A stretch of 64,000 nt of DNA from an uncultured Actinomycetes bacterium (GCA_963706025.1 CAVPLM010000003.1:352001-416000), one strand, 5' to 3'. Positions 1 to 64,000 are shown, counted from the stretch's first letter. Notes: generated from the sequence alone by a model not told the origin. Translations and numbers: made by a program.

Positions 1-701
1 TCGGTGCTGGTCGACGACGAGCCGGCGGTGGTCGACGTAGAACCGTCGGTGGAAGTGGTCGACGCGTCGTCGGATACATCCGGCGTAGCAGAGATCAATA
101 TGTGGCGGGCCGTCCGCGTCTCGTCGTCGACGTACTTGGCCTTGTTCTCTTCGTAATACGCGGCGATCTCCTCATCAGGGACGGGGGTGACATCCTTGGT
201 CACCTCGTCGAAGACGCTGTTGAGGAATGTGTCCTCTTTCTCATAGCGCTTTGTCGCCTTGCTTCTCTCTTTCAGCTGATCAAGAGTCATGTTCTGAGCC
301 GCGAGGGCCGCGTCGAACTGGGCTTGGTCGCCTCCGAAGTAGTCGGTCAGGATCTTGTCTAACTCGGTCTGGACCTCCGCGTCGGTCACCGTCACATCCG
401 GGAGGGCCACGTTGAGCGAAGGGGCTTTTTGAAGGGCCATCTCATACATGACCATGTAGTCCAGCACGCGCAGTTGGAAATCCTTGTAGCCCTCCGGATC
501 GGTATCCTTGTCGGGTAGTCCCTGACCCGCGTATTGAGCTTCGAAATCAGCCATGCGCTGGTCGAACTGCTCCTGAGTGATGTAGTTCTCACCTACCTTG
601 GCTACGGCGTCTTTAGGCAAATCGCCGCCACAACCAACCAGCAAGCCCACAGCGACGGCAAGAAGGAGCACAAGGACGCTGGCCACGAATCTCTTTTTCA
701 C
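1..701 (-). CDS. PrsA/SurA-like peptidyl-prolyl isomerase lipoprotein (foldase), partial, runs off left edge
   Basis: Translated by hand from GTG at 701: VKKRFVASVLVLLLAVAVGLLVGCGGDLPKDAVAKVGENYITQEQFDQR...DEEIAAYYEENKAKY..ETRTARHILIS. Shows a lipobox, a SurA_N-type helical region and the start of a PpiC rotamase (ARHILI), then a Ser/Thr-rich insert. Confidence 0.8.
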   Translation of the reverse strand, partial: MKKRFVASVLVLLLAVAVGLLVGCGGDLPKDAVAKVGENYITQEQFDQRMADFEAQYAGQGLPDKDTDPEGYKDFQLRVLDYMVMYEMALQKAPSLNVALPDVTVTDAEVQTELDKILTDYFGGDQAQFDAALAAQNMTLDQLKERSKATKRYEKEDTFLNSVFDEVTKDVTPVPDEEIAAYYEENKAKYVDDETRTARHILISATPDVSDDASTTSTDGSTSTTAGSSSTST

Positions 702-1023
702 ACGAACCTCACTTGATCTCGGTCGGAAACGGCGCGGATGCAGTATAGCCTCATCTGCATAAGGACGCTGTTAAGAAGCAGGAGGTGTTCTCTTGGTTCC
801 ATGGAGAAGCAGGCGCTCACTTCGCGAGGTTTATGTCATGGGGGTGTGGTGCTAGGATGAAGTTGTTGGGGGTAACGGGGCAATCAAACACGCACGATCC
901 AGCGGGGCCGGCTGCGCTCGTACGGCGCGGTGGGCGACGCAAGATCAAGTCCGGAGAGGAGGGTCGCCAAGACGATTCCGCTGGCCGCACTGAATGACCT
1001 ATCACTTCGTAGGAGGAGGGGCA

Positions 1024-2500
1024 ATGCAGGACAAAGACCCTGAAGTCAAGCATGAAGAACGTGGTGTTGCTCGAAGGCAAGTCCGTCAGCCGGAGAGAGT
1101 TCCTGAAGATCGCCGGTGTCGCCGGAGCCGCGGTGGGCGTGGGCGCCGGCCTGGGCGGAGTGCTTGCCGCCTGCGGCGAGGAAGAGACGACCACCACGAC
1201 AGCCGGCGCGACGACCACGACGGCTGCTCCCACTACTACCACCACCGCCGCTCCCACGACCACCGTGAGCACCGGCCCGGAGGCGGGCCGCGACATCATG
1301 CTCGGCCTGGTCTCGCCCAGCACCGGCCCCCTGGCCTTAGTTCGCGAAAGCCGATGACTGGTGGGTCGATTTCGCCATGGCCGCGGTGCCCGACGGCATC
1401 ATCGGCGGCGACGGCAAGCAGCACAAATCGTGATCAAGCGCGCCGACAGCCAGTCCGACTCCAATGCGGGCGGCTCAGGTGGCGGGCGACCTGATCAACA
1501 ACGACAAGGTCGATCTCATGATGGCCTCCGGCTCCCCAGACACGGCCAACCCGGTCGCCGACCAGTGCGAGGCTTCGGGATGTCCGTCGATCGCGAACTT
1601 CGTGCCCTGGCAGCCGTTCTTCTTCGGTCGGCGGCGAAACCCCGGATCCCACCAAGGCCTTCAAGTGGACCTATGCCCAAGCTCTGGGCCTGGAAGGCAT
1701 CGTGTCCAACTTCATCGCCATGTGGGACCAGGTGGAGACCAACAAGAAGGTCGGCTTCCTCTTCGCCAACGACGCAGACGGGGCGGCCTGGACCGACATG
1801 ACCACCGGGCTTCCGCCGGCGGTGGAGGCGGCGGGATACAGTATTACCTGTCCGACCTGTATCCGGTCCCCAGCGAGGACTTCACCAAGTACATATCCGA
1901 TTTCAAGAAGGAAGGCTGCGAGATCTGCTGCGGCACGATCATCACGCCGGACTTCACCAACTTCTGGAAACAGGCTGTCCAGCAGGGCTACAACCCGAAG
2001 GTCCTGACCATCGGGAAGGCTCTGCTCTTCCCGCAGACCCTCGAAGCCATCGGCGACATCGCCTACAACGCCACGGTCGAAGGCGTGTGGCATCCCACCT
2101 GGCCGTTCAAGGACTCCATCACCGGCAAGACCTGCCAGGAACTGGCCGACGACTACATGGCCAAGACCGGCGAGCAATGGACCGCGCCGATCGGCCAGTA
2201 CGCCAAGTTCGAGTGGGCGGTGGACGTCTTCAAGCGGGTCACGAACCTCGACGACAAGGAAGACATCATCGCCCAGGTGAAGACGACCAAGTTGGAGACC
2301 TGCCTCGGGCCGATCGACTTCACCGCGCCCATCGAAATGATGACCAGGCACCCGGTGGAGAACGTCTACACAGCCGCCGACCGGTGGCGCGCAGTGGGTC
2401 AAGGGCGACGAAGTTCGCCTTCGAGCCGGTCATGGTCAGCAACGCTCTGGCCGACGGAACTGCCGGTGGCTGCCAAAGTCCAGCTGATGCAGTACTCGTA
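1024..2500 (+). CDS. Tat-exported ABC substrate-binding lipoprotein (LivK/Peripla_BP_6, aromatic-acid type), broken by many frameshifts
   Basis: Strong RBS AGGAGGAGGG before ATG 1024. Contains SRREFLK Tat motif, LAAC lipobox and Thr-rich linker; GLVSPSTGPLA, DSQSDSN-RAAQVAGDLINNDKVDL and DFTKYISDFKKEGCEI are spread over ORFs 1052-1357, 1361-1801, 1702-2007 and 1464-2501. Confidence 0.8.
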
Positions 2501-2574
2501 ATCGACCCGGCCCCTTCCCAGGAGGCTGAAGTCCCGGGCTGGGAGCGCGGACAAGTCGGTCCGACTCTTCGGAC

Positions 2575-2605
2575 AGGGGGAGCCCCGCGATGCGGGGCTC
2601 CCCCT
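2575..2605. terminator. Perfect 14-bp hairpin between convergent SBP and TetR genes
   Basis: AGGGGGAGCCCCGC-GAT-GCGGGGCTCCCCCT. Confidence 0.7.
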
Positions 2606-2661
2606 CCCTCTCGCGCTCGCCCAGGGCGTCCCTGACGGCCGAGCTTCATTCTGAACGAGTT

Positions 2662-3354
2662 CTAAGCGAGTGAGACGGCGATCATCATTTCGGCGGGCTC
2701 GGGCAGACCGAGCGGGGCGTCTCCTCGAAGGTACAGGTAGAGCGCTTTCTGAAGCTCGCTGAAGATCGTCTGGCTGCCGATGCCGTAGTACAGCTCGTGT
2801 TCTTGACCGAACACCATCCTTCCCCGCAGGACGGCGGCATACATCCCGTATGCCATGCTGATAGCCAAGACCGGGTCGGAATGGCCGATCTCATCGCGGT
2901 GTTTCAATAGGACCGAGATCAGCGCTTCGCGACGCTCCCGGTTCACACGCTCGCCCCGCTCTCTCAGGACAGGATCGAAGACGGAGTTCATCATGAAGGC
3001 GCGAGAGAGCTCGAGCTCTTCCGTGACCCGCCTGATGAGCGCACCGATGGTGCGCTCCACTGCTTCGGCCAGAGTCTCCGGCGAGCTGGGCTCTTCCAGC
3101 AGCTCGGCGTGTATCAGGGGCTCCAACCGGTTGTGGAACCGATCCTGCAGCAAGTGCAGAAGAGCGGTCTTGTCGGGGAACCGCGTGTAGAAGGCGCCGA
3201 CAGACAGACCCGCGCGGTTCAGAACACTTGCCACAGTCAGAGAGTCGATCCCCTCTGTGCGGATCTGCTCCTCGGCCGCATCCAAGAGCCGTTCGAGAGA
3301 CTCGCGGCTTCGCTTCTGGCGAGGGACTCGATAGGTGTGCTCAGCCTGCTCCAT
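2662..3354 (-). CDS. TetR/AcrR family transcriptional regulator
   Basis: PRQKRSRESLERLLDAAEEQI...LTVASVLNRAGLSVGAFYTRFPDK HTH. Start placed at Met 3354, which has TATACT 7 nt upstream. Confidence 0.9.
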   Translation of the reverse strand: MEQAEHTYRVPRQKRSRESLERLLDAAEEQIRTEGIDSLTVASVLNRAGLSVGAFYTRFPDKTALLHLLQDRFHNRLEPLIHAELLEEPSSPETLAEAVERTIGALIRRVTEELELSRAFMMNSVFDPVLRERGERVNRERREALISVLLKHRDEIGHSDPVLAISMAYGMYAAVLRGRMVFGQEHELYYGIGSQTIFSELQKALYLYLRGDAPLGLPEPAEMMIAVSLA

Positions 3355-3559
3355 GCCCACCAGTATATCGTGGGGTCGTTCCTCGCGAAGGTCGAGACTG
3401 ACCTGTTCAGGGGGCCACCTTGCGCAAAGCAAGTTCCACAGGAGGCAGGCCGTGCGCACCCTGCAAACGGCTGATATCCTTTGCACCTACAGGGACCAGT
3501 TTTCCAGGGCTTTCCACCGGACCGCCGCGAGCGCGGAGCCTGCAGAGCAAAGGAGTGAC

Positions 3560-5433
3560 ATGTACAAGGGCGGCTACACCGGCAACGTGCTGCGGGTCAA
3601 CCTGACCGACAAGACGTTCAAAGAGGAACCGCTACCGTTGGAGGTGGCGCAGGACTTCATCGGTGGCTCGGGCTTCACCGTCAAGTACCTCTATGACGAG
3701 GTCCCGCCGGACTGTGACCCCCTGGGCCCCGAGAACAAGCTTATCTACGCTCCCGGGCCGTTCACCGGTACCACCATCCCTTGCGCCAGCCGCATGGCCA
3801 TCAACGCCAAGTCGCCGGCCACGGGCGCAATGGGGGTGGCCACCACCGGCGGGCACTTCCCGGTGGAGATGAAGCGGGCCGGGTACGACGTCATCATCAT
3901 CGAAGGCAAGGCCGAGGAGCCCACCTATCTCTGGATCAAGAACGGCGAGGTCAAGTTCCGCCCGGCGAAGGAGCTCTGGGGTCTCACCAGCTCCGATTGT
4001 CAGCAGGTGATCAAGGACGAGCTTCACGACCAGAACATCCGCATCAGCTGCATCGGGCCGGCCGGGGAGAAGCTCTCCAAGATGGCCTGCATCGTGAACG
4101 AGCGCCGGGTGGCCGGCCGCAAGGGCCTCGGGGCAGTCATGGGCAGCAAGAACCTCAAGGCCATCGCCCTGCGGGGTGAGGGTCAGATGGCCATTGCGGA
4201 CAAGGAGAAGTACGACGCCGCCCGCAAGCGCATGATGGCCGGTATGCGCAAGAGCCCCATCCTTTATCCCGGAGTTCTCCCGCTACGGCACCTCCACCAC
4301 CCTGGATCTGACCCAGAGCCTGGGCATCTATCCGGCCAAGAACTGGACCGCCACCGGCGTCTTCAACCCGGCCGACAAGATCGGCGGGTTCGCCATCGAG
4401 ATCCCGCGGTACGGGCAAGATGGCCTGTGCCGGTTGCCCGGTCGGGTGCAGCCAGCTCCGCTTGGCGCAGGAGGGACCATATGCCGGTTGGTTCACGGAA
4501 GGACCGGAGTACGAGACCTTGTATTCCTTCGGCGGAGTCACCGGGGTGGACAATCCCGACGCCATCATCGCCTGCGACCGTATCTCGGACGAACTGGGGC
4601 TCGACACCATGTCGGCTGGGGTCACCATCGCCTTCGCCATGGAGCTGTTCGAGCGGGGCATCCTCACCCTTGAGGACACCGGGGGTATGGACCTCCACTT
4701 CGGCAACGACCAGTCGATGGTCAAGCTGCTGCACATGATGGGGGAGCGGCAGGGCTTAGGCGACGTCCTGGCCGACGGGGTCAAGGCAGCCGCAGCGAGG
4801 ATAGGCAAAGGCAGCGAGAAGTACGCCATGCACGTCAAGGGCCTGGAGCTGCCGGCGTACGATGTCCGAGGCGCGAAAGCGCACGGTCTCAACTACGCCA
4901 CCGCCTTCACCGGCGCCGACCACAACAAGGGCTACGCTTTCCAAGAGATCTTCGGTATCCCCATCCCCTATCCGGTGGATCGCTTCGCCATCGAGGGCAA
5001 GGGCAAGCTCTGCAAGTGGGACCAGGATGCCCGCACGGCCCTGGCCGACTCTCCCACGATGTGTGTCTTCCTCATGGACATGGCCGTAGCGGACTTCATG
5101 TTCGAGAATACGGCCGATCTCATGGAGGGGGCCACCGGGCTCATCTACACGCCCGAGGAAGTGCACGAGGTCGGCGACCGCATCAACACCTTGGCCCGCG
5201 TCTTCAACATATTCGCCGGGTTCACCAGAGCCGACGACGACCTCCCCGAGCGCCTGAAGACCGAGCCCATCCCCGACGGACCCTCCAAGGGGCAGATGAT
5301 CAGCCAGGCGGATCTCGATTTCATGCTGGACGAGTACTACGATGCCCGGGGCTGGACCCGCGAGGGCGTTCCCACCCGGGCCAAGCTTGAAGAGCTGCGC
5401 CTGGGCTACGCCGCGGACAGGCTGGGCCTGTGA
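3560..5433 (+). CDS. aor: Tungsten-dependent aldehyde:ferredoxin oxidoreductase (two apparent frameshifts, ~4271 and ~4410)
   Basis: RBS AAGGAG. Motifs GYTGNVLRVNLT, KSPATG, IGPAGEKL, GRKGLGAVMGSKNLKAI, CAGCPVGC, EGPEYETL, DELGLDTMS, HVKGLELPAYD and EYYDARGW (ORFs 3335-4738 and 4420-5433 plus a bridging frame). Confidence 0.9.
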
Positions 5434-5479
5434 CGGCGCCCGCAGCCCGTAGGCAAAGGTCTCCCGGAGTGCGCACACC

Positions 5480-5767
5480 ATGAAGATCACCGTTCGTAGC
5501 ATCGCCCTGATCAAGACGCTGCTCGGTCAGGGAGAGATGGAGCTCACCCTGGCCGATGGAGCCACCATCGACGTCCTGCTCGCGGAACTGACGGAGATCG
5601 GCGGCGAGAAGCTGGCTCCGTATGTGAGGGTGCCCAAGGAGGAGAGTGCTCACGCCCCGCTGAGGGTCATGGTCAACGGTCGCGATATCACCGCGCTCGC
5701 CGGCCGGAAGACCGTGCTCGAGGAGGGTGACGACGTCCTGATCTTCATCCCCATCGCCGGGGGTTAG
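5480..5767 (+). CDS. MoaD/ThiS family sulfur carrier protein
   Basis: 95 aa ubiquitin-like protein, VMVNGRDI...LEEGDDVLIFIPIAGG with C-terminal GG. Adjacent to aor. Confidence 0.9.
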   Translation: MKITVRSIALIKTLLGQGEMELTLADGATIDVLLAELTEIGGEKLAPYVRVPKEESAHAPLRVMVNGRDITALAGRKTVLEEGDDVLIFIPIAGG

Positions 5768-5843
5768 AGTCCGAGTCGGGCACACAGCTGTCTCGACAAG
5801 AACCCACGGCGCACTCGACGGCGTCCACAAGAAAGGCGGGATC

Positions 5844-6869
5844 GTGAAGACGGTCGACCTTGAGACTCATTTCGTGACCCAGGAGTGGATCGACGCGATA
5901 TACGCAAACCCGGAGTATCCGCGCTTCGTCGACGATCCGGCTTCCGGTAAGCGCCGTATGTACTATCGTGACGACGCCTTCGAGCCCCACGGCGACTTCC
6001 TCCTCGACCGGCTTCTGGATGTGGGTGAGGGACGGATCGAAGGGATGGGCGCCGCCGGCATAGACGTGGCCGTGGTCTCACTGACTGCACCCGGCACGGA
6101 CCATTTCGACCCCGCGACGGGAACCCGGCTTGCCGGCCGGATCAATGACGAGTTGGCGGCGGCTATCGACAGATACCCGGACCGGTTGATGGGTTTCGCG
6201 GCATTGGCTCCGAAGGACCCTTATGCCGCCGCGGCCGAGTTGGAGCGGGCGGTCAAAGAGCTGGGCTTCAGGGGCTGGAAGTGCCACTCGAACTTCGGCG
6301 ACTCCTACATCGACGAGAAGCGTTACTGGCCCATCCTGGCCAAGGCGGAGGAGTTGGGTGCGCCCATCTATCTGCACCCTGTGGCACCCATGATCCCGCA
6401 GCTACGCACCTATGGGCTGGCTCTGGCCGGGGCGGCCTTCGGATTCGGTATCGAGACGGCCACGGCCATGATGAGGCTGATATTGAGCGGGGCGTTCGAT
6501 GCCTTCCCCAAGCTCAAGATCATCCTGGGGCACTACGGCGAAGGCCTCCCCTTCCTGATGCAACGGATAGACCATCCCTTCGTCCGGCCGCATCTCAAGG
6601 CCTCCGACCCGGACGTGGTACCCGCTCTCGAGCGGCTACCCAGCGACTACCTGCGCGACAACATGGTCGTGACCACCAGTGGCAATTACCTTCCGGCGGC
6701 CTTCAAGTGCACCCGTGAGGCGCTCGGCATGGACAAGATCCTCCTGGGTACCGACTATCCCTACGAGGAGATGGACGACTGCATGCGCTACCTTGAGGGT
6801 CTGGGGATGCCGGAAGAAGAAAAGGCACAGCTCTACCACGAAAACGCGGCCGCTTTGGGATTCGCCTGA
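5844..6869 (+). CDS. Amidohydrolase_2 family, gamma-resorcylate/LigW-type non-oxidative aromatic acid decarboxylase
   Basis: DLETHF (ExH metal motif), IYLHP, ILGHYGEGLPF..QRID, TTSGN, GTDYPYE. Confidence 0.8.
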   Translation: MKTVDLETHFVTQEWIDAIYANPEYPRFVDDPASGKRRMYYRDDAFEPHGDFLLDRLLDVGEGRIEGMGAAGIDVAVVSLTAPGTDHFDPATGTRLAGRINDELAAAIDRYPDRLMGFAALAPKDPYAAAAELERAVKELGFRGWKCHSNFGDSYIDEKRYWPILAKAEELGAPIYLHPVAPMIPQLRTYGLALAGAAFGFGIETATAMMRLILSGAFDAFPKLKIILGHYGEGLPFLMQRIDHPFVRPHLKASDPDVVPALERLPSDYLRDNMVVTTSGNYLPAAFKCTREALGMDKILLGTDYPYEEMDDCMRYLEGLGMPEEEKAQLYHENAAALGFA

Positions 6870-6933
6870 TCCGCTTTGGTCGCCGAATCTGTTCGATCCA
6901 TTCCGTCCGTCTGGCAGAAAGGTCCTTGCGCTC

Positions 6934-8139
6934 ATGGAGCAACTCACGTACCACGACATCCTCTACAACGATGAGCCTATCGGGCCGTGGCCCACTCACC
7001 TGCTGACGCGGGTCGACAAACCCACCAACGAGATCGTGGGGCCGATCAAGCGGCGCGACGAGCGGGAAAGCCCCTTTGGGAAATCCCTCCTCGGCGGGTA
7101 CGGGGAGGAGATCCAGCGGGAGTTCATCCGTATGACCGTGCGCTATCCCCTCGGCGCGGCTCTGGTCGACATGCAGAACCTCATCAACACGGTCGTGCGG
7201 AAGCTCAACCCCGTTGCTCCGGAAAAGGCTCCCATACCCGACGATCCTGGAGTGCTGAGCCGCCACGTCAAGCTACTGGGCCATTTCCTGGGCGCCGACA
7301 TGGTAGGTATCGGCCCGCTCAGCCAATCGGCCGTCTATACCCATAACATGAAGGGGCGGGAGATCGAAGCTCCCTTCAAGTACGCCATCGTGCTCCTCTG
7401 CCGAAAGCACGATCCCACCATCTCCGCCTCCAACGGCTGGGAGGAGATAATCGACCCGGCCAGCTTCCAGACCTATCAGCGGCTGGCCATGCAGACCGAG
7501 ACCATGGCCAACTATTTGCGCAGGCTGGGCTGGGAGGCCGAGGCCTCCAACATGAACCGCTACCGCACTTTGATGCCCCAGGTTGTCCTGGACGCCGGTC
7601 TGGGTGAAGTGTCGCGGATGGGGATCATCCTCAACCCGTTCTTGGGATGCAACTTCAAATCCGCCTGTGTGCTCACCAACATGGAGCTGGAGACCGACGG
7701 CTACATCGACTTCGGGCTCCAGGAGTACTGCAGCAACTGCACGCTGTGCGCCGAGCAGTGCCCTCCTCGGGCCATCACTCGGGGACCCAAGACGCTCTAC
7801 AACGGCTACTACACCTGGAAGCTCAACAGCAAGGTCTGCTCCGATTTCGACGTGCTCAACAAGGAAGGCTGCGTGTGCGGCCGCTGCACCAAGGTATGCC
7901 CGTGGCATATCCCCGGCCAGGAGCCGCGCGATTTCGCCGATTGGGATGGAGACCTGATTTGGCTGCACAAGCGGGTGGACGAGCAGCGCGAGCGCATCAT
8001 CGCCAACAATTACGTCGATCCCGCCGAGCATACTCACAAGTGGTGGTTCCCGCTCGACGAGGTCGACGGCAGGCTGGTCGTCCCGACCGACAAGAACAAG
8101 CAGAAGATTTGCCGGGAGTATCCCCTACAGAACCGGTAG
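6934..8139 (+). CDS. rdhA: Cytoplasmic (Tat-less) reductive dehalogenase-like B12 / 2x[4Fe-4S] protein
   Basis: GPWPTHLLTRVDKPT N-terminus, HFLGADMVGIG, AGLGEVSRMGIILNPFLGCNFKS..LTNMELETD..IDFG, CSNCTLCAEQCP and C-x12-CGRCTKVCPW, KWWFPL. No signal peptide and no rdhB seen. Confidence 0.8.
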   Translation: MEQLTYHDILYNDEPIGPWPTHLLTRVDKPTNEIVGPIKRRDERESPFGKSLLGGYGEEIQREFIRMTVRYPLGAALVDMQNLINTVVRKLNPVAPEKAPIPDDPGVLSRHVKLLGHFLGADMVGIGPLSQSAVYTHNMKGREIEAPFKYAIVLLCRKHDPTISASNGWEEIIDPASFQTYQRLAMQTETMANYLRRLGWEAEASNMNRYRTLMPQVVLDAGLGEVSRMGIILNPFLGCNFKSACVLTNMELETDGYIDFGLQEYCSNCTLCAEQCPPRAITRGPKTLYNGYYTWKLNSKVCSDFDVLNKEGCVCGRCTKVCPWHIPGQEPRDFADWDGDLIWLHKRVDEQRERIIANNYVDPAEHTHKWWFPLDEVDGRLVVPTDKNKQKICREYPLQNR

Positions 8140-8369
8140 GTCCGGGCTCGTTTGCGCACGTCCCGGCGCGTCTTGCTCGCGCCGCAGCGCGCCGACCTTA
8201 AGCCCGCGATCGCACGCGGGTCGAGGGCTTTACTTTTCGAAGCGGCGGGCTAGAATTAATGCAGGGTCCGCCGCGGTGGCCCCTCCAGCGCCCCGGCGGT
8301 GCCCTGGCGCGTGCTCGCGGGGCTTAGCCGGGCCGGCTCACGTAGAGGCCGGCCGCAAAGGGGGTAATC

Positions 8370-9662
8370 ATGCGGCGGACGTGGCTCCTTCTAATCCTCA
8401 CTGTCTCATTGGCGATTGCATTCGTGTGCACGGGCGCCCTAGGGCCGGCGCCGCCGCGCGCGGCCGCCGCGGCGCCGACGTTCAGTGACGTTCCGGTGGA
8501 CCACCCCTACTACGAAGCCATCGAGGGGATGGCCGCGGCGAACGTTATCAACGGCTTTCCTGGCGGCACCTTCCGTCCCGACGACCTCGTTATCCGCCAG
8601 CAGTTCGCCAAGATGATCGTGCTGGCTCTGGGCCTGCCGGTGAGCGAGCAGGATGTGTGCACATTCCCCGACGTCTACAAGGGCGGACCCGACACGTTCT
8701 ATCCCGACAACTTCATCGCCGTCGCAGCCAAGAAAGAGATCACCACCGGCTACACCGACGGCCGCTTCGGCGCTGTTGACAACATCAAGCGATGCCAGAT
8801 ATCCACGATGATGGTCCGGGCAGCCAATAACCTGGACTTCCGCGATCTGGTCGAAGCCCCGGATTGGTTCCTGTCCGACTGGGGCATCAGCGACGTCCAT
8901 GGGCCGTTCGCCGACACCGCTCAGTACAGCGGGCTTTTCGAGGGATTGCTACCCGATTTCTATCGGGATCCCTACAAGCTGGCCACCCGGGGTGAGGTGG
9001 CCCAGTTGCTCTGGAGCCTCAAGACTTTTGTCAGGCAGACCAAGAGCGTGGACCACTTGGTGACGATCACCGAGCTGACGGACGGCCCAGTGGCGGCGGC
9101 GTTCAGAGCGGCGCTGGAGGATGCCTCCGGCGGCCAGGTCGAATGGATGAGAGCGCTGCGGACGGAGCACCCCGTGAACGCCTCCATCGTGGCCTCTGTC
9201 AATTATGGGTGTGCCAATGGTGATTTTTACCTTGGTGTGCCCGGGCCGGGAGGAACAGCCGTGGTCGGCCCACTGATGGCCGGCTTCCTGACCTATATGG
9301 AGAAGTTCGGAGCAGAGGTCGGCTACGGGGCTCTGTTCGATGTCAAGTTCGCCTCCGCTTTCAACTGGCGGCTGGGGGGAGACTATCTTCGCCAGGGGGA
9401 CGAGACTCTTGATGAGTACGCGGCTCGGATCCAACTGCTTATGGACAGCTTCGTGCAGCAGCACGCTGAAGACGAGATGTTCTTCCTATCCGATCCGGCC
9501 GTGCACGATCTCATCGAGTCCAGCGGCTCTCTGAGGATATCCGACCCGGGCCGGGCGCTACTTGGTGTGCGCTACGGGGTAGACCTGTACCGGGCGTCCG
9601 GAGACGCATATGCTGACGTGATAGACCAGGTCGCCGACGAGTTCTGGCCCTGGGAGGATTGA
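8370..9662 (+). CDS. Secreted SLH-domain protein with uncharacterised C-terminal domain
   Basis: Signal peptide, then SLH-like repeats FSDVPVDHPYYEAIEGMAAANVINGFPGGTFRPDDLVIRQQFAKMIV ... ATRGEVAQLL. Confidence 0.75.
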   Translation: MRRTWLLLILTVSLAIAFVCTGALGPAPPRAAAAAPTFSDVPVDHPYYEAIEGMAAANVINGFPGGTFRPDDLVIRQQFAKMIVLALGLPVSEQDVCTFPDVYKGGPDTFYPDNFIAVAAKKEITTGYTDGRFGAVDNIKRCQISTMMVRAANNLDFRDLVEAPDWFLSDWGISDVHGPFADTAQYSGLFEGLLPDFYRDPYKLATRGEVAQLLWSLKTFVRQTKSVDHLVTITELTDGPVAAAFRAALEDASGGQVEWMRALRTEHPVNASIVASVNYGCANGDFYLGVPGPGGTAVVGPLMAGFLTYMEKFGAEVGYGALFDVKFASAFNWRLGGDYLRQGDETLDEYAARIQLLMDSFVQQHAEDEMFFLSDPAVHDLIESSGSLRISDPGRALLGVRYGVDLYRASGDAYADVIDQVADEFWPWED

Positions 9663-9777
9663 GAGACTCCGGGCGCAAGTACGCCGCTCGGCGGTTGGGG
9701 GGCACTGCAACGGGGTATACGGGTGAGCAGTCCGGTCGTAGGTCGCCGGAAACCGAAGCATGCGCTTGGGAGGCGGG

Positions 9778-10194
9778 ATGAATTACGTGGCCATTTGGTT
9801 CGCGGCATTCGTGGTCATGAGTGTGCTCGACGTGATCTGGCATCTGGGCGTCTTCGGCTGGGCGTACGGCCCCGATTTCAAGGCCGTGGCTCGCATGGTC
9901 GATGGGAAAATGAAACTGCAGCCCATTCCAGGCATCATCTCACAGGTGCTCGTGGTGAGCGCGCTCATGGTCATCACAGTCATGGGAGTGCGGTCCGGCC
10001 AGGGATACCCGGTGAACTTTCTGATGGGCGCGATGGGCGGCGTTCTGGCCATCAGCGTGTACGGGCTGGTGAACCAGGCCTTGATTGACAAATGGACCTG
10101 GCGGCTCACCATCCTGGAAGTCATCTGGGGACCGATAATCGGGGGGCTGGGAGGTCTCTTCATCGCCTGGATGTACAGGGCGCTGGAACTCTAG
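9778..10194 (+). CDS. DUF2177-like membrane protein
   Basis: RBS GGAGG. Four TM segments, LDVIWHLGV, GVLAISVYGLVNQALIDKWTW.LTILEVIWG. Confidence 0.65.
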   Translation: MNYVAIWFAAFVVMSVLDVIWHLGVFGWAYGPDFKAVARMVDGKMKLQPIPGIISQVLVVSALMVITVMGVRSGQGYPVNFLMGAMGGVLAISVYGLVNQALIDKWTWRLTILEVIWGPIIGGLGGLFIAWMYRALEL

Positions 10195-10316
10195 CAGCCC
10201 CAGGATTACTCCGGGGCAGGCCGAATGGACTACAATACGTGGTCGTCGGCCGTCCCTTGACCTGGGAGAGTTCGATCGGTTTGTCCAGTTCGTCCCGTCT
10301 GCGCCGGTCTCCTGTT

Positions 10317-12365
10317 GTGCCCCGCCGTGGGGTCGCGATCACCCGGCTCCTCACCTTGGTGCTCCTTGTGGGGGCGTTCTTGGCGCTGGGATGGGGGCTG
10401 CAGCCGGTCGGGGCGACCGACACCGGGACGGTCGAGCCGGCTCAGTACGCCGCCGCCGGCCCCCTCGTCACGGATGCCCTTCCCGCGGAAGTCCCGCCGG
10501 GCGCGGGGCGTATCGCGCTGAAACTGGCGCCCGGCTATCGTCTTGAATCCGGGGCCGACGGGGCCCTGCTGGTGGTGCAAGACCGGGGGGTCATGGCTAC
10601 TGCGGCGATGGACGTCCTCGGGATGGCGCTGCAGCAGGTAGCCGAAGTCGAAGGTCTTGGCATCCAGGTGGTGGCGCCGACATCGTCTGATGCGCCGACG
10701 GCGGCCGATGATGCTGATCTGGAGGCGGCGGTCGGAGCGCTGCGGCTCCTGCCCGGAGTGCTCTGGGCGGAAGTCAGCCATCCGGTCTACGCGTGCCTGG
10801 TGCCCAATGATCCGCTATACGCGCCCAGCGTCTGGGAACCTCTCGGCCAATGGGGTCTTGTTCGTGTCGGCCTGCCCACAGCGTGGGACACGGTCACCGG
10901 TTCGGCCGACGTGGTGGTGGCGGTGGTCGACAGCGGGCTCAATCGCGACATAATGGATTTCGCCGGCCGCATCGTGTACCCCTACAGCATCCTTTCCGGA
11001 AGCTCGGTCTGGCCGGCCTGGCAGGATACCTACGGCCACGGCTCGGGAGTGGCGGCAGTGGCCGCTGCCCAGGGCAACGATCATCTGGGGATCGCCGGGG
11101 CGGCCTGGAACGTCAAGGTGATGCCCGTCAAGATCGCCAATTCCAACTCATCGGATGATGTGACTCTGGCAGCGGGTATCACGTATGCGGTCGACAAGGG
11201 CGCCGACGTCATCAACGTGAGCTTCGCCGGGACGGAGGGAAGTAGGACCCTGGAGAGCGCCGTCGACTACGCGCTGGCGCGCGGCGTCGTGATAGTGGCC
11301 GCTGCCGGCAACAACAGCGCTTGGTCCGTCGGCTATCCCGCTGCGATCCCGGGTGTCATCGCCGTGGGGGCCACCGACAGCGCCAACAACCGGTGCAGTT
11401 TCTCCAATCAAGGGAGCGCCCTCGACATCGCCGCGCCGGGGGCCAGCATACTGAGTTACACCACCGCTTCGGCCACGTCGTTCGCACGCTGGAGCGGTAC
11501 GTCGTTCTCCTCTCCCCTCGTGGCTGGTGTGGCGGCGCTCTTGAAGTCCGCGAACCCGACTCTTACACCTGCAGAGATCGCCGACATGATCAGCGACTCA
11601 GCCGATGACCTGGGTGTGAGCGGTTGGGACCAGGCGTTCGGCTGGGGATTGCTCGATGCCGACGAGGCGGTCGCGGAGGCGGTAGCCGGCGTCACCACCA
11701 CGACCACTACCACGGTCTCGACTACCACTACGACCACGGTCCCCTCCACGACCACCACGACGGCCCCACCGTCGACGACCACCACAACGACGACATCCAC
11801 GACCATCGTGGGCCGATTCGCCGACGTGTCCGCGGAGACCACGCCATACGCGGCTCAGATCGAGCAGTTGGCCGCTTCGGGGGTCGTCGAAGGCTACACG
11901 GTGGGCGATCACAAGGAATTCCGTCCTCTCGACCTTGTGAGGCGCCAGCAGTTCGCGAAGATGATCGTGCTCACTCTGGGTTATCCCGTGACGGAGAGTG
12001 ACACCTGTACGTTCACCGACGTGGTTCACAAACCCGGGGAGCTCTATCCCTATCACTACGTTGCGGTCGCCTACAAGAAGGGGATCACAGAGGGTACTAA
12101 GCCTCCGCGACTGTTCTCTCCCTACGGCGAGTTGACGCGGGCGCAGATGATCACCATGGTGGTGCGGGCCACCCAACTGCCCGATCCCCCGCCGGGCTAC
12201 ACCCCGCCCTTCCCCAACTTCTCGGCTGTGCATTACCCCTTCGCGCGGAAGGCGGCAAGTGCTGGGCTTCTGGACGTGCTGGAAGGGATGGGGCCCGGTT
12301 ACGACTTCCTCGCTCCGGCGACCCGGGGTGAGGTATGCGCCTTGCTCGCACCCTTGCTTCAGTAG
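10317..12365 (+). CDS. S8 subtilase with Thr-rich linker and C-terminal SLH domains (start approximate)
   Basis: Catalytic VAVVDSG, HGSGVA, AAAGN and SGTSFSSP motifs; poly-Thr linker; FADV...FRPLDLVRRQQFAKMIV...ATRGEVCALL. Confidence 0.9.
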   Translation: MPRRGVAITRLLTLVLLVGAFLALGWGLQPVGATDTGTVEPAQYAAAGPLVTDALPAEVPPGAGRIALKLAPGYRLESGADGALLVVQDRGVMATAAMDVLGMALQQVAEVEGLGIQVVAPTSSDAPTAADDADLEAAVGALRLLPGVLWAEVSHPVYACLVPNDPLYAPSVWEPLGQWGLVRVGLPTAWDTVTGSADVVVAVVDSGLNRDIMDFAGRIVYPYSILSGSSVWPAWQDTYGHGSGVAAVAAAQGNDHLGIAGAAWNVKVMPVKIANSNSSDDVTLAAGITYAVDKGADVINVSFAGTEGSRTLESAVDYALARGVVIVAAAGNNSAWSVGYPAAIPGVIAVGATDSANNRCSFSNQGSALDIAAPGASILSYTTASATSFARWSGTSFSSPLVAGVAALLKSANPTLTPAEIADMISDSADDLGVSGWDQAFGWGLLDADEAVAEAVAGVTTTTTTTVSTTTTTTVPSTTTTTAPPSTTTTTTTSTTIVGRFADVSAETTPYAAQIEQLAASGVVEGYTVGDHKEFRPLDLVRRQQFAKMIVLTLGYPVTESDTCTFTDVVHKPGELYPYHYVAVAYKKGITEGTKPPRLFSPYGELTRAQMITMVVRATQLPDPPPGYTPPFPNFSAVHYPFARKAASAGLLDVLEGMGPGYDFLAPATRGEVCALLAPLLQ

Positions 12366-12901
12366 CTGCCGTAGCGGTCCCGGAACTCCCGGTCGAGGAT
12401 GTCGAGCACCACATAGTCGGCGAAGCGCCCGTGCTGGAATGCCGCCTCGCGCTCTCTGCCCACCTCGACGAAGCCCACGCGTCTATAGAGACCGAGCCCG
12501 CGGCCATGATCTTGATGTGCCCTGAGACGCACGCTGTGCAGCCCCAACGTATCGAAGGCGAAGTGCAGGCAGGTCACAATGGCCTCTGCCCCGTAACCCT
12601 GACCCCAGTCTTCCTTCGATCCGATCACCAAGCCTAGCTCGGCTCGACGGTTCACCAGGTTCACGTCTTTGATGCCCACGTTGCCTATGTACCGACCATC
12701 CTCGATCAGGTGGATCTCGAAGGTGTAGCGGTCGGTTGAGGCGGCCTCGCGGTCGTAGTAGTACTCTTCGGCTTCCCGGGTGACGGGGATGTGACCGACG
12801 ACCAGATACTCGTGCACCTCGGGATCGTTCAACCAGCCGCGGATGGTCTCGGCGTTTCCCCGGTCCAGTTCGGTGAGGTAGATCCTCTCGCCTTTGATCA
12901 T
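12359..12901 (-). CDS. GNAT (RimJ/RimL-type) acetyltransferase
   Basis: MIKGERIYL...AELGLVIGSKEDWGQGYGAEAI...FAFDTLGLHSV...LYRRVGFVEVGREREA. Confidence 0.9.
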   Translation of the reverse strand: MIKGERIYLTELDRGNAETIRGWLNDPEVHEYLVVGHIPVTREAEEYYYDREAASTDRYTFEIHLIEDGRYIGNVGIKDVNLVNRRAELGLVIGSKEDWGQGYGAEAIVTCLHFAFDTLGLHSVRLRAHQDHGRGLGLYRRVGFVEVGREREAAFQHGRFADYVVLDILDREFRDRYGSY

Positions 12902-12957
12902 GTTACTGCGCGCGCTGGACGGAGCCACAATCGCCGGTATGGCCGATCAGCCGGAGT

Positions 12958-13584
12958 TCACTCGGCGGGACCGGGCTGGAAACTCGCCACCAGCGCAGCG
13001 AAGACGGGCGCGTTTGTCTCCCAGTTCTCGGTAGCAGCCTGCAGGGTGAGCTGGTATTCGATGTCGCCGCTGAACAAGAAGTAGAGCGTGGAGGTGACCG
13101 GCGCACCGCTCTTAAAGAAGCTGTAGGTAACCTTGAAGCCGGACATCCCCGCGACCTTGGCCTCGGACAAGGCTTCTATCGTCTCCATATCGGTCGCCTG
13201 GCTTTCGAGGCTGGCGAGCACCTGCTCCACTTCAGCCTGGATCTCAGGCATCATGGACTCGTCGACGGTGAGATTGAGCTCGTAGACCGACACCTGGGCC
13301 AGGTCGATGTACGTGTCATCGGCGACGGCCCCCTCGGGATCGAACACACCCACGCTTTTCGCAGCGCTACCACCTGCCGTGACGTCGGAGCTGTCGCCCT
13401 CCTGCAGTTGCCAGTCGGCCGGGTAGTCGAAGCTGAAGCCGTAGTCGGTATCGGTGTAGGTCTTGGTGCCACCGCTATTGGAATCGCCGCCGTTTCCACA
13501 GCCGGCAGCCACGAACGCCGCCACTAGGAGGACGCATCCCAGCAGGGCTGCAAACCCCATTGAACGGCGTGTGCGCATTCTCAT
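12958..13584 (-). CDS. PsbP-like lipoprotein
   Basis: AAGC lipobox; KTYTDTDYGFSFDYPADW; YQLTLQA...FAALVASFQ. Confidence 0.65.
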   Translation of the reverse strand: MRMRTRRSMGFAALLGCVLLVAAFVAAGCGNGGDSNSGGTKTYTDTDYGFSFDYPADWQLQEGDSSDVTAGGSAAKSVGVFDPEGAVADDTYIDLAQVSVYELNLTVDESMMPEIQAEVEQVLASLESQATDMETIEALSEAKVAGMSGFKVTYSFFKSGAPVTSTLYFLFSGDIEYQLTLQAATENWETNAPVFAALVASFQPGPAE

Positions 13585-13752
13585 CTTCGTCTCCTCGTGT
13601 GGATGGTGTGCCACCCATTGTGCCACGTGCGCGGGCAAGGAAGGGAGCCCGCGTCGCCGGCACGCAGGCATCGTCGCTCTTGAGCAGAAAATAACAGAGA
13701 GTCGGTAACGGGATCGCGTGGAGACTCGTCATTATGAGAAGGGTGGACTAAG

Positions 13753-14931
13753 GTGCGGTTCAGACGAGCCCTCTTCATCCTGGTCTGCGGTGGTCTCATC
13801 TCGGCGGCAGCCTTGCTGCAGGGAGGCTGCGTAGAGATCACCGGTTTCCAGATCAATGGAGCTGTCGCAGCCGGCTCGCATCACGTCATCACTCTGCAAG
13901 CCTCGGCGACGGTGCCCTCCGGTGGCCCCGTCAGGTGCGTGATAGCGATCCGCATACCTTCGCAGTGGGAGGTCGGTTCGGCGACGTTGAACGGGCCGAC
14001 AGTGACGGATACGTTCCAGGAGTCGAGCGTCATGGAAACCGTCTACGCCAACGAGTGGGAAGCGGCGCCGGTCGGCGTGGGCCACAACGGCCGCAAAGAA
14101 GGCTACAAGTGGTGGGTGGGATACAGCGGTGCGCACGACTGGGCGCTGGGTGAAACGGGCCAGGTAGCCATAACCATAGACACCCACGGGCGGGGCGGCA
14201 GTTACCTGCTCGATCTGGCGACCGGGGTCGCGGGAAGCGCCGACCCGGAGAATCTCGCGGACAAGAGCTTGTGGCAGGTGGGAAGCGCGGGGCTCAAGCC
14301 GTCCGGGGTGCTGCTCGATCAGGCGATCACCCTCTATTGCTTCACAGATGTGATCCCTGGAGTCAGGTATTTCGAAGCCATCCAGGGGATGGGGGCACAG
14401 GGACTTGTCGAGGGCTATCCCGTCGGTTCTGGAGGTTACCGGGAGTTCAGGCCCACGAACCCAGTCCTCCGGGCTCAGTACGCCAAGATGATGGTGGGCG
14501 CTCTAGGTCTGGGCGTCGACGAGGCCATGACTCCCCCCGTGGACTTCCGCGATCTGGGCCGCGACGTGAGCACCAATCTCTACCCGCACGAGTATGTGTG
14601 GACGGCGTATGGCAACAACATCATCAAGGGCTACACTGACGGCACCTTCAGACCCTACGTCGCGATCAGCCGGGGCCACGCCGTCACGATGACCGTGAGG
14701 GCGCTTCAGAAGCTGCACCCGAGCGTCCTCCAGACTGTGCCCGCTACGTTCGTCCAGACCTGGGGCAAGGACCTGTTGCCCGAGCACAGCGCCAATGCCC
14801 GCATAGCCGAATACAACCATCTCCTGGACGGCCTGCCCTTGACCACGACGTCCGCCGACGGCAAAGCAGCCATGTCCAGGGGTGAGGTGGCGCAGTTGCT
14901 CTGGAACATGATGGATCTCGTCGCGCGATAG
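13753..14931 (+). CDS. Putative lipoprotein with unknown N-terminal beta-rich domain and C-terminal SLH domains
   Basis: LQGGC lipobox-like; FTDV..YFEAIQGM..GLVEGY..EFRPTNPVLRAQYAKMMV; IIKGYTDGTFRPYVAISRGH; MSRGEVAQLLWN. Confidence 0.75.
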   Translation: MRFRRALFILVCGGLISAAALLQGGCVEITGFQINGAVAAGSHHVITLQASATVPSGGPVRCVIAIRIPSQWEVGSATLNGPTVTDTFQESSVMETVYANEWEAAPVGVGHNGRKEGYKWWVGYSGAHDWALGETGQVAITIDTHGRGGSYLLDLATGVAGSADPENLADKSLWQVGSAGLKPSGVLLDQAITLYCFTDVIPGVRYFEAIQGMGAQGLVEGYPVGSGGYREFRPTNPVLRAQYAKMMVGALGLGVDEAMTPPVDFRDLGRDVSTNLYPHEYVWTAYGNNIIKGYTDGTFRPYVAISRGHAVTMTVRALQKLHPSVLQTVPATFVQTWGKDLLPEHSANARIAEYNHLLDGLPLTTTSADGKAAMSRGEVAQLLWNMMDLVAR

Positions 14932-14990
14932 CGCTTCGGGATCGCGCTGGAGAGGCTTCGCCCTGTCGCCTCGCCCTCGTGACCCTGCGG

Positions 14991-15575
14991 TCAGGCGAGG
15001 ACTTCCACCAGAGTCCAGATGCCGAAGCCGATGAAGAGGGCTCCGGAAATGCGCTTCATGAGCTTCTCCGGCACCCGGCGACCGGCCGTGTGCCCGATGA
15101 CCACCGCGAGGGCGTTGGCGAGGATCATCCCTATCGTCGCTCCCAGCCATACCCCGACAGAGCCGAACAGGCTGCCCTCGAAACGGGCGCCCAGCGACAA
15201 GACGGCCAGCTGGGTCTTGTCTCCGATCTCAGCGATGAAGAACGCTCCGGCCACTGCGAGTATGACGTGCCTCTGGCTCTTGACCTCGCACTCTCCGCCT
15301 TCCTCCGCAGGCTTCTCCTTGGCCAGCAGGTTCCAGAGTCCGAAGCCGATGAAGAGCACTCCGGCCCCGATTCTCACGGCCGTAAGCGGTATGAAACGCC
15401 CGGCAACGGCTCCGACCACCACGGCGATCAGGTTGAGCACGGCGATGGCGATGGCCACTCCGATGAGGACCTTGCGCGCCGGATACCGGCAAGATAGAGA
15501 CAGGGTGAGCAACTGCGTCTTGTCGGCCATCTCGGCGATGGTGACAAGGATGAAGGAAGTAATGAAGGGCGTCAT
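14991..15575 (-). CDS. TMEM165/GDT1 (UPF0016) Mn2+/Ca2+ transporter
   Basis: Two ExGD(K)TQ-type motifs (AEMADKTQ, AEIGDKTQ) and six TM segments. Start could be 15584. Confidence 0.9.
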   Translation of the reverse strand: MTPFITSFILVTIAEMADKTQLLTLSLSCRYPARKVLIGVAIAIAVLNLIAVVVGAVAGRFIPLTAVRIGAGVLFIGFGLWNLLAKEKPAEEGGECEVKSQRHVILAVAGAFFIAEIGDKTQLAVLSLGARFEGSLFGSVGVWLGATIGMILANALAVVIGHTAGRRVPEKLMKRISGALFIGFGIWTLVEVLA

Positions 15576-15655
15576 CGGCCGCATGATAGCAGGCCCATTA
15601 CCTGGGACGCTGGGTTACACTGAGAATGGATTGCAGGCGAGAGGGGGAGAGGTTC

Positions 15656-16666
15656 TTGGAAGCACGCATCATCGGGCTGAAGGGGTGCGGCAAGACCACT
15701 CTGGTGGCGGCCCTGGCTGAGGGCCGCGGTGAGGGACACATCGCCACCGTGCACGTGGGGGACGCGCGCGTGCGCACCCTGTCCGAGATATTCCAGCCTA
15801 AGAAGACCACGTTCGCTGAGCTCAGGGTGCGGGAGGTGGCCTGGCCGGAGGCGAGCGCCCGGAAGGGGGAGATGGAGCGGTATCTGGACGCTCTCGCCGG
15901 CGGCCAGGTGTATCTGCACGTGCTGCGCGCGTTCGAGAACCCCACGCTGGGCGAGCCGGTCCACCCGCGACGGGATCTCGAGGAACTGGACCGGGAGTTC
16001 CTGCTGTTTGATCTGATACGGGTGGAGCGGGCTTTCGAGCGGGCTAAGAAGGCCCCGCTGCCCGACATCGGCAAGAAGGCCCTCACCCGCTGCCGGGACG
16101 TTCTGGAAGCCGAGACCCCGCTCCGCGAGGTCGATTTCGACGAATCCCAATCGGCTTTCATCAGCGGATACCAGTTCCTCACCCTGATCCCTCAGTTACT
16201 GGTGGTCAACACCGAGTCGGAGGGATCCTGGGAGGCTTCCGCTCTAGAATCGCTCGCTAGCCACCGCCAAGTCCTGGCGTTCCCCTTTGTCGATGCCCTC
16301 GAAGTGGCCAGGCTCTCCTTGGAGGAGCAGGAAGAGTACGCTCTGGCTCTAGGGCTCCCCGGTCCGGCCGGTGAGGTGGTGGCGCGGGCAGCCTTCGCGC
16401 AACTGGGCCTCATCAGCTTTCTCACCACAGGCAGCGACGAGGTCCGAGCCTGGCCTGTGCGTGCGGGTGAAACCGCACGGGAAGCTGCCGGCGCCGTCCA
16501 CTCCGACATCCAGCGGGGCTTCATCCGGGCGGAAGTGGTCTCGTTTGACGACTTCATGCGCCATGGCACCATGAAAGCCTGTCGCGACACGGGAGTCCTG
16601 AGGATCGAAGGCAAGGACTACGTGGTCGCCGACGGCGACATGATCAACTTCCGGTTCAACGTGTAG
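15656..16666 (+). CDS. YchF-like (DUF933/TGS) ATPase paralogue with degenerate G domain
   Basis: GLKGCGKTT P-loop; C-terminal TTGSDEVRAW...AAGAVHSDIQRGFIRAEV...EGKDYVVADGDMINFRFNV. Confidence 0.85.
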   Translation: MEARIIGLKGCGKTTLVAALAEGRGEGHIATVHVGDARVRTLSEIFQPKKTTFAELRVREVAWPEASARKGEMERYLDALAGGQVYLHVLRAFENPTLGEPVHPRRDLEELDREFLLFDLIRVERAFERAKKAPLPDIGKKALTRCRDVLEAETPLREVDFDESQSAFISGYQFLTLIPQLLVVNTESEGSWEASALESLASHRQVLAFPFVDALEVARLSLEEQEEYALALGLPGPAGEVVARAAFAQLGLISFLTTGSDEVRAWPVRAGETAREAAGAVHSDIQRGFIRAEVVSFDDFMRHGTMKACRDTGVLRIEGKDYVVADGDMINFRFNV

Positions 16667-16669
16667 GGG

Positions 16670-16853
16670 GGCTGACCTGAGGCCCGCTCACTTCGCGCGC
16701 ACCGAACCCACGCGCGACTGCTGCGTGAGCGGGCCTCAGGTCAGCCTGGCAATCTGTCGCGCGCACCGAACCCATGCGCGACTGCTGCGCGAGCGGGCCT
16801 CAAGTCAGCCTGGCAATCTGTCGTGCGCACCGAACCCATGCGCGACTGCTGCG
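16670..16853. repeat. 64-bp tandem repeat (~2.5 copies) overlapping a perfect 22-bp inverted repeat
   Basis: Copies start at 16693, 16757 and 16821 (TCGCGCGCACCGAACCCAYGCGCGACTGCTGCG...). IR arms are GGCTGACCTGAGGCCCGCTCAC (16670-16691) and its reverse complement (16725-16746). Confidence 0.9.
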
Positions 16854-16920
16854 CCAGAGACCCTCGGGTTGGGCTGATGGTCGCTCCGCCGCGGCACTTC
16901 CGTGCCTGAGTCGGCTTCCG

Positions 16921-17928
16921 CTATTCCGAGCCCGGCTTGTCGACGGCAAAACCTCGGGCAGAGTGGTAGACAGCCTTGTCGAAGAAGACAGCGAAGCGGC
17001 TCTGCAACTCCATCACCCGGTAGGTGTCGACCGGCCTCTGCCACACCCCCTGGGAGCGGGCATAGTCCCAGATATGCTTCTTCAAGAGCATATGGGCGGA
17101 CAAGACCTCGTGCAACTGCACCCCTTGCGCCTGTCGCCGCCTACCCAAGTCCCTGTAGAACGCTTTGATCTGATCTTCGGTGCTTTCGCCCTCCAGCCAC
17201 CGTCCTAGCTGCCGAAGGCCCTCTGTAACCTCGGATAACAAGGGCTCGGGATCCAGACGCCTGTAGCCGGCTGTAGTGCGGCTCGAGCGGACGTCGGCCA
17301 GCCAGAGCCGGGCCACGTACGCGGCATGCTCGCTCACGAATCCGACCAGGCTGTCGGAGAGCATCTCGGCGCCCGGGCCTTCATCGAGGCGGTGGAAAGA
17401 ATCCTGGATGGCCCATTCGTCCAGATGAAGGTCGGCGCATAGCCGGATGGCCTTCTCGTTGGAGGGGAAAGCCAGCGGGGGGAGACGGTCGATGGGGAAG
17501 TAGCCTACGTCCTCGGCGTCGTCGCCAGGAGCCTCCGTCCCGGCAGTCTTCTCCACCTCGAAGGTGACCACCAGCAGCTCGCCATAGTAGGCACCGCTCC
17601 AGGAGTCCGCGTCGATCAACCGAAGGATGCGCCCCTCCACTCCGCTCTCTTCGTGCAGTTCGCGCAGAGCCGCCTCGGCGATGGTCTCGCCCGTCTCGGC
17701 GAAGCCGATGGGCAAGCACCACATACCTTTGTTAGGCGGGAACTTGCGCTTGACGAGCAGAACCTGTCGTTTCGCATCCAATACCAGTGCCCCAGCTGCC
17801 GGAAGCGGATTCTGGTAGAAGACCATGCCGCAGACCGAACAGACTTCCCGCGGCCTGTCGCCGACGATCTGGACATCGATGGGGCCGCCGCATTTGGAGC
17901 AAAAAAGCGCGTTCATATCCTGTTTCAT
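16921..17928 (-). CDS. Zinc-ribbon NUDIX hydrolase fused to C-terminal RsbRD_N-like (non-heme globin-like) domain
   Basis: FCSKCG..CSVCG..YQNP; NUDIX box GFAETGETIAEAALRELHEESGV; C-terminal ARLWLADVR...FYRDLGRRRQAQGVQLHEVLSAHMLLKKHIW...FFDKAVYHSARGF. Confidence 0.8.
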   Translation of the reverse strand: MKQDMNALFCSKCGGPIDVQIVGDRPREVCSVCGMVFYQNPLPAAGALVLDAKRQVLLVKRKFPPNKGMWCLPIGFAETGETIAEAALRELHEESGVEGRILRLIDADSWSGAYYGELLVVTFEVEKTAGTEAPGDDAEDVGYFPIDRLPPLAFPSNEKAIRLCADLHLDEWAIQDSFHRLDEGPGAEMLSDSLVGFVSEHAAYVARLWLADVRSSRTTAGYRRLDPEPLLSEVTEGLRQLGRWLEGESTEDQIKAFYRDLGRRRQAQGVQLHEVLSAHMLLKKHIWDYARSQGVWQRPVDTYRVMELQSRFAVFFDKAVYHSARGFAVDKPGSE

Positions 17929-17967
17929 TCCCGGGGCTGCACTCTCGCCACACCCGGTCGGGCGAAG

Positions 17968-18777
17968 TCACCGAGTGATCGGCTCCTCGGTGACCTGCAA
18001 ATACACGTGGGAACCGGCATCATGCGTATGCTCCGCGAGGGTAGCGCCCAATTCAGCGGGGCACTCGCGTACCTTGCCCAACTGCGTCTTGCCGGCCGTC
18101 ACGACCTCGCCGATGGCGACCGCTGGTTCGCTGATGAACAGGAGAGAGATGGTGGTACCACTCATTTCCTCGGGGCGGATATCGATCCGTATGTCATCGT
18201 ACTTCCCGTACAGCTTGTACGACTTGACGGCGGTCACGAGCCCAGAGACCGGCGATGTCACCGGGGATCCCTCGAGGGCTCCCACCAGCACCGAGCTGGT
18301 GACCGCCCCCTCCTCGCCGGCGAACAGGTAGTACCGGACCGACGGCTCCCCGGAAAAGACACCGCGGAAGAAACGGATCAGCGCGTTGGCGTTGGCTTGG
18401 TCCCCGATGGGAGAGAGCGCCACCGCGCGCTCGTCGCTCACAGGCTGATAAGCGATGATGGTGGCGTCACCGGCGGCAACGGGGAGCAAGAGGTTTCGGT
18501 CGCCCAGCCGGGCGAAGGCGGGGTGTTCTTCGCCGGTGGCGGTAACCGGCGAGGACGGTGAACCGGAATCGCTGACCAAGAGGCTCTGGGCACCGATCTG
18601 GGCGGTCGATCCACCCACGGAGGTGGCGATGAGAATGCCGGCGATCACCAAGCACAGCGCAGCGAACCCCAATGCAAAGCGCATCCTTCGCCTGCGGTGC
18701 ACCGCCGTGACTCGCCGTTTCTGCCTCAGCGATTCCTGGTGGCGCCAGCCCCCTGGTGCAGTTACCCCTTCTCGCAT
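17968..18777 (-). CDS. Membrane-anchored degenerate M23/LytM-like protein
   Basis: Single N-terminal TM; GSPVTSPVSGLVTAV, VAIGEVVTAGKTQLGKV, GSHVYLQV. Zn ligands appear incomplete. Confidence 0.55.
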   Translation of the reverse strand: MREGVTAPGGWRHQESLRQKRRVTAVHRRRRMRFALGFAALCLVIAGILIATSVGGSTAQIGAQSLLVSDSGSPSSPVTATGEEHPAFARLGDRNLLLPVAAGDATIIAYQPVSDERAVALSPIGDQANANALIRFFRGVFSGEPSVRYYLFAGEEGAVTSSVLVGALEGSPVTSPVSGLVTAVKSYKLYGKYDDIRIDIRPEEMSGTTISLLFISEPAVAIGEVVTAGKTQLGKVRECPAELGATLAEHTHDAGSHVYLQVTEEPITR

Positions 18778-18986
18778 TACTGTCAAGGTACCATCTTGCC
18801 GCCCCATTGCCCAGCAAAGACCGCGTATCGAACCGGGAATCGTCTTGGCTTCGGCTTGGCCTGCTTCCTGCGCGGGAGCTCTTTGACTGGTAATCTGACT
18901 GTAATCTGACTGGTAGTCTTTGAAGTGGGCGGGTTGGCGGAGGGCGCGCCGAGCCGAGAAGGCGATCGGAGGGGAAGGAGGGGTAG

Positions 18987-20150
18987 GTGCGAATCACCAT
19001 TCCACGGTGGGTCCAGTTCGTGCTGATCCCCGTCGCGATCCTCGTTGCGCTCTACTTCCTCCGCCTGGCCAGCCACGCTGTGTTCGTGTTCCTGATCGCG
19101 ACGATCGTGACCTTGCTCCTCAATCCCTTGGTGCTCGGCATGCGTCGCCTCAAGTGCCCTCGTTGGCTGGCGGTCGTTGTGGTCTACGCGGCTTTCGTGG
19201 CCATCATCGTGCTACTTGTCATATTCCTCGGCCCCCCGCTCGTCCGGCAGTTCCAGCGCCTTTTTGAGGCCATCCCTCGATGGCTGGACGATCTTAACGG
19301 GTTGTTGGCCGATCTCCAAGCCTGGCTGGCGAAGAACGATGTAGAGGTCGACCTGCAGCTGAACACGGGCAGTATCGTCGACTGGCTGCAGACTAACGGA
19401 CCGGCGTCGGTCGGGACCCTTTTCTCCGTCGGTATGAGCGTCGTCGGGATCGTGGTCAATCTCATCCTGACGGTGATCGTCAGTTTCTACATGCTTATCG
19501 ACGGCAACCGTCTCTTCCGCTTCATAAGCAAACTCGCGCCCGGCGAATCGCACGTGAAGGACGAGTACACACGAGGCCTTCAGACAGCCTTCAGCCGGTT
19601 TGTCCGTGGACAAGCACTGCTGGGAGCTACGGTCGGGTTGGCCTCGGGTCTGGCCATATGGATCCTGAGCTGGGACGCAGTCGGTGTGTGGCCAGAAGGC
19701 GGTCAGTATGCGCTGCTTTTCGGCGTGTGGGCCGGGTTGACCGAGGTCATTCCTTATATCGGGCCCTTCCTGGGCGCCATTCCTCCGGTCATCGCCGCCT
19801 TCTTCCACTCCCCTATCGCGGCCCTCTGGGTCATCGTCATCTACCTGGTGATCCAGCAACTGGAGGGTCACATCCTGGCTCCCAACATCGTAGGCAGCTC
19901 GGTCGGGGTTCATCCGCTGGTGGTCATCTTCGCCTTGCTGGCGGGAGCGGAGATCGGGGGGATCCTGGGCATGCTCGCGTCGCTTCCGCTGTTGGCTCTG
20001 CTCAGGCATACGCTGACCTTCTACGATTTTCGCCTATCGCGGGCGCCTTGGGCGGGGGACGACGGGATCGCCCTTATCCCCGCTAGGTCCGGGGCGCCTC
20101 CACCCCGGCGGGTGAACCTCGAAGAGCCGGTGAAGCCACCCGAGGACTGA
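18987..20150 (+). CDS. AI-2E family transporter
   Basis: Multiple TM segments; VSFYMLIDG, FVRGQ, IPYIGPFLG, IQQLEGHILAPNIVG..VGVHPL. Confidence 0.9.
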   Translation: MRITIPRWVQFVLIPVAILVALYFLRLASHAVFVFLIATIVTLLLNPLVLGMRRLKCPRWLAVVVVYAAFVAIIVLLVIFLGPPLVRQFQRLFEAIPRWLDDLNGLLADLQAWLAKNDVEVDLQLNTGSIVDWLQTNGPASVGTLFSVGMSVVGIVVNLILTVIVSFYMLIDGNRLFRFISKLAPGESHVKDEYTRGLQTAFSRFVRGQALLGATVGLASGLAIWILSWDAVGVWPEGGQYALLFGVWAGLTEVIPYIGPFLGAIPPVIAAFFHSPIAALWVIVIYLVIQQLEGHILAPNIVGSSVGVHPLVVIFALLAGAEIGGILGMLASLPLLALLRHTLTFYDFRLSRAPWAGDDGIALIPARSGAPPPRRVNLEEPVKPPED

Positions 20151-20294
20151 GCCGGCCTGGTGCCGGATGGCCGCACCTGGATTGGGCACAGTTGGGAAGG
20201 GGGCCCGAGCCGGGGCGTTTGTGGAGGGTGGTCGATACTGTTACAATCGCGAATTGCCGGGACAATCAGCCCGGAATCCGGACGGTAGCAGGCG

Positions 20295-20909
20295 ATGGAG
20301 AACATTCGCGACTTCTTCGGCATAAGGATGCGCAAGGGCTTCACGCCGATGCTTTCGGCCCTGCAAAAGCTCCACGTCACTCCCAACCAGGTCACTATCG
20401 TCGGGACACTTCTCAATGTAGCGGCGGCCGTGCTCATAGCGATGGATCACCTGATCTACGCGGGCATCGTGTTTCTGCTTGCAGGCTGCTGCGACATGCT
20501 CGATGGGGCCCTGGCCCGCCGGGCCGAGCAGTCGACGAAGTGGGGGGCCTTCCTGGACTCGACACTTGATCGGGTGTCCGAAGGGGTCGTCCTGGCCGCC
20601 ATCGCCTACCTGCTGGCCTCTCAAGGGCACGCCCTTGACGCGGCCTTGGTCGTGCTGGCGCTTCTGGGGAGCATCTTGGTCAGCTACACCCGGGCCCGGG
20701 CCGAAAGCCTGGGAGTGGAGTGCAAGGTGGGGATCATGAGCAGGCCGGAGAGGATCATCCTTGTCGCCCTGGGGCTCTTCTTCAACGTGTTGTCGTACGC
20801 GATCTACATAATGCTGGCTCTGACCGCGTTCACCGTGATCCAGCGCGTCGTCTACACCTACCGACAACTGGGTAGGCAAACGGAACAGGGAGGGATTGTT
20901 GAGCGATAA
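20295..20909 (+). CDS. pgsA: CDP-alcohol phosphatidyltransferase, phosphatidylinositol-phosphate synthase (PgsA1/PIPS) type
   Basis: [16 protein letters not shown]...[22 protein letters not shown]...RPER. Overlaps the ino1 start. Confidence 0.85.
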
Positions 20910-21984
20910 AGTGCGGGTCGCCATCATCGGGGTGGGCAACTGTGCATCGTCCTTCATTCAGGGAGTGCACTTCTATCGCAACGCCAAGGCCGACGAGTTC
21001 GTCCCCGGGCTCATGCACGTGAATCTTGGCGGGTATCACATCTCGGACATCGAGTTCACGTGCGCCTTCGACATCGACAAGACCAAAGTGGGCAAGGATC
21101 TCTCCCAGGCTATCTGGGGGGGTAGGAACTGCACAGTCAAGTTCTGTGACGTTCCCGATCTAGGGGTCAATGTATACCGGGGCATGACCCACGATGGGCT
21201 GGGCAAATACCTGTCGGAGGTCATCGAGAAGGCCCCCGGTCCCACCGACGACGTCATCGGCATCCTCAAGGACACCAAGACCGACGTGGTGGTGAGCTAT
21301 CTGCCCGTGGGCAGCGAGATGGCCACCAAGTGGTATGTGGAGCAGATCCTGGAGGCGGGCTGTGCCTTCGTGAACTGCATCCCGGTCTTCATCGCCCGGG
21401 AGAAATACTGGCAGGAGCGGTTCGAGGAGCGAGGTCTACCCGTCATCGGCGACGACATCAAATCCCAGGTGGGCGCCACCATCGTCCACCGGGTCCTCAC
21501 CCGGCTCATGCGCGAGCGGGGCGTGCGCCTGGAGCGCACCTCCCAACTGAACGTGGGCGGCAACACCGACTTTCTCAACATGCTCGAGCGTTCGCGTCTG
21601 GAAAGCAAGAAGATCTCCAAGACCAACTCTGTCACCTCGCAGCTCGACTACGACATGGGTAGCAGGAACATACACATCGGCCCGTCGGACTACGTGGAAT
21701 GGCTCGATGACCGTAAGTGGGCCTACATCCGCATGGAAGGCCGTACGTTCGGCGACGTGCCGCTCAATATCGAGTTGAAGCTGGAAGTGGTCGATTCGCC
21801 CAACTCCGCCGGTATCGTCATCGACGCCGTGCGCTGCGCGAAGCTGGCCCTCGATCGGGGCGTCTCAGGTGCTCTGTTCGAGCCGGCTTCGTATTTCATG
21901 AAATCGCCGCCCATCCAGTACAGTGACGAGGAAGCCAGGCGCAAGACCGAGGCGTTCATCGCCGGCGAAGCGGCCTGCGAGTGA
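20896..21984 (+). CDS. ino1: myo-inositol-1-phosphate synthase
   Basis: [66 protein letters not shown]. Confidence 0.97.
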
Positions 21985-22002
21985 TGTAGACCGGACTGCG
22001 GA

Positions 22003-22040
22003 TGGGGGGCCCGGGCGGTATTTCCCGCCCGGGCCCCCCA
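22003..22040 (+). terminator. Perfect 16-bp intercistronic hairpin after ino1 (attenuator or mRNA stabiliser)
   Basis: TGGGGGGCCCGGGCGG-TATTTC-CCGCCCGGGCCCCCCA. Confidence 0.6.
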
Positions 22041-22058
22041 CCATCTCGAGGGCCGCGC

Positions 22059-24065
22059 GTGAAGCCAGACCTCCACATAGCACTGGTGACCCCCTTCTCC
22101 TGGAGTACGTCCAGCGCCGTCAACCAGCATGTCGGCGACTTGGCGCGGGAGCTCAAAGCGCGAGGACACCTACCCGTGGTGGTGACCTCGTCCGACGAGC
22201 CCCAGGAAGTGAAGCGGATGCGGCTGCTTTTCCAGCGCACGCGGGGGCAGGTGGTCACCCTACTGAGCGACTACCATCGAGGGGCGCCCGCCGACCCCTT
22301 GTTGCTTCCGCCTTCGGGTCTCGGTCCTCTGGGACCGGACGCGGGCATCCCGGTGGTGCCTCTGGGCTCGAGCTTTCCCGTGCGGCTCAACGGGGGGGTG
22401 GCCAATCTCGGTCTGCCCGTGGATGTGACGTCGCGGCTGGAGAAGCTCATGTTGGGCGCGGACTTCGATCTGGTGCACGTGCACGAGCCCCTCGCTCCCT
22501 CGCTCAGTTTCAGTGCCCTGCGAGAGACGCGGAGCCCGGTCGTGGGAACCTTTCATCTCACTCCAGTCGGCGTGGCCGCCTACGAGTTGGGGCAGTCCGT
22601 ACTGGAGCGCTTCTTCCTCAGGCTTGATGCTCGTATCGTCACCTTTGCGCACGGCAAGCAGATGATGGAGGAGATCTACTCCGGCGACTTCGAAACCCTG
22701 AGTTGCGGTACCGGAATGGTCCGCTGCTCCGAGGTGCGGCGGGCCCCGGGACCGTCTTCCGACCGTTTTGGTCTGTATGTCTACAGGGGAGACGGGCGCC
22801 GCTCGTACCGGGCGCTGCTCCGCACCCTCCTCGCCGGGTTCCCTCCGGGACTCGATCGCCTGGTGGTGGCTTTGCACCAGCCGTCGGTGGACCGCTGGCT
22901 CCCGCGGGCGGTTCCTCGCAAGCTCGGATCACGGCTGGCTCTATTCGGCTTCCACGACCCCGATGAATTGGCCGCTTTGTACCAGGCTGCCTCCGTTACC
23001 ATCCTGCCTTATCTTGGGGGAGAATGGCTTTGTGCGACCGCCGCGGAGGCGGCCGTCTGCGGGTGCCCGGTGGTGGGGCCTGACCTCCCACCCGTCCGTG
23101 AGCACGTGTCTGCGGACCCGGGCCGGGGAGCGGTCTTCTCCCCCAACCAGTCAGGCTCTCTGAACGCGGCCATCGGGGAGGCTGTGCTCGGATCTCGCCT
23201 GCCCTCCGACGCCCATACGATGGGTGCGGTCGCCGGTCGGCTGGAAGAGATCTATCAGGCCACCCTCGCCGCCACCAGCGGGCGGGCAGGCCTCTCGGGC
23301 AAGACTCCCGTGGCAAGCTACTCCCTGCACGTGCGCGGCATCGGCGAGGAGTCCGCCCGAAGGCGCATGCGGCACGCTGCTCTGGGCCCGTCCCGGCCCG
23401 ATTGGATAAACGCCGATCTCCACGTTCACACCAACTACTCCAAAGACTGCGTGATGCCCATAGAGTCCATTCTGGAGACCGCCCGGGAGATCGGCCTTGG
23501 CGCTTTGGCCATAGCCGACCACAACGAGATAGAGGGAGCGTTTCTGGCCCGGGAGCTTGCCCAAGGCGACCCCTTCATCATCGTTGCCGAGGAGGTCAAG
23601 ACAACCGAGGGAGAGGTGATCGGGCTCTTCCTCACGGAGGCGGTTCCCCGAGGGCTGAGCTTCGACGACACCTTGTCTTTGATCAAGGAACAGGGGGGCC
23701 TCGTGTATGTGCCCCACCCCTTCGACGCTCTCCGCACCACCCCCTCCTACCGCTCGATGGTGGACAATCTCCATCGTATCGATGTCATCGAGACCTACAA
23801 CGCAAGGGTGGCCCTCTCCTCGTTCAACCTCAGCGCCGAACGCTTCGCCGCCAAATACAACGTCGTCGCCGGAGCAGGAAGCGACGCACACGTGCTTCAG
23901 GGACTGGGCACGGCGATGCTACGCATGCCCCGGTTCACCGACTCCCAGAGTTTCATGGCGGCGTTGTGGGAGGCGGACATCATCGCCAAACGCAAGAACC
24001 TGCTCTATCTGACCTCGCTGAAGCTTCTGCAGACCACCATGGACCGGGTGTTTCCGGAAGACTAG
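22059..24065 (+). CDS. PimA-like GT4 glycosyltransferase fused to C-terminal PHP phosphoesterase
   Basis: N-terminal IALVTPFSW..VNQHVGDLARELKARGH, FDLVHVHEPLAPSLS, PVVGTFH, PYLGGEWLCATAAEA (E-x7-E). C-terminal ADLHVHTNYSKD, IADHNE, AEEVKT, PHPF, IETYNAR, GSDAH. Confidence 0.85.
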   Translation: MKPDLHIALVTPFSWSTSSAVNQHVGDLARELKARGHLPVVVTSSDEPQEVKRMRLLFQRTRGQVVTLLSDYHRGAPADPLLLPPSGLGPLGPDAGIPVVPLGSSFPVRLNGGVANLGLPVDVTSRLEKLMLGADFDLVHVHEPLAPSLSFSALRETRSPVVGTFHLTPVGVAAYELGQSVLERFFLRLDARIVTFAHGKQMMEEIYSGDFETLSCGTGMVRCSEVRRAPGPSSDRFGLYVYRGDGRRSYRALLRTLLAGFPPGLDRLVVALHQPSVDRWLPRAVPRKLGSRLALFGFHDPDELAALYQAASVTILPYLGGEWLCATAAEAAVCGCPVVGPDLPPVREHVSADPGRGAVFSPNQSGSLNAAIGEAVLGSRLPSDAHTMGAVAGRLEEIYQATLAATSGRAGLSGKTPVASYSLHVRGIGEESARRRMRHAALGPSRPDWINADLHVHTNYSKDCVMPIESILETAREIGLGALAIADHNEIEGAFLARELAQGDPFIIVAEEVKTTEGEVIGLFLTEAVPRGLSFDDTLSLIKEQGGLVYVPHPFDALRTTPSYRSMVDNLHRIDVIETYNARVALSSFNLSAERFAAKYNVVAGAGSDAHVLQGLGTAMLRMPRFTDSQSFMAALWEADIIAKRKNLLYLTSLKLLQTTMDRVFPED

Positions 24066-24215
24066 CTCTTTTCGCTCTCGGGCCGGAGGATTTCACCGGC
24101 CACCCGCCAATATAGTGTCTACCCTCACCGACCGGGCGGCGCCTTCGTCCGCTCTCATCGTGGTCGGTCGGGGCAGCGGCGCACCACAAGACTTGAGAGC
24201 GATCTAGGCGACAAC

Positions 24216-24837
24216 GTGAAAGAATCTCCGCCTCTCGCGGAAGCGAACGAGATCTACCGAAAGCTCGAAGAGCGGGCCATCACCGAGAGCAACGATCTCA
24301 ACCGGCGCGTGGTTCACTGCCGACTATGCCGGCGGAGTGACTTCCTGCCCACGGTGGGGTCCGGGCATCCGCTTGGCCGACATACTCCTGATCAAATACC
24401 GGCCCCGCCATCTCGAAGTGACCGAAGGAGTAGCCTTCTTCGGTCGTTCGGGCGCCGCGGTCCTCAAGAGCATGGAGCGCCTGGGCGTGAACCCCCTGAT
24501 CGTGTACGGCACCAACCTCCTCAAGTGCCACGACGTGAACTCCGCCGAAGGGGAGCAAAACTGTCCCGTCTATTGGTTGGAGGAGTTCCACATCACCCAA
24601 CCTCGGATCGTGGTGCTCATGGGCCGGCAGACTCTCGAGGTGGTGAACCGCGACCGGGTCGCGGGCATGAAGGAACTGGCCTGGGACCTGGGGGCCTTGC
24701 AGGACTTCACAGCGTTCTGCAAAGCGCTGGTCACACCCGACATCGACGACGCCCTGGACGAGGAAAAGGCGAAGGCCGAATTCTGGAAGGCGTTTCGGAA
24801 CCTGGGCGAGTGGTTCCGTGACGAGCCTCCCTACTAG
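24216..24837 (+). CDS. Uracil-DNA glycosylase family 4-like protein (one frameshift ~24375, divergent active site)
   Basis: CRLC..PTVGSGHPL / ADILLIKYRP..EVTEGVAFFGRSG, YGTNLLKC, NCPVYWLEEFHITQPRIVVLMG, KAEFWKAFR. Confidence 0.7.
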
Positions 24838-24945
24838 AATTCGTCACCGGAACGTCTCACCAGGCGCCTCACGCATAGGCTCGCCGGTCACCGGGTAGAC
24901 TAGTTCTGAAGGCTCCACCCGTGAGTCGATCCTTGGAGGGCATAC

Positions 24946-25461
24946 ATGGCTGAGAACAGGCACCTTGTCGTGACGGTCTTCGAAACCGAAGCCGCGGCCT
25001 TGGCAGCTGCTGAGTATTTGAAGAAGTGGGAGAGCATGAACAAGGACGTCGATGACCTCAAGTTCGATGCGATAGGCGTCCTCACGGCCGGCGAAGACAG
25101 GGAGATCAAGATCCACCGCGTAGGCAAGCGTGACGCCAAAGCCGGGGCAGGATTGGGCCTTGTCATCGGAGGGTTGGTCGGCGCCCTGACCCTCGGCATC
25201 GGGCTGCTCGGCGGAATGGCCGCCGGCGCCCTGGTGGGCGGAGTCGGGGGCGGCCTGATCCACAAGGGTCTTGGCATGTACGAGGGGGATCTGGCCGAGT
25301 TGACCGATCAACTCTGCTCGGGCAGGGCTGCCGTTGCCATAGTTGTCCAAGAAGCGGACGTGACGGCCGTGACGGAACAGCTGGTCAGCCTGGGGGGCGA
25401 GACAAAAGTCTACGAGTGCTCCTTGGAGGAACTCGAAGAGGCTGAAAAGAGCCAGTCCTAG
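24946..25461 (+). CDS. DUF1269-like glycine-zipper membrane protein
   Basis: RBS GGAGG; LVVTVFETEAAA, GAGLGLVIGGLVGAL..GMAAGALVGGVGG. Confidence 0.7.
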   Translation: MAENRHLVVTVFETEAAALAAAEYLKKWESMNKDVDDLKFDAIGVLTAGEDREIKIHRVGKRDAKAGAGLGLVIGGLVGALTLGIGLLGGMAAGALVGGVGGGLIHKGLGMYEGDLAELTDQLCSGRAAVAIVVQEADVTAVTEQLVSLGGETKVYECSLEELEEAEKSQS

Positions 25462-26975
25462 CCGTAGTCCGCAGTGGCCTTGGATACAGCGGTCGCAGGA
25501 CTCTGGCGCACCAGCAGGCCCACGGCCTCCACGTGCGGCGTGTGCGGGAACATGTCCACGGGAGTGACCCTTTCCAGCCGGTATCCGTATTCCTGAAACT
25601 GGGCGATGTTGGGCGCCATCGTGCTGGGATTGCACGAGACGTAGACGATCCGGGGCGCCCCCACCTCGCCGAGGCGGTAGACGACTCGATTGCTCAGTCC
25701 GGCGCGAGGCGGGTCAACCACTACGACATCCGGTCTCTCCAATCCTGGGGGCAGTCTGCGACTGCCCTGAGCCACCTCCCGGAGCACTCGGCGCACGTCG
25801 CCCTCCACGAACGCTACGTTCTCGATACCGTTGAGGCGGGCATTCTCACGGGCGTCTCCGACCGCGGTAGGCACAGCCTCGATGCCCAGAACGGCTCTGG
25901 CTCTTCCCGCCAACGAAAGCCCGATCGACCCCACGCCGCAGTAGAGGTCCCAGATAACCGGGGCGTCGAGCGCGGAGACGCCGGCTGAGGGGGCACCTAC
26001 CGCAGGGGCAACGGCCACCACGGTGCCCGCGGCGGAGGCGCCCGTCGCGCCGCCGCCGACCGGCGCGTGGACTTCCCGCGCGACCAGACCGTACAAGGCG
26101 TGAGCCATCAGCGTGTTGGTCTGGAAGAAGGCATCGACAGACACCTTGAGAGTGATGCCCACCACCCGCTCCACAAGAAACGGTCTTCCCCACAGGGTCT
26201 CGAATCCCAGGCCCGTGCTGATCTCCGCTCGACCCTGGTTGACCGCGTGGACGATCCCCACCACCTGGGGGTGGGCGGCACGCAAGCGCTCCACCAATCC
26301 GTGGGCGTCGGGTAGGAAAGGCGATCCGGTCACCAGGCTGACCAGGACTTCTTTTTCCATCTGCGCGGAGCGCACCAGCAGATGCCTGGCCAAGCCCGAG
26401 CCGGTCCGTGGATCCCATCCTGGGACGCCATTCTCCCGCAGCCAGAACTCCACGGTTGCCCGCACGGATTCCACGACGTGGCCAAGGAGGTGGCACTCCG
26501 ATAGGGGCAGGACCGAGTCCCAGCGACCCGGCGGGCGAAACCCTACGATGGCACCGGACTCGCTCATCCCGACGGCGAAGTCCGCCCGGTTCCGATACCG
26601 CCAAGGCTCGGCCATGCTGAGGGCGGGAAGGACCTGGAAATCTTCCAGACCGCCCAGATGCTCCAGCGATTCCCGCACCTGTCGGGCCTTGTACTCGAGT
26701 TGGACCCCGTAGTCCAGATTCTGCCAGGCGCAGCCGCCGCACGCTCCAAAGGAGGGACAGCGCGCCTCGACTCGGTCTGGAGAGGGCTCTATCAGTTCCA
26801 GCACGCGGGCCTCGGCGTAGCGCCTCTTGGTCTTGGTGACTAAGGCTCGGGCGACGTCGCCCGGCACAGCGCCGGTCACGAAGACGACGAAGTCCTCGAC
26901 CCTGGCCACCCCCCTGCCGCCGAAGGCCAGAGCGTCGACGGACAGGTCGAGTGTGTCTCCCTTACGCGGTTTCAC
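25458..26975 (-). CDS. rlmD: 23S rRNA m5U1939 methyltransferase (TRAM domain)
   Basis: LAFGGRGVA, CPSFGACGGCAWQ, YRNR, AFFQTN, DLYCGVG, VVDPPRAGL, YVSCNP, DMFPHTPHVE. Confidence 0.95.
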   Translation of the reverse strand: MKPRKGDTLDLSVDALAFGGRGVARVEDFVVFVTGAVPGDVARALVTKTKRRYAEARVLELIEPSPDRVEARCPSFGACGGCAWQNLDYGVQLEYKARQVRESLEHLGGLEDFQVLPALSMAEPWRYRNRADFAVGMSESGAIVGFRPPGRWDSVLPLSECHLLGHVVESVRATVEFWLRENGVPGWDPRTGSGLARHLLVRSAQMEKEVLVSLVTGSPFLPDAHGLVERLRAAHPQVVGIVHAVNQGRAEISTGLGFETLWGRPFLVERVVGITLKVSVDAFFQTNTLMAHALYGLVAREVHAPVGGGATGASAAGTVVAVAPAVGAPSAGVSALDAPVIWDLYCGVGSIGLSLAGRARAVLGIEAVPTAVGDARENARLNGIENVAFVEGDVRRVLREVAQGSRRLPPGLERPDVVVVDPPRAGLSNRVVYRLGEVGAPRIVYVSCNPSTMAPNIAQFQEYGYRLERVTPVDMFPHTPHVEAVGLLVRQSPATAVSKATADYG

Positions 26976-27092
26976 AATGGCTCAATGCTATCAGCACCTG
27001 CGTTCGGGCAGCGCGCGCCGGCGGACTGCCGCCGCAGACGGCCTGTCCGAGTGGGGGTCGCGGCCGGGGCCGGCTTCCCCTGGACGCAGAGG

Positions 27093-29705
27093 CTATGCGG
27101 GCGCCGGCGCTGTCTCAGCGCCGGCGCCTGTCACCTTCTCGAACACCAGTTCCAGATTGCGCTCGTCCACCCGGACCGTGTCGCCGTCGCGGAAGTCGCC
27201 CTTGAGGAGAGCCAACGCTACCTGATCCTGGATCTCCTTCTGAATGAGCCGCTTGAGCGGCCGCGCCCCATAAGCGGGGTCGTACCCTTGCTGCGCCAGA
27301 TAGGCCTTGGCGGCGTCGGTGATGTCCAAGCTTATGTCGCGCTCGGCCAGGCGCTTGCGCAGCAGGCCCAGCTGGATCTCGACTATCCCCTTGATGTCCT
27401 CCAACGACAGACGATGGAAGATGATGACCTCGTCCACCCGGTTGAGAAACTCCGGCTTGAAGGTGGCCTGCATGAGCTCGGTGACCCGCACGTCCATGTC
27501 TATCTCGGTGATGTCGGGGTCGAGGATGAACTGGCTGCCGATGTTGGAGGTCATGATTACCACCGTGTTCTTGAAGTCCACGGTGCGTCCGTGACCGTCG
27601 GTCAGCCGGCCTTCGTCGAGGATCTGGAGCAGCAGGTTGAAGACGTCGGGATGAGCCTTCTCGATCTCGTCGAGGAGGAGGACCGAGTAGGGGCGGCGCC
27701 GCACGGCCTCGGTGAGGTAGCCGCCTTCCTCGTAGCCTACGTAGCCGGGCGGCGCCCCGATCAGCCGGGCCACCGAGTGCCGCTCCTGGAACTCGCTCAT
27801 GTCCACGCGGACCATGGCCTTCTCGTCGTCGAACAGGAACTCGGCCAGGGCCCGGCCCAGTTCGGTCTTGCCCACGCCGGTAGGTCCCAGGAAGATGAAG
27901 CTGCCGATCGGCCGGTTCGGGTCCTGTAGGCCGGCGCGGGCCCGACGGATGGCGCTGGCCACCGCCTGCAGGGCGTCGTCCTGACCTATCACCCGCAGAT
28001 GCAGTCGCTCCTCCATTTGGATGAGCTTCTCTACCTCGCCCTCGAGCAGCCGCGACACGGGGATGCCGGTCCACTTGGCCACCACCTCGGCGATGTCCTC
28101 CTCTTCCACCTCTTCTTTGAGCATCTTGACGTCACGCTGCAGCTCGTTCAGCCGCGCATTTTCCGCCACCAATTGCCGCTCGGCTTCAGGGATGCTTCCG
28201 TAGCGTAGCTCCGCCGCCTTCTGTAGGTCGCCGACCCGTTCGGCCTTCTCGGTCTCGGTCTTGGCTTCCTCTATTTGCTCTTTGAGGACCTGGATCTTAC
28301 CGATGGCCTCCTTCTCGGCCTGCCAGTGGGCCTTCATGCCGGCCGACTGTTCGCGCTGCTCGGCCAGTTCGGCCTCGATGGCCTTGCGCCGCTCCTTGGA
28401 GGCGGGGTCCTTCTCTTTGCTGAGGGCGTGCAACTCGATATCGAGCTGCTTTATCCGTCTCTCCACCTGGTCGATCTCCATGGGCATGGAATCGATCTCG
28501 ATGCGCAGGCGGCTCGCGGCTTCGTCCACCAGGTCGATGGCCTTGTCGGGCAGGAACCGGTCGGAGATGTACCTATGGGAAAGCACGGCTGCCGACACCA
28601 GGGCGGAGTCCTGGATCCGGACACCGTGGTGGACTTCGTACCGTTCCTTGAGCCCCCGCAGGATGGCGATGGTGTCCTCCACCGTCGGTTCTCCGACCAA
28701 GACCGGCTGGAAACGCCGTTCGAGAGCGGCATCCTTCTCCACGTGTTTGCGGTATTCGTCCAGGGTGGTAGCGCCCACCACCCGGAGCTCGCCTCGAGCC
28801 AACATGGGTTTGAGCATGCTGGAGGCGTCCACCGCCCCTTCGGCTGCGCCGGCACCCACGATGGTGTGCATCTCGTCGATGAAGGTGATGATCTCGCCTT
28901 CGGAACCGGCGATCTCCTTGAGCACCGCCTTCATGCGCTCCTCGAACTCCCCCCGGTACTTGGCGCCGGCCACCATCGCCCCGATGTCGAGAGCGATCAC
29001 GCGCTTGTTCTTGAGCCCCTCGGGCACGTCGCCCGACACGATCCGCTGCGCCAGTCCCTCCACGATGGCCGTCTTGCCCACCCCGGGCTCTCCGATGAGG
29101 ACGGGGTTGTTCTTGGTCCGGCGGCTGAGGACTTGGATGACCCGCCGGATCTCGTCGTCCCTGCCGATCACCGGGTCGAGCTTGCCGCGGCGAGCCAGAT
29201 CGGTCAAGTCGCGGCCGAAACGCTGCAGCGCTTGGTACTTCTCCTCAGCATCGGGGTCCTCGGCCCGCTGGGAGCCGCGGATGCCCTTGAGGACCTGGAA
29301 GATGCCGTCCCGGGTGACGCCATAGCGTTTCAAGAGGTCACCGAGCCAGGCCTGGTTGGCCGCTAGACCCATGAGCACGTGCTCGGTCGAGACGTAGGCG
29401 TCGCCCATCTTGTTCGCTTCAGACTGGGCCGCCTCGAGGGCCGCCTGCGTCTCCCGGGCAAGCCCGATCTGCGTGGCGCCGTGTGCCGTGGAGAAGTAGT
29501 CCAGCCGCTTTTCCAGCTCCGCCCGTACCGCCGCATGGCTGACGCCGACGCGCTCCAGAATAGGCACGGTCAATCCGCCCTCCTGATCGAAAAGGGCGAC
29601 CGCCAGATGCTCCGGCTCGATCTGGGCGTGCCCGCGTTCTTGCGCCAGCTTATGGGTGGCCGCCAGAGCTTCCTGGGCTTTGAGTGTGAACCTGTCCAAC
29701 TGCAT
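27093..29705 (-). CDS. clpB: ATP-dependent chaperone ClpB
   Basis: 870 aa; [21 protein letters not shown], long middle coiled coil, [16 protein letters not shown]. Confidence 0.98.
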
Positions 29706-29897
29706 GTGTATCAGCGCTCCTCGTTTCCCTGCTGACGGTCCGGTCGGTAAACAAGAAATACTATATTAAGAAGCACAAGAGAACGCTGTCGGAGACAGGC
29801 GAGTCCGGGAGGCTCCGGGCTCCGGGAGGAGTCGCAAGGAGTCATGGGACTTGTCCTGGAGGACGCGCAAAAAGGGCAGCCGGCCTGCCTGCGCGAG

Positions 29898-32003
29898 CTA
29901 GAAACTGGTGACGGGCGGCCCGGTAGGCGGCGGGGAAGTAGTGGGCGGCGCCGTGGTATCCGTGGTCGGTTCGGTGGTCGTGTCGGTGGTGGGAATGGTT
30001 GTGGTCGTGGTGCTGCTGGTGGTGGTGGTGCTGGACGTGGGGGCGACCGCGTATTCGCTCCGGAAGAAGGGATTGTACTCGACCAAGACCTCGGGTTCCG
30101 CAAACTCCTCCTCGGAGTAGTCGCGGTCGGCGTCGTACATGAACTTGCGCCACATCTCGGCCGGGAAACTGCCCCCGGTGACTTTGATGCCGTGGACATC
30201 GTCCATAGAGACCTGACCCTCGGGGTGGCCCATCCACACCGCCGTGGACAGGTTCGGCGTATAGCCACAGAACCAGGCGTCATACCACTCCTGGCCGGTC
30301 CCGGTCTTGCCGGCGCATGGCCTGTCGATGTCGGCTTTCTTGCCGGTGCCGTGCCAGATGTTTTGCTGCAGGAGACGGGTGACCTCATAAGCGACGCCGC
30401 CGGCGATCGCTTGGGTGCGTTTGGGTTCCGCCTCCCAGATCACGTTCCCTTGTGCGTCCCTGACCCTAAGTATGATGGTGGGCTCGATATGCTCCCCGCC
30501 ATTGGCCAGAGTGGCATAGGCCGAGGCCATCTCGAGCGGAGACACCCCTACGGTCAGACCGCCAAGAGCTATCGCCGGATCGGCGTTCAGGGGAGAGGTG
30601 ATGCCCATGCGATGGGCCACGTTGACGATCTGTTCGGCTCCCACATCGAGAGCCATCTGCGCATAGACCGTGTTGTCGCTGCGGAGCGTGGCTTCGGCTA
30701 CGGTCGAGGTGCCGTAGTAGCTGTTGCCGTAGGTTTTGACGTCCCAGGGCTCAGGCGCCCCGGGGTAGTCGAGGACCACCGGCATCGATTCGTAGTAGGT
30801 GTCGTACGGGCTGATCCCCATCTCGATAGCGGCGGTGAGAACGAACGTCTTGAACGCTGAACCCGGCTGCCGACGCCCCTGGGAGGCTAGGTTGAACTTG
30901 GAGCTATCGTAGTCGCTCCCCCCTACCATGGCGCGGATGAAGCCGGTCTTGGTCTCGATGCTCACCAGCGCGGCCGAGGGGTCGTCTTCTTTGTCGAGAG
31001 TGGTGGAGATAGCCTCCATCGCCAGCTTCTGGTAGGCGGGATTGATACTGGTCTCCACCCGTAACCCGCCTTCAAAGACTGTTTCCTCCCCGAACATGCC
31101 GATGAGCAGCTTGCGAACGTACGCCACCACGTATGGCTCCTGCACCTGGGTGTAGGGCGAGTAGGGGGCCAACTCAAGCGGTTCGCGTAGGGCCTGGCGA
31201 GCCTCGTCCAAGGTGACGAAGCCCTGGTCATGCATCTTGAGAAGGATCAGGTTGCGGCGCCTGAGGGCGTCCTCGGGATGCTTGCGGGGCGAGTACGCGC
31301 TGGGCGCCTGGGGAAGTCCGGCCAGGAGAGCGCTCTCTGCAATGGTGAGGTCAATGGGGTCTTTGTCGAAGTAGGTGCGCGCGGCTGCCTCCACCCCATA
31401 GGCGTTCGAGCCGAAGTACACCGTGTTCAGGTACATCTCCAGGATCTCGTCCTTGGAGTACTTCTTCTCCATCTGCCAGGCCAGCGCCATCTCGTTGAAC
31501 TTGCGAGAGAAAGTGATATCCGTGCGATCGAGGTAGAGGTTGCCGACGAGCTGCATGGTGATCGTAGAGAAGCCCTCGCTCACCCCCCTGGCTTGGACGT
31601 TGGTGACCAGGGCGCGCATGAACCCCTCGAGGTCCACGCCGGAATGTTCATAGAAACGCTCGTCCTCGACGGCGACGAGGGCGTGCTTCAGGGAGTCGGG
31701 CATTGCCTTGCCGCTGATGACGGTGCGGTTCTCTACGCCGTGTAGATAGGCAAGGAGAGTTCCATCCGCGGCGTAGAGCGCCGTGGTCTCGGCCAGCGCG
31801 ACCGAATTCTGGGCCTCCAGCGAAGGTAGGTCCTTCTCGATGGCGGCCACTGTGCGCAGGCCCGCGCTAAAGACCCCGGCGAGCACGATCGCTGCGATCA
31901 AGGGTATGACGACGAGCACGGCGATCAGGACGATGACGCGCTGTCGCCTAGCTGCGTGGGCGCGTCGCTGTCGCGCGCTCCGTCTCTCTCTACCGACTCT
32001 CAT
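29898..32003 (-). CDS. Class A penicillin-binding protein (PBP1A family) with Thr-rich C-terminal tail
   Basis: EDERFYEHSGVD, STITMQL, RKFNE, YLNTVYFG; transpeptidase motifs GSAFK, SDN, KTGT. Confidence 0.95.
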   Translation of the reverse strand: MRVGRERRSARQRRAHAARRQRVIVLIAVLVVIPLIAAIVLAGVFSAGLRTVAAIEKDLPSLEAQNSVALAETTALYAADGTLLAYLHGVENRTVISGKAMPDSLKHALVAVEDERFYEHSGVDLEGFMRALVTNVQARGVSEGFSTITMQLVGNLYLDRTDITFSRKFNEMALAWQMEKKYSKDEILEMYLNTVYFGSNAYGVEAAARTYFDKDPIDLTIAESALLAGLPQAPSAYSPRKHPEDALRRRNLILLKMHDQGFVTLDEARQALREPLELAPYSPYTQVQEPYVVAYVRKLLIGMFGEETVFEGGLRVETSINPAYQKLAMEAISTTLDKEDDPSAALVSIETKTGFIRAMVGGSDYDSSKFNLASQGRRQPGSAFKTFVLTAAIEMGISPYDTYYESMPVVLDYPGAPEPWDVKTYGNSYYGTSTVAEATLRSDNTVYAQMALDVGAEQIVNVAHRMGITSPLNADPAIALGGLTVGVSPLEMASAYATLANGGEHIEPTIILRVRDAQGNVIWEAEPKRTQAIAGGVAYEVTRLLQQNIWHGTGKKADIDRPCAGKTGTGQEWYDAWFCGYTPNLSTAVWMGHPEGQVSMDDVHGIKVTGGSFPAEMWRKFMYDADRDYSEEEFAEPEVLVEYNPFFRSEYAVAPTSSTTTTSSTTTTTIPTTDTTTEPTTDTTAPPTTSPPPTGPPVTSF

Positions 32004-32132
32004 GATCGCTCGCGTTGGCCTCCGTGTGACAGTTAGCCCCTCTGGAGAGGCACTCCGCTAGACGCATTTTAGCCGACCGGAGGTTCCCCGAGAACTCGCC
32101 ACCTCAAACTCGCCCGGTGGCGCGCCGCCACA

Positions 32133-32162
32133 CTTGACATTATCGGACTCAGATTTTATAAT
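32133..32162 (+). promoter_or_regulatory. Consensus housekeeping-sigma promoter of the dnaK operon, overlapped by a HAIR-like HspR operator
   Basis: TTGACA (32134-32139), 17-nt spacer, TATAAT (32157-32162). CTTGACA-N7-ACTCAGA matches HAIR CTTGAGT-N7-ACTCAAG at 10/14 positions. Confidence 0.8.
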
Positions 32163-32206
32163 GCCTCCATGCTAATGCACGTGATTCGAGTTTTGGAGGA
32201 TATGTA

Positions 32207-34150
32207 ATGGGCAAGATAATCGGCATCGACTTGGGCACGACCAACTCGGCCATGGCCGTGTTGGAAGGCGGCGAGCCGACCATCATTCCCAACGCCGAGG
32301 GTGGCCGCACCACCCCGTCCGTTGTGGCTTTCACCAAGACCGGCGAACAACTGGTCGGTACCGTGGCGAAGCGCCAAGCAGTCACCAACCCTGAAAACAC
32401 CGTTTTCTCCATCAAGCGCTTCATGGGTCGCAAATTCTCCAATGTAAGCGAAGAGATGAAGATCGTCCCCTACAAAGTGGTCGAAGGTCCGAATAGCGAC
32501 GTGCGAGTGCAGGTCAAGGACGGGCAATTCTCTCCACCTGAGATATCGGCGAAGATCCTCCAGAAACTCAAGCGCGATGCTGAGGCCTTCCTGGGTACCG
32601 AGGTGACCGAAGCGGTGATCACCGTACCGGCGTACTTCGATGATGCTCAGCGGCAGGCTACCAAAGACGCTGGGATCATCGCCGGCCTGGAGGTCAAGCG
32701 GATTGTCAACGAGCCTACCGCTGCCTCTCTGGCCTACGGGCTCGACAAAGAGCACGAGCAGACCGTCCTGGTGTTCGACCTGGGCGGCGGCACCTTCGAC
32801 GTCTCCATCCTGGAGTTGGGCGACGGGGTCTTCGAGGTCAAATCCACGAACGGTGACACCCATCTGGGCGGCGACAACTTCGACAAGGCCGTGGTGGATT
32901 GGATCGTGACCGAGTTCCGGAAAGAGAAGGGTGTCGATCTGACCAAAGACCGTCAGGCCCTGCAACGCCTCTACGAAGCGGCCGAGAAGGCCAAGGTCGA
33001 GTTGTCCTCGGTGCTCGAGACAAGCATCAACCAGCCCTTCATCACGATGGATCAGAGCGGGCCGCTCCACCTGGAGATGACTCTCTCCCGAGCTAAGTTG
33101 GAGGAACTCACGCGAGAACTGCTCGACCGGGTGGTCGGTCCCACCAAACAGGCCATGACGGACGCCGGCCTCAAGACCGGCGATATCGACCAGGTGATCC
33201 TGGTAGGCGGCATGACCCGCATGCCCTCGGTACAGGCGAAGGTTCGAGAACTGACCGGCAAGGAGCCGCATAAGGGCATCAACCCGGACGAGGTCGTAGC
33301 CCTGGGCGCGGCCATCCAGGGTGGGGTGCTGGCCGGCGAGGTCAAAGACATCATCCTTCTCGACGTGACTCCGCTCTCCCTGGGTATCGAGACCAAGGGC
33401 GGCGTCTTCACCCGGCTCATCGATCGGAACACGACCATCCCCACCCGCAAAGGCGAGATCTTCTCCACGGCGGAGGATGGCCAGACTTCAGTAGAGATCC
33501 ACGTGCTCCAGGGCGAACGCGACCTGGCCGCCTATAACAAGACCCTGGGCAAATTCCAGCTCATGGGGATTCCGCCCGCTCCACGGGGCATCCCGCAGAT
33601 CGAGGTGACCTTCGACATCGACGCCAACGGCATCACCCATGTCTCGGCGAAAGATCTCGCCACCGGCAACGAGCAGAAGATCGTGATCAAGAGCTCGAGC
33701 GGCTTGAGCGACGACGAGATCAAGCAGATGATGCGTGACGCCGAGGTCAACGCCGAGGAAGACCGTAAGAAGAAGGAACTGGTCGACGCCAAGAACCAGG
33801 CGGAGCATCTGATCTACTCCACAAGGAAGTCGCTCAAGGACTTCGGAGACAAGGTAGACGGCGCCGCCCGCGGCGACATAGAGAACGCCTTGAGAGATCT
33901 AGAAGAAGCCATCAAGGGCGACAACATCGACCTTATCCGGAGCCGGATGAACACCCTTCAGGAAGCCGCGTACAAGCTCTCCGAGGCGGCTTACCAAGCA
34001 GCGCAAGCGCAGTATGCGGGCAGCGCAGGCGGTGGCGGCGGTGGCGGCGGCGGCGGCGCAGCGGGCGGCTCTGAGGGCGCCGGCTCGGGCCCGGCCGAGG
34101 ACGAAGTGGTCGAAGAGGCCGATTACGAGGTCATCGACGAAGACAAATAG
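32207..34150 (+). CDS. dnaK: Chaperone DnaK
   Basis: [50 protein letters not shown]. Confidence 0.99.
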
Positions 34151-34277
34151 GGTGCAAAACCCGTTCGCCCCGCGCTGGTGGCGAGCGGACAACAGTAGAC
34201 TGACCGGCCGCCCCAGCGGCGGCCGGACCGTGCCCCACAGGAGGTGGGCGCGGCGGAAAGAACAGGGAGGTACAGAA

Positions 34278-34760
34278 ATGGCATTGGTAAGGTGGGATCC
34301 GTTCCGCGATCTGACGGCGCTTCAGACAGAGGTGAACCGCTTGTTCTCCCGGGCCGGAACCGGCGACATGGCCGAGCGCCAGTCCTGGACGCCTTCGATC
34401 GACGTGATCGAGACCGATGACGCCATCAAGCTCAAAGCGGAGCTTGCCGGTTTGGAGCCGGACGACATCAACATCGAGGTCCAAGACAACGTCCTCACCA
34501 TGAGCGGCGAGCGCCGCTTCCAAGAGGAAGTGAGAGAAGACAAGTACTATCGGATCGAGCGGCGCTACGGTTCGTTCAGCCGCTCGATAGCTCTTCCTCA
34601 AACGGTGGATGAGAGCAAGATCGAAGCCAAGTACGAAAACGGGGTGCTCGAGGTCTCGGTGCCCAAAGCCGAGATCGCGAAGCCCAAGAAGATCACGGTA
34701 GCCGTGGGCGGAGAGACCCAGAAGACGGTCGAGGCCAGGGCCACCGAGGGCGAGGCGTAG
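34278..34760 (+). CDS. Hsp20/alpha-crystallin small heat shock protein
   Basis: RBS GGGAGG; MALVRWDPFRDL, WTPSIDVIE, ERRYGSFSRSIALP, AKYENGVLEVSVPK. Confidence 0.97.
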   Translation: MALVRWDPFRDLTALQTEVNRLFSRAGTGDMAERQSWTPSIDVIETDDAIKLKAELAGLEPDDINIEVQDNVLTMSGERRFQEEVREDKYYRIERRYGSFSRSIALPQTVDESKIEAKYENGVLEVSVPKAEIAKPKKITVAVGGETQKTVEARATEGEA

Positions 34761-34780
34761 ACGAAAGACGACTCATGTCG

Positions 34781-34805
34781 GGGCGGCGGCCGCAGGCCGC
34801 CGCCC
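34781..34805 (+). terminator. 11-bp intercistronic hairpin between hsp20 and grpE
   Basis: GGGCGGCGGCC-GCA-GGCCGCCGCCC. Confidence 0.5.
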
Positions 34806-34858
34806 GCCCCGCCAAGCGCAAAGTAGTGGAAGATAGGCGAGAGACGAGAGACAGGCTC

Positions 34859-35629
34859 ATGACTACCAGCAGACGGCGTATCCCGATCAACAATCATGCG
34901 TTCGCGAACCACGCGGCCACGGGCTCGGCCTCGAGCTATGCACACGCGTCCAAGCCTCAGGTGCCTGAGGCCACATCCTCTGGGGCCACGGGACCCGCCT
35001 TCCCGGGAAACGGGCCGGACGTCGCTCCGGGGCCCACGGGAGCTGAGGCGACGGAGCCCCAGATGCAGCGGTCTCATAGCAAGGGACCGCACGCCCCGGA
35101 CCCGCGCCTCGCGGAGCTGCAGGCTGCCGAGACGCTCCTGATCGAAGCACAAGCCGAGCTGGACAAGGTGACCGAGGAACGGGACGCTTTGACCGAATCG
35201 GTGCTGCGGCTGCGGGCCGAGTTTGAGAACTACCGCAAAAGGGCTACCCGCGAGCTGGTTCAAGCGCGGGATCGAGCTCAAGGAGAATTGCTCAGCGAGC
35301 TGCTACCGGTGTTGGACAATCTGGAGCGCGCCCTCGAGGCGGCCGAGCATCACGAAGAGGGCAAAGTGCTGGGCGGTGTACGGATGACCCGGGACATGTT
35401 CGCGGACCTGCTACGGCGTTCAGGAGTCGAGGAGATCGAGACCGTGGGCGTCAGGTTCGACCCTGTCGTCCACGAAGCTATGCTTCTGCAGCCCTCCGAT
35501 AGCGATGAGGGCATCGTGACCGCCGTGCTGGAGCGCGGATATCGACAGGGGGAACACGTTCTGCGGCCGGCGAGAGTGGCGGTATCCTCGGGACCCGGTG
35601 CCCCGGTCGGATCAGGCACCGCCGGGTAG
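34859..35629 (+). CDS. grpE: Nucleotide exchange factor GrpE (long low-complexity N-terminus; start uncertain)
   Basis: LRLRAEFENYRKR, LLPVLDNLERAL, FDPVVHEAM, GYRQGEHVLRPARVAV. Confidence 0.95.
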   Translation: MTTSRRRIPINNHAFANHAATGSASSYAHASKPQVPEATSSGATGPAFPGNGPDVAPGPTGAEATEPQMQRSHSKGPHAPDPRLAELQAAETLLIEAQAELDKVTEERDALTESVLRLRAEFENYRKRATRELVQARDRAQGELLSELLPVLDNLERALEAAEHHEEGKVLGGVRMTRDMFADLLRRSGVEEIETVGVRFDPVVHEAMLLQPSDSDEGIVTAVLERGYRQGEHVLRPARVAVSSGPGAPVGSGTAG

Positions 35630-36766
<1,137 letters not shown>

Positions 36767-36816
36767 GCAGGGAGGACCGGGGATGACCATGCGACTTAAT
36801 CTGACGGAGGCCGCAC

Positions 36817-37248
36817 ATGGCGTTTGAAGACAAGATGAGGCCGGTGTTCATGATCTCGGTGGCCGCTGAACTGGCCGAGATGCACCCGCAGACGTTGCGT
36901 ATGTACGAACGGCGGGGCTTGATCCGTCCCCGGCGGTCCTCGAAGAGCACTCGCCTGTATTCTATGGACGATGTGGACAAGCTTCGTCGCATCCAGCAGC
37001 TGGTGGCTGAATGCGGTCTCAATCTGGCTGGAGTGGAACGGGTCCTCGAGATGGAGGAGCAGTTGGTCACACTGCAAAGGCGGCTTGACCAGCTGGAGGC
37101 CGAGATGGACCGTCTGAGCGCACAGGCAGGGGAGGAACTGGAAGCAGTGCATCGTAGCTACCGCAAAGAGCTTGTGCCTCTCACCAGCCGGGGTGAGGTG
37201 CTGGTCGTGGCCCGCCAGCGTCGTTTCGGATCGCCGGGTTCCCGGTAG
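36817..37248 (+). CDS. hspR: Heat shock repressor HspR (MerR family)
   Basis: PVFMISVAAELAEMHPQTLRMYERRGLI.P.R...RLYS..D..GLNLAGV; located after dnaJ. Confidence 0.93.
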   Translation: MAFEDKMRPVFMISVAAELAEMHPQTLRMYERRGLIRPRRSSKSTRLYSMDDVDKLRRIQQLVAECGLNLAGVERVLEMEEQLVTLQRRLDQLEAEMDRLSAQAGEELEAVHRSYRKELVPLTSRGEVLVVARQRRFGSPGSR

Positions 37249-37251
37249 TTC

Positions 37252-37851
37252 TTGGCCGACGAGCTCTCATACGACGCCCAAGGGGTCGAGTCGGCTGAAG
37301 AGCCGGTAGGCGGCGAACTGCCCGCGGCTCGAGAGCAATTCTGTGCCAACCATCCTAGTCGCGCCACCATGGTGACCTGTAGCGCCTGTAGTAAGCCGCT
37401 CTGCCCCGATTGCATGGTGTACTCCGCGGTCGGCATCAAGTGCGAGGAATGCGCGCGAATGCCGCGATCGGCCCGAGTGACCCTGAGTGGCAGGCGCCTG
37501 CTGTGGGCTGTGGCGGCGGGCCTGTGGGCAGGCATTGCCCTTGGTTTCGCCTACTACTACATCCTCGGGAGCATCGGGTTCTTCTTCTTGTTCTTCTTCG
37601 CGGCCGCGGGCATCGGGTATCTTGTAGGCGAGGCCGTTTCAAGGGCCTCCGGCCGTTACCACGGGCTCAAGACGGCCCTGGTGGCGGCGCTCTCTACGGT
37701 GTGGGCCTTCTTGCTGCCACCGGTGACTGCCGCCTTCATCAGCTTCGGCGTGAGCTGGGATATAGTCGTGTTCACCCTTTCGACCCGCGGGGTCATCAAC
37801 TGGGTCGTGATGGCTTTTGCCGCCTACCTGGCCTGGTCGCGGAACCGGTGA
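37252..37851 (+). CDS. B-box zinc-finger membrane protein
   Basis: CANHP..TCSACSKPLCPDCM..VGIKCEEC followed by about four TM helices. Confidence 0.7.
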   Translation: MADELSYDAQGVESAEEPVGGELPAAREQFCANHPSRATMVTCSACSKPLCPDCMVYSAVGIKCEECARMPRSARVTLSGRRLLWAVAAGLWAGIALGFAYYYILGSIGFFFLFFFAAAGIGYLVGEAVSRASGRYHGLKTALVAALSTVWAFLLPPVTAAFISFGVSWDIVVFTLSTRGVINWVVMAFAAYLAWSRNR

Positions 37852-37999
37852 TCGTCGAGCGGTCGACGCAATGCCTGCGCAGTGGCGTGTCGCCCCGTGG
37901 GCCTGGCACTCTCATATGTAGAGTGCCAGCCGAAACCCTGCACAGCCGGCGCGTTTTTCGCTATACTTTGGCGGCGATGGATCAGGAGGTCTAGTAGCC

Positions 38000-38335
38000 T
38001 TGCCTACGTATGAGTATCGTTGCGTTTCGTGTGAGCATCAGTTCGAACGCTTCCAGCGGATGTCCGATGACCCGGTGAAAGAGTGCGAGGTCTGTGGGTC
38101 GTCCGTCAAGCGGCTGCTTTTCCCCGTGGCCATCCATTTCAAGGGTAGCGGGTTCTATAGCACCGACTACGCGCGGCGGAACGCCCTTGGCTCGGCAGGC
38201 ACCCACGCCGCGAACGGGAGCGGGTCCGAAAGCTCGTCGACATCAGACAGTGCTGCTTCCAACGACGGAGTCAAGTCCGCGGAGCCGCAGTCGAGCCCCT
38301 CGACCGTAGCCACCGCGGCCGCCAAGAACGACTGA
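38000..38335 (+). CDS. FmdB family zinc-ribbon protein
   Basis: MPTYEYRCVSCEHQFE..QRMSDDP..CEVCG..IHFKGSGFYSTDY; RBS AGGAGG. Confidence 0.9.
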   Translation: MPTYEYRCVSCEHQFERFQRMSDDPVKECEVCGSSVKRLLFPVAIHFKGSGFYSTDYARRNALGSAGTHAANGSGSESSSTSDSAASNDGVKSAEPQSSPSTVATAAAKND

Positions 38336-38352
38336 GTCCGTTTCCGCCCGCC

Positions 38353-39219
38353 ATGCCCGGTAGGGACGCAGAGGACTGCGCATTGGTCGGCTTCGGTCCC
38401 TCGCGCCCACTGATCGTCCTCACCAATGACGATGGGGTTTGGTCGCCCGGCCTGGCCGTGCTGAAGGCTTCTCTGGACCCCTTAGGCGAGATCCGCATCG
38501 TAGCCCCCGACCAGAACCGCTCGGGGGCCGCGAGGAGCATCACCATGCACTCCCCGCTCTGCGTGGAGGAGGTGGAGCTTCCCGACGGAACCCTGGCCTA
38601 CAGTACCGACGGCACTCCAGTAGATTGCGTACGCATGGCGGTCCTCGGCCTGCTCGACCGCACGCCCGACCTCATCGTCTCCGGGATAAACCTGGGCGGC
38701 AACATGGGTGACGACATCACCTACTCGGGTACCGTGGCCGCCGCTTTGGAGGGCATCATGCTGGATATCCCCGCGGTCGCGCTCTCGGCCGAGGGTTACC
38801 ATCCTGGTTATGATCTGTCGGTGCCCGCTCGTTTCGCGCACCGTCTGGTATCGGTGATGCTGGCAAGAGGTTTTCCTGCCAAGACGCTTCTCAATGTGAA
38901 CTGTCCGGACCGTCCCTGGGGAGCTTTGCGGGGCGCGCGCCTTACCACCCTCGGCAAGCGCATCTACGGTGACAAGGTGCAGTATCACGATACCCGGGAC
39001 GGCCGCCGCCGGTACTACATCTACAACGACAACCTCAGTTACCACCATGAAGCGGGTACCGATTTCGAGGCTATCGCCGGAGGCTGGGTGTCCATCACTC
39101 CCCTCCATTTCGATCTGATGTCTCACGATGCCCTCGATCGACTCCAGGGCTGGGAACAACACCTGGGTCCGTGGGGAGAGGGGCAGGCTCAGGAAGGCGA
39201 GAACGGAGGGCGACTCTGA
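38353..39219 (+). CDS. surE: 5'/3'-nucleotidase SurE
   Basis: LTNDDGV.SPG, VAPDQNRSG, DGTPVDCV, SGINLGGNMG..YSGTVAAA, VSITPL. Confidence 0.96.
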   Translation: MPGRDAEDCALVGFGPSRPLIVLTNDDGVWSPGLAVLKASLDPLGEIRIVAPDQNRSGAARSITMHSPLCVEEVELPDGTLAYSTDGTPVDCVRMAVLGLLDRTPDLIVSGINLGGNMGDDITYSGTVAAALEGIMLDIPAVALSAEGYHPGYDLSVPARFAHRLVSVMLARGFPAKTLLNVNCPDRPWGALRGARLTTLGKRIYGDKVQYHDTRDGRRRYYIYNDNLSYHHEAGTDFEAIAGGWVSITPLHFDLMSHDALDRLQGWEQHLGPWGEGQAQEGENGGRL

Positions 39220-39257
39220 GCGGGCGCCCTCGTCGGGAGCGGGCCCCCGAAGGAAAC

Positions 39258-42049
<2,792 letters not shown>

Positions 42050-42072
<23 letters not shown>

Positions 42073-42880
42073 GAACGAGCCTCTCTCCGTCAGCGGTCGC
42101 TTCGAGGACTCGTTGCACTCGAGGCCGGCCCCCCTGGTCCCTTTCCATGTGGATGATCAGCGGTCCGACAGAGCGCAGGTGATCGGCCGTCTCCCTTTTC
42201 ATAGCGAGCCAGTCGGCGAGCGTGGCCTCGGGATCCGGCGTCGACACCGTCGCCAGCCCGGACGTCCCTTGGACCAGAGTCTCGAGGAACCCTGGGCCAT
42301 CTCGGCGGACCAAGTCGCGGGCTATCACCCAGTTCGGCTTCATCCCGGTGGCTTTGCGGAACACCGTGGCCCGGGCCGGGGTGCCGTGCTTCGCCGTGAG
42401 TTGCACCGTGAAGGAGCGGCCACGCAGGGCCGGCAGTTCTACTTGCCCGTCGTCGACCGTGACGATGCGCTCGTCGCGAGGCAAGAACTCGATAAGGGCG
42501 TTCATCAGGGTGGACTTTCCCACATCGGGACTGCCGCTGATGATCATGCTCCGCTTGAGTCCCAGACTGCCGTTGAAGTAGCGTGCATACCAGGGGCTAA
42601 CCGTGTTGTTGTCCACCAGGCTGCGAAGAGGCACATTGAGCACACGGTGCTCCCGGTCGGCGGCGGCGGCGGCGTACATCACCGACGTGGCAGCTTCAAG
42701 GGAGGGCGCCCGGTTGAATTGGTAGGAGTCGTAGGCATGCACCACCGCCTGGAGGAGCTGAACGATGAGCATCAGCTGGGCCCGTTCTTGCTCCGGAGGA
42801 TCCATCTCGCCGATAAGGTCGTCGGCGAGTTTCCTCAGGCGGTCCTCGTAGGCAATGAGTATCCGATCGAAAGTGGGCAC
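42050..42880 (-). CDS. Orphan VirB11/CpaF-like P-loop ATPase, degenerate
   Basis: IIISGSPDVGKSTLMNALIEFLPRDERIVTVDD; MKPNWVIARD in place of PDRIIVGE; RPRVQRVLE. Confidence 0.65.
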
Positions 42881-43076
42881 TCTAGTTCTCCCGTCTTGTC
42901 GGGATGGTGCGATTCTACTCGGTCGCCGGTCTCGACGCCACGGCCTGGGCAAGGAGCACGCTGTCGGGTAGCCTGTGCTCCGGCAAACCGGGGAACGCAA
43001 GCAAGCGGCGAGACACGGTGCTGTGCGGTCCAATGTATTTCATGTATGCTTACAACTGATTTATGGGAGAGGTGAC

Positions 43077-43250
43077 ATGGATCTAGAGCAAGTCAAAGAA
43101 GCGGTCGAGCAGGCAGCGACGAACGGAGTGCTCACCTGCCACGATGCCCGCGCCCTCGCCGAACAGCTTGGAGTGGAATACTCGCTGGTGGGGCAGGCCT
43201 GCAACGAGGCGGGTATCAAGGTCCGCGCCTGCGAACTGGGCTGTTTCTGA
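43077..43250 (+). CDS. Small Cys-rich protein ending C-x-LGCF, first gene of tungstate operon
   Basis: RBS GAGGTG; MDLEQVKEAVEQAATNGVLTCHDARALAEQLGVEYSLVGQACNEAGIKVRACELGCF. Confidence 0.75.
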   Translation: MDLEQVKEAVEQAATNGVLTCHDARALAEQLGVEYSLVGQACNEAGIKVRACELGCF

Positions 43251-43307
43251 TAATCTCTGGCTCCGGCAGCTCTCTCCCCCACATAACGACTTTCGGGAGG
43301 ATCGGGG

Positions 43308-44264
43308 ATGAGAGTAGTCGAGAAGATGAGAGCCATGCGGTCGGACCGGCATCTGTGGCTCGCCCTATTGCTGGTGCTCGCAGTCGCCTTGGCTGTGGCT
43401 CCGCTTACCGCGGGGTGTGGTGAGGAAGAGGAGACTACGACCACAGCCGCGCAGTCGAGCACGACCGTCGCGCCTGAGACGACGACCACTGCAGCTGCCG
43501 AGACGACGACGACCGTCGCCAAATCAGACCTGGTACTAGCGTCGACCACGTCGACCCAGGACTCCGGTCTGTTCGATGTACTGATCCCTGCTTTCAGCGA
43601 AGCCTACCCGCAATACACCGTCAAAGTCGTCGCGGTGGGCAGCGGCGAGGCTCTTAAGCTTGGCGAGACAGGCGACGCCGACGTGCTTCTCGTCCACTCT
43701 CCGGCCGCCGAGGAAGAGTTCATGGCCAACGGCTACGGGGTGGAGCGCGAAGCGGTCATGTACAACGACTTCATTATCGTGGGTCCCGCGGAAGACCCCG
43801 CCAAGATCAAGGGCATGACCGACGCCTCCGATGCGTTCACGGCAATTGCCGCTGCCGAGGCTCTCTTCTTTAGCCGGGGTGACGATTCTGGCACGCACAA
43901 CAAGGAGAAAGCTGTCTGGAAAGAGGCCGGCATCACGCCCGAAGGGGATTGGTATCAGACCACCGGACAGGGCATGGGCGAGACCCTCACCATCACCGAC
44001 CAGAAGAGCGGCAACACCTTGGCCGATCGGGGCACCTACCTGTCGAAGAAGGACACGCTCTCGCTCGAGATCCTGGTGGAGGGAGACAAGGCGCTCTTCA
44101 ATCAGTACCACGTGATAACAGTGAAGGACGCGAAGAATCCGCAAGGCGGGACGGATTTCCTGAACTGGATCATCTCTCCGCCGGCGCAAGAGCTCATCGG
44201 CACCTTTGGAATCGAGGAGTTCGGCCAGCCGCTGTTCGTCCCCAACGCCGGCCAGGTCGAGTAG
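43308..44264 (+). CDS. tupA: Tungstate ABC transporter substrate-binding lipoprotein
   Basis: TAGC lipobox; LASTTSTQDSGL, GDADVLLVHSP, MYNDFIIVGP, SRGDDSGTHNKE, GQGMGETL, DRGT. Confidence 0.93.
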   Translation: MRVVEKMRAMRSDRHLWLALLLVLAVALAVAPLTAGCGEEEETTTTAAQSSTTVAPETTTTAAAETTTTVAKSDLVLASTTSTQDSGLFDVLIPAFSEAYPQYTVKVVAVGSGEALKLGETGDADVLLVHSPAAEEEFMANGYGVEREAVMYNDFIIVGPAEDPAKIKGMTDASDAFTAIAAAEALFFSRGDDSGTHNKEKAVWKEAGITPEGDWYQTTGQGMGETLTITDQKSGNTLADRGTYLSKKDTLSLEILVEGDKALFNQYHVITVKDAKNPQGGTDFLNWIISPPAQELIGTFGIEEFGQPLFVPNAGQVE

Positions 44265-44284
44265 GATAGACGGGAGGGTACAAT

Positions 44285-44318
44285 AGGGGGCGCCTCGCCA
44301 GACGGCGAGGCGCCCCCT
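44285..44318 (+). terminator. 15-bp hairpin between tupA and tupB (stoichiometry/stabilising stem)
   Basis: AGGGGGCGCCTCGCC-AGAC-GGCGAGGCGCCCCCT. Confidence 0.6.
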
Positions 44319-44340
44319 TCCTCACGAGGGCGATACTGAG

Positions 44341-45064
44341 TTGGGAATTTTCTGGGATTCGATAAAGCAAGCCGTCGTGCTCCTCTTCAGCGGTGACGCC
44401 TACGTCTACGAAGTCATGTGGATGTCGCTCCGGGTCGCGGGCAGCGCCACGCTCCTCGGCATGGTGGTAGGCATCCCGATAGGCTCTTGGCTGGCTGTCA
44501 AGCGTTTCTGGGGTTGGGGGACGGCGGCGACGGTTCTCAACGTGGGTCTCATGCTCCCACCCGTTGTGGTCGGGCTTTTTGTCTTTCTGCTTTTGTCCCG
44601 CCAAGGGCCGCTAGGTCCACTCGGCCTGCTCTATTCGCCGACGGCGATGATCATCGCCGAGTTCTTCATCGCCGCACCTGTCATAGCCGCCATCACCATG
44701 GGAGGAGTGGCCTCGGTCCCCAAGGACGTACGGCTGCAGGCCATGGGCTTAGGAGCGTCCCGCTGGCAGAGCACGTGGCTCGTGATACGCGAGGCCCGCG
44801 TCACTCTTCTGGCAGGGATCGTAGCCGGGTTCGGGGCGGCTATCAGCGAGGTGGGGGCCGTGATGATGGTCGGGGGGAATATCTCGATCGGCGGCAACAA
44901 CCTGACCGGCACGATGACCACAGCGACTATGGCCAAGGTGCGGCAGGGCGACTATGCCATGGCCATGGCCTTCGGCCTCATCCTGCTGTTGCTCGCGTTC
45001 GTGATCACCTTTTGCACTCACTCGTACGCAGCAGGGGATCCGGCGTCGGTGGCTGCAATCGTGA
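44341..45064 (+). CDS. tupB: Tungstate ABC transporter permease (probable extra T at ~45012; the corrected frame ends WLQS*)
   Basis: LPPVVVGLFVFLLLSRQGPLG, GFGAAISEVGAVMMVGGNI, TMTTA. Confidence 0.9.
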
Positions 45065-45070
45065 CCGAGC

Positions 45071-46231
45071 TTGCCGCTGGGGAGGCTGCGACCAGGGGAA
45101 GAGTCTGACAGGGTCGCCATCGAAGCTGGGGGCCTTGTCAAGACATACGGCGAGCGGACGGTCGTCTCGGTGGAGTCTCTGCGGGTCTTCGAAGGCGAGG
45201 TGCTCGCGATCCTGGGACCCAACGGCGCCGGCAAGACCACACTCTTCCGGCTCCTGGCTCTGTTGGAACGGCCTGATGCAGGATGGGTGGCCCACTTCGG
45301 CCGGCGAGTCGGGATCCACGACCTGGCGGCCCGCCGGCGAACCGCCGCGGTCTTCCAGCGGCCCCTGCTCTTTCAGGGCTCGGTGGATGAGAACGTGGGT
45401 TTTGGGCTCCGCTTTCGCCGGCTCCCGCGCAGGGACGTCAGGGCGAAGGTGCGCGCGACACTGGAGCTCATGGGCATATCCGGTCTGGCCGACGCCGACA
45501 TGCGCACTCTCTCCGGAGGGGAGATGCAGCGGGTTGCTCTGGCCCGGGCCCTGGTGCTCGAACCGGAAATACTCTTTCTGGACGAGCCGACCAGCAATCT
45601 CGATGTGCACGTCCGCCGCCGCTTCCGGGAGGATCTCAGACGAGTGGTCGATAGTCTGGCTGCCACGGTGGTCATCATCACGCACGAGCACAACGAGGCT
45701 TTGGCACTGGCTCGGCGGGTGGCCGTGATCCAGGACGGGTCAGTGGTGCAGATCGGCACGCCGGAGGACGTCTTCACCCACCCCCAGAACGCCTTTGTGG
45801 CAGATTTCACCGGCGCCGAGACCATCTGGCACGGTGAAGCGGTAGAGTGCCGTGAAGGGTTGTGCATCGTGAGAACCCTGGCAGGCATCCCAGTGGAAAC
45901 GGTCGCGGAGGTGGACGTCGGGAGGTCGGTGGTCCTGGCGATCCGACCGGAGGATGTCGCGCTGGAGCTCATGGGCGTCGCTGCGGCGCCGGCGACGACG
46001 AGCGTGCGCAACCGGTGGTGCGGAGAAGTCGACAGTGTCACCCCAGCCGGTCCTCTGGTGAGAGTGGTAGTGAGGCTCGATTGCGAGCCCGGGGTAACGC
46101 CTGTCTTCGGCGGCGAAGGTGAGGTAATCTCTCTCATCACGCGGGCGTCGGCCGACGAGCTCCAGATCGGAGCGGGACGACGGGTGACCGCCAGCGTCAA
46201 AGCCACGGCGCTGCATGTGCTCGCCGGCTGA
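45071..46231 (+). CDS. tupC: Tungstate ABC transporter ATP-binding protein with TOBE domains
   Basis: GPNGAGKTT, LSGGEMQR, FLDEPT, TSVRN, SLITRASADELQI.G..VTASVKATALH. Confidence 0.9.
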   Translation: MPLGRLRPGEESDRVAIEAGGLVKTYGERTVVSVESLRVFEGEVLAILGPNGAGKTTLFRLLALLERPDAGWVAHFGRRVGIHDLAARRRTAAVFQRPLLFQGSVDENVGFGLRFRRLPRRDVRAKVRATLELMGISGLADADMRTLSGGEMQRVALARALVLEPEILFLDEPTSNLDVHVRRRFREDLRRVVDSLAATVVIITHEHNEALALARRVAVIQDGSVVQIGTPEDVFTHPQNAFVADFTGAETIWHGEAVECREGLCIVRTLAGIPVETVAEVDVGRSVVLAIRPEDVALELMGVAAAPATTSVRNRWCGEVDSVTPAGPLVRVVVRLDCEPGVTPVFGGEGEVISLITRASADELQIGAGRRVTASVKATALHVLAG

Positions 46232-46264
46232 GCAAAGAGCAAAGAAGGACGGCTTTCGGCACGA

Positions 46265-47509
46265 ATGACCACGGATATCGGTGACACGAAGACAAGTGAC
46301 ATGAGGAGTGCGAGTATCGAACCCGGTGAAGAAACCCGAGGGACCCTGTTCTGGCAGCCCTACCGGTCGGACGTGACCCTGGCGCTGTTGGCCGGAGGGT
46401 TATCGACGCGCATGGGAGAGGACAAGGCGTTCGCTGAGTTCGAGGGCGGCACGCTGATCGAGTGGATGCGGGACCGCACGGCTCCCCTTTTCCCTCATGT
46501 GTTCGTGGTCACGAGGGAGCCTTCCCGCTTCCACGGGTTGGGCATCCCCGTCGTCACCGACGCCCTGCCGGAGGGCGGCTCGGCTGTCGGCATATACACC
46601 GCGGTCCTGGCTTCTCCCACCGAGCGGGTGATCTGCGTTGCCTGCGACATGCCCTTCGTCACCCCTCGGCTACTGTGGGAGCTGGCGGACAGATCCACCG
46701 GCTTCGACGTCTTCGTACCCCGTCAAGGCGACTATCTGCAACCGCTGTGCGCCGTCTACGGCAAGCGGACACTGGATGCCTATCGGGAATTCATCATCTC
46801 TGGGGGCAGGCGCATAATCGACATCTATCCCGATTTCCACACCGGCTATCTGGACATGGACGACGGCCGCTACGGCGACCCCGAGAAGCTCTTCATGAAC
46901 GTGAACACTCCCGCCGAGTTGGAGGCTGCTCGGCAGGCTCTTGGGGAGAGTGGGGAAGGGGGCTGGCGCGCGGCGCTCCAGCCCCGGATCCAGGCCTTCA
47001 TGGACTCGTGCCCTCTGCCTATCGTGTCTTTCATCGGCAAGAAGAAATCAGGCAAGACGACGGTGGTTCTCGGCGTCATCAGAGAACTGCGCAGCCGTGG
47101 CTACCGGGTGGCGGCTCTCAAGCACGACACCCACGGGTTCGAGGTCGACATACCCGGTACCGATTCCTATCGCTTCCGGGAGATGGGGGCGGAAGTGGTG
47201 GGCATCTCCTCTCCGGACAAATACGTGTGGGTGAATAGCTGCCAGAAGGAGCATTCCCTCGGAGAGTTGGCCCGGCAGATACGGGAGCCGGTCGATCTGA
47301 TCATCACCGAAGGGTTCAAGCGGCAGGACGCTCCCAAGATCGAGGTGTCCCGCCGGGCCAGGAGCACCGAACTGGTGAGCACCCCTGACGAGTTGATAGG
47401 CATAACCAGCGACCAGAAGTTCCCCCACTATCCGGTGCCGCAGTTCGCGCTGGATGATTTCAGTGGATTGGCTGACCTGATCGAAAGGCGTATACTCGTC
47501 CGAGTATAA
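46265..47509 (+). CDS. mobAB: MobA-MobB fusion (Mo/W-cofactor guanylyltransferase plus biosynthesis protein B)
   Basis: LLAGGLSTRMGEDKA, VACDMPF, QPLCAVY, NVNTP; then GKKKSGKTT, LKHDTHGFEVDIPGTDSYR, EGFK..PKIEV. Confidence 0.92.
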   Translation: MTTDIGDTKTSDMRSASIEPGEETRGTLFWQPYRSDVTLALLAGGLSTRMGEDKAFAEFEGGTLIEWMRDRTAPLFPHVFVVTREPSRFHGLGIPVVTDALPEGGSAVGIYTAVLASPTERVICVACDMPFVTPRLLWELADRSTGFDVFVPRQGDYLQPLCAVYGKRTLDAYREFIISGGRRIIDIYPDFHTGYLDMDDGRYGDPEKLFMNVNTPAELEAARQALGESGEGGWRAALQPRIQAFMDSCPLPIVSFIGKKKSGKTTVVLGVIRELRSRGYRVAALKHDTHGFEVDIPGTDSYRFREMGAEVVGISSPDKYVWVNSCQKEHSLGELARQIREPVDLIITEGFKRQDAPKIEVSRRARSTELVSTPDELIGITSDQKFPHYPVPQFALDDFSGLADLIERRILVRV

Positions 47510-47543
47510 CGCTCAGGGGTCTCTTAGCGAAGGGTGCCGTCAA

Positions 47544-48524
47544 GTGAATCCGCCGATGGGTCAACTTGTTGATTATCTCCGTCTCTCCGTCACCGACCGG
47601 TGCAACTACCGCTGTGTCTACTGCATGCCGCCGGAGGGAGTGCCTTTCAAACCGCACGAGGAGGTGCTCTCCTATGAAGACATGGTGTTCTTCGTGCGCG
47701 CGGCCGTGCGTATGGGCATCTCGAAGGTCCGGGTGACCGGGGGCGAACCACTGGTGCGCCGGGACCTGCCCGATCTGATAGGGATGCTCCACGACCTACC
47801 GGAGATCCACGACATCTCGCTCACCACGAACGGGGTGCTGCTTCCCCGATTCGTCAGGGACCTCAAAGAGCAGGGGCTCGACCGAGTGAACATCAGTCTC
47901 GATTCGCTCGACCCGGGGCGCTATCGGCTGCTCACCCGGGGCGGCTCCTTGGAAGCGGCTCTCGCCGGGGTCGAAGCTGCTCTCCAGTTTGACGTTAGTC
48001 CGGTGAAGCTCAACGTGGTCCTGATGACCGAGTTGCTCGCCGAACTCCCCGACTTCGTGGCTCTGACCAAGGACCGGCCGCTTCACGTACGCTTCATCGA
48101 GTGGATGCCGGTAGGAGGTTGCGGTCCGCGGTCAACGAGTGAATCACTCTCCAAGGACCGGGTGATGGCTGCGCTGGGTGAGTTGGGGGCAGACGGATTG
48201 AGCGCCCTGGAGCCCGTTGCATCTCCCGGCGGGTGGGGCCCGGCCCGCTACTACCGCTTCCATGGACACGAGGGCACCCTGGGCTTCATCGGGTCTGTGT
48301 CGGATCACTTCTGTGGAGAGTGCAACCGCCTGCGTCTGACGGCCGACGGGCGGCTGAAGAACTGCCTGTTCTCGTGCGAGGAGATCGACGTCAAGAGCGC
48401 TCTGCAGGCTCGGGACGAAGAGGCCGTGCTGGCCGCGATCGCGGAATCCTTGGAGTGCAAGACCTTCGACAAGAACGTGCTGCCGGGCCGCACCGCCCGG
48501 GGGATGTCGCAGGTAGGAGGCTGA
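47544..48524 (+). CDS. moaA: GTP 3',8-cyclase MoaA
   Basis: [48 protein letters not shown]. Confidence 0.97.
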
Positions 48525-48525
48525 G

Positions 48526-49601
48526 ATGGACGAGCCTCATTTGACCCATGTCGACTCGAGCGGCGACGCCCGGATGGTCGACGTGGGCGGCAAGCAGCCT
48601 ACCCGGCGCGCGGCCCGGGCGGGCGCGCGCGTGTGGATGGCGCCTGCCACCATGCGATTGCTCGAGCAGCAGGCCTTGCCCAAGGGCGACGTCCTTACCG
48701 TGGCTAAGGTGGCCGGCATCATGGCGGCCAAGCGCACCTCGGAGCTGGTGCCGCTCTGCCACCCGCTTGCTCTCACCCGGGTCGATCTCACTTTCACTAT
48801 GGTGGGCGATGAGTCCCGGGTGGACATAGAGTGCCTTGCTAGTACCGAAGACCGTACCGGGGTGGAGATGGAGGCCCTGACCGGCGCGGCCGTGGCAGCC
48901 ATCACCATCTACGACATGTGCAAGGCAGTGGACAGGGCGATGATCATAGGCGATATCCGCCTGCTCGAGAAGACGGGCGGCAAGGAAGACTACATGAGGC
49001 CGGACGATGAGGCCGCGGTCTCCCCCGGCTCCGCGCCAACGGTCGCCGCCGGCTCCTGGCCAACGGTGGCCCCGGCTCCGCGCCAACGGTTGCCGTCGGG
49101 ACGGTCGTTGCGGTGAACGTCAGCGAGGCCAAAGGCGAGCGCAAGAAGCCCGTAGCGGAAGTCTTCCTGCGTCCGGAGCATGGCATCGAGGGCGACGCGC
49201 ATGCCGGATCCTGGCACCGGCAGGTCAGCCTGTTGGCCCAGGAATCCATCGACAAGATGACTGCTCAGGGCTTGGATGTCGGCCCCGGAGACTTCGCCGA
49301 GAACGTCACGGTGTCCGGTTTGGAAGTGGCGGCGCTGCCCCTCGGGACCACCCTCGAATTGGGAGAGGCGCTGGTGGAGGTGACCCAGATCGGCAAGGAG
49401 TGCCATACTCGCTGCGCCATCTATCAGCAGGCCGGAGACTGCGTGATGCCCCGTGAAGGCATCTTCGTCCGCGTGCTGCGGGAAGGCCGCGTGGCGCCGG
49501 GAGACCCGGTCCGCGTCCGCGCCTGGGGCTTGGGCGATCAGGGCACCGCCGACCGCGGGCCCGTAGACCAGGGATCCGCCGACTCACGGGTGGGCTCGTG
49601 A
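48526..49601 (+). CDS. moaC: MoaC fused through a repeat linker to a MOSC domain (1-nt deletion at C-run 49070-49073), or adjacent moaC and MOSC genes
   Basis: [35 protein letters not shown]; MOSC part [45 protein letters not shown]. Confidence 0.88.
49024..49094 (+). repeat. 24-bp tandem repeat x3 (third copy 23 bp) encoding (P/A)GS(A/W)PTVA
   Basis: CCCGGCTCCGCGCCAACGGTCGCC / GCCGGCTCCTGGCCAACGGTGGCC / CCGGCTCCGCGCCAACGGTTGCC. Confidence 0.85.
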
Positions 49602-50140
49602 CCGGCGCGAGCGCGAGCGACCCCCGTGCCCGGCGCCAAATGCGCGCGGCTGTGGTGACCCTGAGCGACAAGGCCAGCGTGGGCCTGCGAGCCGACGCCT
49701 CGGGACCCTTGCTGCGAGAACTGTTAGAAGGAGTGGGGGCAGTTGTGGTCGGTCCCTACGTGGTGCCCGACGAGCAGGCCCAGATCGAGCAGACCCTGGC
49801 CACTCTCGCGGATGAGGGTGATCTGGACCTGATCCTCACCACAGGGGGGACCGGCCTTGCGCCGCGCGATCGAACTCCTGAGGCTACCCGAGCGGTGGCC
49901 GATCGCCTCGCGCCGGGATTCGCCGAGGCCATGCGTGCCGCCTCCCTGTCGGTGACTCCTCATGCCATGTTGAGCCGGGCGACGGCCGCCGTGCGGGGGA
50001 GGACTCTCATCGTCAACATGCCGGGGAGCCCCAAGGCCTGCCGGGAGCATTTCGCCGTCATCGCCCCCGTCTTGGACCATGCGATAGAGACTCTGCGGGG
50101 GGAAGCGTTCGAGTGTGCTTCGCCGGAGGGCTCGGCCTAG
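49598..50140 (+). CDS. mog: MogA/MoaB molybdopterin adenylyltransferase
   Basis: VTLSDKAS..DASG, ILTTGGTGLAPRDRTPEAT, AMLSRATA, NMPGSPKA. Confidence 0.93.
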   Translation: MTGASASDPRARRQMRAAVVTLSDKASVGLRADASGPLLRELLEGVGAVVVGPYVVPDEQAQIEQTLATLADEGDLDLILTTGGTGLAPRDRTPEATRAVADRLAPGFAEAMRAASLSVTPHAMLSRATAAVRGRTLIVNMPGSPKACREHFAVIAPVLDHAIETLRGEAFECASPEGSA

Positions 50141-50144
50141 GGTC

Positions 50145-51140
50145 CTAAGGGGTCGCCTGCTCCGCCTTTTGCTGCTTGGCTCGGTAGAGACTGGCGTCGG
50201 CTTCCTGCAGTAGGACCTCGGCTTCCACCCCGTCCTCGGGGCAGGCGGAAACGCCGAAGCTGACCTGGAGGCTGGTGAAAGACCGTCCCAGCTTGAACCG
50301 GGTCTTCGCCACCGATTCGGCGATTCTTCGTCCCACCATCTGGATGGCGTTCTTCTCCGCCTCCGGCATCAGGACTAAGAATTCGTCTCCACCGAACCGG
50401 CAGGGGATATCCACGTCCCGTACGTTCATCTGCATGAGCGTGCCCAGGTGCTTGAGAGCCGAGTCACCGGCCGCGTGTCCGAAGGTGTCGTTGACCCACT
50501 TGAGGTTGTCGAAATCGAGCATGAGAAGGGCGAACGGGTGGCGATAGCGCTTGTACATCTCTGCGTGCCGCTCCAGTTCCTGCTCTAGAAACCGACGATT
50601 GTGCAGCCCGGTCAGCGCGTCGGTGTGGGCCAGACGGTCGAGTTCGGTGCTCGACTGCTCGTGGTAGGCCTCAGCGGCCGAAGCGAAGATCTGGTGCAAC
50701 CCGCGACGCAGGATGCGCACCAAGTCCAGCACCTCCTGGTCCTGGTGGCGCATGTTCTCCGAAAGCCGGTCCCAGATCGCGTCCTCGAGATTGTCGAGAC
50801 TGTACGCCAGGGACCCGATCGTGCCACTCTCGCCTCTTTGAAGCAGGCCCAAGCTCGCGGCCTGGCCGTAGTAGAGACCGCCGGCCTCGAACTGGGCAAG
50901 AGTCGTCTCGTCTCCCAGGCAGTTGGCCAGCCCTTCGATAAGTTCCACCGACGTACGGATACTGTCCTGGGTGGGGAACCGCTCCAGGGCGTCGAGGTCG
51001 TCGATCTGACTGATGAGACGGCTGAGCCAGCTCTTGGTGATGTCGAGCTTGTACAGGTCGAGGATACGCCTGGCCTTTTCCAGAACTGCGCCGGGCTCGG
51101 TCACCGCACTCGGCCCCCCAGGATCGCTTACCCTTTGCAC
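50145..51140 (-). CDS. Diguanylate cyclase with N-terminal helical (RsbRD_N-like) domain
   Basis: TDALTGLHNRR, DFDNLKWVNDTFGHAAGD, I-site RDVD, RFGGDEF. Confidence 0.92.
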   Translation of the reverse strand: MQRVSDPGGPSAVTEPGAVLEKARRILDLYKLDITKSWLSRLISQIDDLDALERFPTQDSIRTSVELIEGLANCLGDETTLAQFEAGGLYYGQAASLGLLQRGESGTIGSLAYSLDNLEDAIWDRLSENMRHQDQEVLDLVRILRRGLHQIFASAAEAYHEQSSTELDRLAHTDALTGLHNRRFLEQELERHAEMYKRYRHPFALLMLDFDNLKWVNDTFGHAAGDSALKHLGTLMQMNVRDVDIPCRFGGDEFLVLMPEAEKNAIQMVGRRIAESVAKTRFKLGRSFTSLQVSFGVSACPEDGVEAEVLLQEADASLYRAKQQKAEQATP

Positions 51141-51304
51141 GGGCTAACCTCTTCGCTCAGGATGTAAACATACACTCATTTTATAATCTCTTTGCCCAAA
51201 CGCGCAAGCCCGTGACGCATGTCCTCTCTCTGATAGTATCTCGGATAGAAGTGGGTATATGTTTAGTGCGGACGGGCAGTAGGCGCAAGTGCGTTGGAGG
51301 CCCC

Positions 51305-52429
51305 GTGAGAATAGGATTCGACGCCAGAGCGATACGTTACCGGGGCATCGGGACCTATTCCCGGAACCTGCTTAGCCACTTGGCGGGTTCCGATATCGAG
51401 TTCGTCGTCTTCTGTCAGGACCAGGAGAAGGACACCATACCCCCGTCCGACTCGTTCACCCTGGTATCCGCCAACATGAACCCTCTGGCGCCGCACGGAC
51501 GGGCGGCCTTCAGGAACCTGGTGGAGAGAAGTGGGGTAGATCTGCTGCATGTGCCGAGTTCTTGGGCGCCCACCCCGGTACCGGTCCCCTTCGTGTCGAC
51601 CGTCCACGACGTTACCCCGCTCCTTTATCCGCGCAGCCTGCCACGGGTCCTTCGCCTGCGCTACAAGCGGCAGCTTGGACGCACCCTGCAGGAGGCGCGT
51701 CGGATCATCACCGTCTCGCAGATCTCCTTCTCGGCTCTCAGCGCGTACGCCGGGGTGGATGCCGCGAAGGTTAGGGTCATACACAACGGTGTGTCGGAGA
51801 GATTTCGGCCTCAGACCACGCCGGAAACGCTGCTGGCCGTACGGCACCGCTACGCACTGCCCGAGAGATTCGTCTTCTGGGTGGGCGACTTCCGCCCCGA
51901 GAAGAACCTGGTCTTTTTGATCCAGGCCTGGGCGCGGCTCCAAAAGAGGCTACCGGAGCCCTTGCCTCTGGTGTTGGCGGGAGCTCAGGCGGGAGAGTTC
52001 CAGAAGCTCAAGAAAGACGTGGGCCGGCACGGTATCGAAGGGGCGGTGCTCTTCCCGGGCTTCATCCGGGATGACGACCTGCCGGCTATGTATTCGGCGG
52101 CTACCGTGTTCGTGTTCCCCTCGCTGTACGAGGGTTTCGGCCTGCCTCCCCTCGAAGCCATGGCCTGCGGCACGCCCTGCGTGGTGTCCAACTCATCGTC
52201 TTTGCCCGAGGTGACAGGCTCCGCAGCCCTGCTGTTCAACCCCACTTCGCTCGACGACTTCGAAGACTGCATGCTCCGGGTCCTCACCCAGCCCGATCTC
52301 TACGAGAGGCTGCAGCAGGAGGGTTTGAAACAGTCGGCCCTTTTCCCCTGGAGCAAGGCGGCCGGCGAGACTCTCCAGGTCTACCGGGCAGTCTGGGACG
52401 AGACGCGGACGCAGGCACCCCGCCGCTGA
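51305..52429 (+). CDS. GT4 glycosyltransferase (group 1)
   Basis: RIGFDAR..GIGTY, TVHD, PEKN, FPSLYEGFGLPPLEAMACGTP. Confidence 0.93.
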   Translation: MRIGFDARAIRYRGIGTYSRNLLSHLAGSDIEFVVFCQDQEKDTIPPSDSFTLVSANMNPLAPHGRAAFRNLVERSGVDLLHVPSSWAPTPVPVPFVSTVHDVTPLLYPRSLPRVLRLRYKRQLGRTLQEARRIITVSQISFSALSAYAGVDAAKVRVIHNGVSERFRPQTTPETLLAVRHRYALPERFVFWVGDFRPEKNLVFLIQAWARLQKRLPEPLPLVLAGAQAGEFQKLKKDVGRHGIEGAVLFPGFIRDDDLPAMYSAATVFVFPSLYEGFGLPPLEAMACGTPCVVSNSSSLPEVTGSAALLFNPTSLDDFEDCMLRVLTQPDLYERLQQEGLKQSALFPWSKAAGETLQVYRAVWDETRTQAPRR

Positions 52430-52464
52430 AGCCGCCCCCCAGGTGGGCCGGGCGGGCGGTAGGT

Positions 52465-52497
52465 TTGCTTATTCCTTCACAACCACTGTGCTAGACT
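52465..52497 (+). promoter_or_regulatory. Putative Rex operator and extended -10 promoter upstream of rex
   Basis: TTGCTTA-TTCC-TTCACAA versus Rex consensus TTGTGAA-N4-TTCACAA (right half perfect); TGcTAGACT at 52489-52497. Confidence 0.55.
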
Positions 52498-52549
52498 CGA
52501 CCCACGGTCCGGGTCGTCGGGCGATATTGGGCGTCGTTCTGGAGGCTGT

Positions 52550-53197
52550 GTGAGCAAGTCAGCGGGAAAGGCGGGTGTTCCCCAGGTGGCCGTTCCCCGG
52601 CTCGCCGGCTACCTGCGGCTGCTGCATCGTCTGGATAAACAGGGGATCAGCAGGATCTCCTCCCGAGAGATGGCCGACCGGTTGGAGGGCAATGCCGCTC
52701 AGATCCGCAAAGACCTCAGCTACTTCGGCGAGTTCGGAGTGCGGGGTGTCGGTTACCAGGTCAAGTTCCTCATCTCCGAGCTATCCCGCTGCCTGGGCGT
52801 CGACCGGAAGTGGAGCATGGTGATCCTGGGGGCTGGGCCGACGGGTCTGGCCTTGGCTCGCCATGGCGGTTTCGGGGGCGAGGGTTTCGACTGTGTAGGC
52901 GTGTTCGACCTTGACGGCGGGACCGTGGGAGAGCAGGTCGGCGGTCTCGCTGTGAGACCCATCGACGAGGCTGTGGATGTCATCCGCGATCGCCGCGCGC
53001 AGATCGCCGTGCTGGCAGTGCCTGCGGAGTCGGCGGTGGAGATGGCCATGCTGGCGGTGGAGGGAGGCGTCAAAGGCATCCTGAACTTTGCTCCGGTGCG
53101 GCTGCCGGCTTTCAAAGGTGTGTTCGTCCATCAACTGGATCTCTCCACCGAGCTTATGGTGATCAGCTTCCATCTGTCCCGGGAGCCTCAGCCGTGA
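52550..53197 (+). CDS. rex: Redox-sensing repressor Rex
   Basis: RLAGYLR, ISS.EMA, AQIRKDLSYFGEFGVRGVGY, GAGPTG, ILNFAP. Confidence 0.95.
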   Translation: MSKSAGKAGVPQVAVPRLAGYLRLLHRLDKQGISRISSREMADRLEGNAAQIRKDLSYFGEFGVRGVGYQVKFLISELSRCLGVDRKWSMVILGAGPTGLALARHGGFGGEGFDCVGVFDLDGGTVGEQVGGLAVRPIDEAVDVIRDRRAQIAVLAVPAESAVEMAMLAVEGGVKGILNFAPVRLPAFKGVFVHQLDLSTELMVISFHLSREPQP

Positions 53198-53207
53198 CCC
53201 AACACGG

Positions 53208-54716
53208 ATGAAAGATCTGCGCGACTTCATCAAGCTCCTACGGGACCGCGGGCAGCTGGCCATCGTGGATACGCCGGTCGACCCGATCTTGGAGATCACC
53301 GAGATCGCGGACCGGGTGGTCAAGGCCGGAGGCCCCGCCCTGCTCTTCACGCGCCCGAAAGGTTACAGGGTGCCGGTCTTCATCAATCAGTTCGGCAGTG
53401 ACGAACGGATGTGCCTGGCTTTGCGTTCGGGATCTTACGACGACCTGGCAGCCCGCGTGGAGGGCCTGACCTCCCTGGAAGTGCCCGGCTCCACCTGGGA
53501 GAAGCTCAAAGCCCTGGCGCGGCTCAAGGAGCTGGCCTCGGTGCAGCCCCAGATAGTGAAGACCGGAGCCTGCCAGGACGTTGTCCTCACCGGGGATCAG
53601 ATCGATCTGGATATGCTCCCCATCCTGCAATGTTGGCCTTTGGACGGGGGTCGCTATATCACTTTGCCGCTGGTGTTCACGCGTCACCCGCAGACGGGCC
53701 GCCGGAACGTGGGCATGTACCGTCTTCAGGTCTACGACAAGCGCACCACCGGTCTGCACTGGCACCTGCACAAGGATGCCGCCGAGCACTACCGGGCAAC
53801 GGAGGGTCGCATGGAGGTGGCGGTAGCCATCGGCACCGATCCAGCGCTCACCTACGCCGCCACCGCCCCCTTGCCTGCCATGATCGATGAGATGACGTTC
53901 GCCGGTTTCTTACGCGACAAGGCGGTGGAGCTGGTCCGTTGCCGCACGGTCGATCTGCAGGTCCCCGCGCACGCCGAGTTCGTGCTCGAAGGCTACGTGG
54001 ATCTCGAGGAGTCCCGCGTGGAGGGGCCTTTCGGCGACCACACCGGTTACTACTCTCTGGCCGATCCGTATCCGGTCTTCCATCTTACCGCTCTCACGCA
54101 CCGGCGCGATCCCGTGTACTCCACGACCATCGTGGGCCGGCCACCGATGGAGGATACGTATCTAGGCAAGGCCACCGAGCGCCTGTTCCTGCCGCTTTTG
54201 CGCCTCATTCTCCCGGAGCTGGTGAATCTGGACCTGCCCCAAGAAGGTGGCTTCCACAACTGCGCCTTGGTATCGGTAGACAAGCGTTATCCCCTGCATT
54301 CGCGCAAGGTGATGCACGCTCTCTGGAGCACGGGGCAGATGCAGTTCTGCAAATGCATCGTGGTGTTGGATGCGGATGTCGATGTGCACGACTACGCCGA
54401 AGTCGCCTGGCGGGTGTTCAACAATGTCGATTGGAAGCGCGACGTGATGGTCTCGGACGGCCCGTTGGACGTGCTCGATCACTCGGCCCCGCAGCCGCTC
54501 TGGGGCGCCAAGATCGGTATCGACGCCACCAAGAAAGGCCCGAATGAGGGCCATGACCGCGAGTGGCCGCCCGACGTAGAGATGTCGGAGGAAGTGAAGG
54601 CGCGGATCGATGAGATGTGGCCCGGACTTAAGCTGGGCCAGTGGCCCGGGGCGGCCGGCGACGGGGCGGCTTCCGGCCAGGCGGCAGGAGACGAGGCGGG
54701 GGCCACGGGAGTCTAG
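53208..54716 (+). CDS. UbiD-family menaquinone biosynthesis decarboxylase (MqnL-like)
   Basis: EITEIADRVVK.GGPALLF, RNVGMYRLQ, EGPFGDHTGYY, VGRPPMED, DVLDHS. Confidence 0.92.
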   Translation: MKDLRDFIKLLRDRGQLAIVDTPVDPILEITEIADRVVKAGGPALLFTRPKGYRVPVFINQFGSDERMCLALRSGSYDDLAARVEGLTSLEVPGSTWEKLKALARLKELASVQPQIVKTGACQDVVLTGDQIDLDMLPILQCWPLDGGRYITLPLVFTRHPQTGRRNVGMYRLQVYDKRTTGLHWHLHKDAAEHYRATEGRMEVAVAIGTDPALTYAATAPLPAMIDEMTFAGFLRDKAVELVRCRTVDLQVPAHAEFVLEGYVDLEESRVEGPFGDHTGYYSLADPYPVFHLTALTHRRDPVYSTTIVGRPPMEDTYLGKATERLFLPLLRLILPELVNLDLPQEGGFHNCALVSVDKRYPLHSRKVMHALWSTGQMQFCKCIVVLDADVDVHDYAEVAWRVFNNVDWKRDVMVSDGPLDVLDHSAPQPLWGAKIGIDATKKGPNEGHDREWPPDVEMSEEVKARIDEMWPGLKLGQWPGAAGDGAASGQAAGDEAGATGV

Positions 54717-54725
54717 GGTGCCGGC

Positions 54726-55583
54726 GTGCTCATAACCTACGCTCGCCGCTTCGCCAGTCTGGTCAAGTTCGAACACTCCATCTTCGCTTTGCCCTTCGCC
54801 TATGCGGCGGCCTTCTTGGCCGAGATGGCCGTCCCCGGCTTCTGGCGCATGTTCTGGATCACGGTGGCCATGGTGTCCGCCCGCAGCTTCGGCATGGCCA
54901 TCAACCGGCTGATCGACGCAGAGATCGACGCTCGCAATCCGCGGACGGCCGGACGCGAGATCCCGGCGGGGCGGCTGAAGCGGTGGCAGGTGTGGCTCTT
55001 CGCGTTGGCTTCGTTGGTGATACTTGTCGTGGCCACCTTCAACCTGCCGGTCATCACCCGGTATCTATGGCCGTTGGTGGTCATCCCCATGGTCATCTAT
55101 CCGTACACCAAGCGCTGGACCTGGCTCTGCCACCTGGTGCTCGGGGTCGCCGACGGCCTGGGGCCGGTCGGCGCCTGGGTGGCGGTCACAGGCAAGGTGA
55201 CCTGGGAGCCCTTTCTTCTGGGCGCGGGCGTGGGTCTGTGGATCGCCGGGTTCGATGTGATCTACGCCTTCATGGACATCGCCGTCGACCGCGCCCAGGG
55301 ATTGCATTCCATCCCGGCTGATCTGGGGGAACGGGCCGGGTTGTGGAGCACCCGGGTCTTCCATGTGCTGGCGGTCGTGCTGCTGGCGCTCACCGGCTAC
55401 GCGCAGGGGACGAACTACGTGTACTACCTGGGAGTAGCGATCTGTGCCGCCCTTCTCTTCTATGAGAACTGGCTCATGCGAACAGCCGACCTCGAGAGAG
55501 TGGGGGTGGCTTTCATGACCATGAACGGCATCATCAGCGTGGTGTTCCTCTTCTTCACTACCCTCAGTCTCTTCGTCCCGTGA
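54726..55583 (+). CDS. mqnP: UbiA-like polyprenyltransferase (futalosine pathway)
   Basis: VKFEHSIFALPFAY, NRLIDAEIDARNPRTAGREIP, YPYTKR, GFDVIYA.MD. Confidence 0.9.
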   Translation: MLITYARRFASLVKFEHSIFALPFAYAAAFLAEMAVPGFWRMFWITVAMVSARSFGMAINRLIDAEIDARNPRTAGREIPAGRLKRWQVWLFALASLVILVVATFNLPVITRYLWPLVVIPMVIYPYTKRWTWLCHLVLGVADGLGPVGAWVAVTGKVTWEPFLLGAGVGLWIAGFDVIYAFMDIAVDRAQGLHSIPADLGERAGLWSTRVFHVLAVVLLALTGYAQGTNYVYYLGVAICAALLFYENWLMRTADLERVGVAFMTMNGIISVVFLFFTTLSLFVP

Positions 55584-56470
55584 GCAGGGGTGGACGCATG
55601 GGCGGCGGACGCATGAGCGGCGACGGGACGCGCGAAAGACGCAGTAGCGACCAGGTGGGGCGGACCAGACTAGATGCATCCCCGGAGCCGGGCAAAGTCC
55701 GGCAGATGTTCGACGGGATCGCCGGGTCCTATGACCTTCTGAACGACCTGATGACCGCCGGTCTCCACCACCGGTGGAGGGAGTTCGGGGTGATGGTGGC
55801 CCGGGTGGGTCCGGGAGCGGCAGCTCTGGACGTGTGTTGTGGCACAGGTGACTTCGCCTTCGCACTGCGGCGGGCCGTGGGTCCCAGGGGCCGGGTTGTG
55901 GGAGTGGATGTCTCGGAGGAGATGTTGGATGTAGCCCGGGAGAAAAGCGGGCGGAATCAGCTGTATGTCGAGTTTCGCCTCGGTGACGCGCTCGACCTGC
56001 CCTTCCCCGACGGCTGCGCCGGAGCGGCTCACGTCGGAGCGGCTCACGTCGGGGCGGCTCACGTCGGGGCGGCGGGCCGGCAAACCGCGCCGCCCGGCGA
56101 CCGCGCCGCCACCGGTTTCGACGCCTGTACCGTGGGTTTCGGTATCCGCAACGTCCCCGACATCGTGAAAGCGTTCAGCGAGATGCGCCGGGTGTGCCGT
56201 CCGGGGGGCAGGGTCGTGTGTCTGGAGATAACGCAGGCGCGAATCCCCGTGTTCAAGCAGTTCTACGGGTTCTGGTTCGACCATGCCGTACCCCGGTTGG
56301 GGAAGCTCGCGGCTCGGGAGGACTTCGCCTACAGCTACCTGCCCGCCTCGGTGCGACGGTTCCCTGATCCGAAGGAGTTGAAGGGTCTCATGGAGGAAGC
56401 AGGACTGCGGAACGTGCGCTATGAGATCTTGGCCGGCGGGATTATCGCCTTGCACCACGCGCTGGCGTAG
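55580..56470 (+). CDS. menG: Demethylmenaquinone methyltransferase (MenG/UbiE)
   Basis: VRQMFDGIAGSYDLLND.MT.G.H..WR, LDVCCGTGD, GFGIRNV, YSYLPASV..FP. Confidence 0.92.
   Translation: MSRGGRMGGGRMSGDGTRERRSSDQVGRTRLDASPEPGKVRQMFDGIAGSYDLLNDLMTAGLHHRWREFGVMVARVGPGAAALDVCCGTGDFAFALRRAVGPRGRVVGVDVSEEMLDVAREKSGRNQLYVEFRLGDALDLPFPDGCAGAAHVGAAHVGAAHVGAAGRQTAPPGDRAATGFDACTVGFGIRNVPDIVKAFSEMRRVCRPGGRVVCLEITQARIPVFKQFYGFWFDHAVPRLGKLAAREDFAYSYLPASVRRFPDPKELKGLMEEAGLRNVRYEILAGGIIALHHALA
56021..56073 (+). repeat. 15-bp tandem repeat x3.5 (GAAHV) inserted in menG
   Basis: GGAGCGGCTCACGTC x2, GGGGCGGCTCACGTC, GGGGCGGC. Confidence 0.9.
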
Positions 56471-56570
56471 CTGCGCGGGCGGGCCGACGCGGGGGAGCGA
56501 AAGGCGGAGTTGAGAAAGGGGCCGGAGGCACCCGGCCGGAGGCCCCGCGACGTTGTGCTAGACTCCGGGT

Positions 56571-57720
56571 ATGCCCGCCAGCACGCGCGTTGATCCGCTT
56601 GCCATCGTCGAAGAGAAGGTAGCTCAGGGTGAGCGTCTCTCTGCCGCCGATGGGGTAGCCCTGTTCGAGTCCCCCGATCTTCTGCGTGTCGGACGGCTTG
56701 CCGACCGGGCGCGCCGGCAGCAGGTGGGCGACGATGTCTACTTCGTGGTCAACCGCCACATCAACTACACCAACGTGTGCAGGAACCGGTGTCGCTTCTG
56801 CGCTTTCTCGCGGGATGAAGGCGAGCCGGGGGCCTACACCCTGACGGTGGAGGAGGTCCTGGCCAAGGCGCGGGAGGCCATCGAAGAAGGCGCCACCGAG
56901 ATACACATCGTGGGTGGGGAACACCCGGCGCTTCCCTACGATTCGGTACGGGCGATGGTCTCGGGCATCCGGGGCTTTGCGCCCGACGTGCACGTGAAGG
57001 CCTTCACCGTTTCGGAGATCGTACATTTCGCCGAGACAGAGCGAGTATCGGCGGAGGACGTCCTACGAGATCTCCAGGCCGCCGGTCTGGACAGCCTGCC
57101 CGGCGGTGGGGCGGAGATATTCGCGGACAGGGTCCGCCAGCAGGTGTGCCCGGCGAAGATATCGGGAGAGCGGTGGCTGGAAGTGCACCAGCTCGCGCAT
57201 CGTCTGGGGCTGAGGACCAACGCCACCATGCTGTACGGTCACGTGGAGACCTATGAAGACCGGGTGGATCACCTGCTCGCGCCTCCGCGCCGGCCAGGAC
57301 GCCACCGGGGGTTTCCAGGCCTTCATCCCCCTCGCCTTTCAACCCAAGAACACGAGTTTGTCGCACCTTCCGCCCACGACGGGCGTGGACGATCTGAGGA
57401 CACTGGCGGTGTCTCGTCTTCTGCTGGACAACCTGCTCCACATCAAGACCTACTGGGTCATGACTGGGCTGAAACTGGCGCAGGTAGCCCTGTTCTTCGG
57501 GGCCAACGACATGGATGGCACCGTGGTCGAGGAGGTCATCTCCCTGTTGTCCGGGGCGGGCCACGGGCAGTCGGTGGCCAAATCGGAGCTTGTCCGCGTC
57601 ATCCGCGACGCCGGCCGAGCGCCGGTGGAGCGGGATGGGCTCTACAGGGTGGTGCGGCGGTTCGACGGGGGGCCGAGTCTCGGCGCGGCGCCGACTCCTG
57701 ACGTGGGGGCGGGGGCATGA
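56571..57720 (+). CDS. mqnE: Aminofutalosine synthase MqnE (radical SAM; frameshift ~57278)
   Basis: NRHINYTNVCRNRCRFCAF, EIHIVGG.HP, PGGGAEIF, NATMLYGHVE / FIPLAFQP, HIKTYW, FGANDMDGTVVEE. Confidence 0.9.
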
Positions 57721-58736
57721 CCGTCAGAGTCGGGCACATCGGCTTTCTCAACTGCTATCCCCTCTATCACGGGCTGGAGCAGCGCGGGATTCTGGCCGAT
57801 GCCCCCGACCTCGACCGGCAGGGCAGGCCCGGGATCGAGCTGCTGCCGGGAGTGCCGACCGATCTCAACCGCTGGTTGATTCAGGGTGACATCGACCTCG
57901 GTCCTATCAGCTCGATCGCTTACGCGCGCTACCATCGACAGCTGCTGCTGTCCCGCCACCTGAGCATCTCGTCGCTCGGAGCCGTGGACAGCATCCAGTT
58001 GGTGGCGCGCAGGACTCTGAGAGAGATCAGGAGCGTCGCCCTGACCCGGCAGAGCGCCACCTCGGTCAGCCTGCTCAAGACCATCCTGAGGCTCCGCTTC
58101 GGGCAGGAAGTGCTCTACGGCGAGCTCGGCAGTTCCGTTGCCGAGGCTCTGCAGGAGTACGACGCGGCGCTGCTTATCGGCGATCAGGGGCTGGAGGCAC
58201 TGTACTTCTCTCAGCCGGGAACGACCTGTCACGATCTGGGAGCGCTCTGGCAAGAGTGGACCGGGCTGCCCATGGTCTACGCTGTGTGGGCCGCTCGGGA
58301 GGACTTCGCCCGGACCAACGGGTCGGAACTCCTGGCCGTGGAAGGGGAGCTCGTCAGATGCATGGACTACGGCCGAGAGCACCTTGCTGAAGTGGTCGAC
58401 TCCGCCCTGGGGCAGTGCAGGTTCGACCGCCCTAGCCTCACCCGCTATTTCACCGTTCTGCGGTATGACTTCACCGAAGAGTATCGACGGGGGCTGCGCC
58501 GCTTCTACGAGCTGGCGCATGAAGCCGGCGAACTCGAGGAAGCGCCTGAGTTGCGCTTCATCGACGAGGTGGCCGGTGGCGCCAGCGCCCGCCCGCCCGC
58601 CCCGCTCCAGACGAGCGGCGCCGGGCCGGAGGCGGCCGGCGCCCGGCCCGAGGAACAGCCCCTGACGCCGTCGGTCCTCGGGGCCGCGCACGCGTCGGCC
58701 CGGACAGTCGATGCGGGCGAAGTGGCGGCTCCATGA
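57717..58736 (+). CDS. mqnA: Chorismate dehydratase MqnA
   Basis: VGHIGFLNCYPL, PTDLN, GAVDSI, SATSV.LL, LLIGD, DLGALWQEWTGLPMVYAVW. Confidence 0.93.
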   Translation: MTVRVGHIGFLNCYPLYHGLEQRGILADAPDLDRQGRPGIELLPGVPTDLNRWLIQGDIDLGPISSIAYARYHRQLLLSRHLSISSLGAVDSIQLVARRTLREIRSVALTRQSATSVSLLKTILRLRFGQEVLYGELGSSVAEALQEYDAALLIGDQGLEALYFSQPGTTCHDLGALWQEWTGLPMVYAVWAAREDFARTNGSELLAVEGELVRCMDYGREHLAEVVDSALGQCRFDRPSLTRYFTVLRYDFTEEYRRGLRRFYELAHEAGELEEAPELRFIDEVAGGASARPPAPLQTSGAGPEAAGARPEEQPLTPSVLGAAHASARTVDAGEVAAP

Positions 58737-59788
58737 GCCCCATGACCCGCCTGACCGAGCGTGAAGCCCTAGAGCTGCTGCGCTCGCGGGACCTGCTGGA
58801 AGTGGGGGCGCGAGCCCACGAAGTGCGCGAGCGCCTCGTCCCCGGCCGTCTCGCGACCTTCATAGTCGACCGCAACATCAACTACACCAACGTGTGTGTA
58901 TCCGGGTGCCGCTTCTGCGCTTTCCACTGCGCTCCCGGCGCGCCCGAAGCCTATGTCCTTTCCCGGGAGGCGATCCACGCCAAGATCCAGGAAACCCTGG
59001 ATCTTGGCGGCACGGCGGTCATGATGCAGGGCGGCCTGCACCCCGATCTCGACATCACCTATTTCGAGGCGCTCTTCCGCTCCATCAAAGAGCGCTTCGA
59101 CATCACCATCCATTCGCTCTCTGCCCCGGAGGTCGTCCACATCGCGAGGGTCAGCCACCTTCCAGTGGGCGAAGTGCTGCGGCGTCTGAAAGACGCGGGT
59201 CTCGATTCGCTGCCGGGCGGCGGGGCCGAGATACTGGTCGATCGGGTGCGCGAACAGGTGGCTCCGGGGAAGGCGGACACCAGGGCGTGGCTCGAGGTCA
59301 TGAGGGAAGCCCACCGGCAGGGCATTCCGGGGACGGCCACCATGATGTTTGGCAGCATCGAGACTCTGGAGGAACGGGTGGAGCACTTACGGGCCCTCCG
59401 GGACCTCCAGGACGAGACCGGCGGGTTCCGGGCCTTCATCCCCTGGAGCTTTCAGCCCGGGCACACTCCTTTGGAGGACACGACCGAACAGGCTACGGGC
59501 GTCGACTACCTCCTGACACTGGCGGTGTCCCGGCTCTATCTCGATAACATCTTTCACATCCAGGCCTCGTGGGTCACCCAGGGGCTCAAGTTGGGACAAG
59601 TCGCTCTGCGCTTCGGCGCCGACGATCTGGGCAGCACCATGATCGAGGAGAACGTTGTAGCCGCTGCCGGTGTCCGGGTCAGAGCCAACCGGGACGACCT
59701 GGTCCATGCCATACGAGAGGCTGGGTTCGTGCCCGCGCAGCGGCGCACGGACTACAGTCTGGTCGAGTCCGCGCCAGGCGACCACTAG
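58733..59788 (+). CDS. mqnC: Cyclic dehypoxanthine futalosine synthase MqnC
   Basis: DRNINYTNVCVSGCRFCAF, MQGGLHP, TATMMFG, HIQASWVTQG, DLGSTMIEENVV. Confidence 0.95.
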   Translation: MSPMTRLTEREALELLRSRDLLEVGARAHEVRERLVPGRLATFIVDRNINYTNVCVSGCRFCAFHCAPGAPEAYVLSREAIHAKIQETLDLGGTAVMMQGGLHPDLDITYFEALFRSIKERFDITIHSLSAPEVVHIARVSHLPVGEVLRRLKDAGLDSLPGGGAEILVDRVREQVAPGKADTRAWLEVMREAHRQGIPGTATMMFGSIETLEERVEHLRALRDLQDETGGFRAFIPWSFQPGHTPLEDTTEQATGVDYLLTLAVSRLYLDNIFHIQASWVTQGLKLGQVALRFGADDLGSTMIEENVVAAAGVRVRANRDDLVHAIREAGFVPAQRRTDYSLVESAPGDH

Positions 59789-59799
59789 CTCGCCGGGTA

Positions 59800-60621
59800 T
59801 CAGTAGTGCGCCGGGGCCTTGAGGTACGTGGCGTAGCTCTCCGCTTCGTGCGAAAAGAAGATCTCAGCCCGGCGCTCTTCGGCGAGGGCCTTCAACCGGC
59901 GCATCGATCTGATCGAGGCGACCGGATCGTAGTGAAAGCCCGCGATGCACTCGAGGTCCAGGCTCCTCTGCGTGTAGATGGCATCGCCGGCGAAGATCAG
60001 CGAGGACCCTCCGCTCAACTCGACCATCAGGCTGTAGTGGCCCCTGGAATGGCCCGGTGTGGCAATGAGCTGGACGCCGGCGGCGATCTCGACGTCTCCC
60101 TCCACGGGGACGAACCGACCGTCCAGCTCGAGCGCCGGCCGGTCGCCTATCTCGGTCGCACCGGCGGGTCCGGTCTCCCCACGGCGGCGGCCGAGCTCGG
60201 AGGAGAAACTCAGATCGGAGTAGCCAAGGACCTCGAAGGGTTCAGGGCTTCCGGCAGCCTCGAACTCAAGTCGATGCGCCACCACCTTGGCCTCGGGCAG
60301 GTGCTTGATGCCGCCGCAGTGGTCGAAATGGAAGTGCGAGATGGCGATCGTCGAGATGTCATCCGGGCCCAGTCCGAGCAGCGCCAACTGCGCGGGTATG
60401 GTCTGCGACTCAATCTGCAGGGGTTTTTCGAAGGGAAGGACTCTGAGGACATGATCGAGGTCATACCCGGTGTCGTAGAGGATGTTTCCGTCGGGATGGA
60501 CGACGAGCACGCTGTAGCAGGGGATCCTCACGGGTCCTCCCGGGCCACGGTTCCAGAAGACATGGAAACCGTCCATTTCCAGAGTTCCGCCATCCAGCAG
60601 GTAGACTTCGCTTGCCGCCAT
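59800..60621 (-). CDS. 4-pyridoxolactonase-like metallo-beta-lactamase (AHL-lactonase family)
   Basis: HxHxDH (SHFHFDHCGG), TPGHSRGH and SH motifs. VYLLDGG..DGFHVFWNRGPGG, DTGYDLDHV..VLPFEKP.Q and LGYSDLSFS match my recollection of Mesorhizobium loti 4-pyridoxolactonase. Confidence 0.8.
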   Translation of the reverse strand: MAASEVYLLDGGTLEMDGFHVFWNRGPGGPVRIPCYSVLVVHPDGNILYDTGYDLDHVLRVLPFEKPLQIESQTIPAQLALLGLGPDDISTIAISHFHFDHCGGIKHLPEAKVVAHRLEFEAAGSPEPFEVLGYSDLSFSSELGRRRGETGPAGATEIGDRPALELDGRFVPVEGDVEIAAGVQLIATPGHSRGHYSLMVELSGGSSLIFAGDAIYTQRSLDLECIAGFHYDPVASIRSMRRLKALAEERRAEIFFSHEAESYATYLKAPAHY

Positions 60622-60660
60622 GATCTCCCCCTGTCGTATCACTGAAGAAGCACGCGTTGC

Positions 60661-60702
60661 TTGACTCTAGGTTCACTATTTGTTATATGGATAATACATC
60701 CA
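60661..60702 (+). promoter_or_regulatory. Putative promoter with overlapping inverted-repeat operator in the divergent intergenic region
   Basis: TTGACT-N17-TATATG; [17 protein letters not shown] at 60688-60702. Confidence 0.45.
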
Positions 60703-60826
60703 AGTCCGCTGCGGCGGATTTGCCTGGGCGTCGTGTTTAGCATTGTGTCAATCCATGGTACCGGTTTCGTGTACCTGTCTTCGTGTCCTCTGGTCTGCGT
60801 AGCTTCATCGGCGAAGTAGGGGATGG

Positions 60827-61561
60827 ATGGTGTTTGACGCGCATATGCACGTGGGGGACTTCGGGATATTCGGGGTATCCCTGGATCGGGACGGGCTGGC
60901 CGAACTCATGCGCGCCAACGAGGTCTCCGTTGGGGTCGTCTTCAGCCCGGACAACGAGGCGACCCTCGCGGCGGTCGAGTCGATACCTGGGGCGTACGGT
61001 CTCTACTGGGCTGATCCCAATCAGCGCGGACACCTGGACGAAGCCCGCCGATTTCTGGATCACGCCAAGTTCCTGGGAGTCAAGCTGCACCCTCTCCTGG
61101 ACGGCTACTACCCGAACGACCCGGTCGTCTACCCCCTCATGGAGTTGCTCGCGGAGCTTGACCTCCCCGTCCTCGTGCACACAGGACATCCCATCTTCAC
61201 TCTCCCCTGGAGTGTGGAGGAATTGGCCGTCGCTTTTCCAGGAGTGAACGTGATCATGGGCCACATGGGTCACGGCAACGGGATCTACATCAATGCGGCC
61301 ATCGACGCAGCCTGCAGGAACCCGAACGTGTACCTGGAGACCTCGGGGATGCCCATGCACACGAAGATACGAGAGGCTGTGGAGCGGGCCGGTGCGCACA
61401 AGGTCCTCTACGGTTCCGACGTACCTTTTCATCATCCGCAGGTGGAGATGCTCAAAGTAAGGCTGAGCGGGCTCCCGGCCGATTTGGTCGAGCGAGTCCT
61501 GGACGGCAATGCCCGTGCCCTGTTTTTCGGGGACGAGCATGCGCAAGTACCTTTGTCGTAA
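60827..61561 (+). CDS. Amidohydrolase_2 family protein
   Basis: FDAHMH, GVKLHP, PVLVHTG, IMGHMG, NVYLETSG, VLYGSDVPF. Confidence 0.88.
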   Translation: MVFDAHMHVGDFGIFGVSLDRDGLAELMRANEVSVGVVFSPDNEATLAAVESIPGAYGLYWADPNQRGHLDEARRFLDHAKFLGVKLHPLLDGYYPNDPVVYPLMELLAELDLPVLVHTGHPIFTLPWSVEELAVAFPGVNVIMGHMGHGNGIYINAAIDAACRNPNVYLETSGMPMHTKIREAVERAGAHKVLYGSDVPFHHPQVEMLKVRLSGLPADLVERVLDGNARALFFGDEHAQVPLS

Positions 61562-61654
61562 GGATGCCGAGGGGGAGGTGAGCCGGCACGAAGTAGGCAG
61601 TGGTTGGGAGACCACGAGTCCGTCGAGTGGTATCAGAGAACGGGAGGGATCGTA

Positions 61655-62803
61655 ATGAGTTCACGTTGGACCCGGGCACTAGTACTCATAATGGTCGTCG
61701 CACTGCTGGCGACCGCCGCCATGGTCGTGGCGGCATGCGGCGGGGAAGAAGAGACCACTACCACGAGCATGGCGCCGGAGACCACGACGACCATGGCGCC
61801 GGAGACTACGACGACCATGGCGCCGGAGACGACCACCACCGGTGCCCCGACTGCGATGGTCAAGAAGATCGGGGTCATTGTCCCGGAAAAAGCTAACGAC
61901 TACGGTTGGAACCAGCAGCATGCCGAAGCCGGCCAGAAGATGGCCGAGAAGATCGGTGCTGAATTTGCTCTCGCCGATGGCGCCGGATACGGCGACATAG
62001 CTCCCATCATGCGGCAACTGGTGCAGGACGGTTGCGACTGGATCATGGCTGGGGCCAGCGGCTACATGACCGTAGCAAAGCAGGTCGCCCAGGAGACGAA
62101 GACGGTCAAGGTCAATGCCATCTTTGCTCAGGAGAACACCCCCAACATCCTCCAGGACATACAGACCTATGCGGAACAGGGCGCCTATCTTGCCGGCCAA
62201 CTGGCTGCGAAAACGACCAAGACAGGAACCGTCGGTATCGTCGTCTCGGCTGACGACGAGAACTGGACCAAAATGAGCGCCGGCTTCATCCTGGCAGCGC
62301 AGGCCACCAAGCCCGATATCAAGATCAAGCTCGCGCAGGTGGGTCAGGCTGCCTACGCTGACGCCGCGGCCGCCAAGCGGACCACCGAGACCGTCATCGC
62401 CGAGGGAGCCGACGTCATCTTCGGGATGGGCGACGGTTCCAGCTTCGGTATGATCCAGGCTGTCGAGACGGCTACGCCGCCAAGCGGTGCCGATAAGGTC
62501 TGGTTCATCGACGTTATCGGGGACAAAACCTCGCTGGATACGAAAGGCATATACCTTACCTCCGTGGTGTGGGACTACCTACCAGCTTGGGAGGCAGCGT
62601 ACGCCGACATTCAGGCCGGAACCTTCGGCACCAAGACCATCTTCATCGAGCTCAAGAACAACGGCATCGGCATTATCAAGACCCAGTGGATTGCGGACGA
62701 CGTTTGGGCGGAGATCGAAGCCACGAAGCAGGCCATCATCGACGGTACCATCCAGGTGCCGGCTATCAGCGACATGAATGAAATAAAGGCCCTGATCCAG
62801 TAG
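61655..62803 (+). CDS. BMP family ABC substrate-binding lipoprotein (nucleoside/vitamin-like ligands)
   Basis: VAAC lipobox, (MAPETTTT)x3 linker, DYGWNQ, QGAYLAG, GADVIFG. Confidence 0.9.
   Translation: MSSRWTRALVLIMVVALLATAAMVVAACGGEEETTTTSMAPETTTTMAPETTTTMAPETTTTGAPTAMVKKIGVIVPEKANDYGWNQQHAEAGQKMAEKIGAEFALADGAGYGDIAPIMRQLVQDGCDWIMAGASGYMTVAKQVAQETKTVKVNAIFAQENTPNILQDIQTYAEQGAYLAGQLAAKTTKTGTVGIVVSADDENWTKMSAGFILAAQATKPDIKIKLAQVGQAAYADAAAAKRTTETVIAEGADVIFGMGDGSSFGMIQAVETATPPSGADKVWFIDVIGDKTSLDTKGIYLTSVVWDYLPAWEAAYADIQAGTFGTKTIFIELKNNGIGIIKTQWIADDVWAEIEATKQAIIDGTIQVPAISDMNEIKALIQ
61769..61840 (+). repeat. 24-bp tandem repeat x3 encoding the MAPETTTT linker
   Basis: ATGGCGCCGGAGACNACSACSACC at 61769, 61793 and 61817. 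Confidence 0.85.
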
Positions 62804-62840
62804 CTCTGGTCAACACGACGGCCACTACAGCAAGGTGATC

Positions 62841-64000
62841 ATGGCAGACAACAGCACAGTCGAACATCCCGCGGATCTGGGCGGGAGCATGGGAGCGACG
62901 GCGGGGGCTTTGGCCCCCGCCGTCGAACTCACAGGCATAACCAAGGCATTTCCAGGAGTGGTGGCCAACAAGGACATCACGCTGTCCCTACACAAGGGCG
63001 AGGTCCATTGCCTGCTCGGCGAGAACGGGGCCGGCAAGTCGACCCTCATGAACATCCTTTCCGGGATGTATCAGCCTGACGAGGGAACCATCAAAGTCGG
63101 CGGCAAAACGGTCGTTGTCGACACGCCCAAGACCGCGATCGAGTTGGGCATCGGCATGGTCTACCAGCACTCCACGATGATCCCGGTATTCACCGTCCTC
63201 GAGAACCTCATGCTGGGGGCGACCGAGAAGGTCCGGCTGGATCGAAAAGCGGCTGAGACTGCCCTCACAGATCTGGCCGGCAAGCTGGGTGTGGAGATCC
63301 AACCCGGAGCGGTCACCGGCAAACTCGCCCTCGGCCAGCAGCAGCAGGTTGAGATCATAAAGGCCCTGTGGTCCGGCTCGAGCGTGCTCATCCTCGACGA
63401 GCCCACGTCGATGCTGACCCCGCAGGGTATCGCCGACCTCGAACGAGTCTTGATGCAACTCAAGCAGCACGGGCTTGCGATGGTGTTCATCACGCACAAG
63501 CTGCACGAGGCTATTGAGATTGGGGACCGTATCTCCGTCCTCAAACAGGGCCGCGTGGTCGGGCGCCTGGAGCCGGAGGATCTGCGCGGGAAGTCTCCGG
63601 ACGACCTGCAGGCAACCATCGTGGGCATGATGTTCGGCGAAGAAGCGCGCTCGCTGAGCGAGGTGGCAGAGGTGAAGCAGTTATCTCGCCTTCAGCGGGA
63701 GAAGCGTGATCTCCCCCCCACCGTTGTGATGGAACTGAACGACGTGAGCGTGAAGGCCGGCCGGGGAGAGGTCGACGTCCATGGAGTCAGCCTGCAGGTG
63801 CGCCAGGGAGAGATCATGGGCATCGCGGGGGTAGACGGCAACGGCCAACGCGAGCTGGCCGAGGCCATAGCGGGCCAGCGTAGGCTGAACCATGGGGATA
63901 TCGTGCTCACGGGTCATTCTGTTGGCAAGTCCTCGGTGGCTGAGCGGCAGAAGCTTGGCCTCCGTTTCGTTACGGACGACCGGTTGGGGGAAGGCATGGT
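62841..64000 (+). CDS. ABC transporter ATP-binding protein (nucleoside/CUT2 double-domain type), partial
   Basis: Translated by hand: ITKAFPGVVANKDI..GEVHCLLGENGAGKSTLMNIL, QQQVEIIKAL, ILDEPT, ITHKL, GIAGVDGNGQREL. Confidence 0.92.
   Translation, partial: MADNSTVEHPADLGGSMGATAGALAPAVELTGITKAFPGVVANKDITLSLHKGEVHCLLGENGAGKSTLMNILSGMYQPDEGTIKVGGKTVVVDTPKTAIELGIGMVYQHSTMIPVFTVLENLMLGATEKVRLDRKAAETALTDLAGKLGVEIQPGAVTGKLALGQQQQVEIIKALWSGSSVLILDEPTSMLTPQGIADLERVLMQLKQHGLAMVFITHKLHEAIEIGDRISVLKQGRVVGRLEPEDLRGKSPDDLQATIVGMMFGEEARSLSEVAEVKQLSRLQREKRDLPPTVVMELNDVSVKAGRGEVDVHGVSLQVRQGEIMGIAGVDGNGQRELAEAIAGQRRLNHGDIVLTGHSVGKSSVAERQKLGLRFVTDDRLGEGM

Follow-up and report, generated by a model that had tools for sequence, protein, structure and literature searches.

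A TetR-linked cluster encoding a short RdhA-like protein alongside a tungsten-type aldehyde oxidoreductase and a LigW-type decarboxylase in an uncultured actinobacterium

The window analyzed here is a 64,000-nucleotide stretch of DNA from an uncultured sediment bacterium of the Actinomycetes. Genes for a tungsten-type aldehyde:ferredoxin oxidoreductase (AOR), a MoaD/ThiS-like small protein, an amidohydrolase, and an RdhA-like protein all lie on its plus strand, and a gene for a TetR-family regulator lies opposite them on the minus strand. Open reading frames and matches to Pfam, NCBIfam, and PDB entries uphold all five of these identities, which had been assigned in a first-pass annotation together with the arrangement of four co-oriented, closely spaced genes diverging from the regulator. 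The divergent TetR and AOR genes are 205 nt apart, and gaps of 46, 76, and 64 nt separate the AOR, MoaD-like, amidohydrolase, and RdhA-like genes in that order. These short gaps and the presence of Shine–Dalgarno-like sequences give the locus an operon-like layout, and no terminator-like sites were found between positions 2400 and 8500 (3.1 expected from shuffled sequences). The next gene after the RdhA-like gene, 230 nt downstream, encodes an SLH-domain protein. No ferredoxin gene is found within this putative operon, and no other genes of the aerobic Lig pathway lie nearby within the window.

The TetR gene (2662–3354, minus strand) encodes a protein of 230 amino acids beginning MEQAEH (PF00440, E = 4.9e-11; TetR_C_15, 6.1e-6), a start that was set by alignment with the related loci L013, L015, and L026; of the 14 loci with an RdhA-like protein at least 75% identical to that of the window, 12 have a TetR match. 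The divergent intergenic region (3355–3559) is a candidate promoter/operator, a function suggested by the conserved boxes CTGATATCCTTTG and TTTTCCAGGGCTT in an alignment (A2) of the window with the same three loci; an inverted-repeat search of this spacer returned a single weak 13-nt palindrome at 3376–3395. Upstream of the regulator, a gene for a Peripla_BP_6 solute-binding protein (SBP; about 1025–2501, plus strand, start approximate) occupies several frames in this assembly. PF13458 matches the reading frame at 1464–2501 (4.3e-21), and the intact 487-amino-acid orthologue of L015 matches 1079–1459 and 1347–2495 in two frames by tblastn. No solved structure in the PDB is related to this orthologue at E ≤ 1e-5, so the aromatic-acid type ascribed to the SBP in the first-pass annotation is a putative label.

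The AOR gene (3560–5433, plus strand) contains both the AFOR_N (4.6e-80) and AFOR_C (1.4e-115) domains and encodes a protein of 623 amino acids in relatives. The C-terminal part encoded in the window matches the AOR structures 9g7j (3.3e-63) and 1aor (6.5e-59), and for the intact orthologue from L015 the match to 9g7j (1.8e-130) spans the whole protein; the homodimeric AOR of Pyrococcus (1AOR) is among its closest known counterparts. The protein is closest to 9g7j and 1aor (1e-126 to 1e-130), followed by FOR (4e-101) and BamB (9e-62), and we classify it as an AOR sensu stricto given that it has both domains and is nearer to AOR than to FOR, GAPOR, or BamB; its fragments in the window fall short of the NF007354 cut-off. 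The MoaD-like gene (5480–5767, plus strand) encodes 95 amino acids (PF02597, 1.3e-9; TIGR01687, 2.9e-10, under the cut-off) ending in a GG terminus (...PIAGG). The aor operon of Aromatoleum (aorABCDE) includes the MoaD-like genes aorD and aorE (PMC6365974), placed after the AOR gene as the MoaD-like gene is here. By this analogy the MoaD-like protein probably serves the AOR as a maturation factor for its W-cofactor rather than carrying out a step of the pathway. Unlike the Aromatoleum system, the window has no AorA or AorC electron-transfer subunits, and by homology its AOR is a single-subunit enzyme; unlike the Aromatoleum and Pyrococcus genes, its AOR gene belongs to the same predicted operon as genes for a decarboxylase and an RdhA-like protein.

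The amidohydrolase (5844–6869, plus strand; 341 amino acids; Amidohydro_2, PF04909, 3.8e-43) is predicted to be a non-oxidative decarboxylase of the LigW/γ-resorcylate type. Among PDB entries it is closest to 5-carboxyvanillate decarboxylase (4icm, 2.3e-59), followed by γ-resorcylate decarboxylase (3s4t, 1.7e-51) and salicylate decarboxylase (6jqw, 4.2e-33), and it shares the Amidohydro_2 fold family with 4ICM, 3S4T, and 2DVT (2.3e-59 to 1.1e-48). The motifs DLETHF (residue 5), YLHP (176), LGHYGE (228), and GTDYPY (302), which we take to be the metal ligands, are all present. It differs from LigW in being one of six paralogues in its own genome (53–63% identity).

The last gene of the series (6934–8139, plus strand) encodes a short, cytoplasmic RdhA-like B12/2x[4Fe-4S] reductase of 401 amino acids. 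Its residues 16–384 match residues 258–627 of the NpRdhA chain (4ras, 2e-66), and the matches to PceA (3e-23) and QueG (1.9e-4) are far weaker. The dehalogenase model TIGR02486 scores 127.5 bits over model positions 77–279 of 314, below its cut-off of 160.35, compared with 27.4 bits for the QueG model TIGR00276. The protein thus groups with NpRdhA-type enzymes and not with QueG, the placement on which the original reading had been made to depend. The description of the protein as Tat-less and RdhB-less was likewise borne out: the N-terminus (MEQLTYHDILYND...) has no twin-arginine motif, and the gene that follows is the SLH-domain gene and not rdhB, so that both the Tat signal peptide and the neighboring rdhB of respiratory RdhA systems are missing. 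In these respects it resembles NpRdhA of Nitratireductor pacificus (4RAS, 6ZXU) and BhbA/JtRdhA, and it is homologous to NpRdhA over the whole catalytic core. In contrast to the NpRdhA/BhbA-type forms (about 700 or about 1065 amino acids), it has neither the vestigial N-terminal cobalamin-like domain nor a reductase domain, and it occurs in an apparent anaerobe, adjoining a W-AOR instead of NAD(P)H reductases. A "simplified cytosolic type" of about 395 amino acids without the vestigial domain has been named from Desulfobacterota and Chloroflexota (PMC12219181, Microbiome 2025); the protein of the window clusters with such proteins and by sequence belongs to this type. Relatives are numerous (677 at E ≤ 1e-10), a short cytosolic RdhA-like gene occurs in 33 of 61 genomes of the order to which the window belongs, and conservation extends to a Bathyarchaeia protein (62% identity) and a Burkholderiales protein (65%).

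The cysteines at 266/269/272/276 and 302/315/318/322 form two [4Fe-4S] motifs; C315 is at least 90% conserved and the other seven are invariant in alignment A1. S177, Y181, and K242 are the equivalents of NpRdhA Ser422, Tyr426, and Lys488, the tyrosine and lysine being present in all 86 aligned rows and the serine also being invariant. In NpRdhA, Tyr426 is the proton donor with Lys488 as its partner, Arg552 binds the substrate hydroxyl, Ala419 forms the pocket of the second halogen, and the R552L substitution cripples the enzyme (PMC7565698). In the window protein Arg552 is replaced by D306 and Ala419 by D174, a mapping that comes from a sequence alignment at about 35% identity and not from a structure, and the arginine and small residue of the NpRdhA-type ortho-halophenol pocket are therefore missing. 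The subfamily as a whole has Asp at the Ala419 position in 50 of 51 members and Asp or Asn at the Arg552 position in 47 of 51 (Arg in 0/51), whereas Arg is found there in all eight long NpRdhA/BhbA-type forms and in 16 of 17 deep Dehalococcoidia short forms. Because Ser, Tyr, and Lys are kept and Arg552 and Ala419 are both Asp, dehalogenation by this protein is plausible but not assured, and the ortho-halophenol substrate proposed in the first-pass annotation is an assumption. For the same reason 3,5-dihalo-4-hydroxybenzoate does not appear to be the substrate, which probably bears extra hydrogen-bond-donating groups.

Gene neighborhoods were compared for 80 RdhA loci taken from genome_contigs, 45 of which have at least 8 kb on both sides; neighbor calls based on greedy longest reading frames were discarded for antisense shadow ORFs (clusters c3, c17, and c24), and GC3-based calls were used. 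AOR, amidohydrolase, and RdhA genes are co-oriented in 10 of the 80 loci, with a MoaD-like gene detected in nine of them, so the arrangement is not unique to this genome; all 10 are from related Actinomycetota with RdhA-like proteins at least 75% identical. The amidohydrolase and RdhA-like genes are separated by 2–4 nt in L016–L018. Three loci nested in the clade of the window (L020, L022, and L027) keep this gene pair with an SBP gene in place of AOR–MoaD, and L014 (RdhA 88% identical) has neither AOR–MoaD nor the amidohydrolase. In another actinobacterial clade, L047 encodes TetR and RdhA, then a corrinoid O-demethylase set (URO-D methyltransferase, B12-binding protein, and RACo), and then an inverted amidohydrolase–MoaD–AOR series. 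In a separate Chloroflexota clade, AOR is followed by a 74-amino-acid beta-grasp-like protein, by ABC genes with an SBP of the same cluster, and then by RdhA; ring-cleavage genes come next (BD-FAE esterase, RraA-like aldolase, extradiol dioxygenase, and CHMI). The small protein has no BLASTP similarity to the MoaD-like protein of the window (E = 0.38) and a weak beta-grasp Pfam match (Ub-Mut7C, 0.0019), and we tentatively call it MoaD-like; the AORs of the actinobacterial and Chloroflexota clusters are only 32% identical and thus not orthologues. Other family members adjoin FMN reductases (L037 and L046), SDRs, permeases, and HpaB or Rieske proteins. Overall, an AOR gene flanks 20 of the 80 loci, and 17 of the 45 with long flanks, and is lacking in the flanks of the other 60.

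We posit, at about even confidence, that the locus is a TetR-controlled catabolic operon for substituted phenolic aldehydes or acids in a probably anaerobic Thermoleophilia/Gaiellales-like actinobacterium, with redox coupling at the level of the pathway. A phenolic aldehyde or acid would be taken up, perhaps with the help of the SBP; the AOR would convert the aldehyde group to a carboxylate, reducing a ferredoxin encoded elsewhere; the decarboxylase would take off the carboxyl group ortho to the phenolic hydroxyl; and the RdhA-like enzyme would use two low-potential electrons to remove the substituent adjoining that hydroxyl, by precedent a halide. The earlier proposal that the AOR is the electron donor of the RdhA-like protein holds in part. 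The AOR is a recurrent but dispensable neighbor and not an obligate donor, given that most family loci lack AOR–MoaD, as do the three nested loci where amidohydrolase–RdhA persists. Coupling through ferredoxin is plausible, and would proceed through the ferredoxin pool and without an obligate complex; ferredoxin can feed NpRdhA in vitro (the SpFdx/EcFldR system, PMC7565698). A complex prediction for the L015 AOR orthologue (residues 1–623) and RdhA (12–386) scored zero on both values but, run without controls, lends weight to neither view.

The adjacency of AOR and RdhA might instead be mechanistically meaningless, a general aldehyde-detoxifying AOR–MoaD pair having been inherited in one narrow clade. 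The lineage is rich in AORs, with 17 loci in the source genome and 3–14 matches in relatives, the full cluster is confined to the close kin described above, which share synteny by descent, and the three nested loci have lost AOR–MoaD. However, the link recurs in branches that are phylogenetically apart (L047, L053, the Chloroflexota clade, and the C14 paralogue of this genome itself), each of the two RdhA-like genes in the source genome has an AOR no more than about 5 kb away, and 17 of 45 is far above the rough 1–6% expected for genomes with 2–15 AOR matches in 2.8–6.3 Mb; in G005, one of just two AOR matches in 3.3 Mb falls in the RdhA cluster. We regard a meaningless adjacency as unlikely. 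Decay of the module is a further alternative, in which the SBP and AOR genes of the source strain are real pseudogenes. The AOR is read in three frames owing to single-base insertions at about 4267–4271 and 4400–4401, which the first-pass annotation overlooked. Both extra bases are missing in seven of seven relatives, all with an open 623-amino-acid AOR; contigs from four of four independent runs lack the base at 4400, that at 4267 is listed as missing from those of three of the four, and the X1 contig over 3968–4333 also has one gap. The SBP gene shows eight single-base indels (1339–2456) against contigs of the four other runs, and the listing between 1343 and 2437 has 30 or more positions at which the window stands alone against the four runs. 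All 11 listed within-gene indels fall in 1339–4401, a clustering that is odd for random read error, and none occur at 8.3–22 kb, where genes are unbroken, or in the amidohydrolase and RdhA-like genes (5844–8136), which give single continuous tblastn matches. Against decay, the AOR and the X1 contigs share about 99.5% identity (two differences in 365 letters and three in 698), and two insertions 130 nt apart amid such identity fit consensus error better; amino-acid identity to orthologues is still 91–95% in each frame, and split matches also occur in long-read MAGs of relatives (L026, L041, L042, and L054). Errors of assembly are the likeliest source of both AOR frameshifts, and we consider decay very unlikely.

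A rival to the dehalogenation step holds that the Asp/Asp(Asn) subfamily is a class-III B12 reductase whose substrates are lignin-derived phenolics without halogens. It might, for example, reductively strip off an oxygen substituent located ortho to the phenol; the electrons would be drawn from ferredoxin reduced by the AOR or from other nearby donors. The pocket substitutions favor this view, as do neighbors suggestive of lignin monomers rather than halo-aromatics (the LigW-type decarboxylase, the O-demethylase set of L047, and the genes following RdhA in Chloroflexota), the unusually high conservation between distant taxa, and the nine corrinoid-protein matches and six LigW-like paralogues of the genome. 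On the other hand, the Tyr–Lys proton-donor dyad and the Ser of dehalogenation are invariant, the residue mapping has the limits given above, and the neighbors are compatible with halide removal because natural halogenated phenolics share the lignin/humic pool. We know of no such oxygen-substituent removal by this class of B12 reductase, which counts against this reading, and we rate it as rather unlikely. The broader proposal that the subfamily is a new class of cobalamin reductase of this kind for natural, possibly non-halogenated lignin phenolics, powered by dedicated W-AORs in several anaerobic lineages, we hold to be quite doubtful. If true, it would represent a redox-neutral "aldehyde-driven reductive defunctionalization" without an NAD(P)H reductase partner.

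In search listings, reductive dehalogenase and aldehyde ferredoxin oxidoreductase never occur together in a title or abstract, and reductive dehalogenase with Thermoleophilia returned nothing on this locus. The portions of PMC12219181 consulted give no biochemical function, no AOR or decarboxylase neighborhood, and no actinobacterial member for the simplified cytosolic type, and its main text, supplements aside, contains the word Actinomycetota zero times; the literature searched here likewise reports no tested function or known electron donor for short cytosolic RdhA-like proteins. Such genes are common in anoxic sediments, and the catabolic operon that we favor offers a testable proposal for them, with a defined gene set, AOR-reduced ferredoxin as candidate donor, and ortho-substituted phenolic aldehydes or acids as candidate substrates. 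D174 and D306 serve as diagnostic pocket residues by which NpRdhA-like family members are told apart from a second group. Should this second group be non-dehalogenating, counts of "rdhA" in metagenomes would exaggerate organohalide-reducing potential.

The operon-like layout consists of a TetR gene on the reverse strand (2662–3354, its start set by alignment with relatives), a divergent spacer of 205 nt, and four co-oriented forward-strand genes: AOR, a tungsten aldehyde:ferredoxin oxidoreductase (3560–5433), a MoaD/ThiS-like protein of 95 residues with GG at its C-terminal end (5480–5767), an Amidohydro_2 protein (5844–6869), and an RdhA-like Fe–S protein of 401 residues (6934–8139). The gaps within the four-gene run are 46, 76, and 64 nt, and no terminator-like sites were found in 2400–8500, where shuffles give an expectation of 3.1. 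ORF listing and family scans bear out the gene set claimed in the first-pass annotation (TetR, AOR, MoaD, decarboxylase, and Tat-less RdhA). A Peripla_BP_6 solute-binding protein (SBP) gene lies upstream (~1025–2501). The spacer between it and TetR is strain-variable; in contigs of two public sequencing runs (X2 and X3), 50 other letters stand in place of the 109 bases that separate the SBP gene from the 3' end of TetR (2562–2672). The 3' side of the operon is occupied by SLH-domain proteins and a subtilase, and the remainder of the window is housekeeping; we therefore place the end of the module at 8139. The genes directly downstream (8370–14931) encode three SLH-domain proteins, one of which is the subtilase, a hint of possible S-layer-homology anchoring in this Thermoleophilia-like actinobacterium, and the same gene families lie downstream of the operon in two related loci (L013 and L026).

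The RdhA-like protein falls on the reductive dehalogenase side of the division from QueG, a placement that the first-pass annotation had left to be made. It matches NpRdhA, the catabolic reductive dehalogenase of Nitratireductor pacificus (PDB 4RAS), at 2e-66 over NpRdhA residues 258–627 only, PceA at 3e-23, and QueG at 1.9e-4; it scores 127.5 bits with the reductive dehalogenase model TIGR02486, which is under the cut-off of 160.35, and 27.4 bits with the QueG model. The earlier description of a Tat-less, RdhB-less enzyme also holds, as neither a twin-arginine leader in the protein nor rdhB at the locus was found. Longer relatives are of two kinds, an NpRdhA type of ~700–750 residues and a reductase-fused type of ~1,065 residues with Fer2 domains, both only 30–38% identical to the window protein. 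A tree of 86 rows, built by a quick method and leaving out 5 of the 80 family loci (L041–L044 and L054, with stops, splits, or short hits), sets the short forms apart from the long ones (100*). The short form is already known as a protein type: a cold-seep survey named it the "simplified cytosolic type" (~395 residues; Desulfobacterota and Chloroflexota) and, in its available text, gives it no function (PMC12219181).

In NpRdhA, S422, K488, and R552 are reported to bind the substrate hydroxyl, the proton-donor dyad consists of Y426 and K488, the second bromine has a pocket lined by A419, and the K488Q and R552L variants are severely compromised (PMC7565698). A HMMER alignment with no gaps at these sites and with conserved Cys and Tyr residues as anchors maps S422, K488, and Y426 to S177, K242, and Y181 of the window protein; Ser, Tyr, and Lys are thus common to both, whereas R552 and A419 are replaced by D306 and D174. 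Across the aligned family Ser is present in all rows but one and Tyr and Lys in every row. The A419 position is a small residue in the long forms (Arg at the R552 position in 8/8), mostly Gly in deep Dehalococcoidia short forms (Arg in 16/17), and Asp in 50 of the 51 rows of a subfamily comprising the window's clade, other Actinomycetota, Desulfobacterota and Burkholderiales, Bacillota, and the AOR-linked Chloroflexota. In this subfamily the R552 position is Asp or Asn in 47/51 and Arg in 0/51. The residues of the chemistry are therefore kept, and those of substrate recognition are now acidic or polar. A second RdhA-like paralogue of the source genome, 40% identical (L012 13816–14973, minus strand; L012 is positions 7884–17007 of contig C14), has Asn at the A419 position and keeps the NpRdhA-type Arg. 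It lies ~4 kb from another AOR in the order aminotransferase, AOR, DUF362 protein, MalT/LuxR-type regulator, RdhA-like, FAD oxidoreductase; a DUF362 gene is also found near a Bathyarchaeia homologue (L043).

The gene order recurs beyond the source genome. A scan of 185,579 species genomes with the family alignment returned 80 loci, which we then queried with the proteins of the window. Ten of the 80 (L013, L015–L019, L026, L041, L042, and L051) encode AOR, amidohydrolase, and RdhA in one orientation. All ten stem from MAGs of Actinomycetota, Gaiellales, or Thermoleophilia and have an RdhA at least 75% identical; the synteny is hence not confined to this genome. MoaD-like is present in 9 of the 10, with TetR and SBP there too. 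Three loci nested inside the window's clade (L020, L022, and L027) keep TetR, SBP, and amidohydrolase–RdhA and carry a second SBP at the expected place of AOR–MoaD, and one (L014, RdhA 88% identical) is without any partner gene. In another actinobacterial clade, L047 has TetR–RdhA followed by a URO-D-type methyltransferase, a corrinoid protein, and a RACo activase, a set whose corrinoid protein and methyltransferase fragments look like an O-demethylase system, and then an inverted amidohydrolase–MoaD–AOR. In the Chloroflexota, a starred clade of 13 rows that stands apart combines AOR, a 74-residue protein, ABC ATPases/permeases, an SBP from the same BLAST cluster, and RdhA; AOR can be seen in 7 rows, those with contigs extending that far. 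The genes 3' of this cluster encode a BD-FAE esterase, a PIG-L protein, an RraA-like aldolase, an extradiol-dioxygenase-type protein, and CHMI. Other family neighbours include FMN reductases (L037 and L046), SDRs, permeases, HpaB, and Rieske or DUF362 proteins. RACo-type activases adjoin RdhA-like genes in two Thermoleophilia loci (L047:11939–16330 and L035:1–1421), and one lies ~5 kb from an Anaerovoracaceae homologue (L048).

The AOR reading frame is interrupted in the window: the N-terminal domain stops near 4270, the middle piece is read in the following frame, and the third frame takes over near 4401–4420 with the C-terminal part. Compared with seven related loci (L013, L015–L019, and L051), in all of which AOR is uninterrupted (623 residues in six; the L016 frame is open past the stretch examined), the window carries an additional base near 4271 and another near 4401. 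We also compared 1300–8300 with contigs of four public runs (X1–X4; three studies). The letter at 4400 is missing in 4/4 and that at 4267 in X2–X4; the X1 contig over 3968–4333 also has one gap, not listed at 4267. The SBP gene shows eight single-base indels against the same contigs (1339–2456) and at least 30 listed substitutions private to the window. Among the differences listed, all 11 single-base indels inside genes fall in 1339–4401 (3.1 kb), and the only other one is at 8218; over 5525–8271 the longest contigs (X2 and X3) show two gaps, one being that at 8218, 3' of the RdhA stop. No stop interrupts the amidohydrolase or RdhA gene, and each gives a single unbroken tblastn hit; genes at 8.3–22 kb likewise give unbroken hits, by which 4.4–22 kb looks clean. 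AOR is ~99.5% identical to the X1 contigs, yet carries two insertions 130 nt apart, and split hits also occur in long-read MAGs of relatives (L026, L041, L042, and L054). We read the frameshifts as probable consensus errors; true decay of SBP and AOR in the source strain is a less likely reading.

An intact AOR orthologue aligns over its full length with solved AORs (9g7j, 1.8e-130; 1aor, 4.5e-126) and scores lower against FOR (4e-101) and BamB (9e-62). Since the aor genes of Aromatoleum aromaticum come with MoaD-like genes, presumed to serve W-cofactor maturation (PMC6365974), we assign the window MoaD to AOR rather than to a pathway step. The amidohydrolase best matches the 5-carboxyvanillate decarboxylase LigW (4icm, 2.3e-59), followed by gamma-resorcylate decarboxylases (1.7e-51 and 1.1e-48) and 2,3-dihydroxybenzoate and salicylate decarboxylases. 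The SBP orthologue has no relative among solved structures at E≤1e-5, which leaves the aromatic-acid type named in the first-pass annotation a putative label.

The source MAG (3.66 Mb, 30 contigs, 92% complete, 7% contaminated) contains 17 AOR-family loci, two of them frameshift-split, six LigW-like amidohydrolases 53–63% identical to the window's, 22 tblastn hits to the SBP, nine corrinoid-protein (B12-binding_2) matches, and one RACo; it looks like a specialist that converts methoxylated or aldehydic aromatics anaerobically. One AOR (C3:579633–580829) is directly followed by a corrinoid protein (C3:580927–581139). Within the window, ~35 kb from the AOR operon, a pterin-cofactor supply cluster (43308–50140) comprises a molybdate/tungstate-type ABC transporter (PBP_like_2, permease, and TOBE-domain ATPase) followed by MobA–MobB, MoaA, MoaC, a MOSC protein, and a MogA/MoaB-like gene. 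Genes for UbiD, UbiA, a UbiE-type methyltransferase, radical-SAM, VitK2_biosynth, and CofH/MqnC-like proteins (53208–59788) probably form a futalosine-route menaquinone cluster, and at the end of the window another Amidohydro_2 gene (60827–61561; 244 residues, E 2e-31) adjoins genes for a Bmp-type SBP and an ABC ATPase.

We propose that a phenolic aldehyde or acid would lift TetR repression, with uptake perhaps via the SBP system; AOR would oxidize the aldehyde and reduce a ferredoxin encoded at another locus; the LigW-type enzyme would take off a carboxyl ortho to a hydroxyl; and the RdhA-like enzyme would remove a substituent beside the phenolic OH at the cost of two low-potential electrons. 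Ferredoxin can drive NpRdhA in vitro (PMC7565698), so the AOR–ferredoxin–RdhA route is chemically reasonable. These results confirm the observation behind the redox-coupled (halo)aromatic module of the first-pass annotation and lend partial support to its interpretation. With the Asp/Asp pair at the A419/R552 positions, the ortho-halophenol substrate is an assumption. The substituent may not be a halide, a reading consistent with the changed pocket, with lignin-type neighbours (the O-demethylase set and the esterase and ring-cleavage genes), and with the LigW-like paralogues and corrinoid-protein matches of the source genome.

The adjacency of AOR may also be incidental in an AOR-rich lineage. 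AOR lies in the flank of 20/80 loci and of 17/45 with at least 8 kb on both sides, counts that include kin and are not independent; ten of these genomes hold 2–15 AOR matches in 2.8–6.3 Mb, from which chance adjacency is roughly estimated at 1–6%. Kinship notwithstanding, the link is present in at least three or four separate branches, and the AORs of the actinobacterial and Chloroflexota clusters are only 32% identical. The absence of AOR–MoaD from the nested loci and the flavin reductases near other members argue that AOR is a facultative, pathway-level electron source and no fixed partner.

At title and abstract level, we found no paper tying AOR to RdhA-like genes or describing this operon. 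Three things are new: the conserved AOR/decarboxylase/RdhA-like operon of Thermoleophilia-like bacteria, the independent association with AOR seen in Chloroflexota, and the Asp/Asp(Asn) pocket signature. The locus makes it possible to test directly what a widespread, uncharacterized group of RdhA-like proteins does and where its electrons come from.
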